Source: Nemertoderma westbladi
Lineage: Eukaryota > Animalia > Xenacoelomorpha
DNA: 58,623 nt
NCBI GenBank assembly: GCA_032718475.1
Contig: JAUCBJ010008236.1
Span: 1-58,623 of the forward strand
Direction of reading: 5' to 3'
Below the pieces are notes generated by a model, which was not told where the DNA came from, did not search any database, and saw only the letters and a list, made by a program, of their open reading frames with translations. Below, piece after piece: positions 1 to 58,623 of this stretch; position 1 is the stretch's first letter; the number at the start of each line of letters is the position of its first letter. The translations under genes and the position numbers were made by a program.

Positions 1-1495
1 TTATTATCTAGAAGACATTCTAATTTGGCGGGTTAAACTGCCAAAGGTCTGAAAGCGCGAACACTTGTCTGGATCCGACCGAAAAAAAAAATTTCGAAAA
101 AATGTACTGGGGTGGTTATATTGCAGCACCAAAATTACAAGTAGTGCACAACTTTCACCAAATTTGAAAGTTACATTTTCGGCTAATTATTTTTCAATAC
201 AGGTTTTCTGGGGTGCAAAATACATTGGAAAATATTAAAAAATGATATGATTACTACAAATAGCTGTTTAGTCCTCTCTGCGTAGGAAAAAAATGAAAAA
301 AACAAGTAAACAGCACTTTTCAGTTAGAACACAAAATTTTTAATTCACTTATACGATGCTATAAATTCACATTTTAGGTTTTCGAGGGCGCTGATTCTAA
401 TGGAATACATTTCTAATGTGCCAGATCATTGCTACTTGTATTTTTCGGCGTAATTTGGCAAATTTTGGTGCTAGCACCAAATTTCGTACCCATCACCAAA
501 AAGTACAAGTTTGCGATGTCCAGTGCTGTTTTTATTGATTCCATCGGATTCAGGACCCTCATAGACCCGTATAACGCAAGAAACAAGGTGATACTATCTA
601 CTTATCAATTTGCATATTTTCCAAAATTTGGTGCTGGCACAACAATTTTCACCCACCGGCGAAAAATACAAGTTTGAGAACTCTTATGAAATTTTTACTG
701 ATTCCATTGAATTCAGAACCATCACAAACCCGTATAACGCAAGAAACAAGGTGACACAATCAATTGATATATTTGATGGTTTTCAAAATTTGGTGCTAGC
801 ACCACATTTTGCACCCACATCCGAAAAATACAAGTTTGAGATGTCTAGTTCGATAATTATATTTTCCATTGAATTCAGAACAGCCATAAATAAACCTCTA
901 AAACGCAAGAAATAAATTGTCACAAGCAATTTTATCTATTGAATGGATTTTCAAAATTTCGTGCTAGCACCAAAATTTGCACACAGCACCGAAAAATACA
1001 AGTTTGATACGCTTGGTGCAACTCGTATATATTTCATCGAATCCAGAAACCCAAAAAACCCCAATTGCGTAAAAAACAAGTTTCAAACGTTCAATTTACA
1101 AAATTGACTTATTTCAAAATTTGGTGCTGGCACCAAAATTTGGTACCCGCCGAAAAATACAAGTTTGAAATTTCTAAATCAATTGATATGAATTCCATCA
1201 AATTTCTAACACCAAAAAACCGGTGTAAATCAAAAATAGAGATGTTACAATTCATATTTAATGAAATGTAATTTTCAAAAAACGTCTCAAAAAAAGTGCC
1301 AAAAGTAGGGTTAAAAAATGGTGCTATAACTCGAAAAGTACCCAATATTTTTGAAAACGGTTTTCACTACTAGGAAGACAATAGATTTTTAGGAAAAGTC
1401 ATAAAATTTCAGATTCCCAACTGCGTTTGTTTCAGAATTATAATAAAAAAACCATGGGAGGGGTCATATTGACCCCCCCCCCGGGTTTAATAGGG
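1..1495. mobile_element. Right end of a piggyBac-like non-autonomous DNA element (left end not identified)
   Basis: Ends ...GGGGTCATATTGACCCCCCCCCGGGTTTAATAGGG followed by TTAA (1496-1499), matching the piggyBac CCC..GGG/TTAA pattern. No matching left TIR was found in the window. Confidence 0.45.
456..1250. repeat. Diverged tandem repeat, ~165-bp unit, ~4.5-5 copies
   Basis: Motif AAATTT(G/C)GTGCT(A/G)GCAC...GAAAAATACAAGTTTGA recurs at ~462, 626, 788, 955 and 1117. Confidence 0.85.
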
Positions 1496-1837
1496 TTAAA
1501 TATGAAATATATTTCATATATATTAGGCAATTTTCCCTTATAGCCATTCAAATCTGAAATGGCCCATATTGGATAGTGTCGCTTGGAGCCACTCAACTAT
1601 AATGTGGCCCGATATTAGCCAATTTGTATCAAACGCCCTTGAAAAGGCAATGGCCCATGCAAGACCATGTTCCATTTGAGCCAAAAGTTCGAAATGGCCT
1701 TAATTAGTCACTGTTCATAAAGGGCCACTAAAAAATATAATGGTTCTTACAAGACAATGTCCCCTTGGAGCCACCCAAATGACAAATATTATTTAGATTA
1801 TCTAAAAATAAAAAAAATAAAATGTTTGTTACAATAT

Positions 1838-2374
1838 ATTTTGTTACATTATGTCAACTTAACAGCGTTCTGGTGAATTACTCATAACGCTGCAAAGTAC
1901 TACTTTGCAGCGTTGCGGCCTATAGGACGGAAGGTTGCAAAGTAATCAATGACATGGAAACAACTTCAATTACCGTATTCCAGAATGTATTATTTCCATT
2001 TATGTTAATGATTGCAGCTTTATTATCCAATTTGCAGTGACGGGACTAGCTACTGGATGTAAATAATTGTTTAACGTGTGCTGTAATCCATTATGTCGAA
2101 ACGCCCAATATAAACACTTTAGAGAAAATGAGCAAAGAAAATGGCGACAGTGTTCAATAAACCTGAACGGTCACAGACGGTGAATAAGTTTGCTTCAGTC
2201 GACTATAGTCAAGATGGATTAATGATTTATCACATCCAAGCAGGAGACCAGTGTACCTGTTAATAAATTTCACTTATATTCGATATAGTACATGATTAAA
2301 ATGTATAAATGAGCAACCATAAAATCCTTTCTTCACAAACCGAACGCTGATAAGTTGACATAATGTAACAAAAT
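1838..2374. mobile_element. MITE-like element with ~33-bp terminal inverted repeats
   Basis: ATTTTGTTACATTATGTCAACTTAACAGCGTTC at the left and GAACGCTGATAAGTTGACATAATGTAACAAAAT at the right; no coding capacity. Confidence 0.7.
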
Positions 2375-2529
2375 TACATACATCATTGCTTGCAAAGGTC
2401 ACTTTTCAGCGTTAAAGACCCTTGTTTATTGATGTAAACCTCCCTCGCTGCGCTCGCTCGGTACATAAATAAACTCGGGTCATAACGCTGCAAAGTGCTA
2501 CTTTGCACACAATGATGTAAATAGTTATT
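2375..2529. repeat. ~150-bp hairpin (palindromic) dispersed repeat
   Basis: Arms TACATCATTG..TGCAAAG / CTTTGCA..CAATGATGTA around a CTCGCTGCGCTCG centre. A related copy with the same 3' end (ATGTAAATAGTTATT) lies at 54175-54320. Confidence 0.65.
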
Positions 2530-4987
2530 AGATTTAATTAATACGGGATAAATTTCACATTATATTTAATAGGCCTATAGATAATTGTTACATTAGGGTA
2601 AGAGGCAAAACGTCTACATTTATGTCTCCAATATATGAATTACTGGTGGGGGATGGAATTCGTAGGGGTCGTAAGATGTATTTAGGCTAGTCTATAAACT
2701 AATCCCCCACCACCCAGTGAAAAATGAGTATGTGCATCTCATGTGTTTCATGTTCGAGATGTGTAAAACCAACGTCATGAATACAAGTGTATGTTTTATG
2801 ATTGTGTTTTCTAATGTGGGACAAACTGGTAGTAATCGCAGTAGAAACACATTCGTAACTAAGTGGTAACCAATGTTAAGCAACACATAAAAATAATTGG
2901 TTCCGTTAGGGTTACACATCAGTTATGTATGTTTAACACACATGTTTAGCATATGTGTGTTGTATTACGTGATACTAATATGTTGCACATTGGGGAAAAT
3001 ATAAAATGTAAATCATGAGTATTGGCAAATCCTATCCAACTTGGGACACTATTGTCACATCACATTAGAAAATAATAAGTATTTTATGCGATCCACAATG
3101 GTTTATAATATGTTCCCAATGAGTTTCTCAAATTGGTTTTGCTGTATGAGTAACCAATTCGTAACATATACTAACCTGAGTGATTTTGGCGCTCAGCCAA
3201 TGAAATGTCAGACAGTGAACAGTGATGGGTATAGCAGTAGCAGAGTACCGGTACTGGAACTTTACATTTCAGCATTTGTGCTGTCAGGCTGTAGTCAGGA
3301 TGTCAGGTAGTGCTGTAGCAGTACTGTAGTCTGGTAGTACTGGAGTACTGAGTACAGCTACCGGTGCGGTAGTCCTAATGCAGGTCTGGGAAATTAGCCC
3401 AATAGGGAAACTTATTTATTTCCCTATAGGGAAGTTTTTATTTCCGTAGGCCTATAGGGAAATCACAAATTTCCTTATACACTATAGGCCTAGGGAAATT
3501 CAAATTATACAATATCTTGGTTTTTATTTGTTTTTTTTATTTTACACCTTTAATTTCTGAAAACTAAATAGTTCGCCTATCAGCCTATGCAGCTATCTGG
3601 CTATGTAACTAGCAGACTAGGCCTACTGAAATATACTAATTACTTACCATAATACAGTAATACAGTAATACACAGTAATATTCTGATATTAGACACTGTT
3701 CTGTCTGTCTGTACTGCTGTATTGCAGTATTAGACATTATGTGAGATACTGAAACAATCTGTTGAAACGGTTCAAAGGCCTTCGCGCAGCACATGAGATA
3801 CCGGTACTAAAACAATATATTGAAACGATTAAGAGGTCTATATATTTTCCATCATCGCTAACACCCCAATTCATGATATTGACTGATTGAATGGGATAAT
3901 CTTTTTAGGCTCATTAAGCCAAAGAATGCCTGATCATGGATGATATTCTATAGTAAACCTCTTCCATTTTCTTTTCCAAAGTTGCCTTGTGCCTTGCAGC
4001 CTTGGTTCCCATTTATCGACCACTCACAAGGATGAAAGCTAGGGATGGTCTAGCTGTCTAGGCTGAAGCATTTAAAGCACTGTCAGACTGTGCAGCTGTG
4101 CTCAAACAGTGCTGCCCCGGCCCCCGTGCACCATACCGTGCCCAGGCTGGCGTGCCCCTGCCCCATCTAGGGATCGAAACAGGGCTTCCTAATTGGAAGC
4201 CCAGGAATGTCACCAATAGGCCAAGCTGCAGCTTGGTCTAGGGTCTAGCTGCAGCTGTGCTTCTAGCGTAGAACTGCTGAACTGTGCTGTACAGGGTACA
4301 GCTCTAGTCATGCCCATATAGCCTTATGATCGGACCCCTGTACCTTGTTAGTGTTACAGCAGCCATCCTCCATAGCATCTCTACAAACAAAGTCCAATTT
4401 TGGAATGTATGAATACATTTCTGCAAAAGCATGGTAGGAATAATGAATTTGGCACAAAAAACATATATTTATTGAAAAATGATAGAATTTATGATGGAAA
4501 TATTCTTGCAGGACTTTAAAATATTATTTTTTAATTTAGGAAAGTCCAATTTTGGAGTGTATTCCGATTTCGGAATCTACCCTCGCACAAAGTTCCAAAA
4601 TTGGAATAAGTCCAAAATCGCCTATATCACCGACTGCCAGGTAAAGTTTTATGGAGAAAAACGTTATCTGGTGGTATTCTGTATTCCCCTTAGTCAGTTA
4701 GTCTGTTAGTATTTCCTTTCAAAAAAATAATAAACTTTAGTGATTAGGCCTATTCTTATTAGGCCTATATCAGTATATCAAAATATATTCAATAAATTCC
4801 GAAAAAAGTGTCTCATGTCACCCCACTTTACGGTCCAAAGCGGTACCGGTACTATTAATGCCCGTACCCGAACTGCTACTTTGATATCAATAAAACAATT
4901 CCATAGATAGCTGTATAGACTAGTATTCTGTATTCTGCAACATTTGAGAATATCATTATTTAGATATTTCTTTAGGCCTACTCCGTC

Positions 4988-6991
4988 ATGACTTCTAGAT
5001 CGCAGGAATATCGCAAAAGGAAACATCAAATTGCATTTGAATTATCTCATATTACTGGTATAGGACCTCACCATGACCATGACAGTAGAGAATATGGAAA
5101 TAGAAGTGAGATACCAGTATGCGCGATACCTGAAGATAACCATTGGAGCATGAGCATCAGTGCAAACATTAGTTCTTCTACTTCCAGTAGACCTACTGAT
5201 GATGATGACTTGCAAACAAGTACTATTAGTGATAGTAGCAGCAGTCATTCTGAAACTGAAAGCAGTTCCTCTAATTCTAATGTATCGGAATCTGAACTGA
5301 CTGATGACGGTACATTTCCCTCCAAATCTTGCAACCTAAGTGATAATTTTTGTTGTGATCTTTTGCAGTGGGCAGCCCAAAATAGCTCAGTATCAGATAG
5401 AGCTTTATCATCTCTTCTATTATTGCTGCGTAAAAGGGGTTTCCAGCACCTTCCATCTTCTGTCACTACTTTGAGATGTCATCACCTAAACGCCGCGGAG
5501 AGATCGCTACAGAGAATTCCTTGTGCTGGAGGTCAAATGGTTTTCTTTGGAGTTCCAAATGAACACCACCTGTTAAAGTTGGATGTTAGTATTGATGGAT
5601 TACCCTTATCAAGATCATCTAATACAGCACTATGGCCAATTTTGGGAGCTGAACATTGCCAAGATCATAGTAAGCCATTTGTCATATCATTATGGTTAGG
5701 TAAAAGCAAGCCAAACGATTTAGATGAATATTTACAACAGTTTATTTCATATGTGGTTGAATTCAATATAGATATTAAACTCATTTTAGCTGATACGCCA
5801 GCCCGAAGCATGCTTTTAGGAATAAAATCACATTCTGGGTATTACTGTTGCCCTTACTGTTTTATTCCTGGAGAATATTCTCATGATTTTAGGAAAGTTA
5901 TTTTTCCAGGAAGTGGATTTGCTTGTAGGCTGGACAGTCATTACAACCAAATAACTGATGTTAATCACCAACTTAGATTGTCTCCTTTGCGGTTTATTCC
6001 AAGGCTTGGTTTATCGTCTTGTGTTCCACCCGAATATATGCATTCTTTGTGCTTGGGTGTCACTAAACAGCTCATTTTATCATGGGTTTCAAGAAGTTCA
6101 AGTTGTAATCGTTTAGCCCCTTTGCCTTGTGCCATCAGACCAACCAGATGTGTTGAGATCAATGCAATACTAAATGCATTTGGCGTGCGAATGCCCCTTA
6201 TTTTCAATCGGCCGTTGAGAAGTTTTGATTATGTCAAACAATACAAAGCCACTGAATTACGTTCGTTTATATTGTATGCTAGTCCTTTAATGAAAGACTT
6301 TCTACCCACTATGTATTTTAATCACTTAATGAGGCTGCATGTTGCTCTAAGAATTCTTGTCTCAAAGGAACTTGTTGTTCAATCTGAATATAGAGATTTT
6401 GCTGAGCGCCTACTGTTACAATTTCACAGCGAAATTGGTGACCTCTACACTAAAGCCGGCTACACATTTAATGTACATATGTTGATTCATATAACTGAAT
6501 TTGCATCCCGCTATGGCCCTCTAGATTCTTGGAGCTGTTTCAAGTTTGAAAGTTATTTGTCTGAATTAAAACGTGGAATAAATTCTAAGAGAATAGACTT
6601 AATATTACAAGAGACAGTTAACAAACATATGAGGTCGAAGGTAGCTGCACAGTATTCAATACCAAACTTGATAAAATCTAAAGAAATTACTCCTAGAAAA
6701 GGAAACTGTATATATTTGCCTTATAGAAACATGTGGGTACTAATTGCAAAGACGAGGAAGGATACTGAAACTGTGACTGTGATTTCTGGTTTTCAGCTCG
6801 AATTGATCGATGATGCTTACCATACACCATGCAGCAGTCGTGGATATGGAGAGGGTTTCTTTAGAAGAGGCACCACTGTTTCTTCTGTTTCCATCACAAA
6901 AGGAAACTACCGTTGGTGTATATGTATGCCATTTCCTGATAAAGAATTGCCACTTAGTGATATATTATATATATCAGTTCTGTGTAATTAA
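4988..6991 (+). CDS. EnSpm/CACTA-like DDE transposase, 667 aa, intact
   Basis: Motifs DGLP..RSS..LWPILG, DTPAR, GYYCCPYC, EYMHSLCLGV, KATELR, NVHMLIH, GPL..WSCFKFES, typical of animal EnSpm-type transposases. Confidence 0.85.
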   Translation: MTSRSQEYRKRKHQIAFELSHITGIGPHHDHDSREYGNRSEIPVCAIPEDNHWSMSISANISSSTSSRPTDDDDLQTSTISDSSSSHSETESSSSNSNVSESELTDDGTFPSKSCNLSDNFCCDLLQWAAQNSSVSDRALSSLLLLLRKRGFQHLPSSVTTLRCHHLNAAERSLQRIPCAGGQMVFFGVPNEHHLLKLDVSIDGLPLSRSSNTALWPILGAEHCQDHSKPFVISLWLGKSKPNDLDEYLQQFISYVVEFNIDIKLILADTPARSMLLGIKSHSGYYCCPYCFIPGEYSHDFRKVIFPGSGFACRLDSHYNQITDVNHQLRLSPLRFIPRLGLSSCVPPEYMHSLCLGVTKQLILSWVSRSSSCNRLAPLPCAIRPTRCVEINAILNAFGVRMPLIFNRPLRSFDYVKQYKATELRSFILYASPLMKDFLPTMYFNHLMRLHVALRILVSKELVVQSEYRDFAERLLLQFHSEIGDLYTKAGYTFNVHMLIHITEFASRYGPLDSWSCFKFESYLSELKRGINSKRIDLILQETVNKHMRSKVAAQYSIPNLIKSKEITPRKGNCIYLPYRNMWVLIAKTRKDTETVTVISGFQLELIDDAYHTPCSSRGYGEGFFRRGTTVSSVSITKGNYRWCICMPFPDKELPLSDILYISVLCN

Positions 6992-7321
6992 ATAGCATCC
7001 TTGCCTTGATAATATTATTTGATAAATACATAGGTAACGACTTTGTTGCTTAATCAATGTATATACCACTATCTTTCTATATGTCATGATTTTGTTTCTC
7101 AGATAATAAAATTTGTTAAATATATAATGACTTTATACGATTCTTAAATATGGCTCACTCTATGGCTCATGTTTAAAATTTCTTATCATTGTCAGACACA
7201 ATTCTCTGGAATTTATATTCTACCCGTAATCTGCCTATACACTATCTGAAACTCAAAACTATACATACACTGCTATTTTAATTGTTTGTTTGCTTAAGTT
7301 CATTTATATTCAACTGGTACA

Positions 7322-9535
7322 ATGTTTTCAATTAGCGACGCTATTGTATATTATAAGAAAGATAAACAATTCTTTTCTGTGGACTTGGAAAGAGAGGTGT
7401 GTGACTACGATCATATTTGCCCTGCAACGGGAGTCAATGGTGCACCTAGTACCTACAGAGTCAATTATGGCGGTGAAGGCAATATATATACGTGCGATGT
7501 TTTAACTCATGGCGACCTGAACGATGCGAATTATGTTGCTGTTCTTAATAAGGCTAGGGAAATGAAGGCCAATGGCTATAAGTTTAGACAGATATATGAG
7601 GTTACACCGCGTATGATGACGGTAATTGACGATTCGGCACCGCGTACCAAACGACTTCGATTTAGCTCCTATAAGAGCATTGGGCCGGCAATTCCCTCAT
7701 CTGATGACGATGAATGTGTTACCGGTAGTGGTAACTTCAAACGACCGCACCCAGTGTTATCACTTTCAAATGCAGGTTCTCAGCAGCCGCAATCAATGTT
7801 TTCGCGGCCTAATCCAGTTCCTCCATTTACACCATTATCTAATAATAGTACTGCGACCAATCGATTGGAATCTGCTATCGATCCAGAGTGTTTCTTAACT
7901 TCACCATCACCATCTCTTCCCGTATTTAATATTGCCAGGCCCAATCTGCCATCCGTTACTTCTGAAAATGGACTTACTGGAGGGGCAGTCCTTTCTGCGA
8001 ATGCTGGAATTTCGACACCCACTGTGTCATCGCCAGTATTACCAGCGAATGATGATGTTTATATGCGTCAATTAAGGAATTCAATATCAGCTGCTCCCAG
8101 CAGTACTAGTGATACTTCTCCTACATTGAGTGAATATCGTAGGTTGTCTGGGTCTACATCTCTCAATATTAAGACCATGTCTGATCGACAACTAGCTGAG
8201 GCTAATTTCGCTCTAAGTTATAACAACCGAAATGATATTATTAGCCTCGGAATTCAAGTTGGTAGAATGAAGGACAATATTAAGAAACATACTACCTGTG
8301 GGGGAGCGGAGAATACAGGTAGATCATCAGCGCTTCCTGGGCCAGCGAATTCGAAAGAGGAATTAGCGAGTTTACTATCCAATGGCAATATCGAGAAACA
8401 CTTATTATCACTTGGGGGACCTAATCTGCGAGCGACAGTTAGTCGCCAAATGCAGCGTCTCATTACCCGAGAATTTGGGCTGCAATGTTCAATGACAGGA
8501 AAAAGTCATGGCGCTTTAGCTGGTCCTGGTGGGGCCAAATATTCCCTAGTTAAATTGGGTGTATTAAAAGCTCTAATTTCTGTAAATTCAAAATCACCAG
8601 GATTCAACGAATATATAATTGAGCAGGCACTAATGAAAGCACACCGCTGCTATATCGACAAACGACGTTTACCTAAAGGTAAGGACATTAACTTTACTTT
8701 AGTAGTTTTTATAAATTGCTTGTTTCATAGTTTGTGTCAGTTTGTGTCTTATATTTTTCTATATTTTGCGATATTTTTACTCTCGATATTTTTTGATCGC
8801 GATATTTTTCAAGTCTCGATATTTACCACAAATACCCAGTTACCATGGTAACTAGATATTTCTGGAACGTTTTGAAATTTACAAAATGTTCCAGCTTGTG
8901 GGTTCTTGTTCCAGCTATGATGCAAATAAAGTTTCAGAACATTTTATTGTATAGTTTATGCCCGAATTAACGATTCTTGTATCAAAACGTCTGTTTGCAA
9001 CGGTTGTCATGGAAACTGAAAAATAGAACAATGTAATTTGGATGCAGAATAAGTCATGTAGTGGGGGAAGGGATAGGGATTGGTCCCAAGTCGTAATACC
9101 TTGAATTTTTGCATATACTTTTATATTATATACCATACATATTTATTACATATACTTACATATAATACTTATCGTTACAAATGTTATCGTTACAAAATTG
9201 CCACGGAAACCAGATTTTTCCCAGACATCTGACCTACACAACGCGCGTTGATGAGTAATATATGCTTGAAAATTTCCAGGGCACTTTTAAAGGCTAGTGT
9301 TACCCCCCCCCCCCCCCCCCCCCTAAAATATTTGATTAATTAATTAATACATATATACATTTTATATTTAGCTGAGGCTGATATCATTGTGGAGAGCCCG
9401 GGGAATGATATCCGAGATGATGTACCGGTACCTGATACTCTTGCAGAGCAACGAGCTGAAGATTCTCAAACCCATGTTGATGGTTTATCTTCCGACCTGG
9501 ATGTCCTAGATAACTTGCTAGAAGAGGGATTATGA
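7322..9535 (+). CDS. EnSpm accessory ORF2 (DUF4806-like), spliced: exons 7322-8678 and 9372-9535
   Basis: Ser/Pro-rich middle followed by LGGPNLRATVSRQMQRLITREFGLQCSMTGK (DUF4806-like). Donor AAG|GTAAGG at 8678/8679 joins in phase to acceptor TTTAG|CT at 9371/9372, giving an acidic tail AEADIIVE...LLEEGL* instead of the hydrophobic intron read-through. Confidence 0.7.
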
Positions 9536-10448
9536 CTCAGGCGATGAAATTCATGTCCACAATGTTAAATTGTTATATGATGGTTTAATTATTTTGTTGA
9601 ATCTGATGTAGAATGTTATCCATTTTATATGATGTTATATAGTTGTTTGTACTTGTAGTAGAAGGCCGGTTTGATTTGTGTTATTCGAATTTTGTAGTCT
9701 TTTGAACGAATTCATAATGAATAGAGAAAAAATATTGAAAAATATGTTTTTTTCAAAAAGTTTTTTCCGTAATACGTAATTTTATTCTTAAATTGGTACT
9801 TTTTTTGTTTCTAAATATTTGTAGCGATATACTGTGTACAGTACAGTTAGTAGTGGTACAAAATAAATTGAACTGCAGTATTTAACTATTTTGCTTCCAT
9901 AGTTACTGCGATTCTTATTACTGAACTCTTCAACTCCTAATGTTGCCGTACTCATGTTAAATAATTGTTCTCGAGTGTTCTCGAATATTTATATTTATTC
10001 CGTTTAATGCAAACCTTTTCTACGTCGATGCTCTATCAACACCACGTAATAAAGTTTAAGAAATTCCACCAAAATATTCTATTATACTTTTTTCGCCGGG
10101 AAAAAATAAAATCAATGCAATCCTATGGGTTTCTTTTTTTCCTGGGGAAGAAATGTACTCCTTTTCTGCCGATTTAGGCCTATATGTAGGCCTATATTTT
10201 AGCGAAAAGTAACAATTTAAGAATAAAAGCCTATTTTATTGTTTTACAGTTCATTAAATAGTTGTTACTTTCTTATTATTTCTATTTCGGTTCATTTTAA
10301 ACGATTGTTACGAAGTACAATTATTCTTAAACATTAAATTTTGAATATGATAATGTTTTTTAAAATCAATGTAATTTGTTATATTTCTCTCACTGTCTTT
10401 CCTCGACTATAAAATATTTGAGAAAGGTGAACAAAATTCTGCTTTGGA

Positions 10449-12110
10449 ACTACTACTAGGATCGGCATGCTGCATTGCAGCTGCATTTTTAAGAATGCTG
10501 TGCCGGCTTGTCAACAAAATTGCACCGACACAACTCCCTATCACCCATGACATTTGCTAGATCATCCGCATCTTTAAGGCCAGTGTCCTTTAAGATGCGT
10601 CTCAAGAAAGTCATGGGCTGTCCACCATGCTTATTCACTCCATGAGGCTGCCAAAGTACAAGATTATGCACTGGCTGGTCCTCACGGCGAAAGCAATGTC
10701 CTGCAAAGCGGAGGCGATTTTGTTCTAGTGTCAAGCTTGGGGGAACCAATGAGACACCTCCAATGTTATATAGTGTCTGGTTGGAGATGTGTGCATTGTA
10801 CTTGACACAATGAACGCGGCGTAGCATTCTAGTGAATGTGCCATCCAGAGATTTGGTGTCCTCAGCAGTTAGAGCCCAGCATGGACTCCCATAGAGGAGT
10901 ACTGGAACTACTGCTGCTCTAAATAATCGGACCTTAAGTTTCCGATTAATTCTCGGTGACTTCCAAATCCTGGAAAGCCTATTCAAGGCTGCCCATGCCT
11001 TTCCCTTACGTATTCGAAGGTCCTCACCTGACTTCCGGATCCATGATCCCAGGTAACAGAAGTCGTCCACATGCTCAAGCATACCATCCTTTGAGCTTAT
11101 GCTCATCCGATCAGAGACTTGCTGAGGACTTTCAAAGTTAACTGTCAGAATTTTGGTCTTTCTGGAGTTAATAAAAAGACCAACACTAGAAGCAGCATGT
11201 TCTAATGAGCTGAGGAGCCGTTGGGCTCCCTCTAATGATTCTGAGAGTACTCCTAAGTCATCAGCAAAGTCTAGATCAGTTAGGTACTTGGCAGGATTTC
11301 CTCGACTTCTGGAGCCAGTAGGTGGAGTTATCATCACCCCATCATCATTATAATGATCTAAGGACATGCGTAGAACATAGTCAACCATAATATGAGAATG
11401 AGACTAATAATAATAAGAATAATACAATATATACATATATGAGAAGAATAATACAAGAATGGTGCAAGTGTGTCTCCTTGGAGGACGCCCCATAACACTT
11501 CAAATGGTTCTGTGTCACCGTCAACAGTAGACACAAATGTTGTCGAACCATCGTATACTGATCTGATTGCTGCAATAATTTCATCAGGAATCCCATATAA
11601 TGAAAGTATGGTGAACATACGTGAGCGAGAGACTGAATCAAAGGCCTTGAAGAAGTCAACAAAGATAACAGCCAGATGCCTGTCTTTCTTTTTTGATAAT
11701 TCTTCAATTATCCTTCTAAGTGCCAAAATGGGCTCCATGGTCCCACGACCTTTACGGAACCCATTCTGATTTCCACGGAGCAGTCTCTCAATGGGATCCC
11801 TGATGCGATTTAATAGAATCCTATTGTATAGCTTTGCAGCAATCGAGATCAATGAGATTCCCCGAAAAGAACCATAGAGTGTTAGGTTGCCCTTCTTGGG
11901 AACTGGCACCAACTTATTCGTTTTCATTTCTTGTGGGACTCTTGTTGTTCGGTACATGTCTACTATGATGGGATAGATGAGCTTTAAACACTCAGGTATT
12001 TTAAAGACCTCAGGGGGAACACCATCTACTCCACTGGCACGATTGGTCTTAATGCTCTTTGCAGCAGCCTTCACTTCTGCAAAGGAGATATCGCCAATGG
12101 GAATTTGGAA
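10449..12110 (-). mobile_element. 5'-truncated RTE-type non-LTR retrotransposon (family B), RT pseudogene, nested in the EnSpm element
   Basis: RT motifs QNGFRKGR, FVDFFKAFDS, QGDTLAPFL and DLDFADD in ORFs 11358-12074 and 10489-11388. (AGT)n 3' tail at 10449-10458. Candidate TSD TTTGGAA (10443-10449 and 12104-12110 or 12120-12126). Confidence 0.9.
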
Positions 12111-12472
12111 TTAATTTAATTTGGAAACAATATGTAATCCACTAATGGGTTACTTATACGTGTATACACATCAGTTTCAAACATGTCCCAAGTTGTAACA
12201 AGTTTGGATAGCCTTCGCAAACACGCATTTGTTTCGCATCTGTGGAATCTACTGGTTAGCGGGTTTGTTTTCCATGTGCAAGTGTGAAAAGCCTTTGCAA
12301 ACACATATGCGTTTCGCATCTGTCAAAATTATATTGCTTTGGGGATATGTTTGCCATGTGCAAAGACACATTTGGAACATGTAAGCCAACCCTGTGTCAT
12401 TTCATAATGCGCTGCGCATGTGTGAATTCGTCGTATGACAAATGCGTTCCACATACGTATTTTTCACTGGGT

Positions 12473-12652
12473 ACTACGACTAGGATCGGCATGCTGCATT
12501 GCAGCTGCATTTTTAAGTATGCTGTGCCGGCTTGTCGACAAAATTACGCCGCCACAACTCCCTATCACCTATGACATTTGCTAGATCATCCGCATCTTCA
12601 AGGCCATTGTCCTTTAAGATGCGTCTCAAGAAATTCATGGGCTGACCAGCAT
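12473..12652 (-). mobile_element. Older diverged 3' fragment of RTE family B
   Basis: Aligns by eye to 10449-10630 with several substitutions and includes the tail ACTACGACTAGGATCGGC. Confidence 0.85.
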
Positions 12653-12867
12653 GGATTGACATAATTTATGAACACCCCCGGATATCAATAGTAAGTTGTA
12701 TTATCGTTACATAGCTGTAAAGCATACACCACAATTTAATAAAAATTGTTTGATAATGAAAAATTTAAGTACTAGTTATATTTTGGGAAAAAAAATTTCA
12801 ATACGATATATTGGCTGATAACATATTGGTATTAACTGTGACTTGTAGACTCTCCCATTAATTTTGC

Positions 12868-13104
12868 AGATAGGGTGGGAAACTGGACGCAATAAAAATT
12901 CATCCCTCTCCAGGGGAAATTGGACGCAAATAACACATGATTACTCTCAAAACTGTAACCTGTTTTATTGTATTTAGTTTATTGTTTTGGTTAAAAAAAA
13001 ACGTGCCACTGTAACCTGCTCCTTTCCCTAAAATGAGAATTTAACATTGAGGCGGGATATTAATTCGCCAAGGCGGGTTTTGCGTCCAGTTTTCCCCCCT
13101 GTCT
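12868..13104. repeat. Small inverted-repeat element (MITE-like)
   Basis: AGATAGGGTGGGAAACTGGACGCAA versus TTGCGTCCAGTTTTCCCCCCTGTCT. Internal segment 12975-13035 is homologous (reverse) to 28755-28812. Confidence 0.5.
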
Positions 13105-14213
13105 CAAATTTTGTAATAGCTTCTTTTTCGATGTTTGTAACATAATATTCTAAACAAATATTTATACTCTAAAAATAAAAATAAATACCCTATACAACAT
13201 ATTTTTTTTTTTTTTTTTATTTTATATTTTTTTAACTTTACATGTTACAAAAATTAATTGCGCACCACCTACACTTTGTCACAATCTATTGATAAATTAG
13301 CTATTTAATTCGAATTAAATTAATTGTAAATATATCATATATCGTCGAAAAGGGTCTATAAAGCAGATGCCACCTATCTATAAAGTGATATCAAATTCTT
13401 AGTAGTAACACGGCGTGCACCATGAAATGACCTGAGATATATTTATCCTTACAAATACTTGCAAATGTTTGTAAAATATGTACTTGATATGAATAAACTA
13501 ACGACCACCATCTCCTTTAGATAAATATTTCGAACATTCAGCATATAAAATATAATATCCATTCTGACACTCAACCTAGAATTAAAAAAAATAAATAAAA
13601 GATTCCTTTAAAATACTACATGCAAAATGTACGCGTTGTATAGGTACTAGAATTAAAAAAAATAAATAAAAGATTCCTTGAAAATACTACATGCAAAATA
13701 CATGCAAAATGTACGCGTTGTATAGGTACATGGCATTCTATACGTATAGCTTTCTAGTTTATTTAGAAGGATTTAATGTTTCATTGCATGGAAGGCCTTC
13801 TTCAGATCAATGTAATGTAATGTAATGTTCATTTAGAAACCACCTATATGCCATTTTTGCCGAAATAAAGATTGCTGCATTTCTCTATGTTAAAATGTAT
13901 TCGGAATCCGATTAACACACTTAGAAGGCCATACTCCCACATATAACTGAGATATTTAACGTTTCAAAACCACCTACAGTATATGCCAGTTTTGCATAGA
14001 CAGCATGATAAATACATTTTTTTTAATACAACCTATATAATACATTTTACTATTAGAAATAGAGTAAGCCCGGGAAACGTTGATATAAAATTGGAAACAA
14101 TGAATAAGGAGCTAGAATTGTTGTTTATTATGATAGAGAGAGATTTGTTTTATATTTTTAAAACTTAATAATCGAATTTGTCTTAAAGGGTTTTATTTCT
14201 TTTTGAGTTATCA

Positions 14214-14318
14214 TATACATATAAGATACATATAAGATACATATAAGATACATATAAAATACATATAAGATACATATAAGATACATATAAGATACATATA
14301 AGATACATATAAGATACA
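14214..14318. repeat. 11-bp tandem repeat (GATACATATAA)n
   Basis: About 9 copies seen directly. Confidence 0.9.
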
Positions 14319-16500
14319 TTATCATTATATCGTGTATGAGCTTTCGAATTGTCAGTATTATTACCACAGCAACACTCGCAACAGGTTGTTATCTGTCACC
14401 TTAGTAAATTTGTAGAGACCCATCCCATACAATACTAATACCACCCCCCCCCCCCCCCCCCCCAGATAAAAAAAATTTAATGTCAATATTACAAAATGTT
14501 TGTTATATTAGTTGTTTATATTAGTTGTAGTGTTTGTTATATTTCACCCTAGATACTACTAGTCCCGTAATATTTATCCAATTTTTTTGAAACCAACTTT
14601 TTTGGACTCAGAACCTTCGAATCTACAAAAATTATCTAGCCCATTTTCAAAACTAAATTAATTTTTAACTAAATTCATTAATTAAAATTAATAAACTTAT
14701 TTAAAATTTTCAATAATATAAAAAAAAAATTTCGTTACAATGTAGGCATAAACTGCAACTCGTTGAGAACCATTGAGAACCAAACTACACTAGACTGCGC
14801 AAGACAGATAGATGCTGAGTGCTAAGATGACTGCATGGGTAGACCTATATACGAGTTGTCAGAATGTGTGTAGTGTAGTACTGTTGTAGTAGGCCTACTG
14901 CTACAGTCAGGCACAGCAATGTAGTACCGTACCTAATGATGTAATACAGTAATGTACCGGTCTGCCGGTAGGTAACAAGAGTCTGCTGCTCATATTTACA
15001 GACAGGCTGACAATCTGGCAGGAGCGGAAAAACAACAGGTATTGTTTTGTCCTAGGACTAAAATAACACTTTTCTTAGGTAGACTATCATTAGCAGAGTG
15101 TTGTTTTGTCCGGGAATAGTGTATAACAACCAATATTGTTGTTGGTTTGCTTATAGGCAGTGCAGGCATAACAAGTAACCAAATGATAGCCAAGAGTTTA
15201 GCCAATCAATGAAGGGCGCTGGAAAACCATATTGGTTAGATGTAATACAACAGGTTCTATAGGGAGATAGTATAGAACACATTAGTTTGGTAGGACAGCT
15301 GAGTTTGTGAGAGAGAGATGGGGGTGGGGTGTGGAGCGGCTGTGGGTAGTAGTTATTCACTTATTGTCAAAGGATTCGCTGGTCCACTAGGTATACAGTG
15401 CTTTAGATCCACAATATTTTTTTTGTCCGTTGAATTTACTCATTATGTCCGCGGATTTTGACTTTTTATGTCCGCGGAAAAGTTGCTACCGGTAATGCTG
15501 TGGACGAATTATACTGTATTATACTACATTAGATTTGGATTAGAGGAATGGTGGTTCTGAGTTATCAGCAATTGATTAATGTATCATAAGTAGTAATGAT
15601 TTGATTTAAGGGTAGTATTTTTATAAAAATATTTTGAAGAATTTGAAGATTGAGAGGTTGAGACCTGATTCAAATCCCAACTGAACGCATTAATATCTCG
15701 TCTCTGTTAAAACTAACAAAGGGATGAATTTTGATTTTTTGAATTAATTCATTATGTCCGGTGATTTTATCTTTTTATGTCCGCGGAAATTGCTACCGGT
15801 AATGCCGCTCTCTTAGGCTATTTGTATGGAGCAGTATATTGTAGGTATAAAGCCTTACAATTAATTATACTGTATTATACTACAATATATTTGGATTAGA
15901 GGAATAATGGTGGTTCTGTGTTAATCAACAATTTATTAATGTATCATAAGTAATAATGATTTGATTTTAAGGGATGTATTTTTATAAAAATATTATGAAG
16001 AATTAGAAAAATTTTAATTAATGAGGATGAATTGCGCCCACCACCCCCATATTTTTCATATTGTACTGTATTTGTAACCAAGTAACATAAATCGTGACCA
16101 AAGAGCCAGAACAAAACGTTGTGGGGTCTTCGAGCAGCACGTGTTTGTTCAATGACTGAGCAGCAACTAATTAACAAATTGATGAGAGATTCATTGACCA
16201 GCTACAGACAGATCAATATTGTGACATATATTTTAGTTTAATGTTTACTAATATTGGCAATTTTTTTTTAATTTTTGCTTTTTTAATTTTGAAAAACTAG
16301 CCCTATTGTTACTTGTAATATATATTTATTAATTAGTAAATTATATTACTATTTAAACTTCATAAGTAATGGTGATGTTTTATTTTATGTTAAAATAAGA
16401 GATCTGGAATTTTTTGTTCACTAATATTGGCTATTTTGTTTTTAATTTTGCTTTTTTAATTCCGAACAACTAGCCCTATTGTTACTTGTAATATATACTA

Positions 16501-19500
16501 ACACATATACATAACGTTGTTTAGGAGACACATATACATAACGTTGTTTAGGAGACACATATACATAACGTTGTTTAGGAGACATAGATACATAATGTTG
16601 TTTAGGAGACACATATACATAACGTTGTTTAGGAGACACATATACATAACGTTGTTTAGGAGACACATATACATAACGTTGTTTAGGAGACACATATACA
16701 AAACGTTGTTTAGGAGACACATATACATAACGTTGTTTAGGAGACACATAGACATAACGTTGTTTAGGAGACACATATACATAACGTTGTTTAGGAGACA
16801 CATATACATAACGTTGTTTAGGAGACACATAGACATAACGTTGTTTAGGAGACACATATACATAACGTTGTTTAGGAGACATAGATACATAATGTTGTTT
16901 AGGAGACACATATACATAACGTTGTTTAGGAGACACATATAATAACGTTGTTTAGGAGACACATAGACATAACGTTGTTTAGGAGACACATATACATAAC
17001 GTTGTTTAGGAGACACATATACATAACGTTGTTTAGGAGACATAGATACATAATGTTGTTTAGGAGACACATATACATAACGTTGTTTAGGAGACATAGA
17101 TACATAATGTTGTTTAGGAGACACATATACATAATGTTGTTTAGGAGACACATATACATAACGTTGTTTAGGAGACACATATACATAACGTTGTTTAGGA
17201 GACACATATACATAACGTTGTTTAGGAGACACATAGACATAACGTTGTTTAGGAGACACATATACATAACGTTGTTTAGGAGACATAGATACATAATGTT
17301 GTTTAGGAGACACATATACATAACGTTGTTTAGGAGACACATATACATAACGTTGTTTAGGAGACACATATACATAACGTTGTTTAGGAAACACATAGAT
17401 ATAACGTTGTTTAGGAGACACATATACATAACGTTGTTTAGGAGACACATATACATAACGTTGTTTAGGAGACATAGATACATAATGTTGTTTAGGAGAC
17501 ACATATACATAACGTTGTTTAGGAGACATAGATACATAATGTTGTTTAGGAGACACATATACATAATGTTGTTTAGGAGACACATATACATAACGTTGTT
17601 TAGGAGACACATATACATAACGTTGTTTAGGAGACACATATACATAACGTTGTTTAGGAGACACATAGACATAACGTTGTTTAGGAGACACATATACATA
17701 ACGTTGTTTAGGAGACATAGATACATAATGTTGTTTAGGAGACACATATACATAACGTTGTTTAGGAGACACATATACATAACGTTGTTTAGGAGACACA
17801 TAGACATAACGTTGTTTAGGAGACACATATACATAACGTTGTTTAGGAGACACATATACATAACGTTGTTTAGGAGACATAGATACATAATGTTGTTTAG
17901 GAGACACATATACATAACGTTGTTTAGGAGACATAGATACATAATGTTGTTTAGGAGACACATATACATAACGTTGTTTAGGAGACATAGATACATAATG
18001 TTGTTTAGGAGACACATATACATAACGTTGTTTAGGAGACATAGATACATAATGTTGTTTAGGAGACACATATACATAACGTTGTTTAGGAGACACATAT
18101 ACATAACGTTGTTTAGGAGACACATATACATAACATTGTTTAGGAGACACATATACATAACGTTGTTTAGGAGACACATATACATAACATTGTTTAGGAG
18201 ACACATATACATAACATTGTTAAGGAGACATATATACATAACGTTGTTTAGGAGACACATATACATAACGTTGTTTAGGAGACACATATACATAACGTTG
18301 TTTAGGAGACACATATACATAACGTTGTTTAGGAGACACATATACATAACATTGTTTAGGAGTCACATATACATAACATTGTTAAGGAGACATATATACA
18401 TTACGCTGTTTAGGAGACACATATACATAACATTGTTAAGGAGACATATATACATTACGCTGTTTAGGAGACACATATACATAACGTTGTTTAGGAGACA
18501 CATATACATAACGTTGTTTAGGAGACACATATACATAACATTGTTTAGGAGTCACATATACATAACATTGTTAAGGAGACATATATACATTACGCTGTTT
18601 AGGAGACACATATACATAACGTTGTTTAGGAGACACATATACATAACGTTGTTTAGGAGACATAGATACATAACGTTGTTTAGGAGACACATATACATAA
18701 CATTGTTAAGGAGACATATATACATTACGCTGTTTAGGAGACACATATACATAACATTGTTTAGGAGACACATATACATAACATTGTTAAGGAGACATAT
18801 ATACATAACGTTGTTTAGGAGACACATATACATAACGTTGTTTAGGAGACACATATACATAACGTTGTTTAGGAGACACATATACATAACGTTGTTTAGG
18901 AGACACATATACATAACATTGTTTAGGAGACACATATACATAACATTGTTAAGGAGACATATATACCTTACGCTGTTTAGGAGACACATATACATAACAT
19001 TGTTAAGGAGACATATATACATTACGCTGTTTAGGAGACACATATACATAACGTTGTTTAGGAGACACATATACATAACGTTGTTTAGGAGACACATATA
19101 CATAACATTGTTTAGGAGACACATATACATAACATTGTTAAGGAGACATATATACATTACGCTGTTTAGGAGACACATATACATAACGTTGTTTAGGAGA
19201 CACATATACATAACGTTGTTTAGGAGACATAGATACATAACGTTGTTTAGGAGACACATATACATAACATTGTTAAGGAGACATATATACATTACGCTGT
19301 TTAGGAGACACATATACATAACGTTGTTTAGGAGACATAGATACATAACGTTGTTTAGGAGACACATATACATAACGTTGTTTAGGAGACACATATACAT
19401 AACGTTGTTTAGGAGACACATAGACATAACGTTGTTTAGGAGACACATATACATAACGTTGTTTAGGAGACACATATACGTAACGTTATTTAGGAGACAG

Positions 19501-19553
19501 ACATACATAACGTTGTTTAGGAGACACATTAACGTTGTTTAGGAGACAGACAT
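16501..19553. repeat. 27-bp minisatellite (TTAGGAGACACATATACATAACGTTGT)n, ~113 copies
   Basis: Seen directly; the 9-aa periodicity of the overlapping ORFs confirms a 27-nt unit. Confidence 0.97.
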
Positions 19554-20514
19554 ATGCGTCAGATTATCTTCTCGTTTTGTATATGGCCTACTGGTAATTT
19601 ATGTGCTCTGCACTAATTATATAATTGTATATGAAGGGAGGGCTTGGTTTTACCAGCGGCTTTCAATGTCCTAATATTTATTTGTCCAATAATGTGTGTT
19701 ATAGACAGTAACAAGTGCCCAGCATTTGGGAGTATATGCCATCCAAGGTTTTGTGGACTCTGCAGGAACGCGATCTAAAGGAGGAGGACCCCTCAGCTTC
19801 CATGCAATATAATGAAATCACTTTGTATTACGGGGTTTTTAAATCGGATAATCGGAATTGTGACTGGACAACGACAGGATTTTCCATAAATGACGTCACT
19901 TAACGTCTCGTCATTACGTCAATACTTACAATTTGTCAAATAATATTTCGAAACTCACTATAAAACAGTTATAATAAAGCGTACCCGATCGATCCCCTTG
20001 CCAGCATGACGTCATGTATGGATTCTTTTGAAACGATGATATTCTTCACATAGGATTAGGATCATATTTCTTACACCCACCCCACATGCATTCTTAGATA
20101 AGTTATATTCCGTTGGCAGAGTTTGAAAACGAATCAGTTGTTGTGGTGAATTATGACAGCAATCATTATTATGACATTATAATCACTATTAATAGTATTA
20201 TGCAAACAAATCATTCTGATTGATTAACAATTATTAAATTGCATTTAATTAAAAATATATTCGAAAAAATGACGACCGAACGACGATGAGCGATATTCAT
20301 TATTCTGCCCTCATTGAGTTGGTAGGTTTATAGACGACAGTAGCGAGTGTTTAAATTCCAACGAGTACAAAACACAATACACCAAGGCAGAATATCTGAA
20401 TTTCGCTCTTTCTGAATTGCCAATTGGAAATGTATGATAGAAAGAAAGTACAGTTATAGTTATCCGTTGACTTCCTTTTTTCGAATAACTATTCCATTGT
20501 AACGTTACAGGAAA

Positions 20515-20910
20515 ATGAATGGCAATAATTATTAGCATTCAAGGCAATAAGTACCAGTATGAAAAAGTAGCACAATAATGAACTATTTGCAAGTAGGACT
20601 ACTAATTATAAAAGAAGATATCTACCTAATAATATATTGTGTAAAAATGTGATCAATAAACAATACACTGTATGTAAAACAATGTAAATAACTAATAAAA
20701 CAAAACGACAATTTGAATGGCAATAATTATTAGCATTCAAGGCAATAAGTACCAGTATGAAAAAGTAGCACAATAATGAACTATTTGCAAGTAGGACTAT
20801 TAATTATAAAAGAAGATATCTACCTAATAATATATTGTGTAAAAATGTGATATAACAATAAACAATACACTGTATGTAAAACAATGTAAATAACTAATAA
20901 AACAAAACGA
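20515..20910. repeat. Tandem duplication of ~197 bp
   Basis: TGAATGGCAATAATTATTAGCATTCAAGG...AAACAAAACGAC occurs twice, back to back. Confidence 0.9.
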
Positions 20911-21193
20911 CCAAGGAATATAAAACAAAACGACCAAGGAATATAAAACAAAACGACCAAGGAATATAAAACAAAACGACCAAGGAATATAAAACAAAAC
21001 GACCAAGGAATATAAAACAAAACGACCAAGGAATATAAAACAAAACGACCAAGGAATATAAAACAAAACGACCAAGGAATATAAAACAAAACGACCAAGG
21101 AATATAAAACAAAACGACCAAGGAATATAAAACAAAACGACCAAGGAATATAAAACAAAACGACCAAGGAATATAAAACAAAACGACCAAGGA
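20897..21193. repeat. 23-bp tandem repeat (ATATAAAACAAAACGACCAAGGA)n, ~13 near-perfect copies
   Basis: Seen directly. Confidence 0.95.
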
Positions 21194-21685
21194 CTCACCA
21201 AATGTAAATAAGTAATCCAAAATCCACAATAATTTCATGCATATAAATGCCCCCCCCCCCCCCCCCCCGGCCAATTGCCGTTAACGAATGGCCGAAATTC
21301 ATAAATTAGTATATCAAGCACTTTTTTCGACGATAATACACGTTTCTTATTGGAAACAGCTTGTCTGACATCTTGTTCTAAATATCTCCTAAATTTTTAT
21401 TTTTTTTGTAGCTTTATTAAAGTCAATAATCTCTTTAAGAGGAGATGGAATGGTTAATGACTATTATTTCTTATTGTAAATAAATCACTCCTAAATAATT
21501 GTAAACAATAAAAAAACACTTTAATGTAAATAACTAATAAAACAAAACGACCAAGGAAACAACAAACAACACAACTTTTAAACCTGAAAATTCTGCTTCA
21601 AAAAATATTAAGTAAATTTATCAAATTTATCATTTATTTATCAAAAATAATTGCAAATATAAATTCCCGTTTAATTAATAATTAA

Positions 21686-24613
21686 TTACCAATCACGGTT
21701 TTTCTGAGTTTTTTTCATGTCTCTAAATTTATCATATATCTGAAGAGGGGTTCTGCCTGGAAGACGCTGGGCCGCTTTACTTAAGTAGATTTCCTTCGTT
21801 TTTCCACCACGGAAAAACAGAACTCCATTAAGGAACGGACGTAATTCATCGATTAGTATATCAACTTCTTCTTTTGACCATAAGATACGTTTGTTATTGG
21901 AAACAGCTTTTCTCACACCTTCGTCTAAATTTCTTCTAATTTTCGGTTTCTTTTTCGTAGCTTTATTAAAGTCCATTTCTTTAAGAGGAGATGGAAGTAT
22001 CGAATAATCATTAGATGAGGTTAATGCCAACAGCTGCGATTGAAAACCGGTATCCATGGGAACGTTAACCAGCGGCTGGGATTGAGAAGTGGTAACCATG
22101 GGGACGTTAACCAGCGGCTGGGATTGAGAAGTGGTAACCATGGGGACGTTAACCAGCGGCTGGGATTGAGAAGTGGTAACCATGGGAACGTTAACCAGCG
22201 GCTGGGATTGAGAAGCAGTAACCATGGGAACGTAAACCAGCGGCTGGGATTGAGAAGTGGTAACCATGGGGACGTTAACCAGCGGCTGGGATTGAGAAGT
22301 GGTAACCATGGGGACGTTAACCAGCGGCTGGGATTGAGAAGTGGTAACCATGGGGACGTTAACCAGCGGCTGGGATTGAGAAGCAGTAACCATGGGAACG
22401 TAAACCAGCGGCTGGGATTGAGAAGTGGTAACCATGGGGACGTTAACCAGCGGCTGGGATTGAGAAGTGGTAACCATGGGGACGTTAACCAGCGGCTGGG
22501 ATTGAGAAGTGGTAACCATGGGGACGTTAACCAGCGGCTGGGATTGAGAAGCGGTAGCCATGGGGACGTTAACCAGCGGCTGGGATTGAGAAGCTGTGAC
22601 GCGAATTACACTCTCGCAAGTATCCAGAATCTTCTCAAAGTCCATCAAGTCACATTCTATATACGTTTGACCATCCACGTCTACTTGTGTATCACACTGA
22701 GGAATCTCAGAAACTATTTCTTTAAGCAAATTGTCTTCAGTCGAATCTACAGAGGCTTGAGATAACAGTACATCATTTTCCTTTGGAATGAGGTGTTCAT
22801 CACTATTTGAAGTAGTTGATGTAATATCACAAAAGTTCTCGATGATTTTGTATGCCTCCACAGCCTCAACCTCAGTATTAGCAGCAGCATAAACGCGGCG
22901 TTGTGTATTCATTGAATGCTTCATGTGATTTGAAATGCGTTGCTGCAAATTAGGATCAGTAACGCTACTTGTATGTTGATTGCAGGTAGAAATACAGTGT
23001 CTATTAGCAGTGGCAGTCATCGTGGATGATGAATTGGGACAGAGGATGTGCCATAACCGTTGGACTTGACGTGAAACATTATCCATTTCTTTTCCGAGAG
23101 TTGTCGTGAACACATTGTCGATAATTATTTTCTCTTTCGAGTATAAACCACGCCCATAGTAGCACCACTTCTTCAGGGCATAATATATCGCCCGACTCAT
23201 AACCAAATCCTGGCCTCCGAAAGTAGCAGAAGTCTTATGATGTGGAATTCTAATAATTGTCTTGTCAAACTCAATGTGCTTCCTCTTTTCAACATGTTGT
23301 ACTGTCATATCAGTAATATTGCAAGGTCTAACACCGTTTGGGAGCATTATCGCCGCCATTAGATACGCTTGCATTTGCCATAGGGCCCATGGTGAGTTAA
23401 CAGGGTAGTCCTCTGTCAGGTTATCTATAGCCGATAGGATAGCGCCGGATTCCTTAGACTTTATGAATTCGTCCACCTCTTTTTTAGACGGCATTGCATC
23501 TGTTGATTCTTTTAAGACCTGGTGCTGGTGCGATTTTAGATCCCGAGACAAACTGTTCTGAAGAGATTCAATTACTGCTTTTGCAGATACCACCATCTCA
23601 TGTGAAACTTTTCCACAAGATTCTGAAAAAATTAGACTGGTCTTTTGTAATGAAAAGTTCATGAATTTCAACAATTTGTGGCAATACACAGCAATGGATG
23701 AAACTTCACGAACCTTTGAACCACTATAAATCTTTTCTTCCTGTAAATCCATAAATGCTGTTTCAATTTTATCTCCATTAAACATTGATTCTATCGAAAA
23801 CCGTTCACTGAGGCGGTTTCGCATTAAATCATAAAAATGTGAAACACATTTAGCATAAAACTCTGCTTCCTTATTCGTTTTCCTGCGAACTATAAGGAAA
23901 TCCTTAAACGTAGAAATTAAAGGAATTTCTTCAACAATGTCATAAACTTTCTTCGAAGATTCTTCAACTAACAAGGATTTGTGTCTTGTCTCAGTATTTA
24001 AATACTTCAATCTAACATCATTGGTAACAAACTTTCCATGGCTGTCTTTTTTCTTGGTAGGAATACCATGGACTACGGTTAAATGATTTGCCAATCGCAC
24101 CGGACATTTAGGGCACAAAGGACACCTGCTAAATCTGTAAGATGATTTCTTCTTACATTGATCTTCATTTGCCATTTTGGCTGCAGTTAGTTCACGACAT
24201 TTTTGTGCAAAGTAATTGACATGCTGCTCCGTTTTCAGAATATTTTTATGAAGAGATCGTCCATGTCTCCATATATTTTGGCATCGTACTTCACAATACC
24301 AGCAATAAAATACCTTTGCAGGCCGTTTCTTATTGACTCCAGCTTCATTAGCAGCAACCAGTAGTTGTGGTACTCTTTCTGTTTCTGTTGTCAAGGGAAG
24401 ATCTGATAAGCTAGTCTTGGGGTCAAGATCCCAGTGAGAACATCCTTGCAAAGGAGTTGGTGGCACTATATTATCATCAAATGAATGGGATAAATTCTGA
24501 TTAGGAGTAGAGGTGCACCGATGAGGAGGGCGATAGTCAGTGTCTGAATCACAGTCAATTTCATTCTCACTACTGTTACTATCGGAACTTGTATCTAAAT
24601 CAATTCTAGACAT
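21686..24613 (-). CDS. Tyrosine recombinase-domain protein with two N-terminal C2H2-like fingers, an internal 14-aa repeat and a C-terminal Myb/SANT-like domain (~975 aa from the first ATG)
   Basis: YR catalytic order R (NGVRP), K (HHKT), xxxR (TATANRH), H (HMKHS), Y (QRRVY). Fingers CWYC..RHGRSLH and CPLC..NHLTVVH. Myb-like WSKEEVDIL...LPGRTPLQIYDKFR. The ORF-track start at 24643 is TTG; the first ATG is at 24613. Confidence 0.8.
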   Translation of the reverse strand: MSRIDLDTSSDSNSSENEIDCDSDTDYRPPHRCTSTPNQNLSHSFDDNIVPPTPLQGCSHWDLDPKTSLSDLPLTTETERVPQLLVAANEAGVNKKRPAKVFYCWYCEVRCQNIWRHGRSLHKNILKTEQHVNYFAQKCRELTAAKMANEDQCKKKSSYRFSRCPLCPKCPVRLANHLTVVHGIPTKKKDSHGKFVTNDVRLKYLNTETRHKSLLVEESSKKVYDIVEEIPLISTFKDFLIVRRKTNKEAEFYAKCVSHFYDLMRNRLSERFSIESMFNGDKIETAFMDLQEEKIYSGSKVREVSSIAVYCHKLLKFMNFSLQKTSLIFSESCGKVSHEMVVSAKAVIESLQNSLSRDLKSHQHQVLKESTDAMPSKKEVDEFIKSKESGAILSAIDNLTEDYPVNSPWALWQMQAYLMAAIMLPNGVRPCNITDMTVQHVEKRKHIEFDKTIIRIPHHKTSATFGGQDLVMSRAIYYALKKWCYYGRGLYSKEKIIIDNVFTTTLGKEMDNVSRQVQRLWHILCPNSSSTMTATANRHCISTCNQHTSSVTDPNLQQRISNHMKHSMNTQRRVYAAANTEVEAVEAYKIIENFCDITSTTSNSDEHLIPKENDVLLSQASVDSTEDNLLKEIVSEIPQCDTQVDVDGQTYIECDLMDFEKILDTCESVIRVTASQSQPLVNVPMATASQSQPLVNVPMVTTSQSQPLVNVPMVTTSQSQPLVNVPMVTTSQSQPLVYVPMVTASQSQPLVNVPMVTTSQSQPLVNVPMVTTSQSQPLVNVPMVTTSQSQPLVYVPMVTASQSQPLVNVPMVTTSQSQPLVNVPMVTTSQSQPLVNVPMVTTSQSQPLVNVPMDTGFQSQLLALTSSNDYSILPSPLKEMDFNKATKKKPKIRRNLDEGVRKAVSNNKRILWSKEEVDILIDELRPFLNGVLFFRGGKTKEIYLSKAAQRLPGRTPLQIYDKFRDMKKTQKNRDW
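22052..22593. repeat. 42-bp coding tandem repeat (VTTSQSQPLVNVPM), ~13 copies
   Basis: Unit CCATGGGGACGTTAACCAGCGGCTGGGATTGAGAAGTGGTAA, in frame within the YR ORF. Confidence 0.95.
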
Positions 24614-25998
24614 TAGCTGATTGTAGTCTTTCTTAGGATTCAATTCAAAATAAAGTTTATATATTATTAATAATTATAATGTGAGAATTCTTAATAACCC
24701 AGTATGATATTTATCTTCGGGTTCCCTAGAGACATACAGTTACAGATACTGAATATATTTCATGTCCTGTAATCTAGCACTTTATACGATTACGGAGAGA
24801 TATGTAAATAAATAACCTCCGTATTTTACGCCGGACACAATAGATCAGGGTTCCCGCGTATTAAGCTATCCACAAATGCTTGCAAAGGTAGAGTATATCG
24901 CTCCCTAATACCAAGATCATCTTCTATCAACTCCGTCATATCTGCTATCTGAGTTTATTAATATCAAATGAGTTTATGTTTAGGCGAGCGGGCGTCGCTG
25001 CCTACCTCTCTTTGCCCCCGGACAGTGGGATTCTCAGCGCCGATGTACCGTCGTCGCGGTGTTTACGCCAACATGTAGCAACAGCACGACAACGATAACC
25101 GGCACAAGTCACTCCACTGTCCGTCCCAAAGGCTTGGATCCACTTGAGGTTCTTTCTATAGGAGAGTTGGGTTACTTTCACAATACCTATATTATAATAA
25201 AATAATATATTCATAATATAATATATATAATAGATATATTCATATTTCAGTACCGGTAAGTATTCTGTGTCATATGGATGTACAGTATGTAGGCCTATGT
25301 GATTTATTGACACAATACAGCAATATGATATCCAAGTTTGACAAACAGACAACTGACAAACAAAAATTACTTAACGAGGTCCTAATAACGGTACCCACTG
25401 TACTTGACAGATAACAAGAAAATAGGCCTAAATTTCGATAATATAAGACAAGCGAAACAAACAGGGGCGTAAGAACAAATGCTGACGGATTCTGTGAACG
25501 TTACAAATAACATATAGGGGGGGGGGGGGGGTATTCGTGCACGATATTCGTGTCGTGCAGGAAAAACTGGTCTAGAAAAATTAATTTATTGCTTGAAGGG
25601 ATTCCTGTTGGTTAGATTAATTTTAAATTACATAGTTTATGCAATTTAATTTAAATTTAGCCAATAATTATGTTACAAATGATTAAGGCTGCAGTGTGCC
25701 CCCCGGAGTTCAAATGAAAGATTTATAAATTTCGAAAATGGTTAAAGGCGGCAGTGTGCCGCCTTTGAGGGTAGGATAAGTAATAATTATTGTTATCCTC
25801 TTTATATATAACAACAAAATAAACCTTGGTACGATCAAATATACTTTCTTGGAAGTTAAAATCTTTATCTTTATTTTTGGTACACAAAGGGCTACACTTA
25901 TTTTCTTAAAATTTAATAATAGTTTGAGTAGGTTCTCGAGAATTTCGTTGCCATATTCGTAAACATGACGATTGTAATGTTGTGATAGACATAAGAGC

Positions 25999-26916
25999 TT
26001 AGGGCGGTGCGTTTTTTACTTTTTATCGATTTCATTGTTCTACCGGTGCACAAAAGTTGCCAAATGGTAAAAAAATAAGGCAAAAAAAATTCTTTAAATT
26101 TCATCTATATCTTCACGGATCCCAAGAGGGTTGAAATTTTGTGCCATCGCGATGCACCATAATGAAATGTATAACAATATAACACATTGATGAAAGATCA
26201 ATGACTCAAAAAATAACTTCCTGCATGCATCAAATTTCATGAAATGGGTCCAAACTTTGTTAGATACCAAAATTTTAACTTTTGGGTCAAGGGAACTAGT
26301 GCCACAGGCACATGGCCAGAACCTACCATTTGGCGCAATTGATGATTATTCTCAATTTTCGCGATGGCCAAATTTGATTTATCCTACTGCATTCATATTA
26401 TGCTCATTAGAACCGCAATGGCCGATTTAGTGGGGGTAGACACCTTCAAAACAAACGTAGAGCGAATAGTTCTTGAGATATCGCAGAAAATGTGAAGTCC
26501 GGCACAAGTCTACATTACCGCCTTGATGTGATATGTACAAATACACAATAAATGATATTTTGAATTATATCAAGGAATCAAATTCGCTCTATGCTTATTT
26601 TGACGGTGTCTATCCCCACTAAATCGGTCATTGCGGTTCTAATGAGCATAATAATACTAACTAAGTTTGGACCCATTTCATGACATTTGATGCATGCAGG
26701 AAGTTCTTTTTTGAGTCATTGATCTTTCATCAATGTGTTATATTGTTATACATTTCATTATGGTGCATCGCGATGGCACAAAATTTCAACCCTCTTGGGA
26801 TCCGTGAAGATATAGATGAAATTTAAAGAAAGATTGAAATTTATTAACCATTTGGCAACTTTTGTGCACCGGTAGAACAATGAAATCGAAAAAAAGTAAA
26901 AAACGCACCGCCCTAA
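25999..26916. mobile_element. Non-autonomous foldback DNA element (TTAGGG/TAGGG termini, possibly hAT-related)
   Basis: ~250-bp TIRs (TTAGGGCGGTGCG...CGCACCGCCCTAA) plus an inner inverted pair (~26397-26445 / 26604-26651), flanked by the direct repeat AGAGC. Confidence 0.8.
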
Positions 26917-28066
26917 AGAGCATATTGCTTAAAATATATTAAATTTAATATAAATATAATTTGCTATACAAATTTCTGGCTGCTTATATTGCATGCATAT
27001 AGTCCAACAAAATCAAATCAAGTCTCACACAGTCTCATATAGGAATAGGCAATCAAAGTGTAATCTATGTACCCCTTTCGATATCGCTTAATGCACTGAA
27101 TTCTTAATAATAATATACAATTATTTCTTATATTTAATAAACTGTAATTTTATTAGGAAGAACTTTCACCTTTCTGTAATATAGTATACTTCTAAGAATA
27201 CACCTCATTAGTAATAATAATGTTATAAGTTTAATTAGATTGTTTACTCGGGCAAATGGGTGGCTTTTAATATAAATGCTATTTAATTATTTATTTAATA
27301 CTAAATATTATTACCCTTAACAAAGGATGTTACCCAATACATGAAAACTATTTTTTGCTCCAATCATGTCTTGATGAATAAAATATAAAAAAGTAGAAAG
27401 TTTCATGGGTGGTGCTAAAAATTCTGGAACATTTAATACAAAAATCGACACACCGGCACTATTAATGGTATAGTACCCTATTAATTAAAAGTATAGAGAT
27501 AAACATTTACTGATAATTAATAGGTAGAGAACTATAGAGAAACCCACCACACAGCACAAATATCAGTTAAAAATTATAAAATAGAGTTAAGTACAGAAGA
27601 GGCGATGTAGATTAATTAGCTAGTTGCTGCATATGACGTTCCTATCCTGTCTGGCCTTATGGCAGCCCAGCACCATCTTCCAGTTCAAGCCCACTTCTCC
27701 ATTTGATGCGTGACCCACGAACGCAATGGGATGCGCCTCGGATAAGGGCAAACTGGACTCGTGTCCTACTCTTACTGTCTTACTCGGGTAAATTGGTTAG
27801 CGCAAATTTGCGGGATTTCCGGCATCGGGACCGGGATTATCACTCTTGTGATCCCGTCTGCGTAAAACTTAACTATAAATAAACTTCAATAAACACTATA
27901 TTACGTAACTAACGGTCAACAATCAAATTATTCATAAACCACAATATTACTTACAAACTAATAAACTATCTTAATTCAATTTAATACGATGCAGAGAGGT
28001 TCCAACCACGAAGACTATAACAGTCTACAGTACGAAACCAAGACTTCTCCATTTGGCTGAATATAT

Positions 28067-28457
<391 letters not shown>

Positions 28458-28766
28458 GATGTAAACTGTTACCTTGAAATCATTTCAATGTCATTTCAAT
28501 ATGAGACAGAAAGTCTGGAATTTCAGTCCGTCGATTTCAAGGTCATTTCAATATGCCATCAATGTCATTTCAATGTCAATGCTACTTTCAATGATATTCT
28601 ATGGACACATTTTGATCAAACTTTGATCAATGTTTGATCAAAGTTTGATCAATGTTTGATCAAAGGAATGCTTTTTGAGAGCGGGACTGTATCCTGCAGG
28701 AGGACAAAATAAATTTTAGTGGGTTTGAAAAATTAATATAATTTAAATAAAAACATTAAGGGAAAG

Positions 28767-29501
28767 GAGCAGGTTACAGTGGCGGTGTTTTCTAACCAAA
28801 ACAATAAACTATACATGATTTCTCTTGCGGTCAATTTGCGCTGAAGATCACGATATTTACTTGCAGTCAAAGTGCGCCACTATCTGAATAACCCATGCTG
28901 CATCGATTCGCCTTGTCACCTAAGCCATATCTATTTTCATTAATGAGATAATTTATGGGTAAAAATTTTATCAAGAAACTAAGTGCAATAGTGTGTCACA
29001 GATGAGGTTCGCACTCGCCAACCCATCATCAATAAGCATAAACGTGATAGGGGCAAGTATGTGGTGCTGCTTCCCTGCGGATAGTTAGTTAGGTACCATC
29101 TTCATTTCAGTAGGCCTATATCCTAGTTATAGCGCCTGTATCCCCCCGCATTGGAACATACAGTACTGTAGTTTCTTCTGACACCCTACTGTATAGAACT
29201 TACTGTAGCTTCTTAATAATATAGCATAACTTTGAGGCAAAAACTTCCAAATAGAAGACAACCGTCATGTAAATTGAAATTATATACAGTATATTTATTT
29301 TCAAATTAATATAATGATTCATCATCGTTAACATACCCTTTTCTGCGTCCGATTTAAGTCCAATAGATACAGAACCAACGCTCGTAGAATTCGGAATGTC
29401 AGAATTTGCACTATTCGGCTTGGTGATAACGCCGTCATCTGAACTCGCTGTGGTTGTCAAAGTTGAGGCTAATGATTTCCCTAATAAATATATAATTAAT
29501 A
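28767..29501. repeat. Left copy of a ~735-bp direct duplication flanking RTE family A
   Basis: Matches 48965-49152 plus 50214-50762 with scattered substitutions and small indels. Confidence 0.9.
29337..29480 (-). other. Candidate 144-nt phase-1/phase-1 exon (Ser/Thr-rich) of an unidentified host gene
   Basis: TTTATTAG|GG acceptor and AAGG|GTATGT donor; open frame KSLASTLTTTASSDDGVITKPNSANSDIPNSTSVGSVSIGLKSDAEK; GC-richer than its flanks. Confidence 0.45.
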
Positions 29502-30991
29502 CTACTACTACTAGGTAGAGCAAACTCGGACAGTGGAAATGAGATCCTTCCAGGCTTCTCGATTCTCCATAGTTGTCGCAATTTCGTTTCTCCCAAGTTC
29601 AGTATCCCTTTCAAGTTGATCTATATATGTTATGGCAGGTCGTCCACGACTACGCTTTCCATGAGTTGGTTGCCAGAGAAGTAGATCTGGTATGACCTCG
29701 TCTTTACTTCGCCAGCAGTGCCCACTGAATCTTAATCTGCGTTCACGGAGGGTGGTTGATACAGGTGGTATTGTACCATAAAACTCGGCGTTTGTCATGT
29801 GCTGTCTCCAGCTGATGTTTAGGGCTGCCCTTAGTTGTCTTGTGTAGCAACCATCAATTCGTTGTTCAAGTGATTTAGTCAGTGTCCAGGTCTCACCCCC
29901 GTATAAAAATACACTTTCCACTGTGGCTCGAAAGAACTTAGTCTTCAGGTGCCTGGAGAGATCTGATTTCCAGATGGTATCCATTTTTGATAGAGCTACC
30001 CAAGCCTTTGCTTTCCTAACTTCTATGTCCTTTTTGCTACTCTCTATCCATGATCCAAGGTACTGGAAGTCATCGACCTTCCTTAGTTGATTATTATCAA
30101 TGGTTGTCAAGTTTCCATCAACATTAAAGGTCATGAATTCGGTCTTGTTAGCATTGATATGCAATCCAACCTCCTTAGCAGCCCTCTCCACTTTATTTAG
30201 TAGAAGCTGTGCATCTGCTAGCGTATTAGAGAGCAGGGCGATGTCATCCGCAAAGTCAGTGTCTGTGACTGTAGTTGCCGGATATCTACTACTTCTGCGT
30301 TCTTGAAGTGTGAATCCCAGATCTTCACCCTTTGTGGCCGTCCTTATTGTGTAATCCAGCACAATTAGAAATAGTAATGGTGCTAATGTGTCACCTTGTA
30401 GTACGCCAGCCAGGATTGAGAAAAACTCAGTTTCACCATCTGGTGAGAGTACCTGCGCTTCTGTGTCACAATATAGCAATCCAATGCCAGCAACAATTAC
30501 TTCTGGTATTCCATAAGCTCTTAGGATTTCAAGCATTTTACCTCTATGGATGGAGTCGAATGCCTTCTTGAAGTCCACAAAAGTCATGACTGCGGGGAGA
30601 TTCTTTGACTTAATTCCTTCAATCAGTCTCCGTAGTGCAAGTATCTGAGCTATTGTTGATCTACTTGGTCGAAATCCGTTTTGGCTCTTACGCAGTAGTT
30701 TCTCTATGTGAGGCCTAATCCAATATAGAATCATTTTATTGTATATTTTGGCAGCTACCACAAGCAGACAGATCCCACGATAGTTTGTTGGTATGCCGAG
30801 GTCTCCTTTCTTGGGGAGAGGCTTTAGTTGACCTTTAGTCCAAATTGGTGGTGGCTTTTCCCCTTTTAACATCCGGTTGCAAACATTCAATAATGGTCTA
30901 TTTAGCACTCCGGTTTTCCATACCTCCGCTGGGATTTCATCTAATCCACTCGCTTTATTATTGGACATGCTTTTAATGCTTCTTTGGAGTT

Positions 30992-31542
30992 AGGCATGGG
31001 CAGCCTTGAATAGGCTTTCCAGGATTTGGAAGTCACCGAGAATTAATCGGAAACTTAAGGTCCGATTATTTAGAGCAGCAGTAGTTCCAGTACTCCTCTA
31101 CGGGAGTCCATGCTGGGCTCTAACTGCTGAGGACACCAAATCTCTGGATGGCACATTCACAAGAATGCTACGCCGGGTTCATTGTGTCAAGTACAATGCA
31201 CACATCTCCAACCAGACACTATATAACATTGGAGGTGTCTCATTGGTTCCCCCAAGCTTGACACTAGAACAAAATCGCCTCCGCTTTGCAGGACATTGCT
31301 TTCGCCGTGAGGACCAGCCAGTGCATAATCTTGTACTTTGGCAGCCTCATGGAGTGAATAAGCATGGTGGACAGCCCATGACTTTCTTGAGACGCATCTT
31401 AAAGGACACTGGCCTTAAAGATGCGGATGATCTAGCAAATGTCATGGGTGATAGGGAGTTGTGGCGGTGCAATTTTGTTGACAAGCCGGCACAGCATTCT
31501 TAAAAATGCAGCTGCAATGCAGCATGCCGATCCTAGTAGTAG
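30992..31542 (+). mobile_element. 5'-truncated RTE family B copy inserted antisense into family A
   Basis: Near-identical to the reverse complement of 10449-11000; ends CCTAGTAGTAG; 8-bp TSD TTGGAGTT (30984-30991 / 31543-31550). Confidence 0.95.
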
Positions 31543-32746
31543 TTGGAGTTCGGCAGGTGTAAAGTCCCCTGTTTCTATAGGTAGTGTCTTGTCATATATT
31601 TTCCTTGTAGGGCTGACCTCGATGTTTGGTGGCTGCCCAAGCAAGTTGCTGAAGTGATTTTTCCACTTTCCAACACGTTCTTCAGGACTATCGGCTTTGA
31701 GGCGCCCCTTTGCACAACTTTTCCGACCAGATACCTCATTTACAGTTTGCCAGGTAAGTCTTGATTGTTGCTGTATGTGAGCAGTTGTAATTGCTTCAGT
31801 TTTATCCTGTATGTACTTTTCCTGGCTGATGTTGTAGGCCAATTTATGATCGTCCTTAGCTTTCTCAACCTTGTTAATGTTTTCGGTTGTTGGTTGTTCG
31901 GTTTTAACTTTGTAGGCTATCTTAAGATCTTCTCTCTTACAAGTAACCTCAGAGTTTTGCCATGGCAAATACTGTTTTCGTTTAGGTTTCAGGGGGATAT
32001 GCCTCTTAGCTGATTCCTTGTGGGCTGTTATTATATTCTGGTATGTTGAATCGGTGGATTGGTCTTCATCCATTGACTGAAGTGCTTCAAAGCGGTTTTA
32101 AACTTCTACTGTATAAGCATCCTTTACAGCATTGTCAGTTCTGAGTTTCTCCCAGTCATAGTTGATTTGCTTGCTTGTCCTGGGTTTGCTGGCTCTCAAA
32201 CTGAGTCTGATCTCTGCAGTCACAATTCTGTGGTCCGAACCAATTAGGTTGAACGAGCTGTATGCCTCGCAGTTTATCATGCTATTTCTCCACTTTTTGT
32301 TTATAAGGATGTAATCCAGTTGTGCTTTGGTTCCATTAGGGTATTGAAAGGTCCATAGCTTCCCCTTACTCTTTTCGAATGTGTTGTTTGTTGGTATCAA
32401 TTCACATTCTTCCATTAGGTCTAATAGGAAGTACCCATTTCTGTTAGAACTGGTGTTATAGGTGCAACCCTTGATGTCTTCTGGGCCAATTTGCGCATTC
32501 AGGTCACCAGCAATGACTTTAACATTGTGTTTCGGGATGTCCTTAATAAGTCCAGTCAGTTCTTCATAAAACTTGACTGCTTGGTCTGGCTCTGATGCAT
32601 TGGTTGGAATGTAGCAACATATAACTGTTGTCTTGGGATTCCCATCAAATGTTGCGATCATAACCCTGGAATTTATAGATTCGATGTTGTTTAGGGTCTT
32701 AAGTGCAAATGGGCTTAGCAGAATTCCTACTCCACCAATTGATGCA

Positions 32747-33811
32747 AGTAGTAATGGTTTGCCACTCGGCGACAGTTAGACCCACTTCGCACCTTGGGTG
32801 TTAAGTAGGTCATTAATTAATTAATCAATTAATTAATTGGTCGATTAAACAATTAATTAATTGTTTAATCAATCGATTTGTATCAAATAATGTTGCCAAA
32901 GGCAATTTAATTTGATACAAATCAATCAGATAGGGGGACGCGCGATGAATAAATTGTACTATAACAAACGAAATATACAATACAATATACAATACATTTG
33001 TATTATTTTTGCCGTACAATAAAATGATAGAATTAAATATAAAGACGCAATCGAGGCCCAAAACATAAATATACCCTTTCACCAAAATAAAGTGGCCCCA
33101 GTTTGGTCCCGAATCATCCCTCAATAATCTATGGCTGTTTGGGCTCTTATTAACCGTAGCATGACTAACCCAATCATCAATGCGTGAATGGGACCTGCGT
33201 GAATGGGGCCTGCGATAGAGCTTAAATTATTCATACCCACAGCTTCGTTATTACATCAATTCATCCAAGAAATTAGAATAAACATCTGGTATGGCATTAG
33301 TTTGCATTCTTTCGCATTGTATTGCGAAGCAGTCCACGCGCATATTAGCTCAACAACAAAGCCCTACCCAAAACACCACATGTCAAATTAATTCCCAACC
33401 ATCTCTTTACTACAGTGGATACTGCAGTTTTTTTTTGTTTGAAGTAATTTCAGAGATGCTCTAGCGTAACATTAATTAACATACCCATTCATTCATTACA
33501 CACACTTTTCTCCAACGCACTCCCCCGCTTCTCAATTCATCCCATTTCCCTTCGTAACTAATGTTTTACATTTAATTAACCCAATAAAATGTGTTTATTA
33601 TTCCCACAATCCAATAGCGCGTCTCTCTCTCTCTCTTTTTTATTTCTATTGGTTCCCACAAGCTTCACTTTTATTTTCATTGGTTATCCTTTCCCTTATA
33701 AACCCCCACCCTTCGCTTCGAACTTTACTTACAAAAATATTATTGACAATTTTACTTTTTATTTAAAGTTATAATACATTTATTGTTATACATAATATTA
33801 TATTTTCTTCA
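32747..33811 (+). repeat. Polinton left TIR
   Basis: Reverse complement of 47628-48693 with only a few differences. Confidence 0.97.
33585..33730 (+). promoter_or_regulatory. Pol II promoter within the left TIR (four CCAAT/ATTGG boxes + TATAAA)
   Basis: CCAAT at ~33581 and ~33611, ATTGG at ~33648 and ~33679, TATAAA at ~33697, ~115 nt upstream of the ATG at 33814. Mirrored in the right TIR upstream of pPolB. Confidence 0.65.
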
Positions 33812-33813
33812 CG

Positions 33814-35526
33814 ATGGCTCAAGCTCAACTCCTTCAAAAGTTCAACTTCCCTCAAGTAAAAATTGTTTCCAACGAAAATCAAATATCTCTCTCAGACAAC
33901 TCTTTCGGTTTATATTTTGATCCTTCAAACAAACGCTTTCCAATGATGGTTACCACTTCATCTAACCAACCCCAACTCATTCCAGCAAATTATGCACATT
34001 TCATTCTACGATCCTGCTTTGAGTTGAAGGATGGACAATATCAAACTCTAAATAATGATAAATTTCATTCCGCAAACCATGGTTTCAAACTGCACAAATC
34101 AGAATCGAATATAACGTTCAATCTGACAACCTCGTTAGAAACATTTGTAATACCTCAACCGGTTGTTGAATATATCCACAGCAATGTAACACAAGAATCT
34201 GCAAACAAGCTCCTTGGTATGTCAACACTCAAAGCTTCCTTTTTTGTTGATGAGTGTCTGTTTGATTTTCATAATATTTCAAACTCAATTCTTTTAATTA
34301 TTTGGAACGCCTCGATTCATCCCCTCAAAGATGAATCTCGTTTCTTCAAACTGTTTGGATATGATGTACTAACTTTTATTGAACAATTGAATGAAATAAC
34401 CTGTTTCTACAACAACAACAAAGCACATTATTTTGGTTTTAATTTTAAAGTTGTTCGTTATTCGAAAACATCCCCACTAAAACCTATTGATTTAATACAA
34501 CTAGAAGATACAGTAGATGGGGGTTGGTTAACCATTTCAGACACTGCGGCTGCTTTACTACAACATTATATAAACATTTGTCGTCCTTACATCAATCCAA
34601 TCTCGCACATTGTCTTAGAGCCAGAGAACTATGTTTCTTTCGATAGTTCTACTTTTGGTTATATCACAAACATTAATAATAAAAGAAACATTGCAATCGC
34701 GAGCGGAGTTGAGGTTGATTCAAACAAAGTTATTGTTTCCACAAGAGATGCACTTTTACTCATGAGAAATGAACTTCTTAAAATTTCATGGTTCGATTCT
34801 GCGGTCGAAGGATACGAATGCTACGATGAAGTCAACCACGAAGAATTAATTTCAGATCGAATAAAAATTTATACCGCTTACAACTGCGAAACCCTCGAAA
34901 TTTCTGACAGACGCTATGACTACATGTTCTCTATTGACAATACAGATCGCGCCCGAGAAGCACTCTCTGAACTAAAGTCATTGGCCAACAATAGTGATTA
35001 TGAACCAAAGCAACTACAACTACCTAATCACCAGTGTCTTAATTTATACGAATCAGTAGCGGCTTTCATTTATTCATTCAAAGGCGAAGCTTATGTTGGC
35101 ATATGGCCCGTCATCAAAAAAGATTTGAAATCAACCACGTTTCAGTTTACCGATGGTTTAAATATAAAAGCGAGTGATTTCTCCAACTTTCATCCCATTC
35201 AACAATCCACTTCCTTCCATTACTATCTCACCCCCCTTATACACATTCAACATACACCATCAGAAACAATTATTGTCAGCCTGAAGACAACAAACAAATT
35301 AACCCTACCTTCAAACTATGCTGTTGAGTGTTGCATCAACTTTCTCAAACGCACACTAAAAGACGCAGTTTTCCTCCCCAAGCAGATCCACCTCAATCTA
35401 TTTCACCCTAATGATTCCCCCAACATCTCTAAAAGATATTCGATGGAAATTGTAAAACGAAAATTAGCTCACTATCCTCCATTAGAACAGAAAAAGATAA
35501 AGCTAGATGCTGTGGATTTAAACTAA
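33814..35526 (+). CDS. Polinton accessory protein, 570 aa, with a PC4-like (ssDNA-binding/coactivator) motif and a C-terminal NLS-like end
   Basis: Long intact ORF starting 3 nt inside the TIR boundary. AFIYSFKGEAYVGIW...DGLNIKASDF resembles the PC4 pattern VSVRDFKGKVLIDIREY...KGISLNPEQW. Ends PPLEQKKIKL. Confidence 0.6.
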   Translation: MAQAQLLQKFNFPQVKIVSNENQISLSDNSFGLYFDPSNKRFPMMVTTSSNQPQLIPANYAHFILRSCFELKDGQYQTLNNDKFHSANHGFKLHKSESNITFNLTTSLETFVIPQPVVEYIHSNVTQESANKLLGMSTLKASFFVDECLFDFHNISNSILLIIWNASIHPLKDESRFFKLFGYDVLTFIEQLNEITCFYNNNKAHYFGFNFKVVRYSKTSPLKPIDLIQLEDTVDGGWLTISDTAAALLQHYINICRPYINPISHIVLEPENYVSFDSSTFGYITNINNKRNIAIASGVEVDSNKVIVSTRDALLLMRNELLKISWFDSAVEGYECYDEVNHEELISDRIKIYTAYNCETLEISDRRYDYMFSIDNTDRAREALSELKSLANNSDYEPKQLQLPNHQCLNLYESVAAFIYSFKGEAYVGIWPVIKKDLKSTTFQFTDGLNIKASDFSNFHPIQQSTSFHYYLTPLIHIQHTPSETIIVSLKTTNKLTLPSNYAVECCINFLKRTLKDAVFLPKQIHLNLFHPNDSPNISKRYSMEIVKRKLAHYPPLEQKKIKLDAVDLN

Positions 35527-35832
35527 ACTTTATGTTACTTGTCTATTGTAACTGGTCATGTAAATGTTTACTGTTACTGTTTACTGTTACTTTACTGTCT
35601 AAATGTTAAATGTAACTGTTTAACTGTTTTGATGTTCTTTGTTTAACCCCTATATTATTTATCCAAAGTTGAAAAAGAAAAATGAAATATAGTCGACTAT
35701 TTTCTTATTTTTAATATAGCAACATTGAAATTATATTTATAACATAACACATATACATATAGCAGAGTAACATTTAAGATATAACACATTGTAACACATA
35801 AGATATAACACATTGTAACACAATTAATAATA

Positions 35833-36261
35833 TCAATTCATTATGGCTTTGTTCCGCAACCAACATGCAAGTATCTTTTCATTTTGTTTCAAGTCTGTTC
35901 CAAACTTGCGTAGAGGCGTGTCAGTTTTTGATCGTTCAGATAAGTAATATAAACAGTATCCCCCACAACTCGTCCTTAGAGGGTGTTGAACCACTTTTCG
36001 TGTCCTTGACCATTTTATTGTATTACGCAACAACCAGTCTTCTATACGAGCCGGGGGGAACACTCCAAATGAATCAAAGTATTCACCTATATTTTCATTC
36101 ATAAAAACAGCCACCCAATGCATACCAGGTAAATGAGCGGCTTGAGTATTTGAAATGAAGCTCATTTTAGAGCCATCCTTTGCTGGTAATTGATCAATGG
36201 CGAAAGAACCACAATAATGTTCTCCTATTGGGAAATTATTCAAATCATATGAGTTCAACAT
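35833..36261 (-). CDS. Adenain-like cysteine (maturation) protease
   Basis: PGMHWVA (His), EYFDSFG (Asp), QHP..TSCGGYC (Gln, Cys). Confidence 0.93.
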   Translation of the reverse strand: MLNSYDLNNFPIGEHYCGSFAIDQLPAKDGSKMSFISNTQAAHLPGMHWVAVFMNENIGEYFDSFGVFPPARIEDWLLRNTIKWSRTRKVVQHPLRTSCGGYCLYYLSERSKTDTPLRKFGTDLKQNEKILACWLRNKAIMN

Positions 36262-36271
36262 GTTTTTCTTT

Positions 36272-37509
36272 CTAGAAAATAGTTACGGATCCAACATTGC
36301 TGATATTCACAGTTCTATCATATCCCACCCACATAATTACGTTAATTGTATTTTGTAAAGGAGCTGAGAAAGCATCTCTAATCTAGCATTGCCTATTTGA
36401 TGTGGGTTTCGTTCGTCTTCATCAATAAATCCCGTGGGGGATAAATTCCAAGAAAATATTGGATATAAATCACGAAATCTAGTGGGAGTAATGCCGTTGT
36501 TTGTACCTCTGGTTATAGATAGAAGGTTTTTTTGACTGGCGCAATACTCATTAATATATTGTCCATTAGCAAAATTTGGTTTATATGTCACACCTCCAAT
36601 TACCTTACCATCCAACGTAAGTTGTAAGTAATTCACATTAAAGTGATCAAACAATAGTGAATTAGATCTTAAGTTTCCATTGTAAGAATCATTTCGAACC
36701 ATGACAATATTAACAAAGCGAGGTACATTCTTGCTTGTAAACAAATTTTCCCTCACATGAGATTGTTGACCATTTGCTATAGTAAAGGTTGTCACCTCAT
36801 TCTGCATAATTGGATAAATATAATCTCCTATTTTTAATTGTTCTATATGTTGTTGACGTATATATGGATCCAATTTTACTCGTTTAATTTTCAGCAAAGC
36901 ATTAGATATATTGATTCGAGGCTCTTGTACGGCTGCAATACATACTAAGTTAAATGCATTTGTTGCTCTTGTTAATCTAATTCTTATACTAGTTTTGGGT
37001 GGGATAAATTTAACCTGTTCAAAAAGGTCAACAAATAGAGACCCCTGAACATAATATGGTCTACTTTCCAAATGAGCAGCTGCAGCAAAGTCTACAGGAA
37101 CACCAAACGCTTCTTGTTCTGCAAACCCTTCGGCAGCTAAAATCGTTTCTTTTGTACTCTGATCATTAAGTAAGACCGCTTTTAGGAAAGCTTTATAGGG
37201 ATAGTTGGCAGTATTAGACTCTACCTCCCGCTCATTAATCAAAACACTAATGTTTGAAAATAGAGTAGAGAGGCTTAGTGGTGTTTGATAAACTGCGCCA
37301 TTGTCAGGTCGTATTGTTGTTACAACACGATATACTAATTGTAGTGTTGTTTCACTTCCTATCGTATAGTAATCTTCTGACTTTTCAATCATGAAATCTA
37401 TAACTGATGTGCCCTCTCCCAATGTAGTCACAGGGTATATTTCCTGCTCAAAACTTTCTTCAATTACACTCTGAACATCACTGTGATTAAATAAATTTAG
37501 TTCTTCCAT
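36272..37509 (-). CDS. Major capsid protein (double jelly-roll), with a 1-nt frameshift near 36370
   Basis: N-terminal ELNLF..VQSVIE..IYPV, NYPYKAFLK, DLFEQ.KFIP..IRIRLTR, FDHFNVNYLQL. The expected C-terminus FSAPLQNTINVIMWVGYDRTVNI...* is in the adjacent frame and ends at 36272. Confidence 0.88.
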
Positions 37510-37535
37510 GGTTTCTTCCAGTGTTATTATTTAGT

Positions 37536-38144
37536 TTAACCAAAAATATCTGGACAGTGATGCTTTTTTGATTTGCGTTTTTTGCGAGTTTCGTTTATTG
37601 ACCTCCCATCAGCTGCGTTTAAAACTTCTTCAATAATTTTATGAGCTACTCGTTTAGTGGAAGGTTTTGAGCTGGCGAGAGCCTGTTCTGCTAATTTCTT
37701 TCCAATCTTTTTAAGTTGTGGAATTCCCCGACGAATTACTCGTTTGACAATTTTTCTCCCTGTCTTTTTTACAAAAGGAGCACTTTTGCGAATTGCTGCT
37801 CGCGCGACGGGCTTAATAACTTTGGGCACTACTTTAGTTGCAATCCGAATAATATTTCCAAGGATACCTTTACCTCGTTGACCGTGTCTCACAAAAACTG
37901 TGCGACTGTTCATGTGTCGATGTCTATATCCCCCCTCAAAATAAGGTAGTCCTCCCCCCGCCTTTCGTTTCCATTCTAATAATTGTAATCGTTGCCTCAT
38001 TATGGAAGGAGGTGTAACCATTTCTGAGCTGAGACCCTTCATCGTCCCAGTCTGTTTATTTTTAACACCACCGCGAATAACCTTATAAAGTGTTCTCTGT
38101 AATGTTTTCTACAAACTCCTTTGATAATAATCTTTATAACTCAT
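37536..38144 (-). CDS. Basic virion core/membrane-active protein with GG/GxG cleavage motifs; in-frame TAG at codon 12 (38109-38111) or start at 38042
   Basis: QRGKG followed by the amphipathic ILGNIIRIATKVVPKV, Lys/Arg-rich, ending DIFG, as in conserved Polinton small structural proteins. The upstream in-frame ATG at 38144 gives MSYKDYYQRSL*. Confidence 0.7.
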
Positions 38145-38175
38145 TGCTTCCTAAATATATTTCCTTATTTATCGT

Positions 38176-38970
38176 TTATTGGCGTTTCAAAATTAATGTC
38201 GCAATTACAGTACCATTATTAAACTTTATGAATTCATCTCGATCATTTTTTAACTGTATATTTATTGTTTCTATATTTTGCATATCAATGGATTTATAAT
38301 TAATATTTGTGAATTCATGATGAACAAGCTTACCATAATCTCCTTGATAAGGAATAGATCTTAAGTGGGGTTTCAGTTGATTTCCAACAATCTCATTTCC
38401 GCAAATATTTGAAAATATACTAATGTTTCCCATAAAAACATTTGCTGCTTTTTGAATATGTAATATATCAGAATCACCCTCTATTTCCCCCCTTCGCGTT
38501 ATTTGTAGATAATCATTTTTTAGGCTAACAAGAAATTTATTTTTATTAACATAATACTCATTTTCTAATCCCCGCAATCCAAGTAACTCAATCAACTTAT
38601 TTCCATAAAAACGAACAACTTTACTTTCGTCGATAAACTGAATACTAATGTTGTCATAAAGCTCATTTTGTCTTATTTCTAAATGGGAATTGAGACCATC
38701 TATATTTAGCTGTGTAAGCAACGCCTCCACATTAGTATAGCAACCAGATGGTATTATATATTTTCTTTTAGTTCCTTGTAAACTCCGAATATAAATGAAT
38801 GTATCTTCTAAATTATGAACCGAGGAGAGGTAAACAAATTCTGACAAACCCACCATCCACTTTCCACTAAAACGCAATGGTTCAGATAGTTCCACATTAA
38901 AGTTAGAAGGTTGATTTAATGGAAATCGTTTAGGTGAAGAATTCGAGGGTAAATATAATATTTTCTCCAT
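38176..38970 (-). CDS. Minor capsid (penton-like) protein 2
   Basis: LPSNSS..FP.N..SNF.VEL..PL...GKW.VGLSE at the N-terminus and INIQLKN...IKF..GTVIATL at the C-terminus. Confidence 0.85.
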   Translation of the reverse strand: MEKILYLPSNSSPKRFPLNQPSNFNVELSEPLRFSGKWMVGLSEFVYLSSVHNLEDTFIYIRSLQGTKRKYIIPSGCYTNVEALLTQLNIDGLNSHLEIRQNELYDNISIQFIDESKVVRFYGNKLIELLGLRGLENEYYVNKNKFLVSLKNDYLQITRRGEIEGDSDILHIQKAANVFMGNISIFSNICGNEIVGNQLKPHLRSIPYQGDYGKLVHHEFTNINYKSIDMQNIETINIQLKNDRDEFIKFNNGTVIATLILKRQ

Positions 38971-39797
38971 TATGACTTACTTTTTAAGTGTAGGGTAATT
39001 ATTGTTGCACCTCCATTAAATAATATTAGTTCTCCTTTTTCGTTGCGTAATTCAATATTTATCTGATTAACAACTGTTCTAGCAACTGGTCTGTAATAAA
39101 TTTTTTTAAATTCGCGTGTTATAACTTTATTATGCTCAAGTTCGAGAGGTACCGTGCGTAATAACGGTGCCGTCGTATTTCCTACAGTCACATGAGAAGT
39201 AATGTCACTATAGATAAACAAATTATGTCGCCCCAAGACTAAATCGCAAGAAAAGGGACAAATCCCTCTAAATTGAGCACGCTGGCCCGGTTGCTGTTTG
39301 AATGTTAAAGAACCAAATTCACAAACATTTACACTCCAATAATCATACCAATTAGCTAGATAAGGTACATCCCTCGGATCATAATCCTGCGTAAACTCCT
39401 CAAAACCGAGTATTGTAATCAAATCTCCAGTAATTTCAAAAGAAAAGTGTTGCGAAGTAGCGAGCTCGATTTTATTTGAGTATTTGAAATATTGAATTTG
39501 GGGCCACTTCGGGTGATCAATTTGTTGATTGATTTTATTAATAATGGCTTCTACACTCGTATATAGTCCTGGTTCAAATATAACAACTTGCGATGTCCTA
39601 TCTCCATAATAAATTGTAAACAGAGATTGTTGACGTATATTATAGAATGAGGAACAGTATTGAATTTCAGATAGTCCCACTTCTACATCACCACTGAGAT
39701 TGATTGTATAGGGTAGATCAACCGTAAATTTCGAAAGGGTGTTATCAGGAAATTTGTTTGTAGGTCCATTTGAGAATAAAGTTATATAGTTATTCAT
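38970..39797 (-). CDS. Minor capsid (penton-like) protein 1
   Basis: FPDNTLSKFTVDLP..INLSG.VEVGLSEIQY, LFIYSDI..VGNT.APLLR, INIELRNEKGELI.F. Confidence 0.9.
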   Translation of the reverse strand: MNNYITLFSNGPTNKFPDNTLSKFTVDLPYTINLSGDVEVGLSEIQYCSSFYNIRQQSLFTIYYGDRTSQVVIFEPGLYTSVEAIINKINQQIDHPKWPQIQYFKYSNKIELATSQHFSFEITGDLITILGFEEFTQDYDPRDVPYLANWYDYWSVNVCEFGSLTFKQQPGQRAQFRGICPFSCDLVLGRHNLFIYSDITSHVTVGNTTAPLLRTVPLELEHNKVITREFKKIYYRPVARTVVNQINIELRNEKGELILFNGGATIITLHLKSKS

Positions 39798-39806
39798 TTT
39801 GTTGAT

Positions 39807-40886
39807 TTATTTACGTAGTTGAGACTCGCTCAACCAAGAGTTCCGTTTATAGTTTTTAAATTTTACAAGGAATTCCTTCCGACCGTTTTTTATTCGAGAC
39901 TTCAAAATGGACTCGATTGGCTGAATATCAGTTGTTTGTGTAACCTTTTGCAATTCGTGAGGGTAAAATGTTCCTTCTATTTCTCTATCAACTGAATCTA
40001 TTATATGATACATAGGCTGAGGAAAACGATCTAGTCTTATACGTTTTACAGTAAACACCTCTCCGGTCCAATTTTTTGTATAACCTTTTTCAAACGCCGT
40101 TTTAGCTATATTAAGTCGCACATTGTCACCTATTCTCAATTTGGGTTTTGTTACAATGATTTTAGCTAAATTTCCATAGAGGTTTCTTCTCACGTTATCT
40201 TCATTCAACTTATTGACTTGAATTGGGGGCATTCCAATAGATCTATGTAAAGAATTATTATAAGAGTATACAATTTTTGGTAGAATAGCAAGCCACTTAT
40301 GGTTACCTCTTCTACTAAAAATTTTATACATCTTTGTCTTTATCGTTCTATTATACCTTTCGCAAATGGCTGCTTTGAACTGCGATCGTGTTGTATAATA
40401 TTTAACTTTTTTCATTTTCAAGTAATTGAGTACAACTTTATTGTCGAATTCCAACCCTTGATCTGTACATAAATTACGTGGTACTTCTTCAGTAAAAATA
40501 GACTGTAGTGCATGTTTAATTTCAATACCAGTCTTCCGTTTCAATGGTAATGCCCATCCCTTCTTACTAAAACAGTTGATTGCGGTTAGAATATATCCAT
40601 AACCTGAGTTTGTTGCGCGATATTTTTGCATATCTATTAAATCTGCCTGAATGGTGTCACTAATTCCATAAAAATACATTCGGCTTGTGGGAAACAGACG
40701 CCTCGCTGGGGCATGCAATGTGTAGGTCGGCTGACTTTGAAGCCATCTTTTCACGAGTTTTGGATTGACTCCCGTCTCTTTTGCTAGCTTTCCTACAGTG
40801 GAAAACCCTGCAACACTTGAAGGATTGTAGTAAGCTTTGGCTAAGCGTTTTTCTACCATCTTGTTGATCATAACCATAGGTAACAC
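39807..40886 (-). CDS. Retroviral-like (rve) integrase with C-terminal chromodomain-like region
   Basis: DDE residues in QADLIDM, CTDQGLEF and AICERYNRTIK; FEKGYTKNWT; IESILKSR...EFLVKFKNY..NSW. Consistent with the 6-bp TSD. Confidence 0.95.
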   Translation of the reverse strand: MLPMVMINKMVEKRLAKAYYNPSSVAGFSTVGKLAKETGVNPKLVKRWLQSQPTYTLHAPARRLFPTSRMYFYGISDTIQADLIDMQKYRATNSGYGYILTAINCFSKKGWALPLKRKTGIEIKHALQSIFTEEVPRNLCTDQGLEFDNKVVLNYLKMKKVKYYTTRSQFKAAICERYNRTIKTKMYKIFSRRGNHKWLAILPKIVYSYNNSLHRSIGMPPIQVNKLNEDNVRRNLYGNLAKIIVTKPKLRIGDNVRLNIAKTAFEKGYTKNWTGEVFTVKRIRLDRFPQPMYHIIDSVDREIEGTFYPHELQKVTQTTDIQPIESILKSRIKNGRKEFLVKFKNYKRNSWLSESQLRK

Positions 40887-40946
40887 TGCTAGAATTGCAT
40901 AGACAACGAAAATTGCAAGTTACTGAAAGTTTTTTTAACCAAGACA

Positions 40947-41129
40947 TTATTTTCGCGATTTGCGGCGCGTATAATCAAACAGTTTCAACACTTTTCTTCT
41001 ATCGTTTATTGTCCGTTTATTTTGAGCTTTTTTCTTTGTTTCTTTAATTAAAGGTTTAGTTTTCAACTGTGTTGGTTGCAACCTAGCATGTTGTTCGGGG
41101 GTTATTAAATATAGTTTCTTGAATGACAT
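40947..41129 (-). CDS. Small basic Polinton protein, 60 aa
   Basis: ATG start, packed 2 nt after the upstream gene; MSFKKLYLITPE resembles the N-terminus of small ORFs preceding Polinton integrases. Confidence 0.55.
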   Translation of the reverse strand: MSFKKLYLITPEQHARLQPTQLKTKPLIKETKKKAQNKRTINDRRKVLKLFDYTRRKSRK

Positions 41130-41131
41130 GG

Positions 41132-41473
41132 CTATGTTAACGCTGTGGCAACAGTTGTGGCAATGTTTGTGGCGCCTATCAACAGTGGCAAAATAAGTGG
41201 AAGGAACCCCCCAGCCTGAGAGAGAGAACGTCTTTGAAGTGAAACTGAATTTTTCGATTTCAATCGTCTCATATATTTCTTATATGGCTTCAATTTTTTA
41301 ACAATCTTTCCATCAATATTTATATTCCCATAGAGCGTATTCAGTGTAATATTAACGAGAAGTCGTATTAATTCGCTACTAGCCTTTTTTCGAATAAATG
41401 CCCCTCGCGCTAATGCGTTGCTATTTTTCAAAAATTCTAGTTCTTTCCTATACTTTCGTATATTAAGTTCCAT
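41132..41473 (-). CDS. Polinton core protein (adenovirus pX/Mu-like), 113 aa
   Basis: Basic body with NTLYGNI..LKPYK, then QAGG/FLPLILPLL hydrophobic tail (adenain-type cleavage site). Confidence 0.8.
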   Translation of the reverse strand: MELNIRKYRKELEFLKNSNALARGAFIRKKASSELIRLLVNITLNTLYGNINIDGKIVKKLKPYKKYMRRLKSKNSVSLQRRSLSQAGGFLPLILPLLIGATNIATTVATALT

Positions 41474-41587
41474 ACTTGTTCTATAATATTAAGAAATTTA
41501 AGAAACCTTTGTCGATGATAAACCACAAATAAGTATAATATAACTAAATAACAGACAATTGCTAATAGAAGCATTCTTCTACGTATA

Positions 41588-42214
41588 TTACGACACGGGT
41601 TGATAAACACAATGTTCATTTGTAAATAAATAACCACGTATGCGTAGGCTATCATTCGTTAATTGATGAAAATCAATAAGAAGTGGGTTAAAGGGAACCT
41701 TTGTTGCGTCTTGAAATGCCGCGATTAAGAATTTGGGTGTATTTGGTTTCATCTGATAGGCTAAAGTTCTTATCTGTGTCTGATCCCTCGGATTTTTGAA
41801 CAATAAGAAATAAGTGGAATTAATGGACCGGGTCCTAGATTCTCCTCCTTTTTGATAAAGGTTTTGAGTGAGAAAAATTACCAATGAATTTGTATGTCGA
41901 GCTACTTTAGTAAATAGCGTAGTCGCTTGTTTGGAATTTTGTAGTTCTGTCATCAAATCGTCGATTATAATGATAGAATGGTTTTTCACATTTTCATTAA
42001 AGTGTTCTGGAATTTCATTTAAAGCGGTAATATTAACCCCTTTAATTATTGGTTTCGTCTGTCCATAAAACCAAGTAATACTGTTTGGAGTTTCGTTAAA
42101 GATCAATTTCCTATTTAATAACATTTTCTCCAAGAAAGAAGTTTTTCCACTACCACTAGGACCGGCTATTAATATTGTACTTCCAAAACGAAACCGCATA
42201 TCTACTATATCCAT
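41588..42214 (-). CDS. A32/FtsK-like DNA packaging ATPase
   Basis: Walker A GPSGSGKT, Walker B IIIIDD, ARH, LTQNLY, FKNPRD. Confidence 0.95.
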   Translation of the reverse strand: MDIVDMRFRFGSTILIAGPSGSGKTSFLEKMLLNRKLIFNETPNSITWFYGQTKPIIKGVNITALNEIPEHFNENVKNHSIIIIDDLMTELQNSKQATTLFTKVARHTNSLVIFLTQNLYQKGGESRTRSINSTYFLLFKNPRDQTQIRTLAYQMKPNTPKFLIAAFQDATKVPFNPLLIDFHQLTNDSLRIRGYLFTNEHCVYQPVS

Positions 42215-42574
42215 CGTGTTTTCCTTTTATAACACAATTATTATTATATTTATTAAAATAATAATTGAATTTTAACGTTTATACAGTATAATATGAAACT
42301 AATGTTCGTGTCACAAATGCATGCCATCTAGCGGCTTTAGTAAATATTTAAATTTATATAATGAATTCACCAGTTTAACAACTAATCACTCAATGGAGAA
42401 CAAGCGCAGTAAACCTTGGCCTTACGGATATTTTGGGAGGGGTTTGGTGAGGAGAGGTGGGTTCCCATTACTTGTTCTCAAGGTAAGATGTTATTAATAA
42501 TATAATTCAATATATTTTTTACATAAATTTAATAAAACTATATGTTACATGAATATATAGAACCACATGCAGTA

Positions 42575-42831
42575 TAATCACATAAATATATAAAACCACA
42601 CATACAGTATAATAACATGTAGTATATTGAGAGATAATATAATCACATAAATATATAAAACCGCACATACAGTATAATGACATGTAGTATATTGAGAGAT
42701 AATATAATCACATAAATATATAAAACCGCATATACAGTATAATGACATGTAGTATATTGAGAGATAATATAATCACATAAATATATAAAACCGCATATAC
42801 AGTATAATGACGTAGTATATTGAGAGATAAT
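42575..42831. repeat. 65-bp tandem repeat, 4 copies, inside the Polinton
   Basis: TAATCACATAAATATATAAAACCGCATATACAGTATAATGACATGTAGTATATTGAGAGATAATA recurs with period 65. Confidence 0.92.
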
Positions 42832-42839
42832 TTTACTTA

Positions 42840-43364
42840 TTAATTCAATAAACTAAATAATATAATGAGAGCTTCTTCAAAATCACCAACAGGACACATA
42901 CTTATAACTTTCATAGAGTGAAAGACACTGAAATAACATCGCCCAATATACAATCGAATTCCACAAAAGAGCTCCGGCGTAAAATCAATATATACCTTTA
43001 CATTGTTTACAAAATGATGTCCACACTTTTTACTTAATGATTTAAAATTAAGAGATGGTAACTTAATTAGTCTGGTCACTGTATTTAAATTAATTTTCTT
43101 AATTAGTATGTTGGTACATTGTTTCAGATAAAGTAAATCATTACAAATATTTTTACATGGACCCACTATTGTTATTGAACCAGTTGGGAATAGCATAATT
43201 GTCGCAGATCCAGTCTTATACACAAACATTTTTGGTTTTTGCCGCATCTCACCTTTTAGTTGTTGAGAAACTTTGATTATATCAATTGGAAATTCAGTTT
43301 GAGCTGTATATTGGCGATTGATTATTTGAATTGGTATTGATCCGCTGCTTGCTTTGTATGGCAT
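42840..43364 (-). CDS. Divergent TATA-binding protein (TBP)-like protein, 174 aa
   Basis: Two-repeat TBP core pattern: FPIDIIKV ~ FPIRLEGL; ATIMLFPTGSITIVG ~ TTALIFSSGKMVCTG; FTPELFCGI ~ YEPELFPGL; SVFHSMKV ~ LIFVSGKV; FEEALIILFSLL ~ IYEAFENIYPIL. The length matches a TBP core. ATG at 43364 (the track start at 43376 is TTG). Confidence 0.8.
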   Translation of the reverse strand: MPYKASSGSIPIQIINRQYTAQTEFPIDIIKVSQQLKGEMRQKPKMFVYKTGSATIMLFPTGSITIVGPCKNICNDLLYLKQCTNILIKKINLNTVTRLIKLPSLNFKSLSKKCGHHFVNNVKVYIDFTPELFCGIRLYIGRCYFSVFHSMKVISMCPVGDFEEALIILFSLLN

Positions 43365-43491
43365 TTTATTCTGCAACTAAATAAGGTGGTATTACAGTTT
43401 TTTTTTGTTGGTTTAGTTAACCCCGTAATATAGTGGCCATATGGTCTACTGTAATATTTCGTCATCCAGAATGATTTTGTATCCCAGAGAC

Positions 43492-46400
43492 TTAATATGT
43501 TTTTTTTTTTATTCTCCCTGTAAACATTTGATGCTCCCTAGAAGTAAATATTGTATTGTTTGTGTAATCTGTTGATTCGTTGATAAAACAGTCTAAATAG
43601 TGTTTATGTGTTAATTGCTTGGCTACAATATTTTTTGAAATTCCTTTGCAAGTCCGCTTTGGTTGCGCATCGTATGCCTCGAATGAATACATTTTCGGTT
43701 TTAAAAATACAAATGATCTGTATAATAGACCTCTACTTTCATCTTTCAAAAAACCTAAGGAAGCCTTGTTTTGATTGGTAAAGAGTGGGTGTGAGGGGTC
43801 GTAATTTGAAGTGTCTAGAAAGCCGGAGTTAAACATGGCTTCTAGGAATATTTTGTGCTCAACACCGGTAACCGAAAGAAAGAAACTGTCTGTGTCTCCG
43901 GCTAAGGCTCGAATTTCACATCTCAGCTTTTCTTCGAGAGGTTTCAGTTTACAGTAATAGTAATCATACATCTCTAGCTTTGAAAGATCTAAGATGGTTG
44001 CTCCAATAAATACAGCTTGATTGAGTACTGCTACTTCTTTAGTAAAAGTGTGACCACTGAGATAGGGGGAGAATGAGATGAAGCGCTCATGATTTGGTTT
44101 TGATAATAGTAGATCGCACTGTTCTGGAGATGTACAGAGTCGGAATGATAGCCGGTCTCGTACCTTCTGAAGACTTTTCCCATAGAGTGAGTTGTTGAGT
44201 AGTTTATAAAATAAAACTTCGAATGCATTTTTAGCGGATTGTCGTTTGGATGTATTAAACGAGATATAGTCTCTGAATATGTATTTTTGAGTGAATGAGT
44301 ATACTTTATGCACCTGTGTTATTTGAAGTCCTAATTTTAAGTATAATTGGAGTAATTTTATATGAATACCATAATTAGTTTTTTTGAATTGATGAAGAAT
44401 CAGTTTACTATATTTCTCATTATATTGCTTATAAGTGCCTTGATCATTGAGATTATAATGTTGCCAGAGGTCTTGCATGTATGTACTAAGAAAGCTCTTG
44501 GGAATGGACATTTTTTCCGCTCCTAGTGGTAGGTCGGCAGTTTCGTCGTGGATCTCTCGGGGGTATTCGAGGTCAACGATACAGTAATACCCCACTGACC
44601 AAGTGGCATCAACTGTAGCCAGATCTATTGGTGTATCGACGATTTTCATATTACTGCAGGGGAGCTTCTGAGAGAGAGCAGAACCATAAAGGTTATTTGC
44701 ATCGAGAGGAATTAGGTATTTTTCTGGTTTACAGGGGTTGTATTCTGGTTTGCCAGGTATATTAGCTTCCTCTAAGTGTGTATTCAGAAATACAAGCCCT
44801 CCACGAATATTATTTTCAAAATCTGCGTAAATAGTTCCATCAGATAGTAGTTCAATTTCACTGTTTGTAAATTTCAATGCTGCATCGTACGTTAACCCCG
44901 GTGAAGTATAATAATGCAGAGGATCTAACCCATAATTGGAGAAACATAGTTCCCTAAACTGTTGGAAAGTATCCGCGAGAAGTGTGACATCTAGAGCCAA
45001 GTATCCCATCATATAATCAAATATATTTTGACATTGAAGCTCAACCCAACTAGTTTGGGCACGCTGATAGTTATGCTCGCTACAGTCTTCAAGCTGTAAA
45101 TCGTTATAGAAACTCTCGATTGGTGGTAATTGAGTTTCGTATAAGTTTGTTATGGATTGTATATAGCTATAAGGAAATATACCTTTATTTTTAATAGTGG
45201 AATCGCTAATATTGGGATAAAGATTTTTCATTTGTTTCAAAGTGTGTGGGATAGCTTTTGTTAGATCAGAATTGTTTGCAGTAAGATAACTACTGAGCTT
45301 ATCTAGACTAGCTGTCATGAACTGCAGAGAGTCTAGAAGATTGATGACAATACTTTCTTTCGCATTTGCTGTCTGCATGGTTTTGTCTATGGGAAATGAT
45401 ATTTCTATACTGATATAAGTCTCAGTGTTCTTTGGAATTACGTTTATCTTCCAATGAGTTCTAGAACTGTTTTTCAGACCTTCTTTTAATATTAAATGGG
45501 AATCGTAATGCCTCAGGTTGTGTAGCACTACATAAAATTTATTGCGTTTAAGAGAAAGTTTGCGGTTACAACTAACACATGCCGCCCCACGATAGGCTCC
45601 CGTTAGATGGTTGTGGTCACAAACTTTAGTATTGAGATTTTCTGCTAGATTCAGTCCATGTGAATCGGGGGTTAGAGAACAGTTACAAGTGTAACAGTTT
45701 GTAGCATTATCAAAATTTTGTTGCTGTGCTCGAGTCAAATGTTTAGGAACGTTGGTGTTTGTACCAGAAATAGTCCACTCGTACAATTCCCTACAGTGCG
45801 ATTCGAGAGCAGTGAGAAAATCGTCTATAACATGGTTTGTTCCAGTGTCTCTAAACATTTGTAATGATGTTTGCGGGGGATTTATTAGCTCGCAATTGGG
45901 TACTGTATAAAATGCGGCGGCGCTAGCAATGTGCTTTTGAACTAATTTAGGGTTTGATGTAGGTTCTAAAACGCTTTCAATATCGGCATATATGCAAAAG
46001 GGAGGGGATAATGTTTTATCTAATCGATTGAATTTAATTTTTAATTTGTCAGGTGTAGGCATTTGTTCCAATTGTCGTTTGCTCGTGTAACATAGTTCCC
46101 GATGAGTTTGCAATGAGTTAATAGTATAAAAAGCTCTCAGACAACGCTCACAAATTGATTTGGTCCCTTGTCCTGATTTATTAATAAGTCTATTTAAGTT
46201 GACAATTGCGCAGTAATGTCCTGGATTGTTTTGATTACCTTCTATAAACATTAAATTTAAAACAGTTTTTTGGAAGCAATGTTCTGGATCTGGTTGTGAT
46301 AGAATGCTCAATATGTTATCAGTACTCCAAAATAATAAATTAATGCAGTACAAAGGGTTGGTTTCTAAAAAACGTGGGATGCCTATTACTCTATCTACTG

Positions 46401-47430
46401 GGAAACTCATCGTACTGAAATCAAACATGGTCATGTATGGAGTATATGTTGACAATCGACTAATGTTTTGTTTCTTTCTTTCAATTTTTTTATAACAAGC
46501 AGAAGCAACTACTGCGTACTTAAAACATTCCCCAATGGGACAATCTAAGTTAATAATGCACTGCTTCTTTGCTAAAATTTTAGGAATATAACCACCACCG
46601 TGTCCTTTGAAATAGGGGTTGCGGTTGAAGGTAGAAATTTGTAAATTGATTTCTTTAATTGAAACAATATTCCAACCACTGCCCATGCAAACAAAGACTG
46701 CTATTAATTCATCTATTCGTTCGATAGTTTGCGAAAACCAGTTTTCAAAATCTAAATTAGAAGTTATTTGATTATTTGAAGCGTTTGATTTGAAACAGAA
46801 GGTTTCTAATTGAGTATCCTCAGATGTCTCCCTTTCCATTAAGATAGAAATAGTTAACCAAACTTTTATAAAATTAAATTCATTATTAAAATGTTGACTC
46901 ACTCTTTCCCAAATATTACTTTCATTTTCTCTAAGTGTTAACTCTACATCTAATTGTGGTGTAAGTAACGTGTTTGTATATGTAAATAAGCGGTTATGGG
47001 ATGAGCTGTTCACGGATGGTAAAAATGGGTTGTTGCTCGAACCTCCAGTCTGTTGTCTTGAAGTAGAAGGGCCAACCCTTGGAGATTGAATGTTTGGTGG
47101 TGGAGGTGGTGGTGGTGGTGACAAGGGCGTTTGAGATTGTTTGCGTTTCCGAGAGAAGAGTCGCGTATAGCAATCGTGTTCTTTAAAGGCTGATAAAGTG
47201 AATGATTCACCACACTTGCAAGTGTTTTCTTCGTTGATAAATCTAAACCCAGTCCCACCTTGCGTACATAGTGCTAGATGGCTAACCATGGTTTTCTTAT
47301 CGGAGGACCAGGTGCCACAACAATCGCATGAATATTGTTTAAAATGAGTTCCGAGATGATTGTTGAGATGATCGCTACGCATGTTCTTATTGCAGACGGG
47401 ACAGTCAACGAATTTTGATGACATAGGCAT
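43492..47430 (-). CDS. Protein-primed family B DNA polymerase (pPolB) with N-terminal zinc fingers and an endonuclease VII-like insertion; C-terminal frameshift at an A11 run
   Basis: Exo motifs YADIES, HNLRHYD and YLALDV; Pol motifs LDANNLYG, KLLNNSLYGK and GDTDSF; EndoVII-like CYTC...DHNHLTGAYRGAACVSCN. The canonical end LSLWDTK...RPYGHY lies in another frame just beyond 43492. Confidence 0.96.
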   Translation of the reverse strand: MPMSSKFVDCPVCNKNMRSDHLNNHLGTHFKQYSCDCCGTWSSDKKTMVSHLALCTQGGTGFRFINEENTCKCGESFTLSAFKEHDCYTRLFSRKRKQSQTPLSPPPPPPPPNIQSPRVGPSTSRQQTGGSSNNPFLPSVNSSSHNRLFTYTNTLLTPQLDVELTLRENESNIWERVSQHFNNEFNFIKVWLTISILMERETSEDTQLETFCFKSNASNNQITSNLDFENWFSQTIERIDELIAVFVCMGSGWNIVSIKEINLQISTFNRNPYFKGHGGGYIPKILAKKQCIINLDCPIGECFKYAVVASACYKKIERKKQNISRLSTYTPYMTMFDFSTMSFPVDRVIGIPRFLETNPLYCINLLFWSTDNILSILSQPDPEHCFQKTVLNLMFIEGNQNNPGHYCAIVNLNRLINKSGQGTKSICERCLRAFYTINSLQTHRELCYTSKRQLEQMPTPDKLKIKFNRLDKTLSPPFCIYADIESVLEPTSNPKLVQKHIASAAAFYTVPNCELINPPQTSLQMFRDTGTNHVIDDFLTALESHCRELYEWTISGTNTNVPKHLTRAQQQNFDNATNCYTCNCSLTPDSHGLNLAENLNTKVCDHNHLTGAYRGAACVSCNRKLSLKRNKFYVVLHNLRHYDSHLILKEGLKNSSRTHWKINVIPKNTETYISIEISFPIDKTMQTANAKESIVINLLDSLQFMTASLDKLSSYLTANNSDLTKAIPHTLKQMKNLYPNISDSTIKNKGIFPYSYIQSITNLYETQLPPIESFYNDLQLEDCSEHNYQRAQTSWVELQCQNIFDYMMGYLALDVTLLADTFQQFRELCFSNYGLDPLHYYTSPGLTYDAALKFTNSEIELLSDGTIYADFENNIRGGLVFLNTHLEEANIPGKPEYNPCKPEKYLIPLDANNLYGSALSQKLPCSNMKIVDTPIDLATVDATWSVGYYCIVDLEYPREIHDETADLPLGAEKMSIPKSFLSTYMQDLWQHYNLNDQGTYKQYNEKYSKLILHQFKKTNYGIHIKLLQLYLKLGLQITQVHKVYSFTQKYIFRDYISFNTSKRQSAKNAFEVLFYKLLNNSLYGKSLQKVRDRLSFRLCTSPEQCDLLLSKPNHERFISFSPYLSGHTFTKEVAVLNQAVFIGATILDLSKLEMYDYYYCKLKPLEEKLRCEIRALAGDTDSFFLSVTGVEHKIFLEAMFNSGFLDTSNYDPSHPLFTNQNKASLGFLKDESRGLLYRSFVFLKPKMYSFEAYDAQPKRTCKGISKNIVAKQLTHKHYLDCFINESTDYTNNTIFTSREHQMFTGRIKKKTY

Positions 47431-47435
47431 GTTTG

Positions 47436-47560
47436 CTATAAAATAAAAAAACTAAATAATAATAATAAGTTTGGGAAGGTTTCGCGGGGTTGATTTTTAT
47501 TTTGAGGCAATAATGTTAAAACTAATCGAATTCATAAAAACACAAATTTATTGTTCTTAC
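47436..47560 (-). other. Predicted 125-nt intron in the pPolB 5' UTR
   Basis: CTGCAG|GTAAGA donor and TTTTATAG|CAAACATG acceptor, 5 nt before the ATG. Confidence 0.65.
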
Positions 47561-47627
47561 CTGCAGATTGATGATGTTTGCAACAATATATTATGTATAA
47601 CAATAAATGTATTACGTATAACAATCT

Positions 47628-48693
47628 TGAAGAAAATATAATATTATGTATAACAATAAATGTATTATAACTTTAAATAAAAAGTAAAATTGTCAATAAT
47701 ATTTTTGTAAGTAAAGTTCGAAGCGAAGGGTGGGGGTTTATAAGGGAAAGGATAACCAATGAAAATAAAAGTGAAGCTTGTGGGAACCAATAGAAATAAA
47801 AAAGAGAGAGAGAGAGACGCGCTATTGGATTGTGGGAATAATAAACACATTTCATTGGGTTAATTAAATGTAAAACATTAGTTAGGTTGGGAAATGGATG
47901 AATTGAGAAGCGGGGGAGTGCGTTGGAGAAAAGTGTGTGTAATGAATGAATGGGTATGTTAATTAATGTTACGCTAGAGCATCTCTGAAATTACTTCAAA
48001 CAAAAAAAAACTGCAGTATCCACTGTAGTAAAGAGATGGTTGGGAATTAATTTGACATGTGGTGTTTTGGGTAGGGCTTTGTTGTTGAGCTAATATGCGC
48101 GTGGACTGCTTCGCAATACAATGCGAAAGAATGCAAACTAATGCCATACCAGATGTTTATTCTAATTTCTTGGATGAATTGATGTAATAACGAAGCTGTG
48201 GGTATGAATAATTTAAGCTCTATCGCAGGCCCCATTCACGCAGGTCCCATTCACGCATTGATGATTGGGTTAGTCATGCTACGGTTAATAAGAGCCCAAA
48301 CAGCCATAGATTATTGAGGGATGATTTGGGACCAAACTGGGGCCACTTTATTTTGGTGAAAGGGTATATTTATGTTTTGGGCCTCGATTGCGTCTTTATA
48401 TTTAATTCTATCATTTTATTGTACGGCAAAAATAATACAAATGTATTGTATATTGTATTGTATATTTCGTTTGTTATAGTACAATTTATTCATCGCGCGT
48501 CCCCCTATCTGATTGATTTGTATCAAATTAAATTGCCTTTGGCAACATTATTTGATACAAATCGATTGATTAAACAATTAATTAATTGTTTAATCGACCA
48601 ATTAATTAATTGATTAATTAATTAATGACCTACTTAACACCCAAGGTGCGAAGTGGGTCTAACTGTCGCCGAGAGTGGCAAACCATTACTACT
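47628..48693 (-). repeat. Polinton right TIR
   Basis: Reverse complement of 32747-33811. Confidence 0.97.
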
Positions 48694-48964
48694 GATGCAT
48701 TGGCCGAGTTTCTTACTGCTGAGCTTGTTACTAACGTCCATCCATTTCAATGTCATTGTACTTCATGGCAGTGTCTTCATGAAAAATCCGATGTTCTTGG
48801 ATGCAGATGATGTCGATGTTATATTCCATTGCTAGAGCGACCATGTCACCCTGTTTGCTCTGTGCTTTCAGCGTGCATGCGTTCATTGTAGCAATCTTTA
48901 GTTGTCTTTTAAGTATGTACCGCCACGTTGCCACCAATTCGCTTCTGTTTATGACTATGTTTAT

Positions 48965-50762
48965 GAGCAGGTTACAGTGTCGGTGTTTTCTAACCAAAAC
49001 AATAAACTATACATGATTTCTCTTGCGGTCAATTTGCGCTGAAGATCACAATATTTACTTGCGGTCAAAGTGCGCCACTATCTGAATAAACCATGCTGCA
49101 TCGATTCGCCGTGTCACCTAAGCCATATCTATTTTCATTAATGAGATAATTCCATGTTAAAAAAATGGTGGTTTTGATGTCAGTGTAAAAAGGTTCTAAC
49201 TGCCAATGATATACCATTTTGCAACTCACCACTCTAAAAGTTACCCCATTTTTACACAAACTGTATACATATTTGGTTTTTGACACAATCATATTACCGT
49301 ATTTCCATGTCCAGGAATATAGTGCGTAACTCAGGTACAAGCTCCCCCCCCCCCCAAATTTTTTTACAAATCTTAATGAGATTGCATGAAATTTGAAACA
49401 GAGATAGATTCACCTCCCTCCTCCCGAGTGGGTGAGCCGGAATTTTTCTTTTCGCTTTTATTCTTTAGCTACAAGCGTTTAAAAAAGGTGCCTCCGACGA
49501 TATTGAACCGCAGTTATTATTCACCCTTATAGTGATTTATTGGTACCAAAGTAATGCTGGCCATGCAAGGATTCTAAATATGTAAAAATATTTGAATTTG
49601 GTAGGGAAATAGCTGAGTTATTGGCATTCGAATGTTGCGTGTATTTTTGCTTCTGCTACAGGCCATTTATTCTATTAAAATAAATGCGCCATATTCTGGA
49701 ACATTTTGTTTATCTCATAAGTATCTGGGCAACAATGCAATTCCTACATAGTAATACTAGTGAGAGGATATTAAAACAAAATGTTCTAGAACATTGTGTA
49801 TTTATTAAATGGAATAAATGGCCTCCTACGGAAGCAAATTCAATGCAAGGGTTTCGAATGCCTGTAGCTCAGCTATTTCCCAACCAAATTCAAATGTTTT
49901 TTACAAATTTGTAATCCTTGTACGGACAGCTTTCCATTGGTAACAATAAATAACTATAAGGTTGAAGAATAACTGCGGTGTAGGTGGTTCAATATCGTCG
50001 GAGACACCTTTTTTAAACGCTTGTACAGTAGTAATGCAACAAAAGCGTTGAGATCTAATTTGATGTCAAAATTGTATTGATCTAAATTTATTGATTTATA
50101 TTTATATTTATTATATATATGTTAAGCTTTTCAATTGAATAGATTAATAATAATAAAGTATCCCCGTTGCCCCGCTTGGGGGTGCAGTTTATAAAAAAAA
50201 AACCTTATCAAACGTAAAAATTTTATCAAGAAACTAAGTGCAATAGTCGCCAACCCATCATCAATAAGCATAAATAACGTGATAGGGGCAAGTATGTGGT
50301 GCTACTTCCCTGCGGATAGTTAAGTTAGGTACCATCTTCACTTCAGTAGGCCTATATCCTAGTTATATGTTATTGTTATATATACTGTAGTTATATATAG
50401 CGCCTGTATCCCCCCGCTTTGGAACATACAGTACTGTAGTTTCTTCTGACACCCTACTGTATAGAACTTACTGTAGCTTCTTAATAATATAGCATAACTT
50501 TGAGGCAAAAACTTCCAAATAGATGACAGCCGTCATGTAAATTGAAATTATATACAGTATATTTATTTTCAAATTAAATATAATGATTCATCATCGTTAA
50601 CGTACCCTTTTCTGCGTCCGGTTTAAGTCCAATAGATGCAGAACCAACGCTCGGAGAATTCGGAATGTCAGAATTCGCACTATTTGGCTTGGTGATAGCG
50701 CCGTCATCGGCACTCGCCGTGGTTGCCAACTTATGAATTCCCTAATAAATATACAATTAATA
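48965..50762. repeat. Right copy of the ~735-bp duplication, with a ~1.06-kb insertion (49153-50213)
   Basis: Starts GAGCAGGTTACAGTG exactly at the LINE 5' junction and resumes at GTAAAAATTTTATCAAG (~50214). Confidence 0.88.
49470..50024. repeat. Foldback (long imperfect inverted repeat) within the insertion
   Basis: TACAAGCGTTTAAAAAAGGTG.CTCCGACGATATTGAACC versus GGTTCAATATCGTCGGAGACACCTTTTTTAAACGCTTGTA; pairing continues inward to ~49750. Confidence 0.8.
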
Positions 50763-52081
50763 AATCTCCAAAATAAGCAAATAATACAAATATTAATCCG
50801 CCTCTCGCATCAGGGCACCTTGTTAACCATGCTTGCCACTTCATTCAGTACCGGCAATTGTGTAATTGTCCAGTTATACTTATGTTTGAAAGCGAATAAA
50901 TTAAATAAATAAATTAAATTAAACAATTGGGGTAATTCCATGTCAAATCATCCAGAATTTTTAACTTTTGTAACCCACCCTCTCAGAATTTCGTGAAAAT
51001 TTCAGGGATTGAATACCAATATGTAACTAAGAGTTGTTGAAAATTTTAGGTCAATCCCTCCAGGGAATCAAAAGTTATAGCATTTCAATGCGGGCTACAT
51101 TTACGGCTATCGCGACTAAGATGACGCTTTCGCGGGTGAGACGTTATGGCCTTTTTTGGTCATAGGACTATATGTATGTACCTAATAGTCACAAAATTGA
51201 GTGCCTAGAAGTATTTTTCGATCCTGAGTCTGAAAATAAAGTCAGTTTTCAACGTAAGATGCACCTTGCTCTGATATGGTCAAGAATTGATCATCTTTGG
51301 CTTCGCGGAGACCTAGAAACTTTGATTGGCAATAACCTTTGCTGCTTTCGGTGAATCTGCTTGAAATTTTGTGCACACACTCCCTGTCCATCACACTCCA
51401 CACGATGGCATTTGGTAAAAAAATTGTTTTTGTACTCTGAGATGCTCTGATTTTATTAAGGATTTTCACTTTTGCTTATCCGCTAGACCGCTAGGTGTTT
51501 CCGTTTCTTCACTTGCCCATTAGGAGTCACTATTACTTGATATTTACTGTCCAGATGCCATGTGAGGGAGGTGGGTGACATCAAACTAATCAAAAAAACT
51601 ATAATTAATATAATTATATAACATGATGGATGATTTAGAATATACACTGTACACAGGCCTGGTAGCCAAATCTCTCTATAATAATACTATATCCACTGTG
51701 ATCAGTTTCTTGGCTCACCCATTATTTCATCATTTTCTCTCAAATTTAGCTTAGTAGCTCGAGAAAACTGAACCAGAAAGGCATGGACTGCAAACTCTGA
51801 CCACATTAGTTCAAGTTATACTGTATGTCCTAGGCAGTTTACATTTAGGCAAATACACATATTTTAATCAATCAATATTGTTTCAATATACAGTAGTGTA
51901 AGGTTGTCAGTAAAAGAAAAGCAGAGAACACTCCATGTCCTCTCACTCTCATTCGTTCCTTGATATTCCTGTACACATAATGCTGTATATTTAATATTTA
52001 TGCTGGTACAGTACCTAGTACCTGTAGGCCTATGTTTTTCTCTTGTTATTATTATTGACTGATTATTATACTGTAATAAAG

Positions 52082-55000
52082 ATGTCAGATTCTACAGAAG
52101 AAAAGTGTGATTTTGGCTCTATACTGTCAGAAGATTGTCATAAACTCTCATATCGTGGACAAAAAGCTGGAATTCAAGATTTTAAAAACCTCCCACATGA
52201 ACTGCAGGAAACATTGTTATGGCGTAGTGAAGTTCCTAAAACCACTTACGAGTCTGTGAGTACAATTTGCCATCATCATGAATATATCTTTACCAAGAAG
52301 TTCCACCAGGGGAGTAACCCTGCAAACAATTTAACGTTCAAATGGCGTTGAAAAACGAAAAATTTATAACAAATAAACGCTAGAATCTGACGTTAGTAAA
52401 AGTAGATCGAACGTTCGTTTGGCCGCTTTTGTGACGTTAAAATTACCCCAAAATCAACGTTGAATTTTACGTCAAATATATATATTCCAACGTTATCTTT
52501 AACCGTTGAATTTGCAGTATATTAATCGTTAAACCAACTTCAGTTAATCAACAAAACTGACGTTAGATATCCATATTCCAACGTTTATTTAATCAGGGAT
52601 TTTCGGTTTTTCAGGCCACTAGGTAAATCTCACGTTACCTTACGTTGTACATTGCACATTTTAATTATCTCATCAGCATATTAATACAACATAGGCCTAT
52701 AATATGTTATGTGAATTATAAATAAATGGAAACTTTATGTTTGAAACTGTAAACTTATTAATTGATTTATTTACATTATAAATGAAATTATTACAAAATA
52801 ATCAGATAGTTAGTTGACAGCACAGATACAGTCTATAGTTCGCATTGGCAAAAATAAGTCTTACTGAAACGAATTACGAGTCCACATCCGCATCGCCCTC
52901 ATTATCGCTAATTGTCGATCCCGCATCGTCTTTGCTGCATCGTTCTTTCGGTTTTCCGCGAGCCACACTAAAAAAACAAAATAATTAATTAATCAACTAA
53001 TTTACTGTAAACGAATTCCTGTATAATAATAATGTAATAACGTAAGTAAGTACTGTATGTATGTACTCAGCACCGCAAATTTATTAATTATTTGCAATTT
53101 AATGCAATGGCGATAAACAGTTTCAGAGCGTAATATTGTAGCAGAATGGATGCCATAATGTAGACCTACAGTACTAACCCAATCCTAACACATCTCAACC
53201 CTGCAGAATATATGCCATAATGTAGGCCTACAGTACTAACCCAATCCCCCATAATGTAGGCCTACAGTACTAACCCAATCCCCCATAATGTAGGCCTACA
53301 GTACTAACCCAATCCTAACACATCTCAACCCTGCAGAATAGATGCCATAATGTAGACCTACAGTACTAACCCAATCCTAACACATCTCAACCCTGCAGAA
53401 TAGATGCCATAATGTAGGCCTACAGTACTAACCCAATCCCCCATAATGTAGGCCTACAGTACTAACCCAATCCCCCATAATGTAGGCCTACAGTACTAAC
53501 CCAATCCCCCATAATGTAGGCCTACAGTACTAACCCAATCCCCCATAATGTAGGCCTACAGTACTAACCCAATCCCCCATAATGTAGGCCTACAGTACTA
53601 ACCCAATCCCCCATAATGTAGGCCTACAGTACTAACCGAATCCCCCATAATGTAGGCCTACAGTACTAACCCAATCCCCCATAATGTAGACCTACAGTAC
53701 TAACCCAATCCCCCATAATGTAGGCCTACAGTACTAACCCAATCCCCCATAATGTAGACCTACAGTACTAACCCAATCCCCCGTAATGTAGGCCGACAGT
53801 ACTAACCCAATCCCCCATAATGTAGACCTACAGTACTAACCCAATCCCCCATAATGTAGGCCTACAGTACTAACCCAATCCCCCATAATGTAGGCCTACA
53901 GTACTAACCCAATCCCCCATAATGTAGACCTACAGTACTAACCCAATCCCCCATAATGTAGGCCTACAGTACTATCCCAATCCCCCATAATGTAGACCTA
54001 CAGTACTAACCCAATCCCCCGTAATGTAGGCCGACAGTACTAACCCAATCCCCCATAATGTAGGCCAAATGTTTACAATTATTTATACAGCAACTAATAT
54101 AATTTGTGCAGTTTCTATCACTTATAATGTATATGTACAATCATTTCGTAATGTTACAATTTTAGAATAAAACTACATACATACTTGTTGCAAAGTACTT
54201 TACAGTGTTCTGATCCTCGTGGCTTTATTTTCACTCACTAACGTTCGTTCGTGTAACAAAGCCACTCGGATCATCTCACTGTAAAGTGCTACTTTACACA
54301 CAAGTATGTAAATAGTTATTACATAATAATTCTAATGTACTGTACTAATTATTGGTAATGAGAACAATAATAAGATATAAATTTTACCTGCTGCTGCTAG
54401 TGCACTGAATGTCCTGTCGAACTCCAGCTGTTTCTTCATCCATAATATCACTCTCATTTCCAACCGCAACCCGTTTCTTTCCTCTGAATCGTGTTGCGAT
54501 ACCAATGGAATACCCATCTTGATCGCTAGCACTTGCAATGTCCGAACCCTCACAGACAACGCGCTCCTCTATTGCTTTAGCTGCCAATAGATCATCTGAA
54601 AAATATTATTAACATTGAAATTTAGTCTACAGTACTGTAATAATTTAATTATTATTTGATTTAATAATTATTAGATTGTTAGATATTCATATGCGAAAAT
54701 TTACAAAAATTATTAACGAAAAAAAAAGTATTACAAAAATTTAAGGTAATAAAAAAAACAATAAAACTGTTAATGCAATAATATCCATCACAGTTCAGTA
54801 CCTACTTGTATTGCATGCATATATGTTCTTTAGGTAAGTACAGTAGATGCATTTACTAATAATGTGAATAATAATAATAGTGTGAATACAGTAAACATTA
54901 TACTAGTAATATGCCACTTTACTCAAAACATATAATATAATAATACACAATGAGATGGCAGTGTGAGTCAGAATAATACTGACAAATATAGTGTAAGTAA

Positions 55001-57878
55001 CCAATCAGAAGCAATATATTATAACACCATAGGCAGGTATTGTGTTGTTGGGCAGTGTGTCTACTGTAATATCCATCCACATGGGAATGTATCATGGCGT
55101 CTGTCTGGCACATTGTAGAACTACAATATGAACGTTATTTCACTTAAAAATAACGTTGAAAATTAACGTTTATAATTAAACTCGGAATTAACGTTACTAT
55201 CGAACGTCATCACACATTGAGAGATCGATGAAAATTAACGTTCGAATTTTACGCTGAATTAACGATTATGATTGGTTTATTTTAAACATGCAATTTTTCT
55301 AGCAAAGTGGAACGTTAATCAAACGTTGAACAATATTTTATTTATTCATGTGATTTTCCAACTTAATCCACACCTATATTAACGTAAATTTAACGTACCA
55401 TGTTTGCAGGGAAATGTTGTGATACATTCAAACTGCACAAGACAAGATCTAAAGGTTAGTTCTACACTGGACAAACTACTACAATGCAAATTTTCGAATA
55501 TTATTTAGGCCTAATACAGTAGCACTATTAACCTATTAGCTACAAATACACCCTGAAATGCGGTACATATTTTCTTATTTTTTATAATTATTGAATTTTT
55601 TGGAGATCGAGTGATCAGTTTGGATTTCGCAAAGAAACTTAAGGAGAAAGACATTGAAGTAACACCAGGGTGGAAATTTTGTGTTAAATGTGAAGTCAAG
55701 GCCAAATCATTAACAAAATCAGAACCATCTACCTCTGTAATTAGTGAAAGTGAATCAACTAGTGAAAGTGAATCGGTGATAAAGACTGTAGAACTTGAAG
55801 GACTACGTGGGTCTGTTGCCAGTTCCTTTGAGGCTATTGGTGTATCCCCATTAAAGGTACATGGATTACCAGCACATAGCCGTGTGCCTAGTGCCAAGAA
55901 AAAACTTAAACGTGTATATGAAAAAATGGAACATCAGGTTTCATCAATCCTAGGAGTAGAGGCAGTGGAATTACAGGAAAGTGCCGGTACATCTTCCACA
56001 TCAGTATATTTGGATAAAGCTAATGCATTAGACAAATTGCATACCGAATTGAAAGCAAAATTGGAAGTTGCAAATTATAGAGAGAAAGTCCAGATACTTA
56101 CACTGGCACCTACTAACTGGCCAAGGACTAGAGTGTCTGAAGTTTTTGGTGTCTCTGAATATTTGGTCCGAAAAGCAGTGGCACTTAAATCTGAAAAGGG
56201 AATAATGTCAATTCCAGAGAAGAAGAAAGGTAAACATCTCTCAAATGATGTCACTGATGCAGTGCGCTCATTCTATGAAGATGATGAGTATTCTCGAGTA
56301 ATGCCAGGACGGAAGGACTATGTTAGTATTGGAAAGAATATTCATGTCCAGAAGCGATTACTGTTGTGTAATTTGAAAGAACTATATTTGTCATTTAAAG
56401 ATAAAACGAAATTGACTATAGGCTTTTCAACCTTCGCTGCCTTGCGCCCTAAGTGGTGCATCTCTGTTGCTGCTCCAGGAACACAGAATGTATGTGTCTG
56501 CAGCTATCATCAGAATGCAAAGTTAATGACTGCTGTTTTACCAATGAACTTAACATATAAAGACCTAATGGATAAAGTTGTTTGTAATACAGATAACAAG
56601 ATGTGCATGGTACATAGATGTTCAAATTGCCCAGGGAAAGAAAAACTTCGGGAATTTATTGCCGAGCAATTTGAATCTTTGGAAGAAGAGATTACTGTTT
56701 CTCAGTGGACTGGTACTGATCGTGCTAACATGATTACTCAAATTTTGACTATTTCTGATTACATAGATGCTCTCTCTGATCAAATTGATAAACTGACCTC
56801 TCATAGCTATATAGCTAAAACACAATCACGCTATCTGAAGAATCGTAAGGAATATCTTGAAGAAGATCATTGTATTGCAATAGTTGACTTTGCAGAGAAC
56901 TATGCATTTGTTGTACAGGATGCGATACAGTCGTTCCACTGGAACAATAGTCAATGCACCATACACCCAGTTGCGCTTTACTATTTAAAGGATGGAAAAC
57001 TTCAAGTAGACTCTCTAGCATATCTTAGTGATTTTGTAGATCATGATACAACTTTTGTGTATACTGTTCAAAAGAAATTGACCAACTATTTGAAGGATGA
57101 ACTTCCTCATATTAATACACTAGAGTACTTTTCAGATGGTTGTGCTGCTCAATACAAGAATTGTAAGAATTTTATAAATCTGTGCCACCATGAAGCTGAC
57201 TTTGGCCTAAAAGCTCAGTGGGATTTTTTCGCCACATCTCATGGCAAATCTCCAGCAGATGGGATTGGTGGTGTTATAAAACGAACTGCATTACGAGCCA
57301 GCCTTCAACGAGTAGTAGGTGATCAGATAGTTTGTACGAAAGCTGTTCATGAGATCTGTTGTAGTCATCTACTATCAATTAAGACTTATTTGATTGAACA
57401 GGATGAAATAGAACAATGCCGTTCGTTTTTGCAGAGTAGATATAATATTGCAAGAACAGTTCCTGGAACCCGGGCTCATCATCAGTTTGTTCCTGATTCA
57501 AACACAACAATTAAACTTAAACATACAAGTACTGATGAAGCGTTTTCATTCATCCACACGTTTGGAATGCCAGAAGGTGATATTGTTAAGGTATCTGCAA
57601 TGGAATATGCAGCATGCAAATATGATGAAGGTTGGTGGATTGGTCTAGTTTTGGAGTGCTCAGCTGAACATTCAGATCATCTGATAAGTTTCATGCATCC
57701 ACCAGGATCTTCAGGAGCACAAACATTTTTCTGGCCTTCGAAGATGGATACATGTTGGGTACCTAGCCCACATGTACTTCTAAAGATACAACCACCAAGT
57801 ACTCGAACTGGCCGAACATACTCTTTAATTAATGATGAATTAAAACTAATTCAATCTAGATTTTTAACTGCAATTTAA
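52082..57878 (+). CDS. Sola2-like transposase, disrupted: exon 1 = 52082-52317 + 55414-55454, exon 2 = ~55606-57878
   Basis: Motifs VDFAENY, FSDGCAAQYKN, FFATSHGKSPADGIGG, CVCSYH. Removing the nested element restores ...FHQGSKCCDTFKLHKTRSK. Donor AAAG|GTTAGT at 55454/55455. Confidence 0.82.
53153..54066. repeat. 34-bp minisatellite (ATAATGTAGGCCTACAGTACTAACCCAATCCCCC)n with a few longer variants
   Basis: Seen directly. Confidence 0.95.
54175..54320. repeat. ~150-bp hairpin dispersed repeat related to 2375-2529
   Basis: Same architecture: TACATACTTG..GCAAAG...CTTTACACACAAGTATGTAAATAGTTATT. Confidence 0.6.
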
Positions 57879-58623
57879 TCTTAAACTATACTGTATTATT
57901 ATCTATATCTATAAGCATTATATTATAGAGTTATTGGGCAATATATATAATATTAATCATCATGTTAAATAATTATTTTATAGTTTTATGATTACTTTAA
58001 TGTCACCCACCTCCTTCACATGGAATCTGGGACCTAAATATCAAGCAATAGTGACTCCTAATGCGTGAGCGAAGAAACCAAAGCGCTTAGCGGTCTAGCG
58101 GATAAGCAAAGTGAAAAGTTTTAATAAAATTAGAACATCTCAGAGTACAAAAACAATTTTTTTACCAAATGTTATCGTCCATCCAGGGAGTGTGTGCACG
58201 AAATATCAAGCCAGTTTACCGAAAGCAGCAAAGGTTATTGCCAATCAAAGTTTCTAGGTCTCCGCGAAGCCAAAGATGATCAATTCTTGACCATATCAGA
58301 GCAAGGTGCATCTTACGTTGAAAACTGACTTTATTTTCAGACTCAGGATCGAAAAATACTTCTTGGCACTCAATTTTGTGACTATTAGGTACATACATAT
58401 AGTCCTATGACCAAAAAAGGCCATAACGTCTCACCCGCGAAAGCGTCATCTTAGTCGCGATAGCCGTAAATGTAGCCCGCATTGAAATGCTATAACTTTT
58501 GATTCCCTGGAGGGATTGACCTAAAATTTTCAACAACTCTTAGTTACATATTGGTATTCAATCCCTGAAATTTTCACGAAATTCTGAGAGGGTGGGTTAC
58601 ATGGCCTGGATGACTTGACAAGG

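What the first reader, a model, noticed from the sequence alone, without database searches (positions are those of the whole stretch)
42840..43364. A Polinton that encodes its own divergent TATA-binding protein
Seen: an intact 174-aa ORF directly downstream of pPolB with the size and two-repeat motif pattern of a TBP core. Three of the four DNA-intercalating Phe positions appear retained (MLFPTG, ELFCG, SVFHS). The first stirrup (YNPKRF in cellular TBP) is replaced by RQKPKM, and one central Asn appears to be Thr. Established: TBP is not a Polinton core gene, although it occurs in large nucleocytoviruses. Inference: the element may carry a promoter-specificity factor that redirects Pol II to its structural (late) genes, or a TBP decoy. 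I cannot confirm that this is undescribed.
Basis: partly seen in the sequence, partly recalled or inferred. Interest (0 to 1): 0.88.

Follow-up and report, generated by a model that had tools for sequence, protein, structure and literature searches.

The report
Polinton's rewired TATA-binding protein
A recently inserted, virus-like Polinton element carries an intact, extremely diverged gene predicted to fold like the cell's TATA-binding protein, and several of its packaging and putative capsid genes sit behind a shared TATA-like word that this protein likely reads to switch them on.

Summary
Confirmed. The 174-aa ORF (minus strand) lies in a 15,947-bp Polinton with 1.07-kb TIRs and a 6-bp TSD. 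Pfam TBP alone is weak (E 0.0014), but its one hit among 1.84 billion proteins is a two-repeat TBP, a profile of 12 relatives hits it at E 1e-12, and an alignment-based model (pLDDT 85) matches TBP (Z 15.2; next fold 8.2). Three Phe are kept, F99 is lost, N159 is Thr. Only 4 of 16 DNA-contact positions are identical to yeast TBP and one TFIIB glutamate is lost. The conserved neighbour is the packaging ATPase (5 of 9 related loci), not pPolB. TATAAAC lies 35-69 nt before the ATPase in 5 of 6 TBP-bearing elements; ATAAACG precedes five genes here, not pPolB or TBP. Best reading: a private late-promoter factor for host Pol II (about 0.5; binding untested). A 2021 figure legend already labels TBP in related viruses, and this scan noted Polinton TBPs 28 times in at least 3 other genomes. 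Side finding: in 5 of 5 relatives with an upstream SSB-like ORF, TBP follows in frame behind TGA-CT, suggesting stop-codon readthrough.

The parts
42840..43364 (-). TBP-like gene, 174 aa, intact, own ATG
32747..33815 (.). left terminal inverted repeat (starts AGTAGT); TSD GATGCA at 32741-32746
47624..48693 (.). right terminal inverted repeat (ends ACTACT); TSD GATGCA at 48694-48699
43492..47430 (-). protein-primed B-family DNA polymerase, 1312 aa
   Evidence: no Pfam polymerase hit (only Endonuclease_7 E 7.5e-4); assignment rests on recalled PolB motifs visible in the translation
42573..42831 (+). four 65-bp tandem repeats, 97% alike, each with TATATAAAAC on the plus strand, directly behind the TBP stop
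42277..42283 (-). TATAAAC box 69 nt before the ATPase ATG; same word 35-50 nt before the ATPase in 4 of 5 related loci
41588..42214 (-). A32-like packaging ATPase, 208 aa; conserved downstream neighbour of the TBP gene
   Evidence: Pfam Pox_A32 E 3.8e-5, over cut-off; synteny
41132..41473 (-). 113-aa basic protein with pX-like tail
   Evidence: Pfam Adeno_PX E 0.036, under cut-off; counterpart in L002
39807..40877 (-). retroviral-type integrase with chromodomain; two AATAAACG words 132 and 143 nt upstream
   Evidence: Pfam rve E 5.5e-6, Chromo E 7.5e-4
38970..39797 (-). 275-aa ORF, putative minor capsid protein (inferred, no profile hit); TATAAACG 54 nt upstream
38176..38970 (-). 264-aa ORF, putative second minor capsid protein (inferred); no ATAAAC within 200 nt
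37536..38042 (-). 168-aa very basic ORF, putative core protein (inferred); ATAAAC at -17 and -137
36337..37509 (-). 390-aa ORF, putative major capsid protein (inferred, no profile or homologue hit); AATAAACG 89 nt upstream; possible frameshift near its 3' end
35833..36261 (-). adenain-type cysteine protease, 142 aa
   Evidence: Pfam Peptidase_C5 E 0.0055, under cut-off; 36% match in L001
33814..35526 (+). 570-aa ORF of no known family, transcribed inward from the left TIR

Best explanation
The gene encodes a Polinton-specific protein predicted to keep the TBP saddle fold with a remodelled DNA-contact face, and it likely binds the element's own (T/A)ATAAACG box so that host RNA polymerase II would transcribe the packaging, integrase and capsid genes after an early phase. 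SHOWN: intact ORF in a bounded, young element; homology to a family of short TBPs; three intercalating Phe and N69 kept; the box before five genes of the morphogenesis block and not before pPolB or TBP; the same box before the ATPase in relatives. PREDICTED: the fold. INFERRED: (1) TBP is an early gene; its ATG follows an acceptor-like TTATTTAGTTGCAG, and pPolB has a CAG/GTAAGA donor-like site 130 nt upstream and its own acceptor-like site, so one TIR-driven leader could be spliced to either gene; (2) the protein bends the box with three Phe instead of four; loss of P191 (C134), which in cellular TBP favours T at position 1, would fit the A-or-T first base; (3) host TFIIB/Pol II would be recruited through the C-terminal stirrup, where E188 (E131) is kept but E186 is Thr, so this contact is probably weaker or altered here, unlike in all 12 relatives; (4) the shortened, less basic N-lobe would escape TFIIA, TAF1 and Mot1/BTAF1 control, as argued for other viral TBPs.
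For: Fold: model from 7 sequences pLDDT 85, pTM 0.74; Foldseek PDB best E 2.8e-8, TM 0.74, every row shown to rank 44 a TBP or TBP complex, first other fold TM 0.29; VIA Z 13.0-15.2 for five TBPs, next 8.2; viral TBPs lead the named rows of BFVD. Family: all 8 related-locus ORFs scanned and P0001-P0004 pass the Pfam TBP cut-off (L008's partial ORF was not scanned); T97, P44, F59, G68, E131, F133, F148, K152 invariant in 13 of 13. Synteny: TBP directly before the ATPase in L002, L005, L007, L008, L009 (5 of 9). Box: 6 of 7 ATAAACG in the element interior lie within 150 nt upstream of ATPase, integrase (2), 275-aa, 168-aa and 390-aa genes; 3 of 500 random window sets did as well; none within 200 nt of pPolB or TBP. 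Four of these lie inside the coding region of the gene before, where a poly(A) signal would cut that gene short. TATAAAC within 100 nt of the ATPase ATG in 5 of 6 TBP-bearing elements (3-8% of random windows in those five) and 0 of 8 distant ATPase loci without a TBP hit. Constraint: 8 variant sites in 4 runs, 5 synonymous, 3 non-synonymous, no stop; 21% synonymous expected, P 0.013. Precedent: herpesvirus vTBPs read a variant box through a more polar face.
Against: No binding, expression or timing data; no RNA run is listed. The model depends on an alignment of TBP-like relatives; alone the sequence folds poorly (pLDDT 44.7). This copy differs at 7 positions invariant in 12 of 12 relatives (family R, M, E, H, N, G, G at 65, 67, 129, 144, 146, 151, 157) and has the longest branch, yet keeps the same box, which weakens a tight protein-box match. 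Four of the six sites contain AATAAA, the poly(A) signal, and one overlaps a stop codon; in relatives ATAAAC often overlaps stops. A PDB title (1qn3) shows wild-type TBP bound to the C(-25) adenovirus box, which by recalled numbering is TATAAAC, so host TBP could read the T-version. Three of eight tested morphogenesis genes (113-aa, 264-aa, protease) lack the word, and TATAAAC also lies in the TIRs upstream of pPolB (-312) and the 570-aa ORF (-117). The 8 TBP-less control loci are only 23-40% ATPase matches, not close Polintons. The six differences shared by all four runs are 3 synonymous and 3 non-synonymous, and the test has no transition correction. No TFIIB-like gene was found in the element, although most viral TBPs come with one.
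Confidence: 0.5

Rival explanations
1. The protein binds element DNA but does not nucleate a TFIIB-Pol II complex: it acts as a repressor, a bending or architectural factor, or in replication or packaging, while host TBP drives the promoters.
For: E186 equivalent lost and the C-lobe SGK and G216 motifs changed in this copy; in 5 relatives the TBP is in frame behind an SSB-like ORF, which ties it to the replication apparatus; an array of four TATATAAAAC repeats lies right behind the gene.
Against: Both TFIIB-contact glutamates are invariant in 12 of 12 relatives, which is hard to explain without a TFIIB-like partner; the box spacing before the ATPase fits a core promoter.
Confidence: 0.2
2. The gene is under relaxed selection or decaying in this lineage; the ATAAACG words are poly(A) signals or host-read TATA variants kept for other reasons.
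For: Loss of 7 family-invariant residues and a very long branch; archaeal TBP profile gives only 4.8 bits against 15.6-41.1 for the relatives; 4 of 6 sites contain AATAAA; one depth-4 contig has a gap and a minor joint goes back 48 nt in two runs.
Against: ORF intact at about 25% identity to its nearest relative, which neutral decay would not leave open; synonymous excess among variants; Phe, Gly, Lys and Glu landmarks kept; confident model.
Confidence: 0.13
3. It is a TBP decoy that soaks up host TFIIB, TFIIA, Mot1/BTAF1 or NC2, or occupies host TATA boxes, to damp host transcription.
For: Saddle fold and E188 kept; a host-shutoff role is common among DNA viruses (general knowledge).
Against: 13-17% identity to cellular TBPs; N-lobe helix region shortened to 28 residues from 33 and with 4 basic residues against 7 in a canonical-type TBP; a decoy should keep host-like surfaces; an integrated multi-sample element gains little from shutting down its host.
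Confidence: 0.1
4. It is a recently captured fragment of a host TBP/TRF gene.
For: The trees place it between the relatives and the canonical TBPs with only 69/74 to 77/55 support for the relatives alone, so a separate capture is not excluded; no eukaryotic host TBP was in the trees.
Against: Family profile 43.2 bits versus archaeal profile 4.8 bits; shares the derived T97 and shortened first stirrup; same gene order and box as the relatives; no close cellular hit in three searches.
Confidence: 0.03

Closest known systems
Cellular TBP (Pfam PF00352; yeast 1ytb/7o4i, human 1cdw, Arabidopsis 1qn5, archaeal 1mp9)
   Same: Predicted two-lobed saddle over residues 9-174 (Z 15.2, rmsd 2.6 A, 160 aligned); F116, F190, F207, N69, E188, L189, K211 kept.
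   Different: 13-17% identity; F99 absent; 4 of 16 listed DNA-contact positions identical; N159 is Thr, P191 Cys, L205 Ser, E186 Thr; first stirrup and basic helix shortened; under the Pfam cut-off.
[quoted passage not shown] 2021, PMC8502044, Fig. 5 legend; read: passages, section 3.4, supplement search with 0 hits)
   Same: A TBP-like gene in a Polinton-type, PolB-bearing midsize virus.
   Different: Only a label in a legend, in the section on non-animal datasets; figures are not held, so I cannot tell which element bears it or whether it is this family; no residue, promoter or mechanism analysis in the passages found.
Beta/gammaherpesvirus vTBP (KSHV ORF24, EBV BcRF1, HCMV UL87; PMC12529657 passages and section 15, PMC4893493 passages)
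   Same: Viral TBP fold with a more polar DNA face paired with a variant box on late genes and use of host Pol II; L205 is Ser in both ORF24 and this protein.
   Different: ORF24 is 752 aa with Pol II-binding and extra DNA-binding domains, keeps all four Phe and needs five viral partners; this protein is a bare 174-aa core, box (T/A)ATAAAC not TATT, no partners identified, function untested.
TBPs of nucleocytoviruses (PMC7221094, passages and sections 11-12; BFVD matches)
   Same: Divergent N-lobe regulatory surface and variable C-lobe glutamates.
   Different: Those viruses nearly always encode a TFIIB-like protein and, from general knowledge, usually their own RNA polymerase; neither was found in this 16-kb element.
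Polinton/Maverick (adintovirus) elements
   Same: TIRs with AGTAGT ends, 6-bp TSD, pPolB, rve integrase, A32-like ATPase, C5 protease, putative capsid genes.
   Different: TBP is not among the described core genes; 0 mentions of TBP or TATA in PMC10748475, PMC11131425 and 10.64898/2026.06.19.733378 (term look-ups only).

Membership tests
TBP fold superfamily | two-lobed saddle fold | tested here: met
   predicted model, (alignment-dependent; single-sequence model poor)
Pfam PF00352 (TBP) | score at or over the curated cut-off 22.9 | tested here: not met
   18.8 bits, E 0.0014; the 12 relatives scanned pass
canonical cellular TBP | four intercalating Phe (F99, F116, F190, F207) | tested here: not met
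   three kept, F99 absent in every register
canonical cellular TBP | two central Asn (N69, N159) | tested here: not met
   N16 kept, T97 for N159, Thr in 13 of 13 family members
canonical cellular TBP | two C-lobe stirrup Glu for TFIIB (E186, E188) | tested here: not met
   E131 kept, T129; both Glu in 12 of 12 relatives (role)
canonical cellular TBP | basic N-lobe surface for TFIIA/TAF1/Mot1/Brf1 | tested here: inconclusive
   segment shorter and less basic, but the five signature positions were not mapped one by one
canonical cellular TBP | binds and bends a TATA box, nucleates a pre-initiation complex | not testable with these tools
   needs binding and transcription assays
Polinton short-TBP family (P0001-P0004, L001-L009) | profile match and derived residues (P44 with short first stirrup, T97) | tested here: met
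   E 1.4e-12; 43.2 versus 4.8 bits
Polinton short-TBP family | family-invariant R/M, H-x-N, E186, G210, G216 | tested here: not met
   7 of these positions differ: an outlier or sister lineage
Polinton short-TBP family | one clade with the relatives | tested here: inconclusive
   one side of a 100/99 branch against archaeal and one viral TBP, but long-branch warning, basal position and no eukaryotic TBP in the tree
herpesvirus-type vTBP late-gene system | variant box upstream of structural genes | tested here: met
   ATAAACG enrichment, TATAAAC before ATPase; correlation only
herpesvirus-type vTBP late-gene system | multi-domain vTBP with Pol II-binding domain and five viral partners | tested here: not met
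   174-aa core only; no partner families found
Polinton/Maverick | long TIRs, AG-rich ends, 6-bp TSD | tested here: met
Polinton/Maverick | rve integrase, packaging ATPase, protease | tested here: met
   (ATPase over cut-off; integrase and protease under it)
Polinton/Maverick | pPolB and jelly-roll capsid proteins | tested here: inconclusive
   no profile hits, no MCP homologue; assigned from recalled motifs, size and position

The most novel reading that the evidence does not exclude
Polintons carry the smallest known viral early-to-late switch: one bare TBP core, with no viral TFIIB or polymerase, re-tooled to read a private (T/A)ATAAAC box and plug into host TFIIB/Pol II. Its dose is held down by different devices in different lineages: UGA readthrough from an SSB-like gene in one clade, which would couple late transcription to replication as an SSB-TBP fusion, and alternative splicing from the pPolB leader in this element.
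Probability: 0.3. Interest if true: 0.78.

Novelty: new variant of a known kind. Interest (0 to 1): 0.52.

Why it matters
How Polintons order their gene expression, and so when an integrated copy makes particles, is open. A dedicated TBP with a matching box gives one protein and one 7-8 base word to test. It would extend the herpesvirus vTBP principle to a 16-kb element in a minimal form, and supply natural altered-specificity TBPs that lack one intercalating Phe and one central Asn. The in-frame SSB-UGA-TBP arrangement in relatives would be a recoding event for which my one search found no Polinton paper. The score is held down because viral TBPs are well known, a TBP label exists for related viruses, this scan has met the gene many times, and nothing functional is shown.

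Tried and rejected
Direct searches with the ORF: PDB phmmer 0, word-indexed homologue search 0 of 65 candidates, viral contigs 0 of 39, 0 of 64 and 0 of 83 candidate stretches for the ORF, P0001 and the alignment, NCBIfam 0. No close relatives of the putative MCP or the pPolB C-terminal part. No whole genome is held, so copy number and a many-copy dN/dS could not be done; contig depth is not a copy number and was not used. No RNA holder listed. Single-sequence model unusable. Internal repeat not detectable by sequence. The SSB-like ORF of the relatives has no counterpart in the window (best E 0.85) and no PDB or Pfam hit of note. No conserved RNA structure behind the TGA in the five loci (0 pairs), so a stem-loop readthrough signal is not supported. 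A TGA=Trp code was rejected: 31 Trp codons in 18 ORFs are all TGG and 12 of the 13 other ORFs end in TAA/TAG. Splicing at that junction fits poorly: no AG and no GTRAG there. The 570-aa and 110-aa ORFs gave no TFIIB or other family; a complex prediction of TBP with the 570-aa protein was not obtained, so this is open. The control for box and TBP co-occurrence found only distant ATPases. Motif scans for viral TBPs gave canonical-type TBPs (L010/L142, L144) and a TBP-SAP protein (L141, L146), none beside a Polinton-type ATPase; L011/L143 and L012/L145 were chance matches. A search for the Hoogsteen reading of TATAAAC found 0 papers, so that numbering stays recalled. Supplements of the bioRxiv preprints were not seen and could hold TBP annotations.

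Full report
OBSERVATION. The plus strand at 42840-43364 is closed; the ORF is on the minus strand, 174 aa with its own ATG, 127 nt behind the stop of a 1312-aa pPolB-like gene. It lies in a 15,947-bp element, 32747-48693, with AGTAGT/ACTACT ends, a GATGCA duplication on both sides and TIRs of about 1,070 nt with 1062 matches, 6 mismatches and two small indels, so the insertion is young. The element interrupts a retroelement (Pfam RVT_1 at 29511-30968). It also carries an A32-like ATPase, an rve integrase with chromodomain and a C5-like protease; the pPolB and capsid assignments rest on recalled motifs, size and position, not on profile hits. No genome is held and the host was not identified.

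IS IT A TBP? Direct evidence is thin: Pfam E 0.0014 under cut-off, 0 PDB hits, 0 word-indexed homologues; the ESM Atlas puts all 30 hits in TBP clusters, first score 0.95, with low recognition. The full HMMER scan of 1.84 billion representatives gave one hit, P0001 (E 7.7e-4; 26% over 151 columns), a 166-aa two-repeat TBP (63.7 bits; TBPs lead its PDB hits) on a 15.7-kb contig. From it came P0002-P0004 and 9 metagenome loci out of 161 candidate stretches; the 8 locus ORFs scanned all pass the TBP cut-off. A profile of 12 relatives without the query picks the ORF out of the window at E 1.4e-12. A model from 7 sequences reaches pLDDT 85 with two beta-alpha lobes (alone 44.7) and matches TBP by Foldseek (E 2.8e-8, TM 0.74, 13-17% identity) and VIA-align (Z 13.0-15.2 for five TBPs, next 8.2); viral TBPs lead the named BFVD rows. 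The fold call is secure, with the caveat that the alignment guides the model.

ANATOMY. Against the 16 DNA-contact positions tabulated for yeast TBP in PMC12529657, 4 are identical: N69, F116, F190, F207. F99 is absent in all registers tried, N159 is Thr in 13 of 13 family members, P191 is Cys, L205 Ser. Of the two glutamates that contact TFIIB (PMC7221094), E188 is kept and E186 is Thr, whereas 12 of 12 relatives keep both. The N-lobe helix region is shorter and less basic than in a canonical-type TBP (28 residues, 4 K/R, against 33 and 7). This copy is also an outlier within the family, differing at 7 positions invariant in 12 of 12 relatives. It scores 43.2 bits on the family profile and 4.8 on a profile of 77 archaeal TBPs; trees with 12 and then 8 of those 77 (second tree without L007 and L009) put it on the family side of a 100/99 branch but basal, on a long branch, with no eukaryotic host TBP included.

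SELECTION. Contigs of four runs (three samples) cover the ORF with 8 listed variant sites, no listed indel, one depth-4 piece with a gap and a minor 48-nt back-joint in two runs. Five sites are synonymous, three not, none a stop; P 0.013 against 21% expected, uncorrected for transitions; the six differences seen in all runs split 3 and 3. This is modest support for constraint.

CONTEXT. TBP lies directly before the ATPase in 5 of 9 related loci, and L002 continues with pX-like and integrase genes in the window's order; pPolB is seen in 0 of 9, most being short. In the element interior ATAAACG occurs 7 times, 6 of them within 150 nt upstream of ATPase, integrase (twice), and the 275-, 168- and 390-aa genes; 3 of 500 random sets of eight windows did as well; ATAAAC is absent from 200 nt before pPolB and TBP, and also before the 113-aa, 264-aa and protease genes. 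TATAAAC lies 35-69 nt before the ATPase ATG in the window and in 4 of 5 relatives, and in 0 of 8 distant ATPase loci without TBP, a weak control. Against a private promoter: four sites contain AATAAA, ATAAAC often overlaps stops in relatives, TATAAAC is also in the TIRs, and wild-type TBP has been crystallised on the C(-25) variant (title; numbering recalled). I ran the motif test after seeing earlier scan notes that reported such boxes; one note names TATAAAC in another genome. Splice-like signals (donor-like CAG/GTAAGA at 47560, acceptor-like sites 5 and 6 nt before the pPolB and TBP ATGs) suggest an early shared leader; this is inference.

SIDE FINDING. In L002-L006, all 5 loci that show the conserved upstream ORF, the TBP frame has no opening ATG and starts directly behind that ORF's TGA, followed by CT(T/G) GTN. 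The ORFs are 27-37% identical with unalignable tails, TGA ends 5 of 5 of them against 1 of 13 other ORFs, and Trp is TGG in 31 of 31 cases. The ORF resembles nucleocytovirus SSB-type clusters (score 0.91; Pox_I3 12%, DUF5871 15-17%, DUF2738 13% of members; a lead only; that these families are SSBs is recalled). No downstream structure was found. Programmed readthrough giving an SSB-TBP fusion is the simplest reading; the five share ancestry, and the window's element lacks this ORF.

MECHANISM. Most likely (0.5) an early-expressed, private promoter-recognition factor that bends the (T/A)ATAAACG box and lets host Pol II transcribe the morphogenesis block while escaping N-lobe regulators. Rivals: DNA-binding but non-activating role (0.2), relaxed or decaying gene (0.13), decoy (0.1), recent host capture (0.03). 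Only anatomy, homology, synteny and motif position are shown.

KNOWN WORK. Starrett et al. 2021 label 'TBP' in MELD viruses with adintovirus-like PolB (PMC8502044: passages, section 3.4, one supplement searched with 0 hits; preprint 10.1101/697771: passages). Viral TBPs are surveyed in PMC7221094 (passages, sections 11-12) and herpesvirus vTBPs in PMC12529657 (passages, section 15) and PMC4893493 (passages). Searches for Polinton with TBP terms listed no paper whose title or abstract start concerns a Polinton TBP, and term look-ups in three Polinton/PLV papers gave 0 TBP or TATA mentions; the library lacks most subscription papers. This scan holds 28 earlier notes on Polinton TBPs in at least 3 other genomes, none on a look-alike of this sequence or on readthrough.

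VERDICT. Real, a new variant of a known kind (viral TBP). It works most plausibly like a herpesvirus vTBP in minimal form, but is not a member of that system nor a canonical TBP. Interest 0.52.

Noticed in passing
L002:2443-2451, L003:966-974, L004:1864-1872, L005:790-798, L006:516-524: TBP frame begins in frame directly behind the TGA of a conserved SSB-like ORF, context TGA CT(T/G) GTN, no opening ATG: candidate programmed readthrough giving an SSB-TBP fusion.
   Followed up: partly
window 42573-42831: Four 65-bp repeats, 97% alike, each with TATATAAAAC on the plus strand, right behind the TBP stop; could be a binding array, an antisense promoter or a neutral expansion.
   Followed up: no
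window about 36280-36380 (-): A second frame stays open for about 35 codons across the end of the 390-aa putative capsid ORF, so this copy may have a frameshift near the 3' end, or an assembly error; not checked against homologues.
   Followed up: partly
window 47435-47560 and 43370-43385 (-): Donor-like CAG/GTAAGA 130 nt upstream of pPolB and acceptor-like sites just before the pPolB and TBP ATGs; AATAAA overlaps the TBP start.
   Followed up: partly
window 33814-35526 (+): 570-aa ORF with no Pfam, NCBIfam or PDB match, facing inward from the left TIR, with a basic C-terminal tail that may be a nuclear signal.
   Followed up: partly
window 40950-41279 (-): 110-codon stop-to-stop frame between the pX-like gene and integrase, at the place of a 232-codon ORF in L002; no family hit of note.
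   Followed up: partly
window 29511-32775 (-) and 10448-11000 / 30992-31544: The Polinton is inserted in a fragmented LINE-type element (RVT_1), which itself holds a 553-nt piece 99% alike to another retroelement fragment in inverted orientation.
   Followed up: no
window 21686-24673 (-): 995-codon frame with a weak tyrosine-recombinase match (Phage_integrase E 0.009) and an internal 15-residue repeat; possibly a Crypton-like or Polinton-like element.
   Followed up: no
window 50969-58601: 418-nt inverted repeats (98%) around a 650-aa transposase-like ORF at 55926-57878 with no Pfam hit: a probable young DNA transposon.
   Followed up: no
window 4976-8851 (+): Two long ORFs (671 and 517 codons) in tandem, the first with a weak DUF1258 match, resembling a two-gene DNA transposon.
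   Followed up: no
L002:6255-7037: A related Polinton carries a dynamin-family GTPase gene (Dynamin_N E 1e-10) right behind its integrase.
   Followed up: no
L146:2584-4284 and L141: Viral contigs with a 566-aa protein joining a TBP domain to a SAP domain; no Polinton-type ATPase within the fetched flanks.
   Followed up: partly
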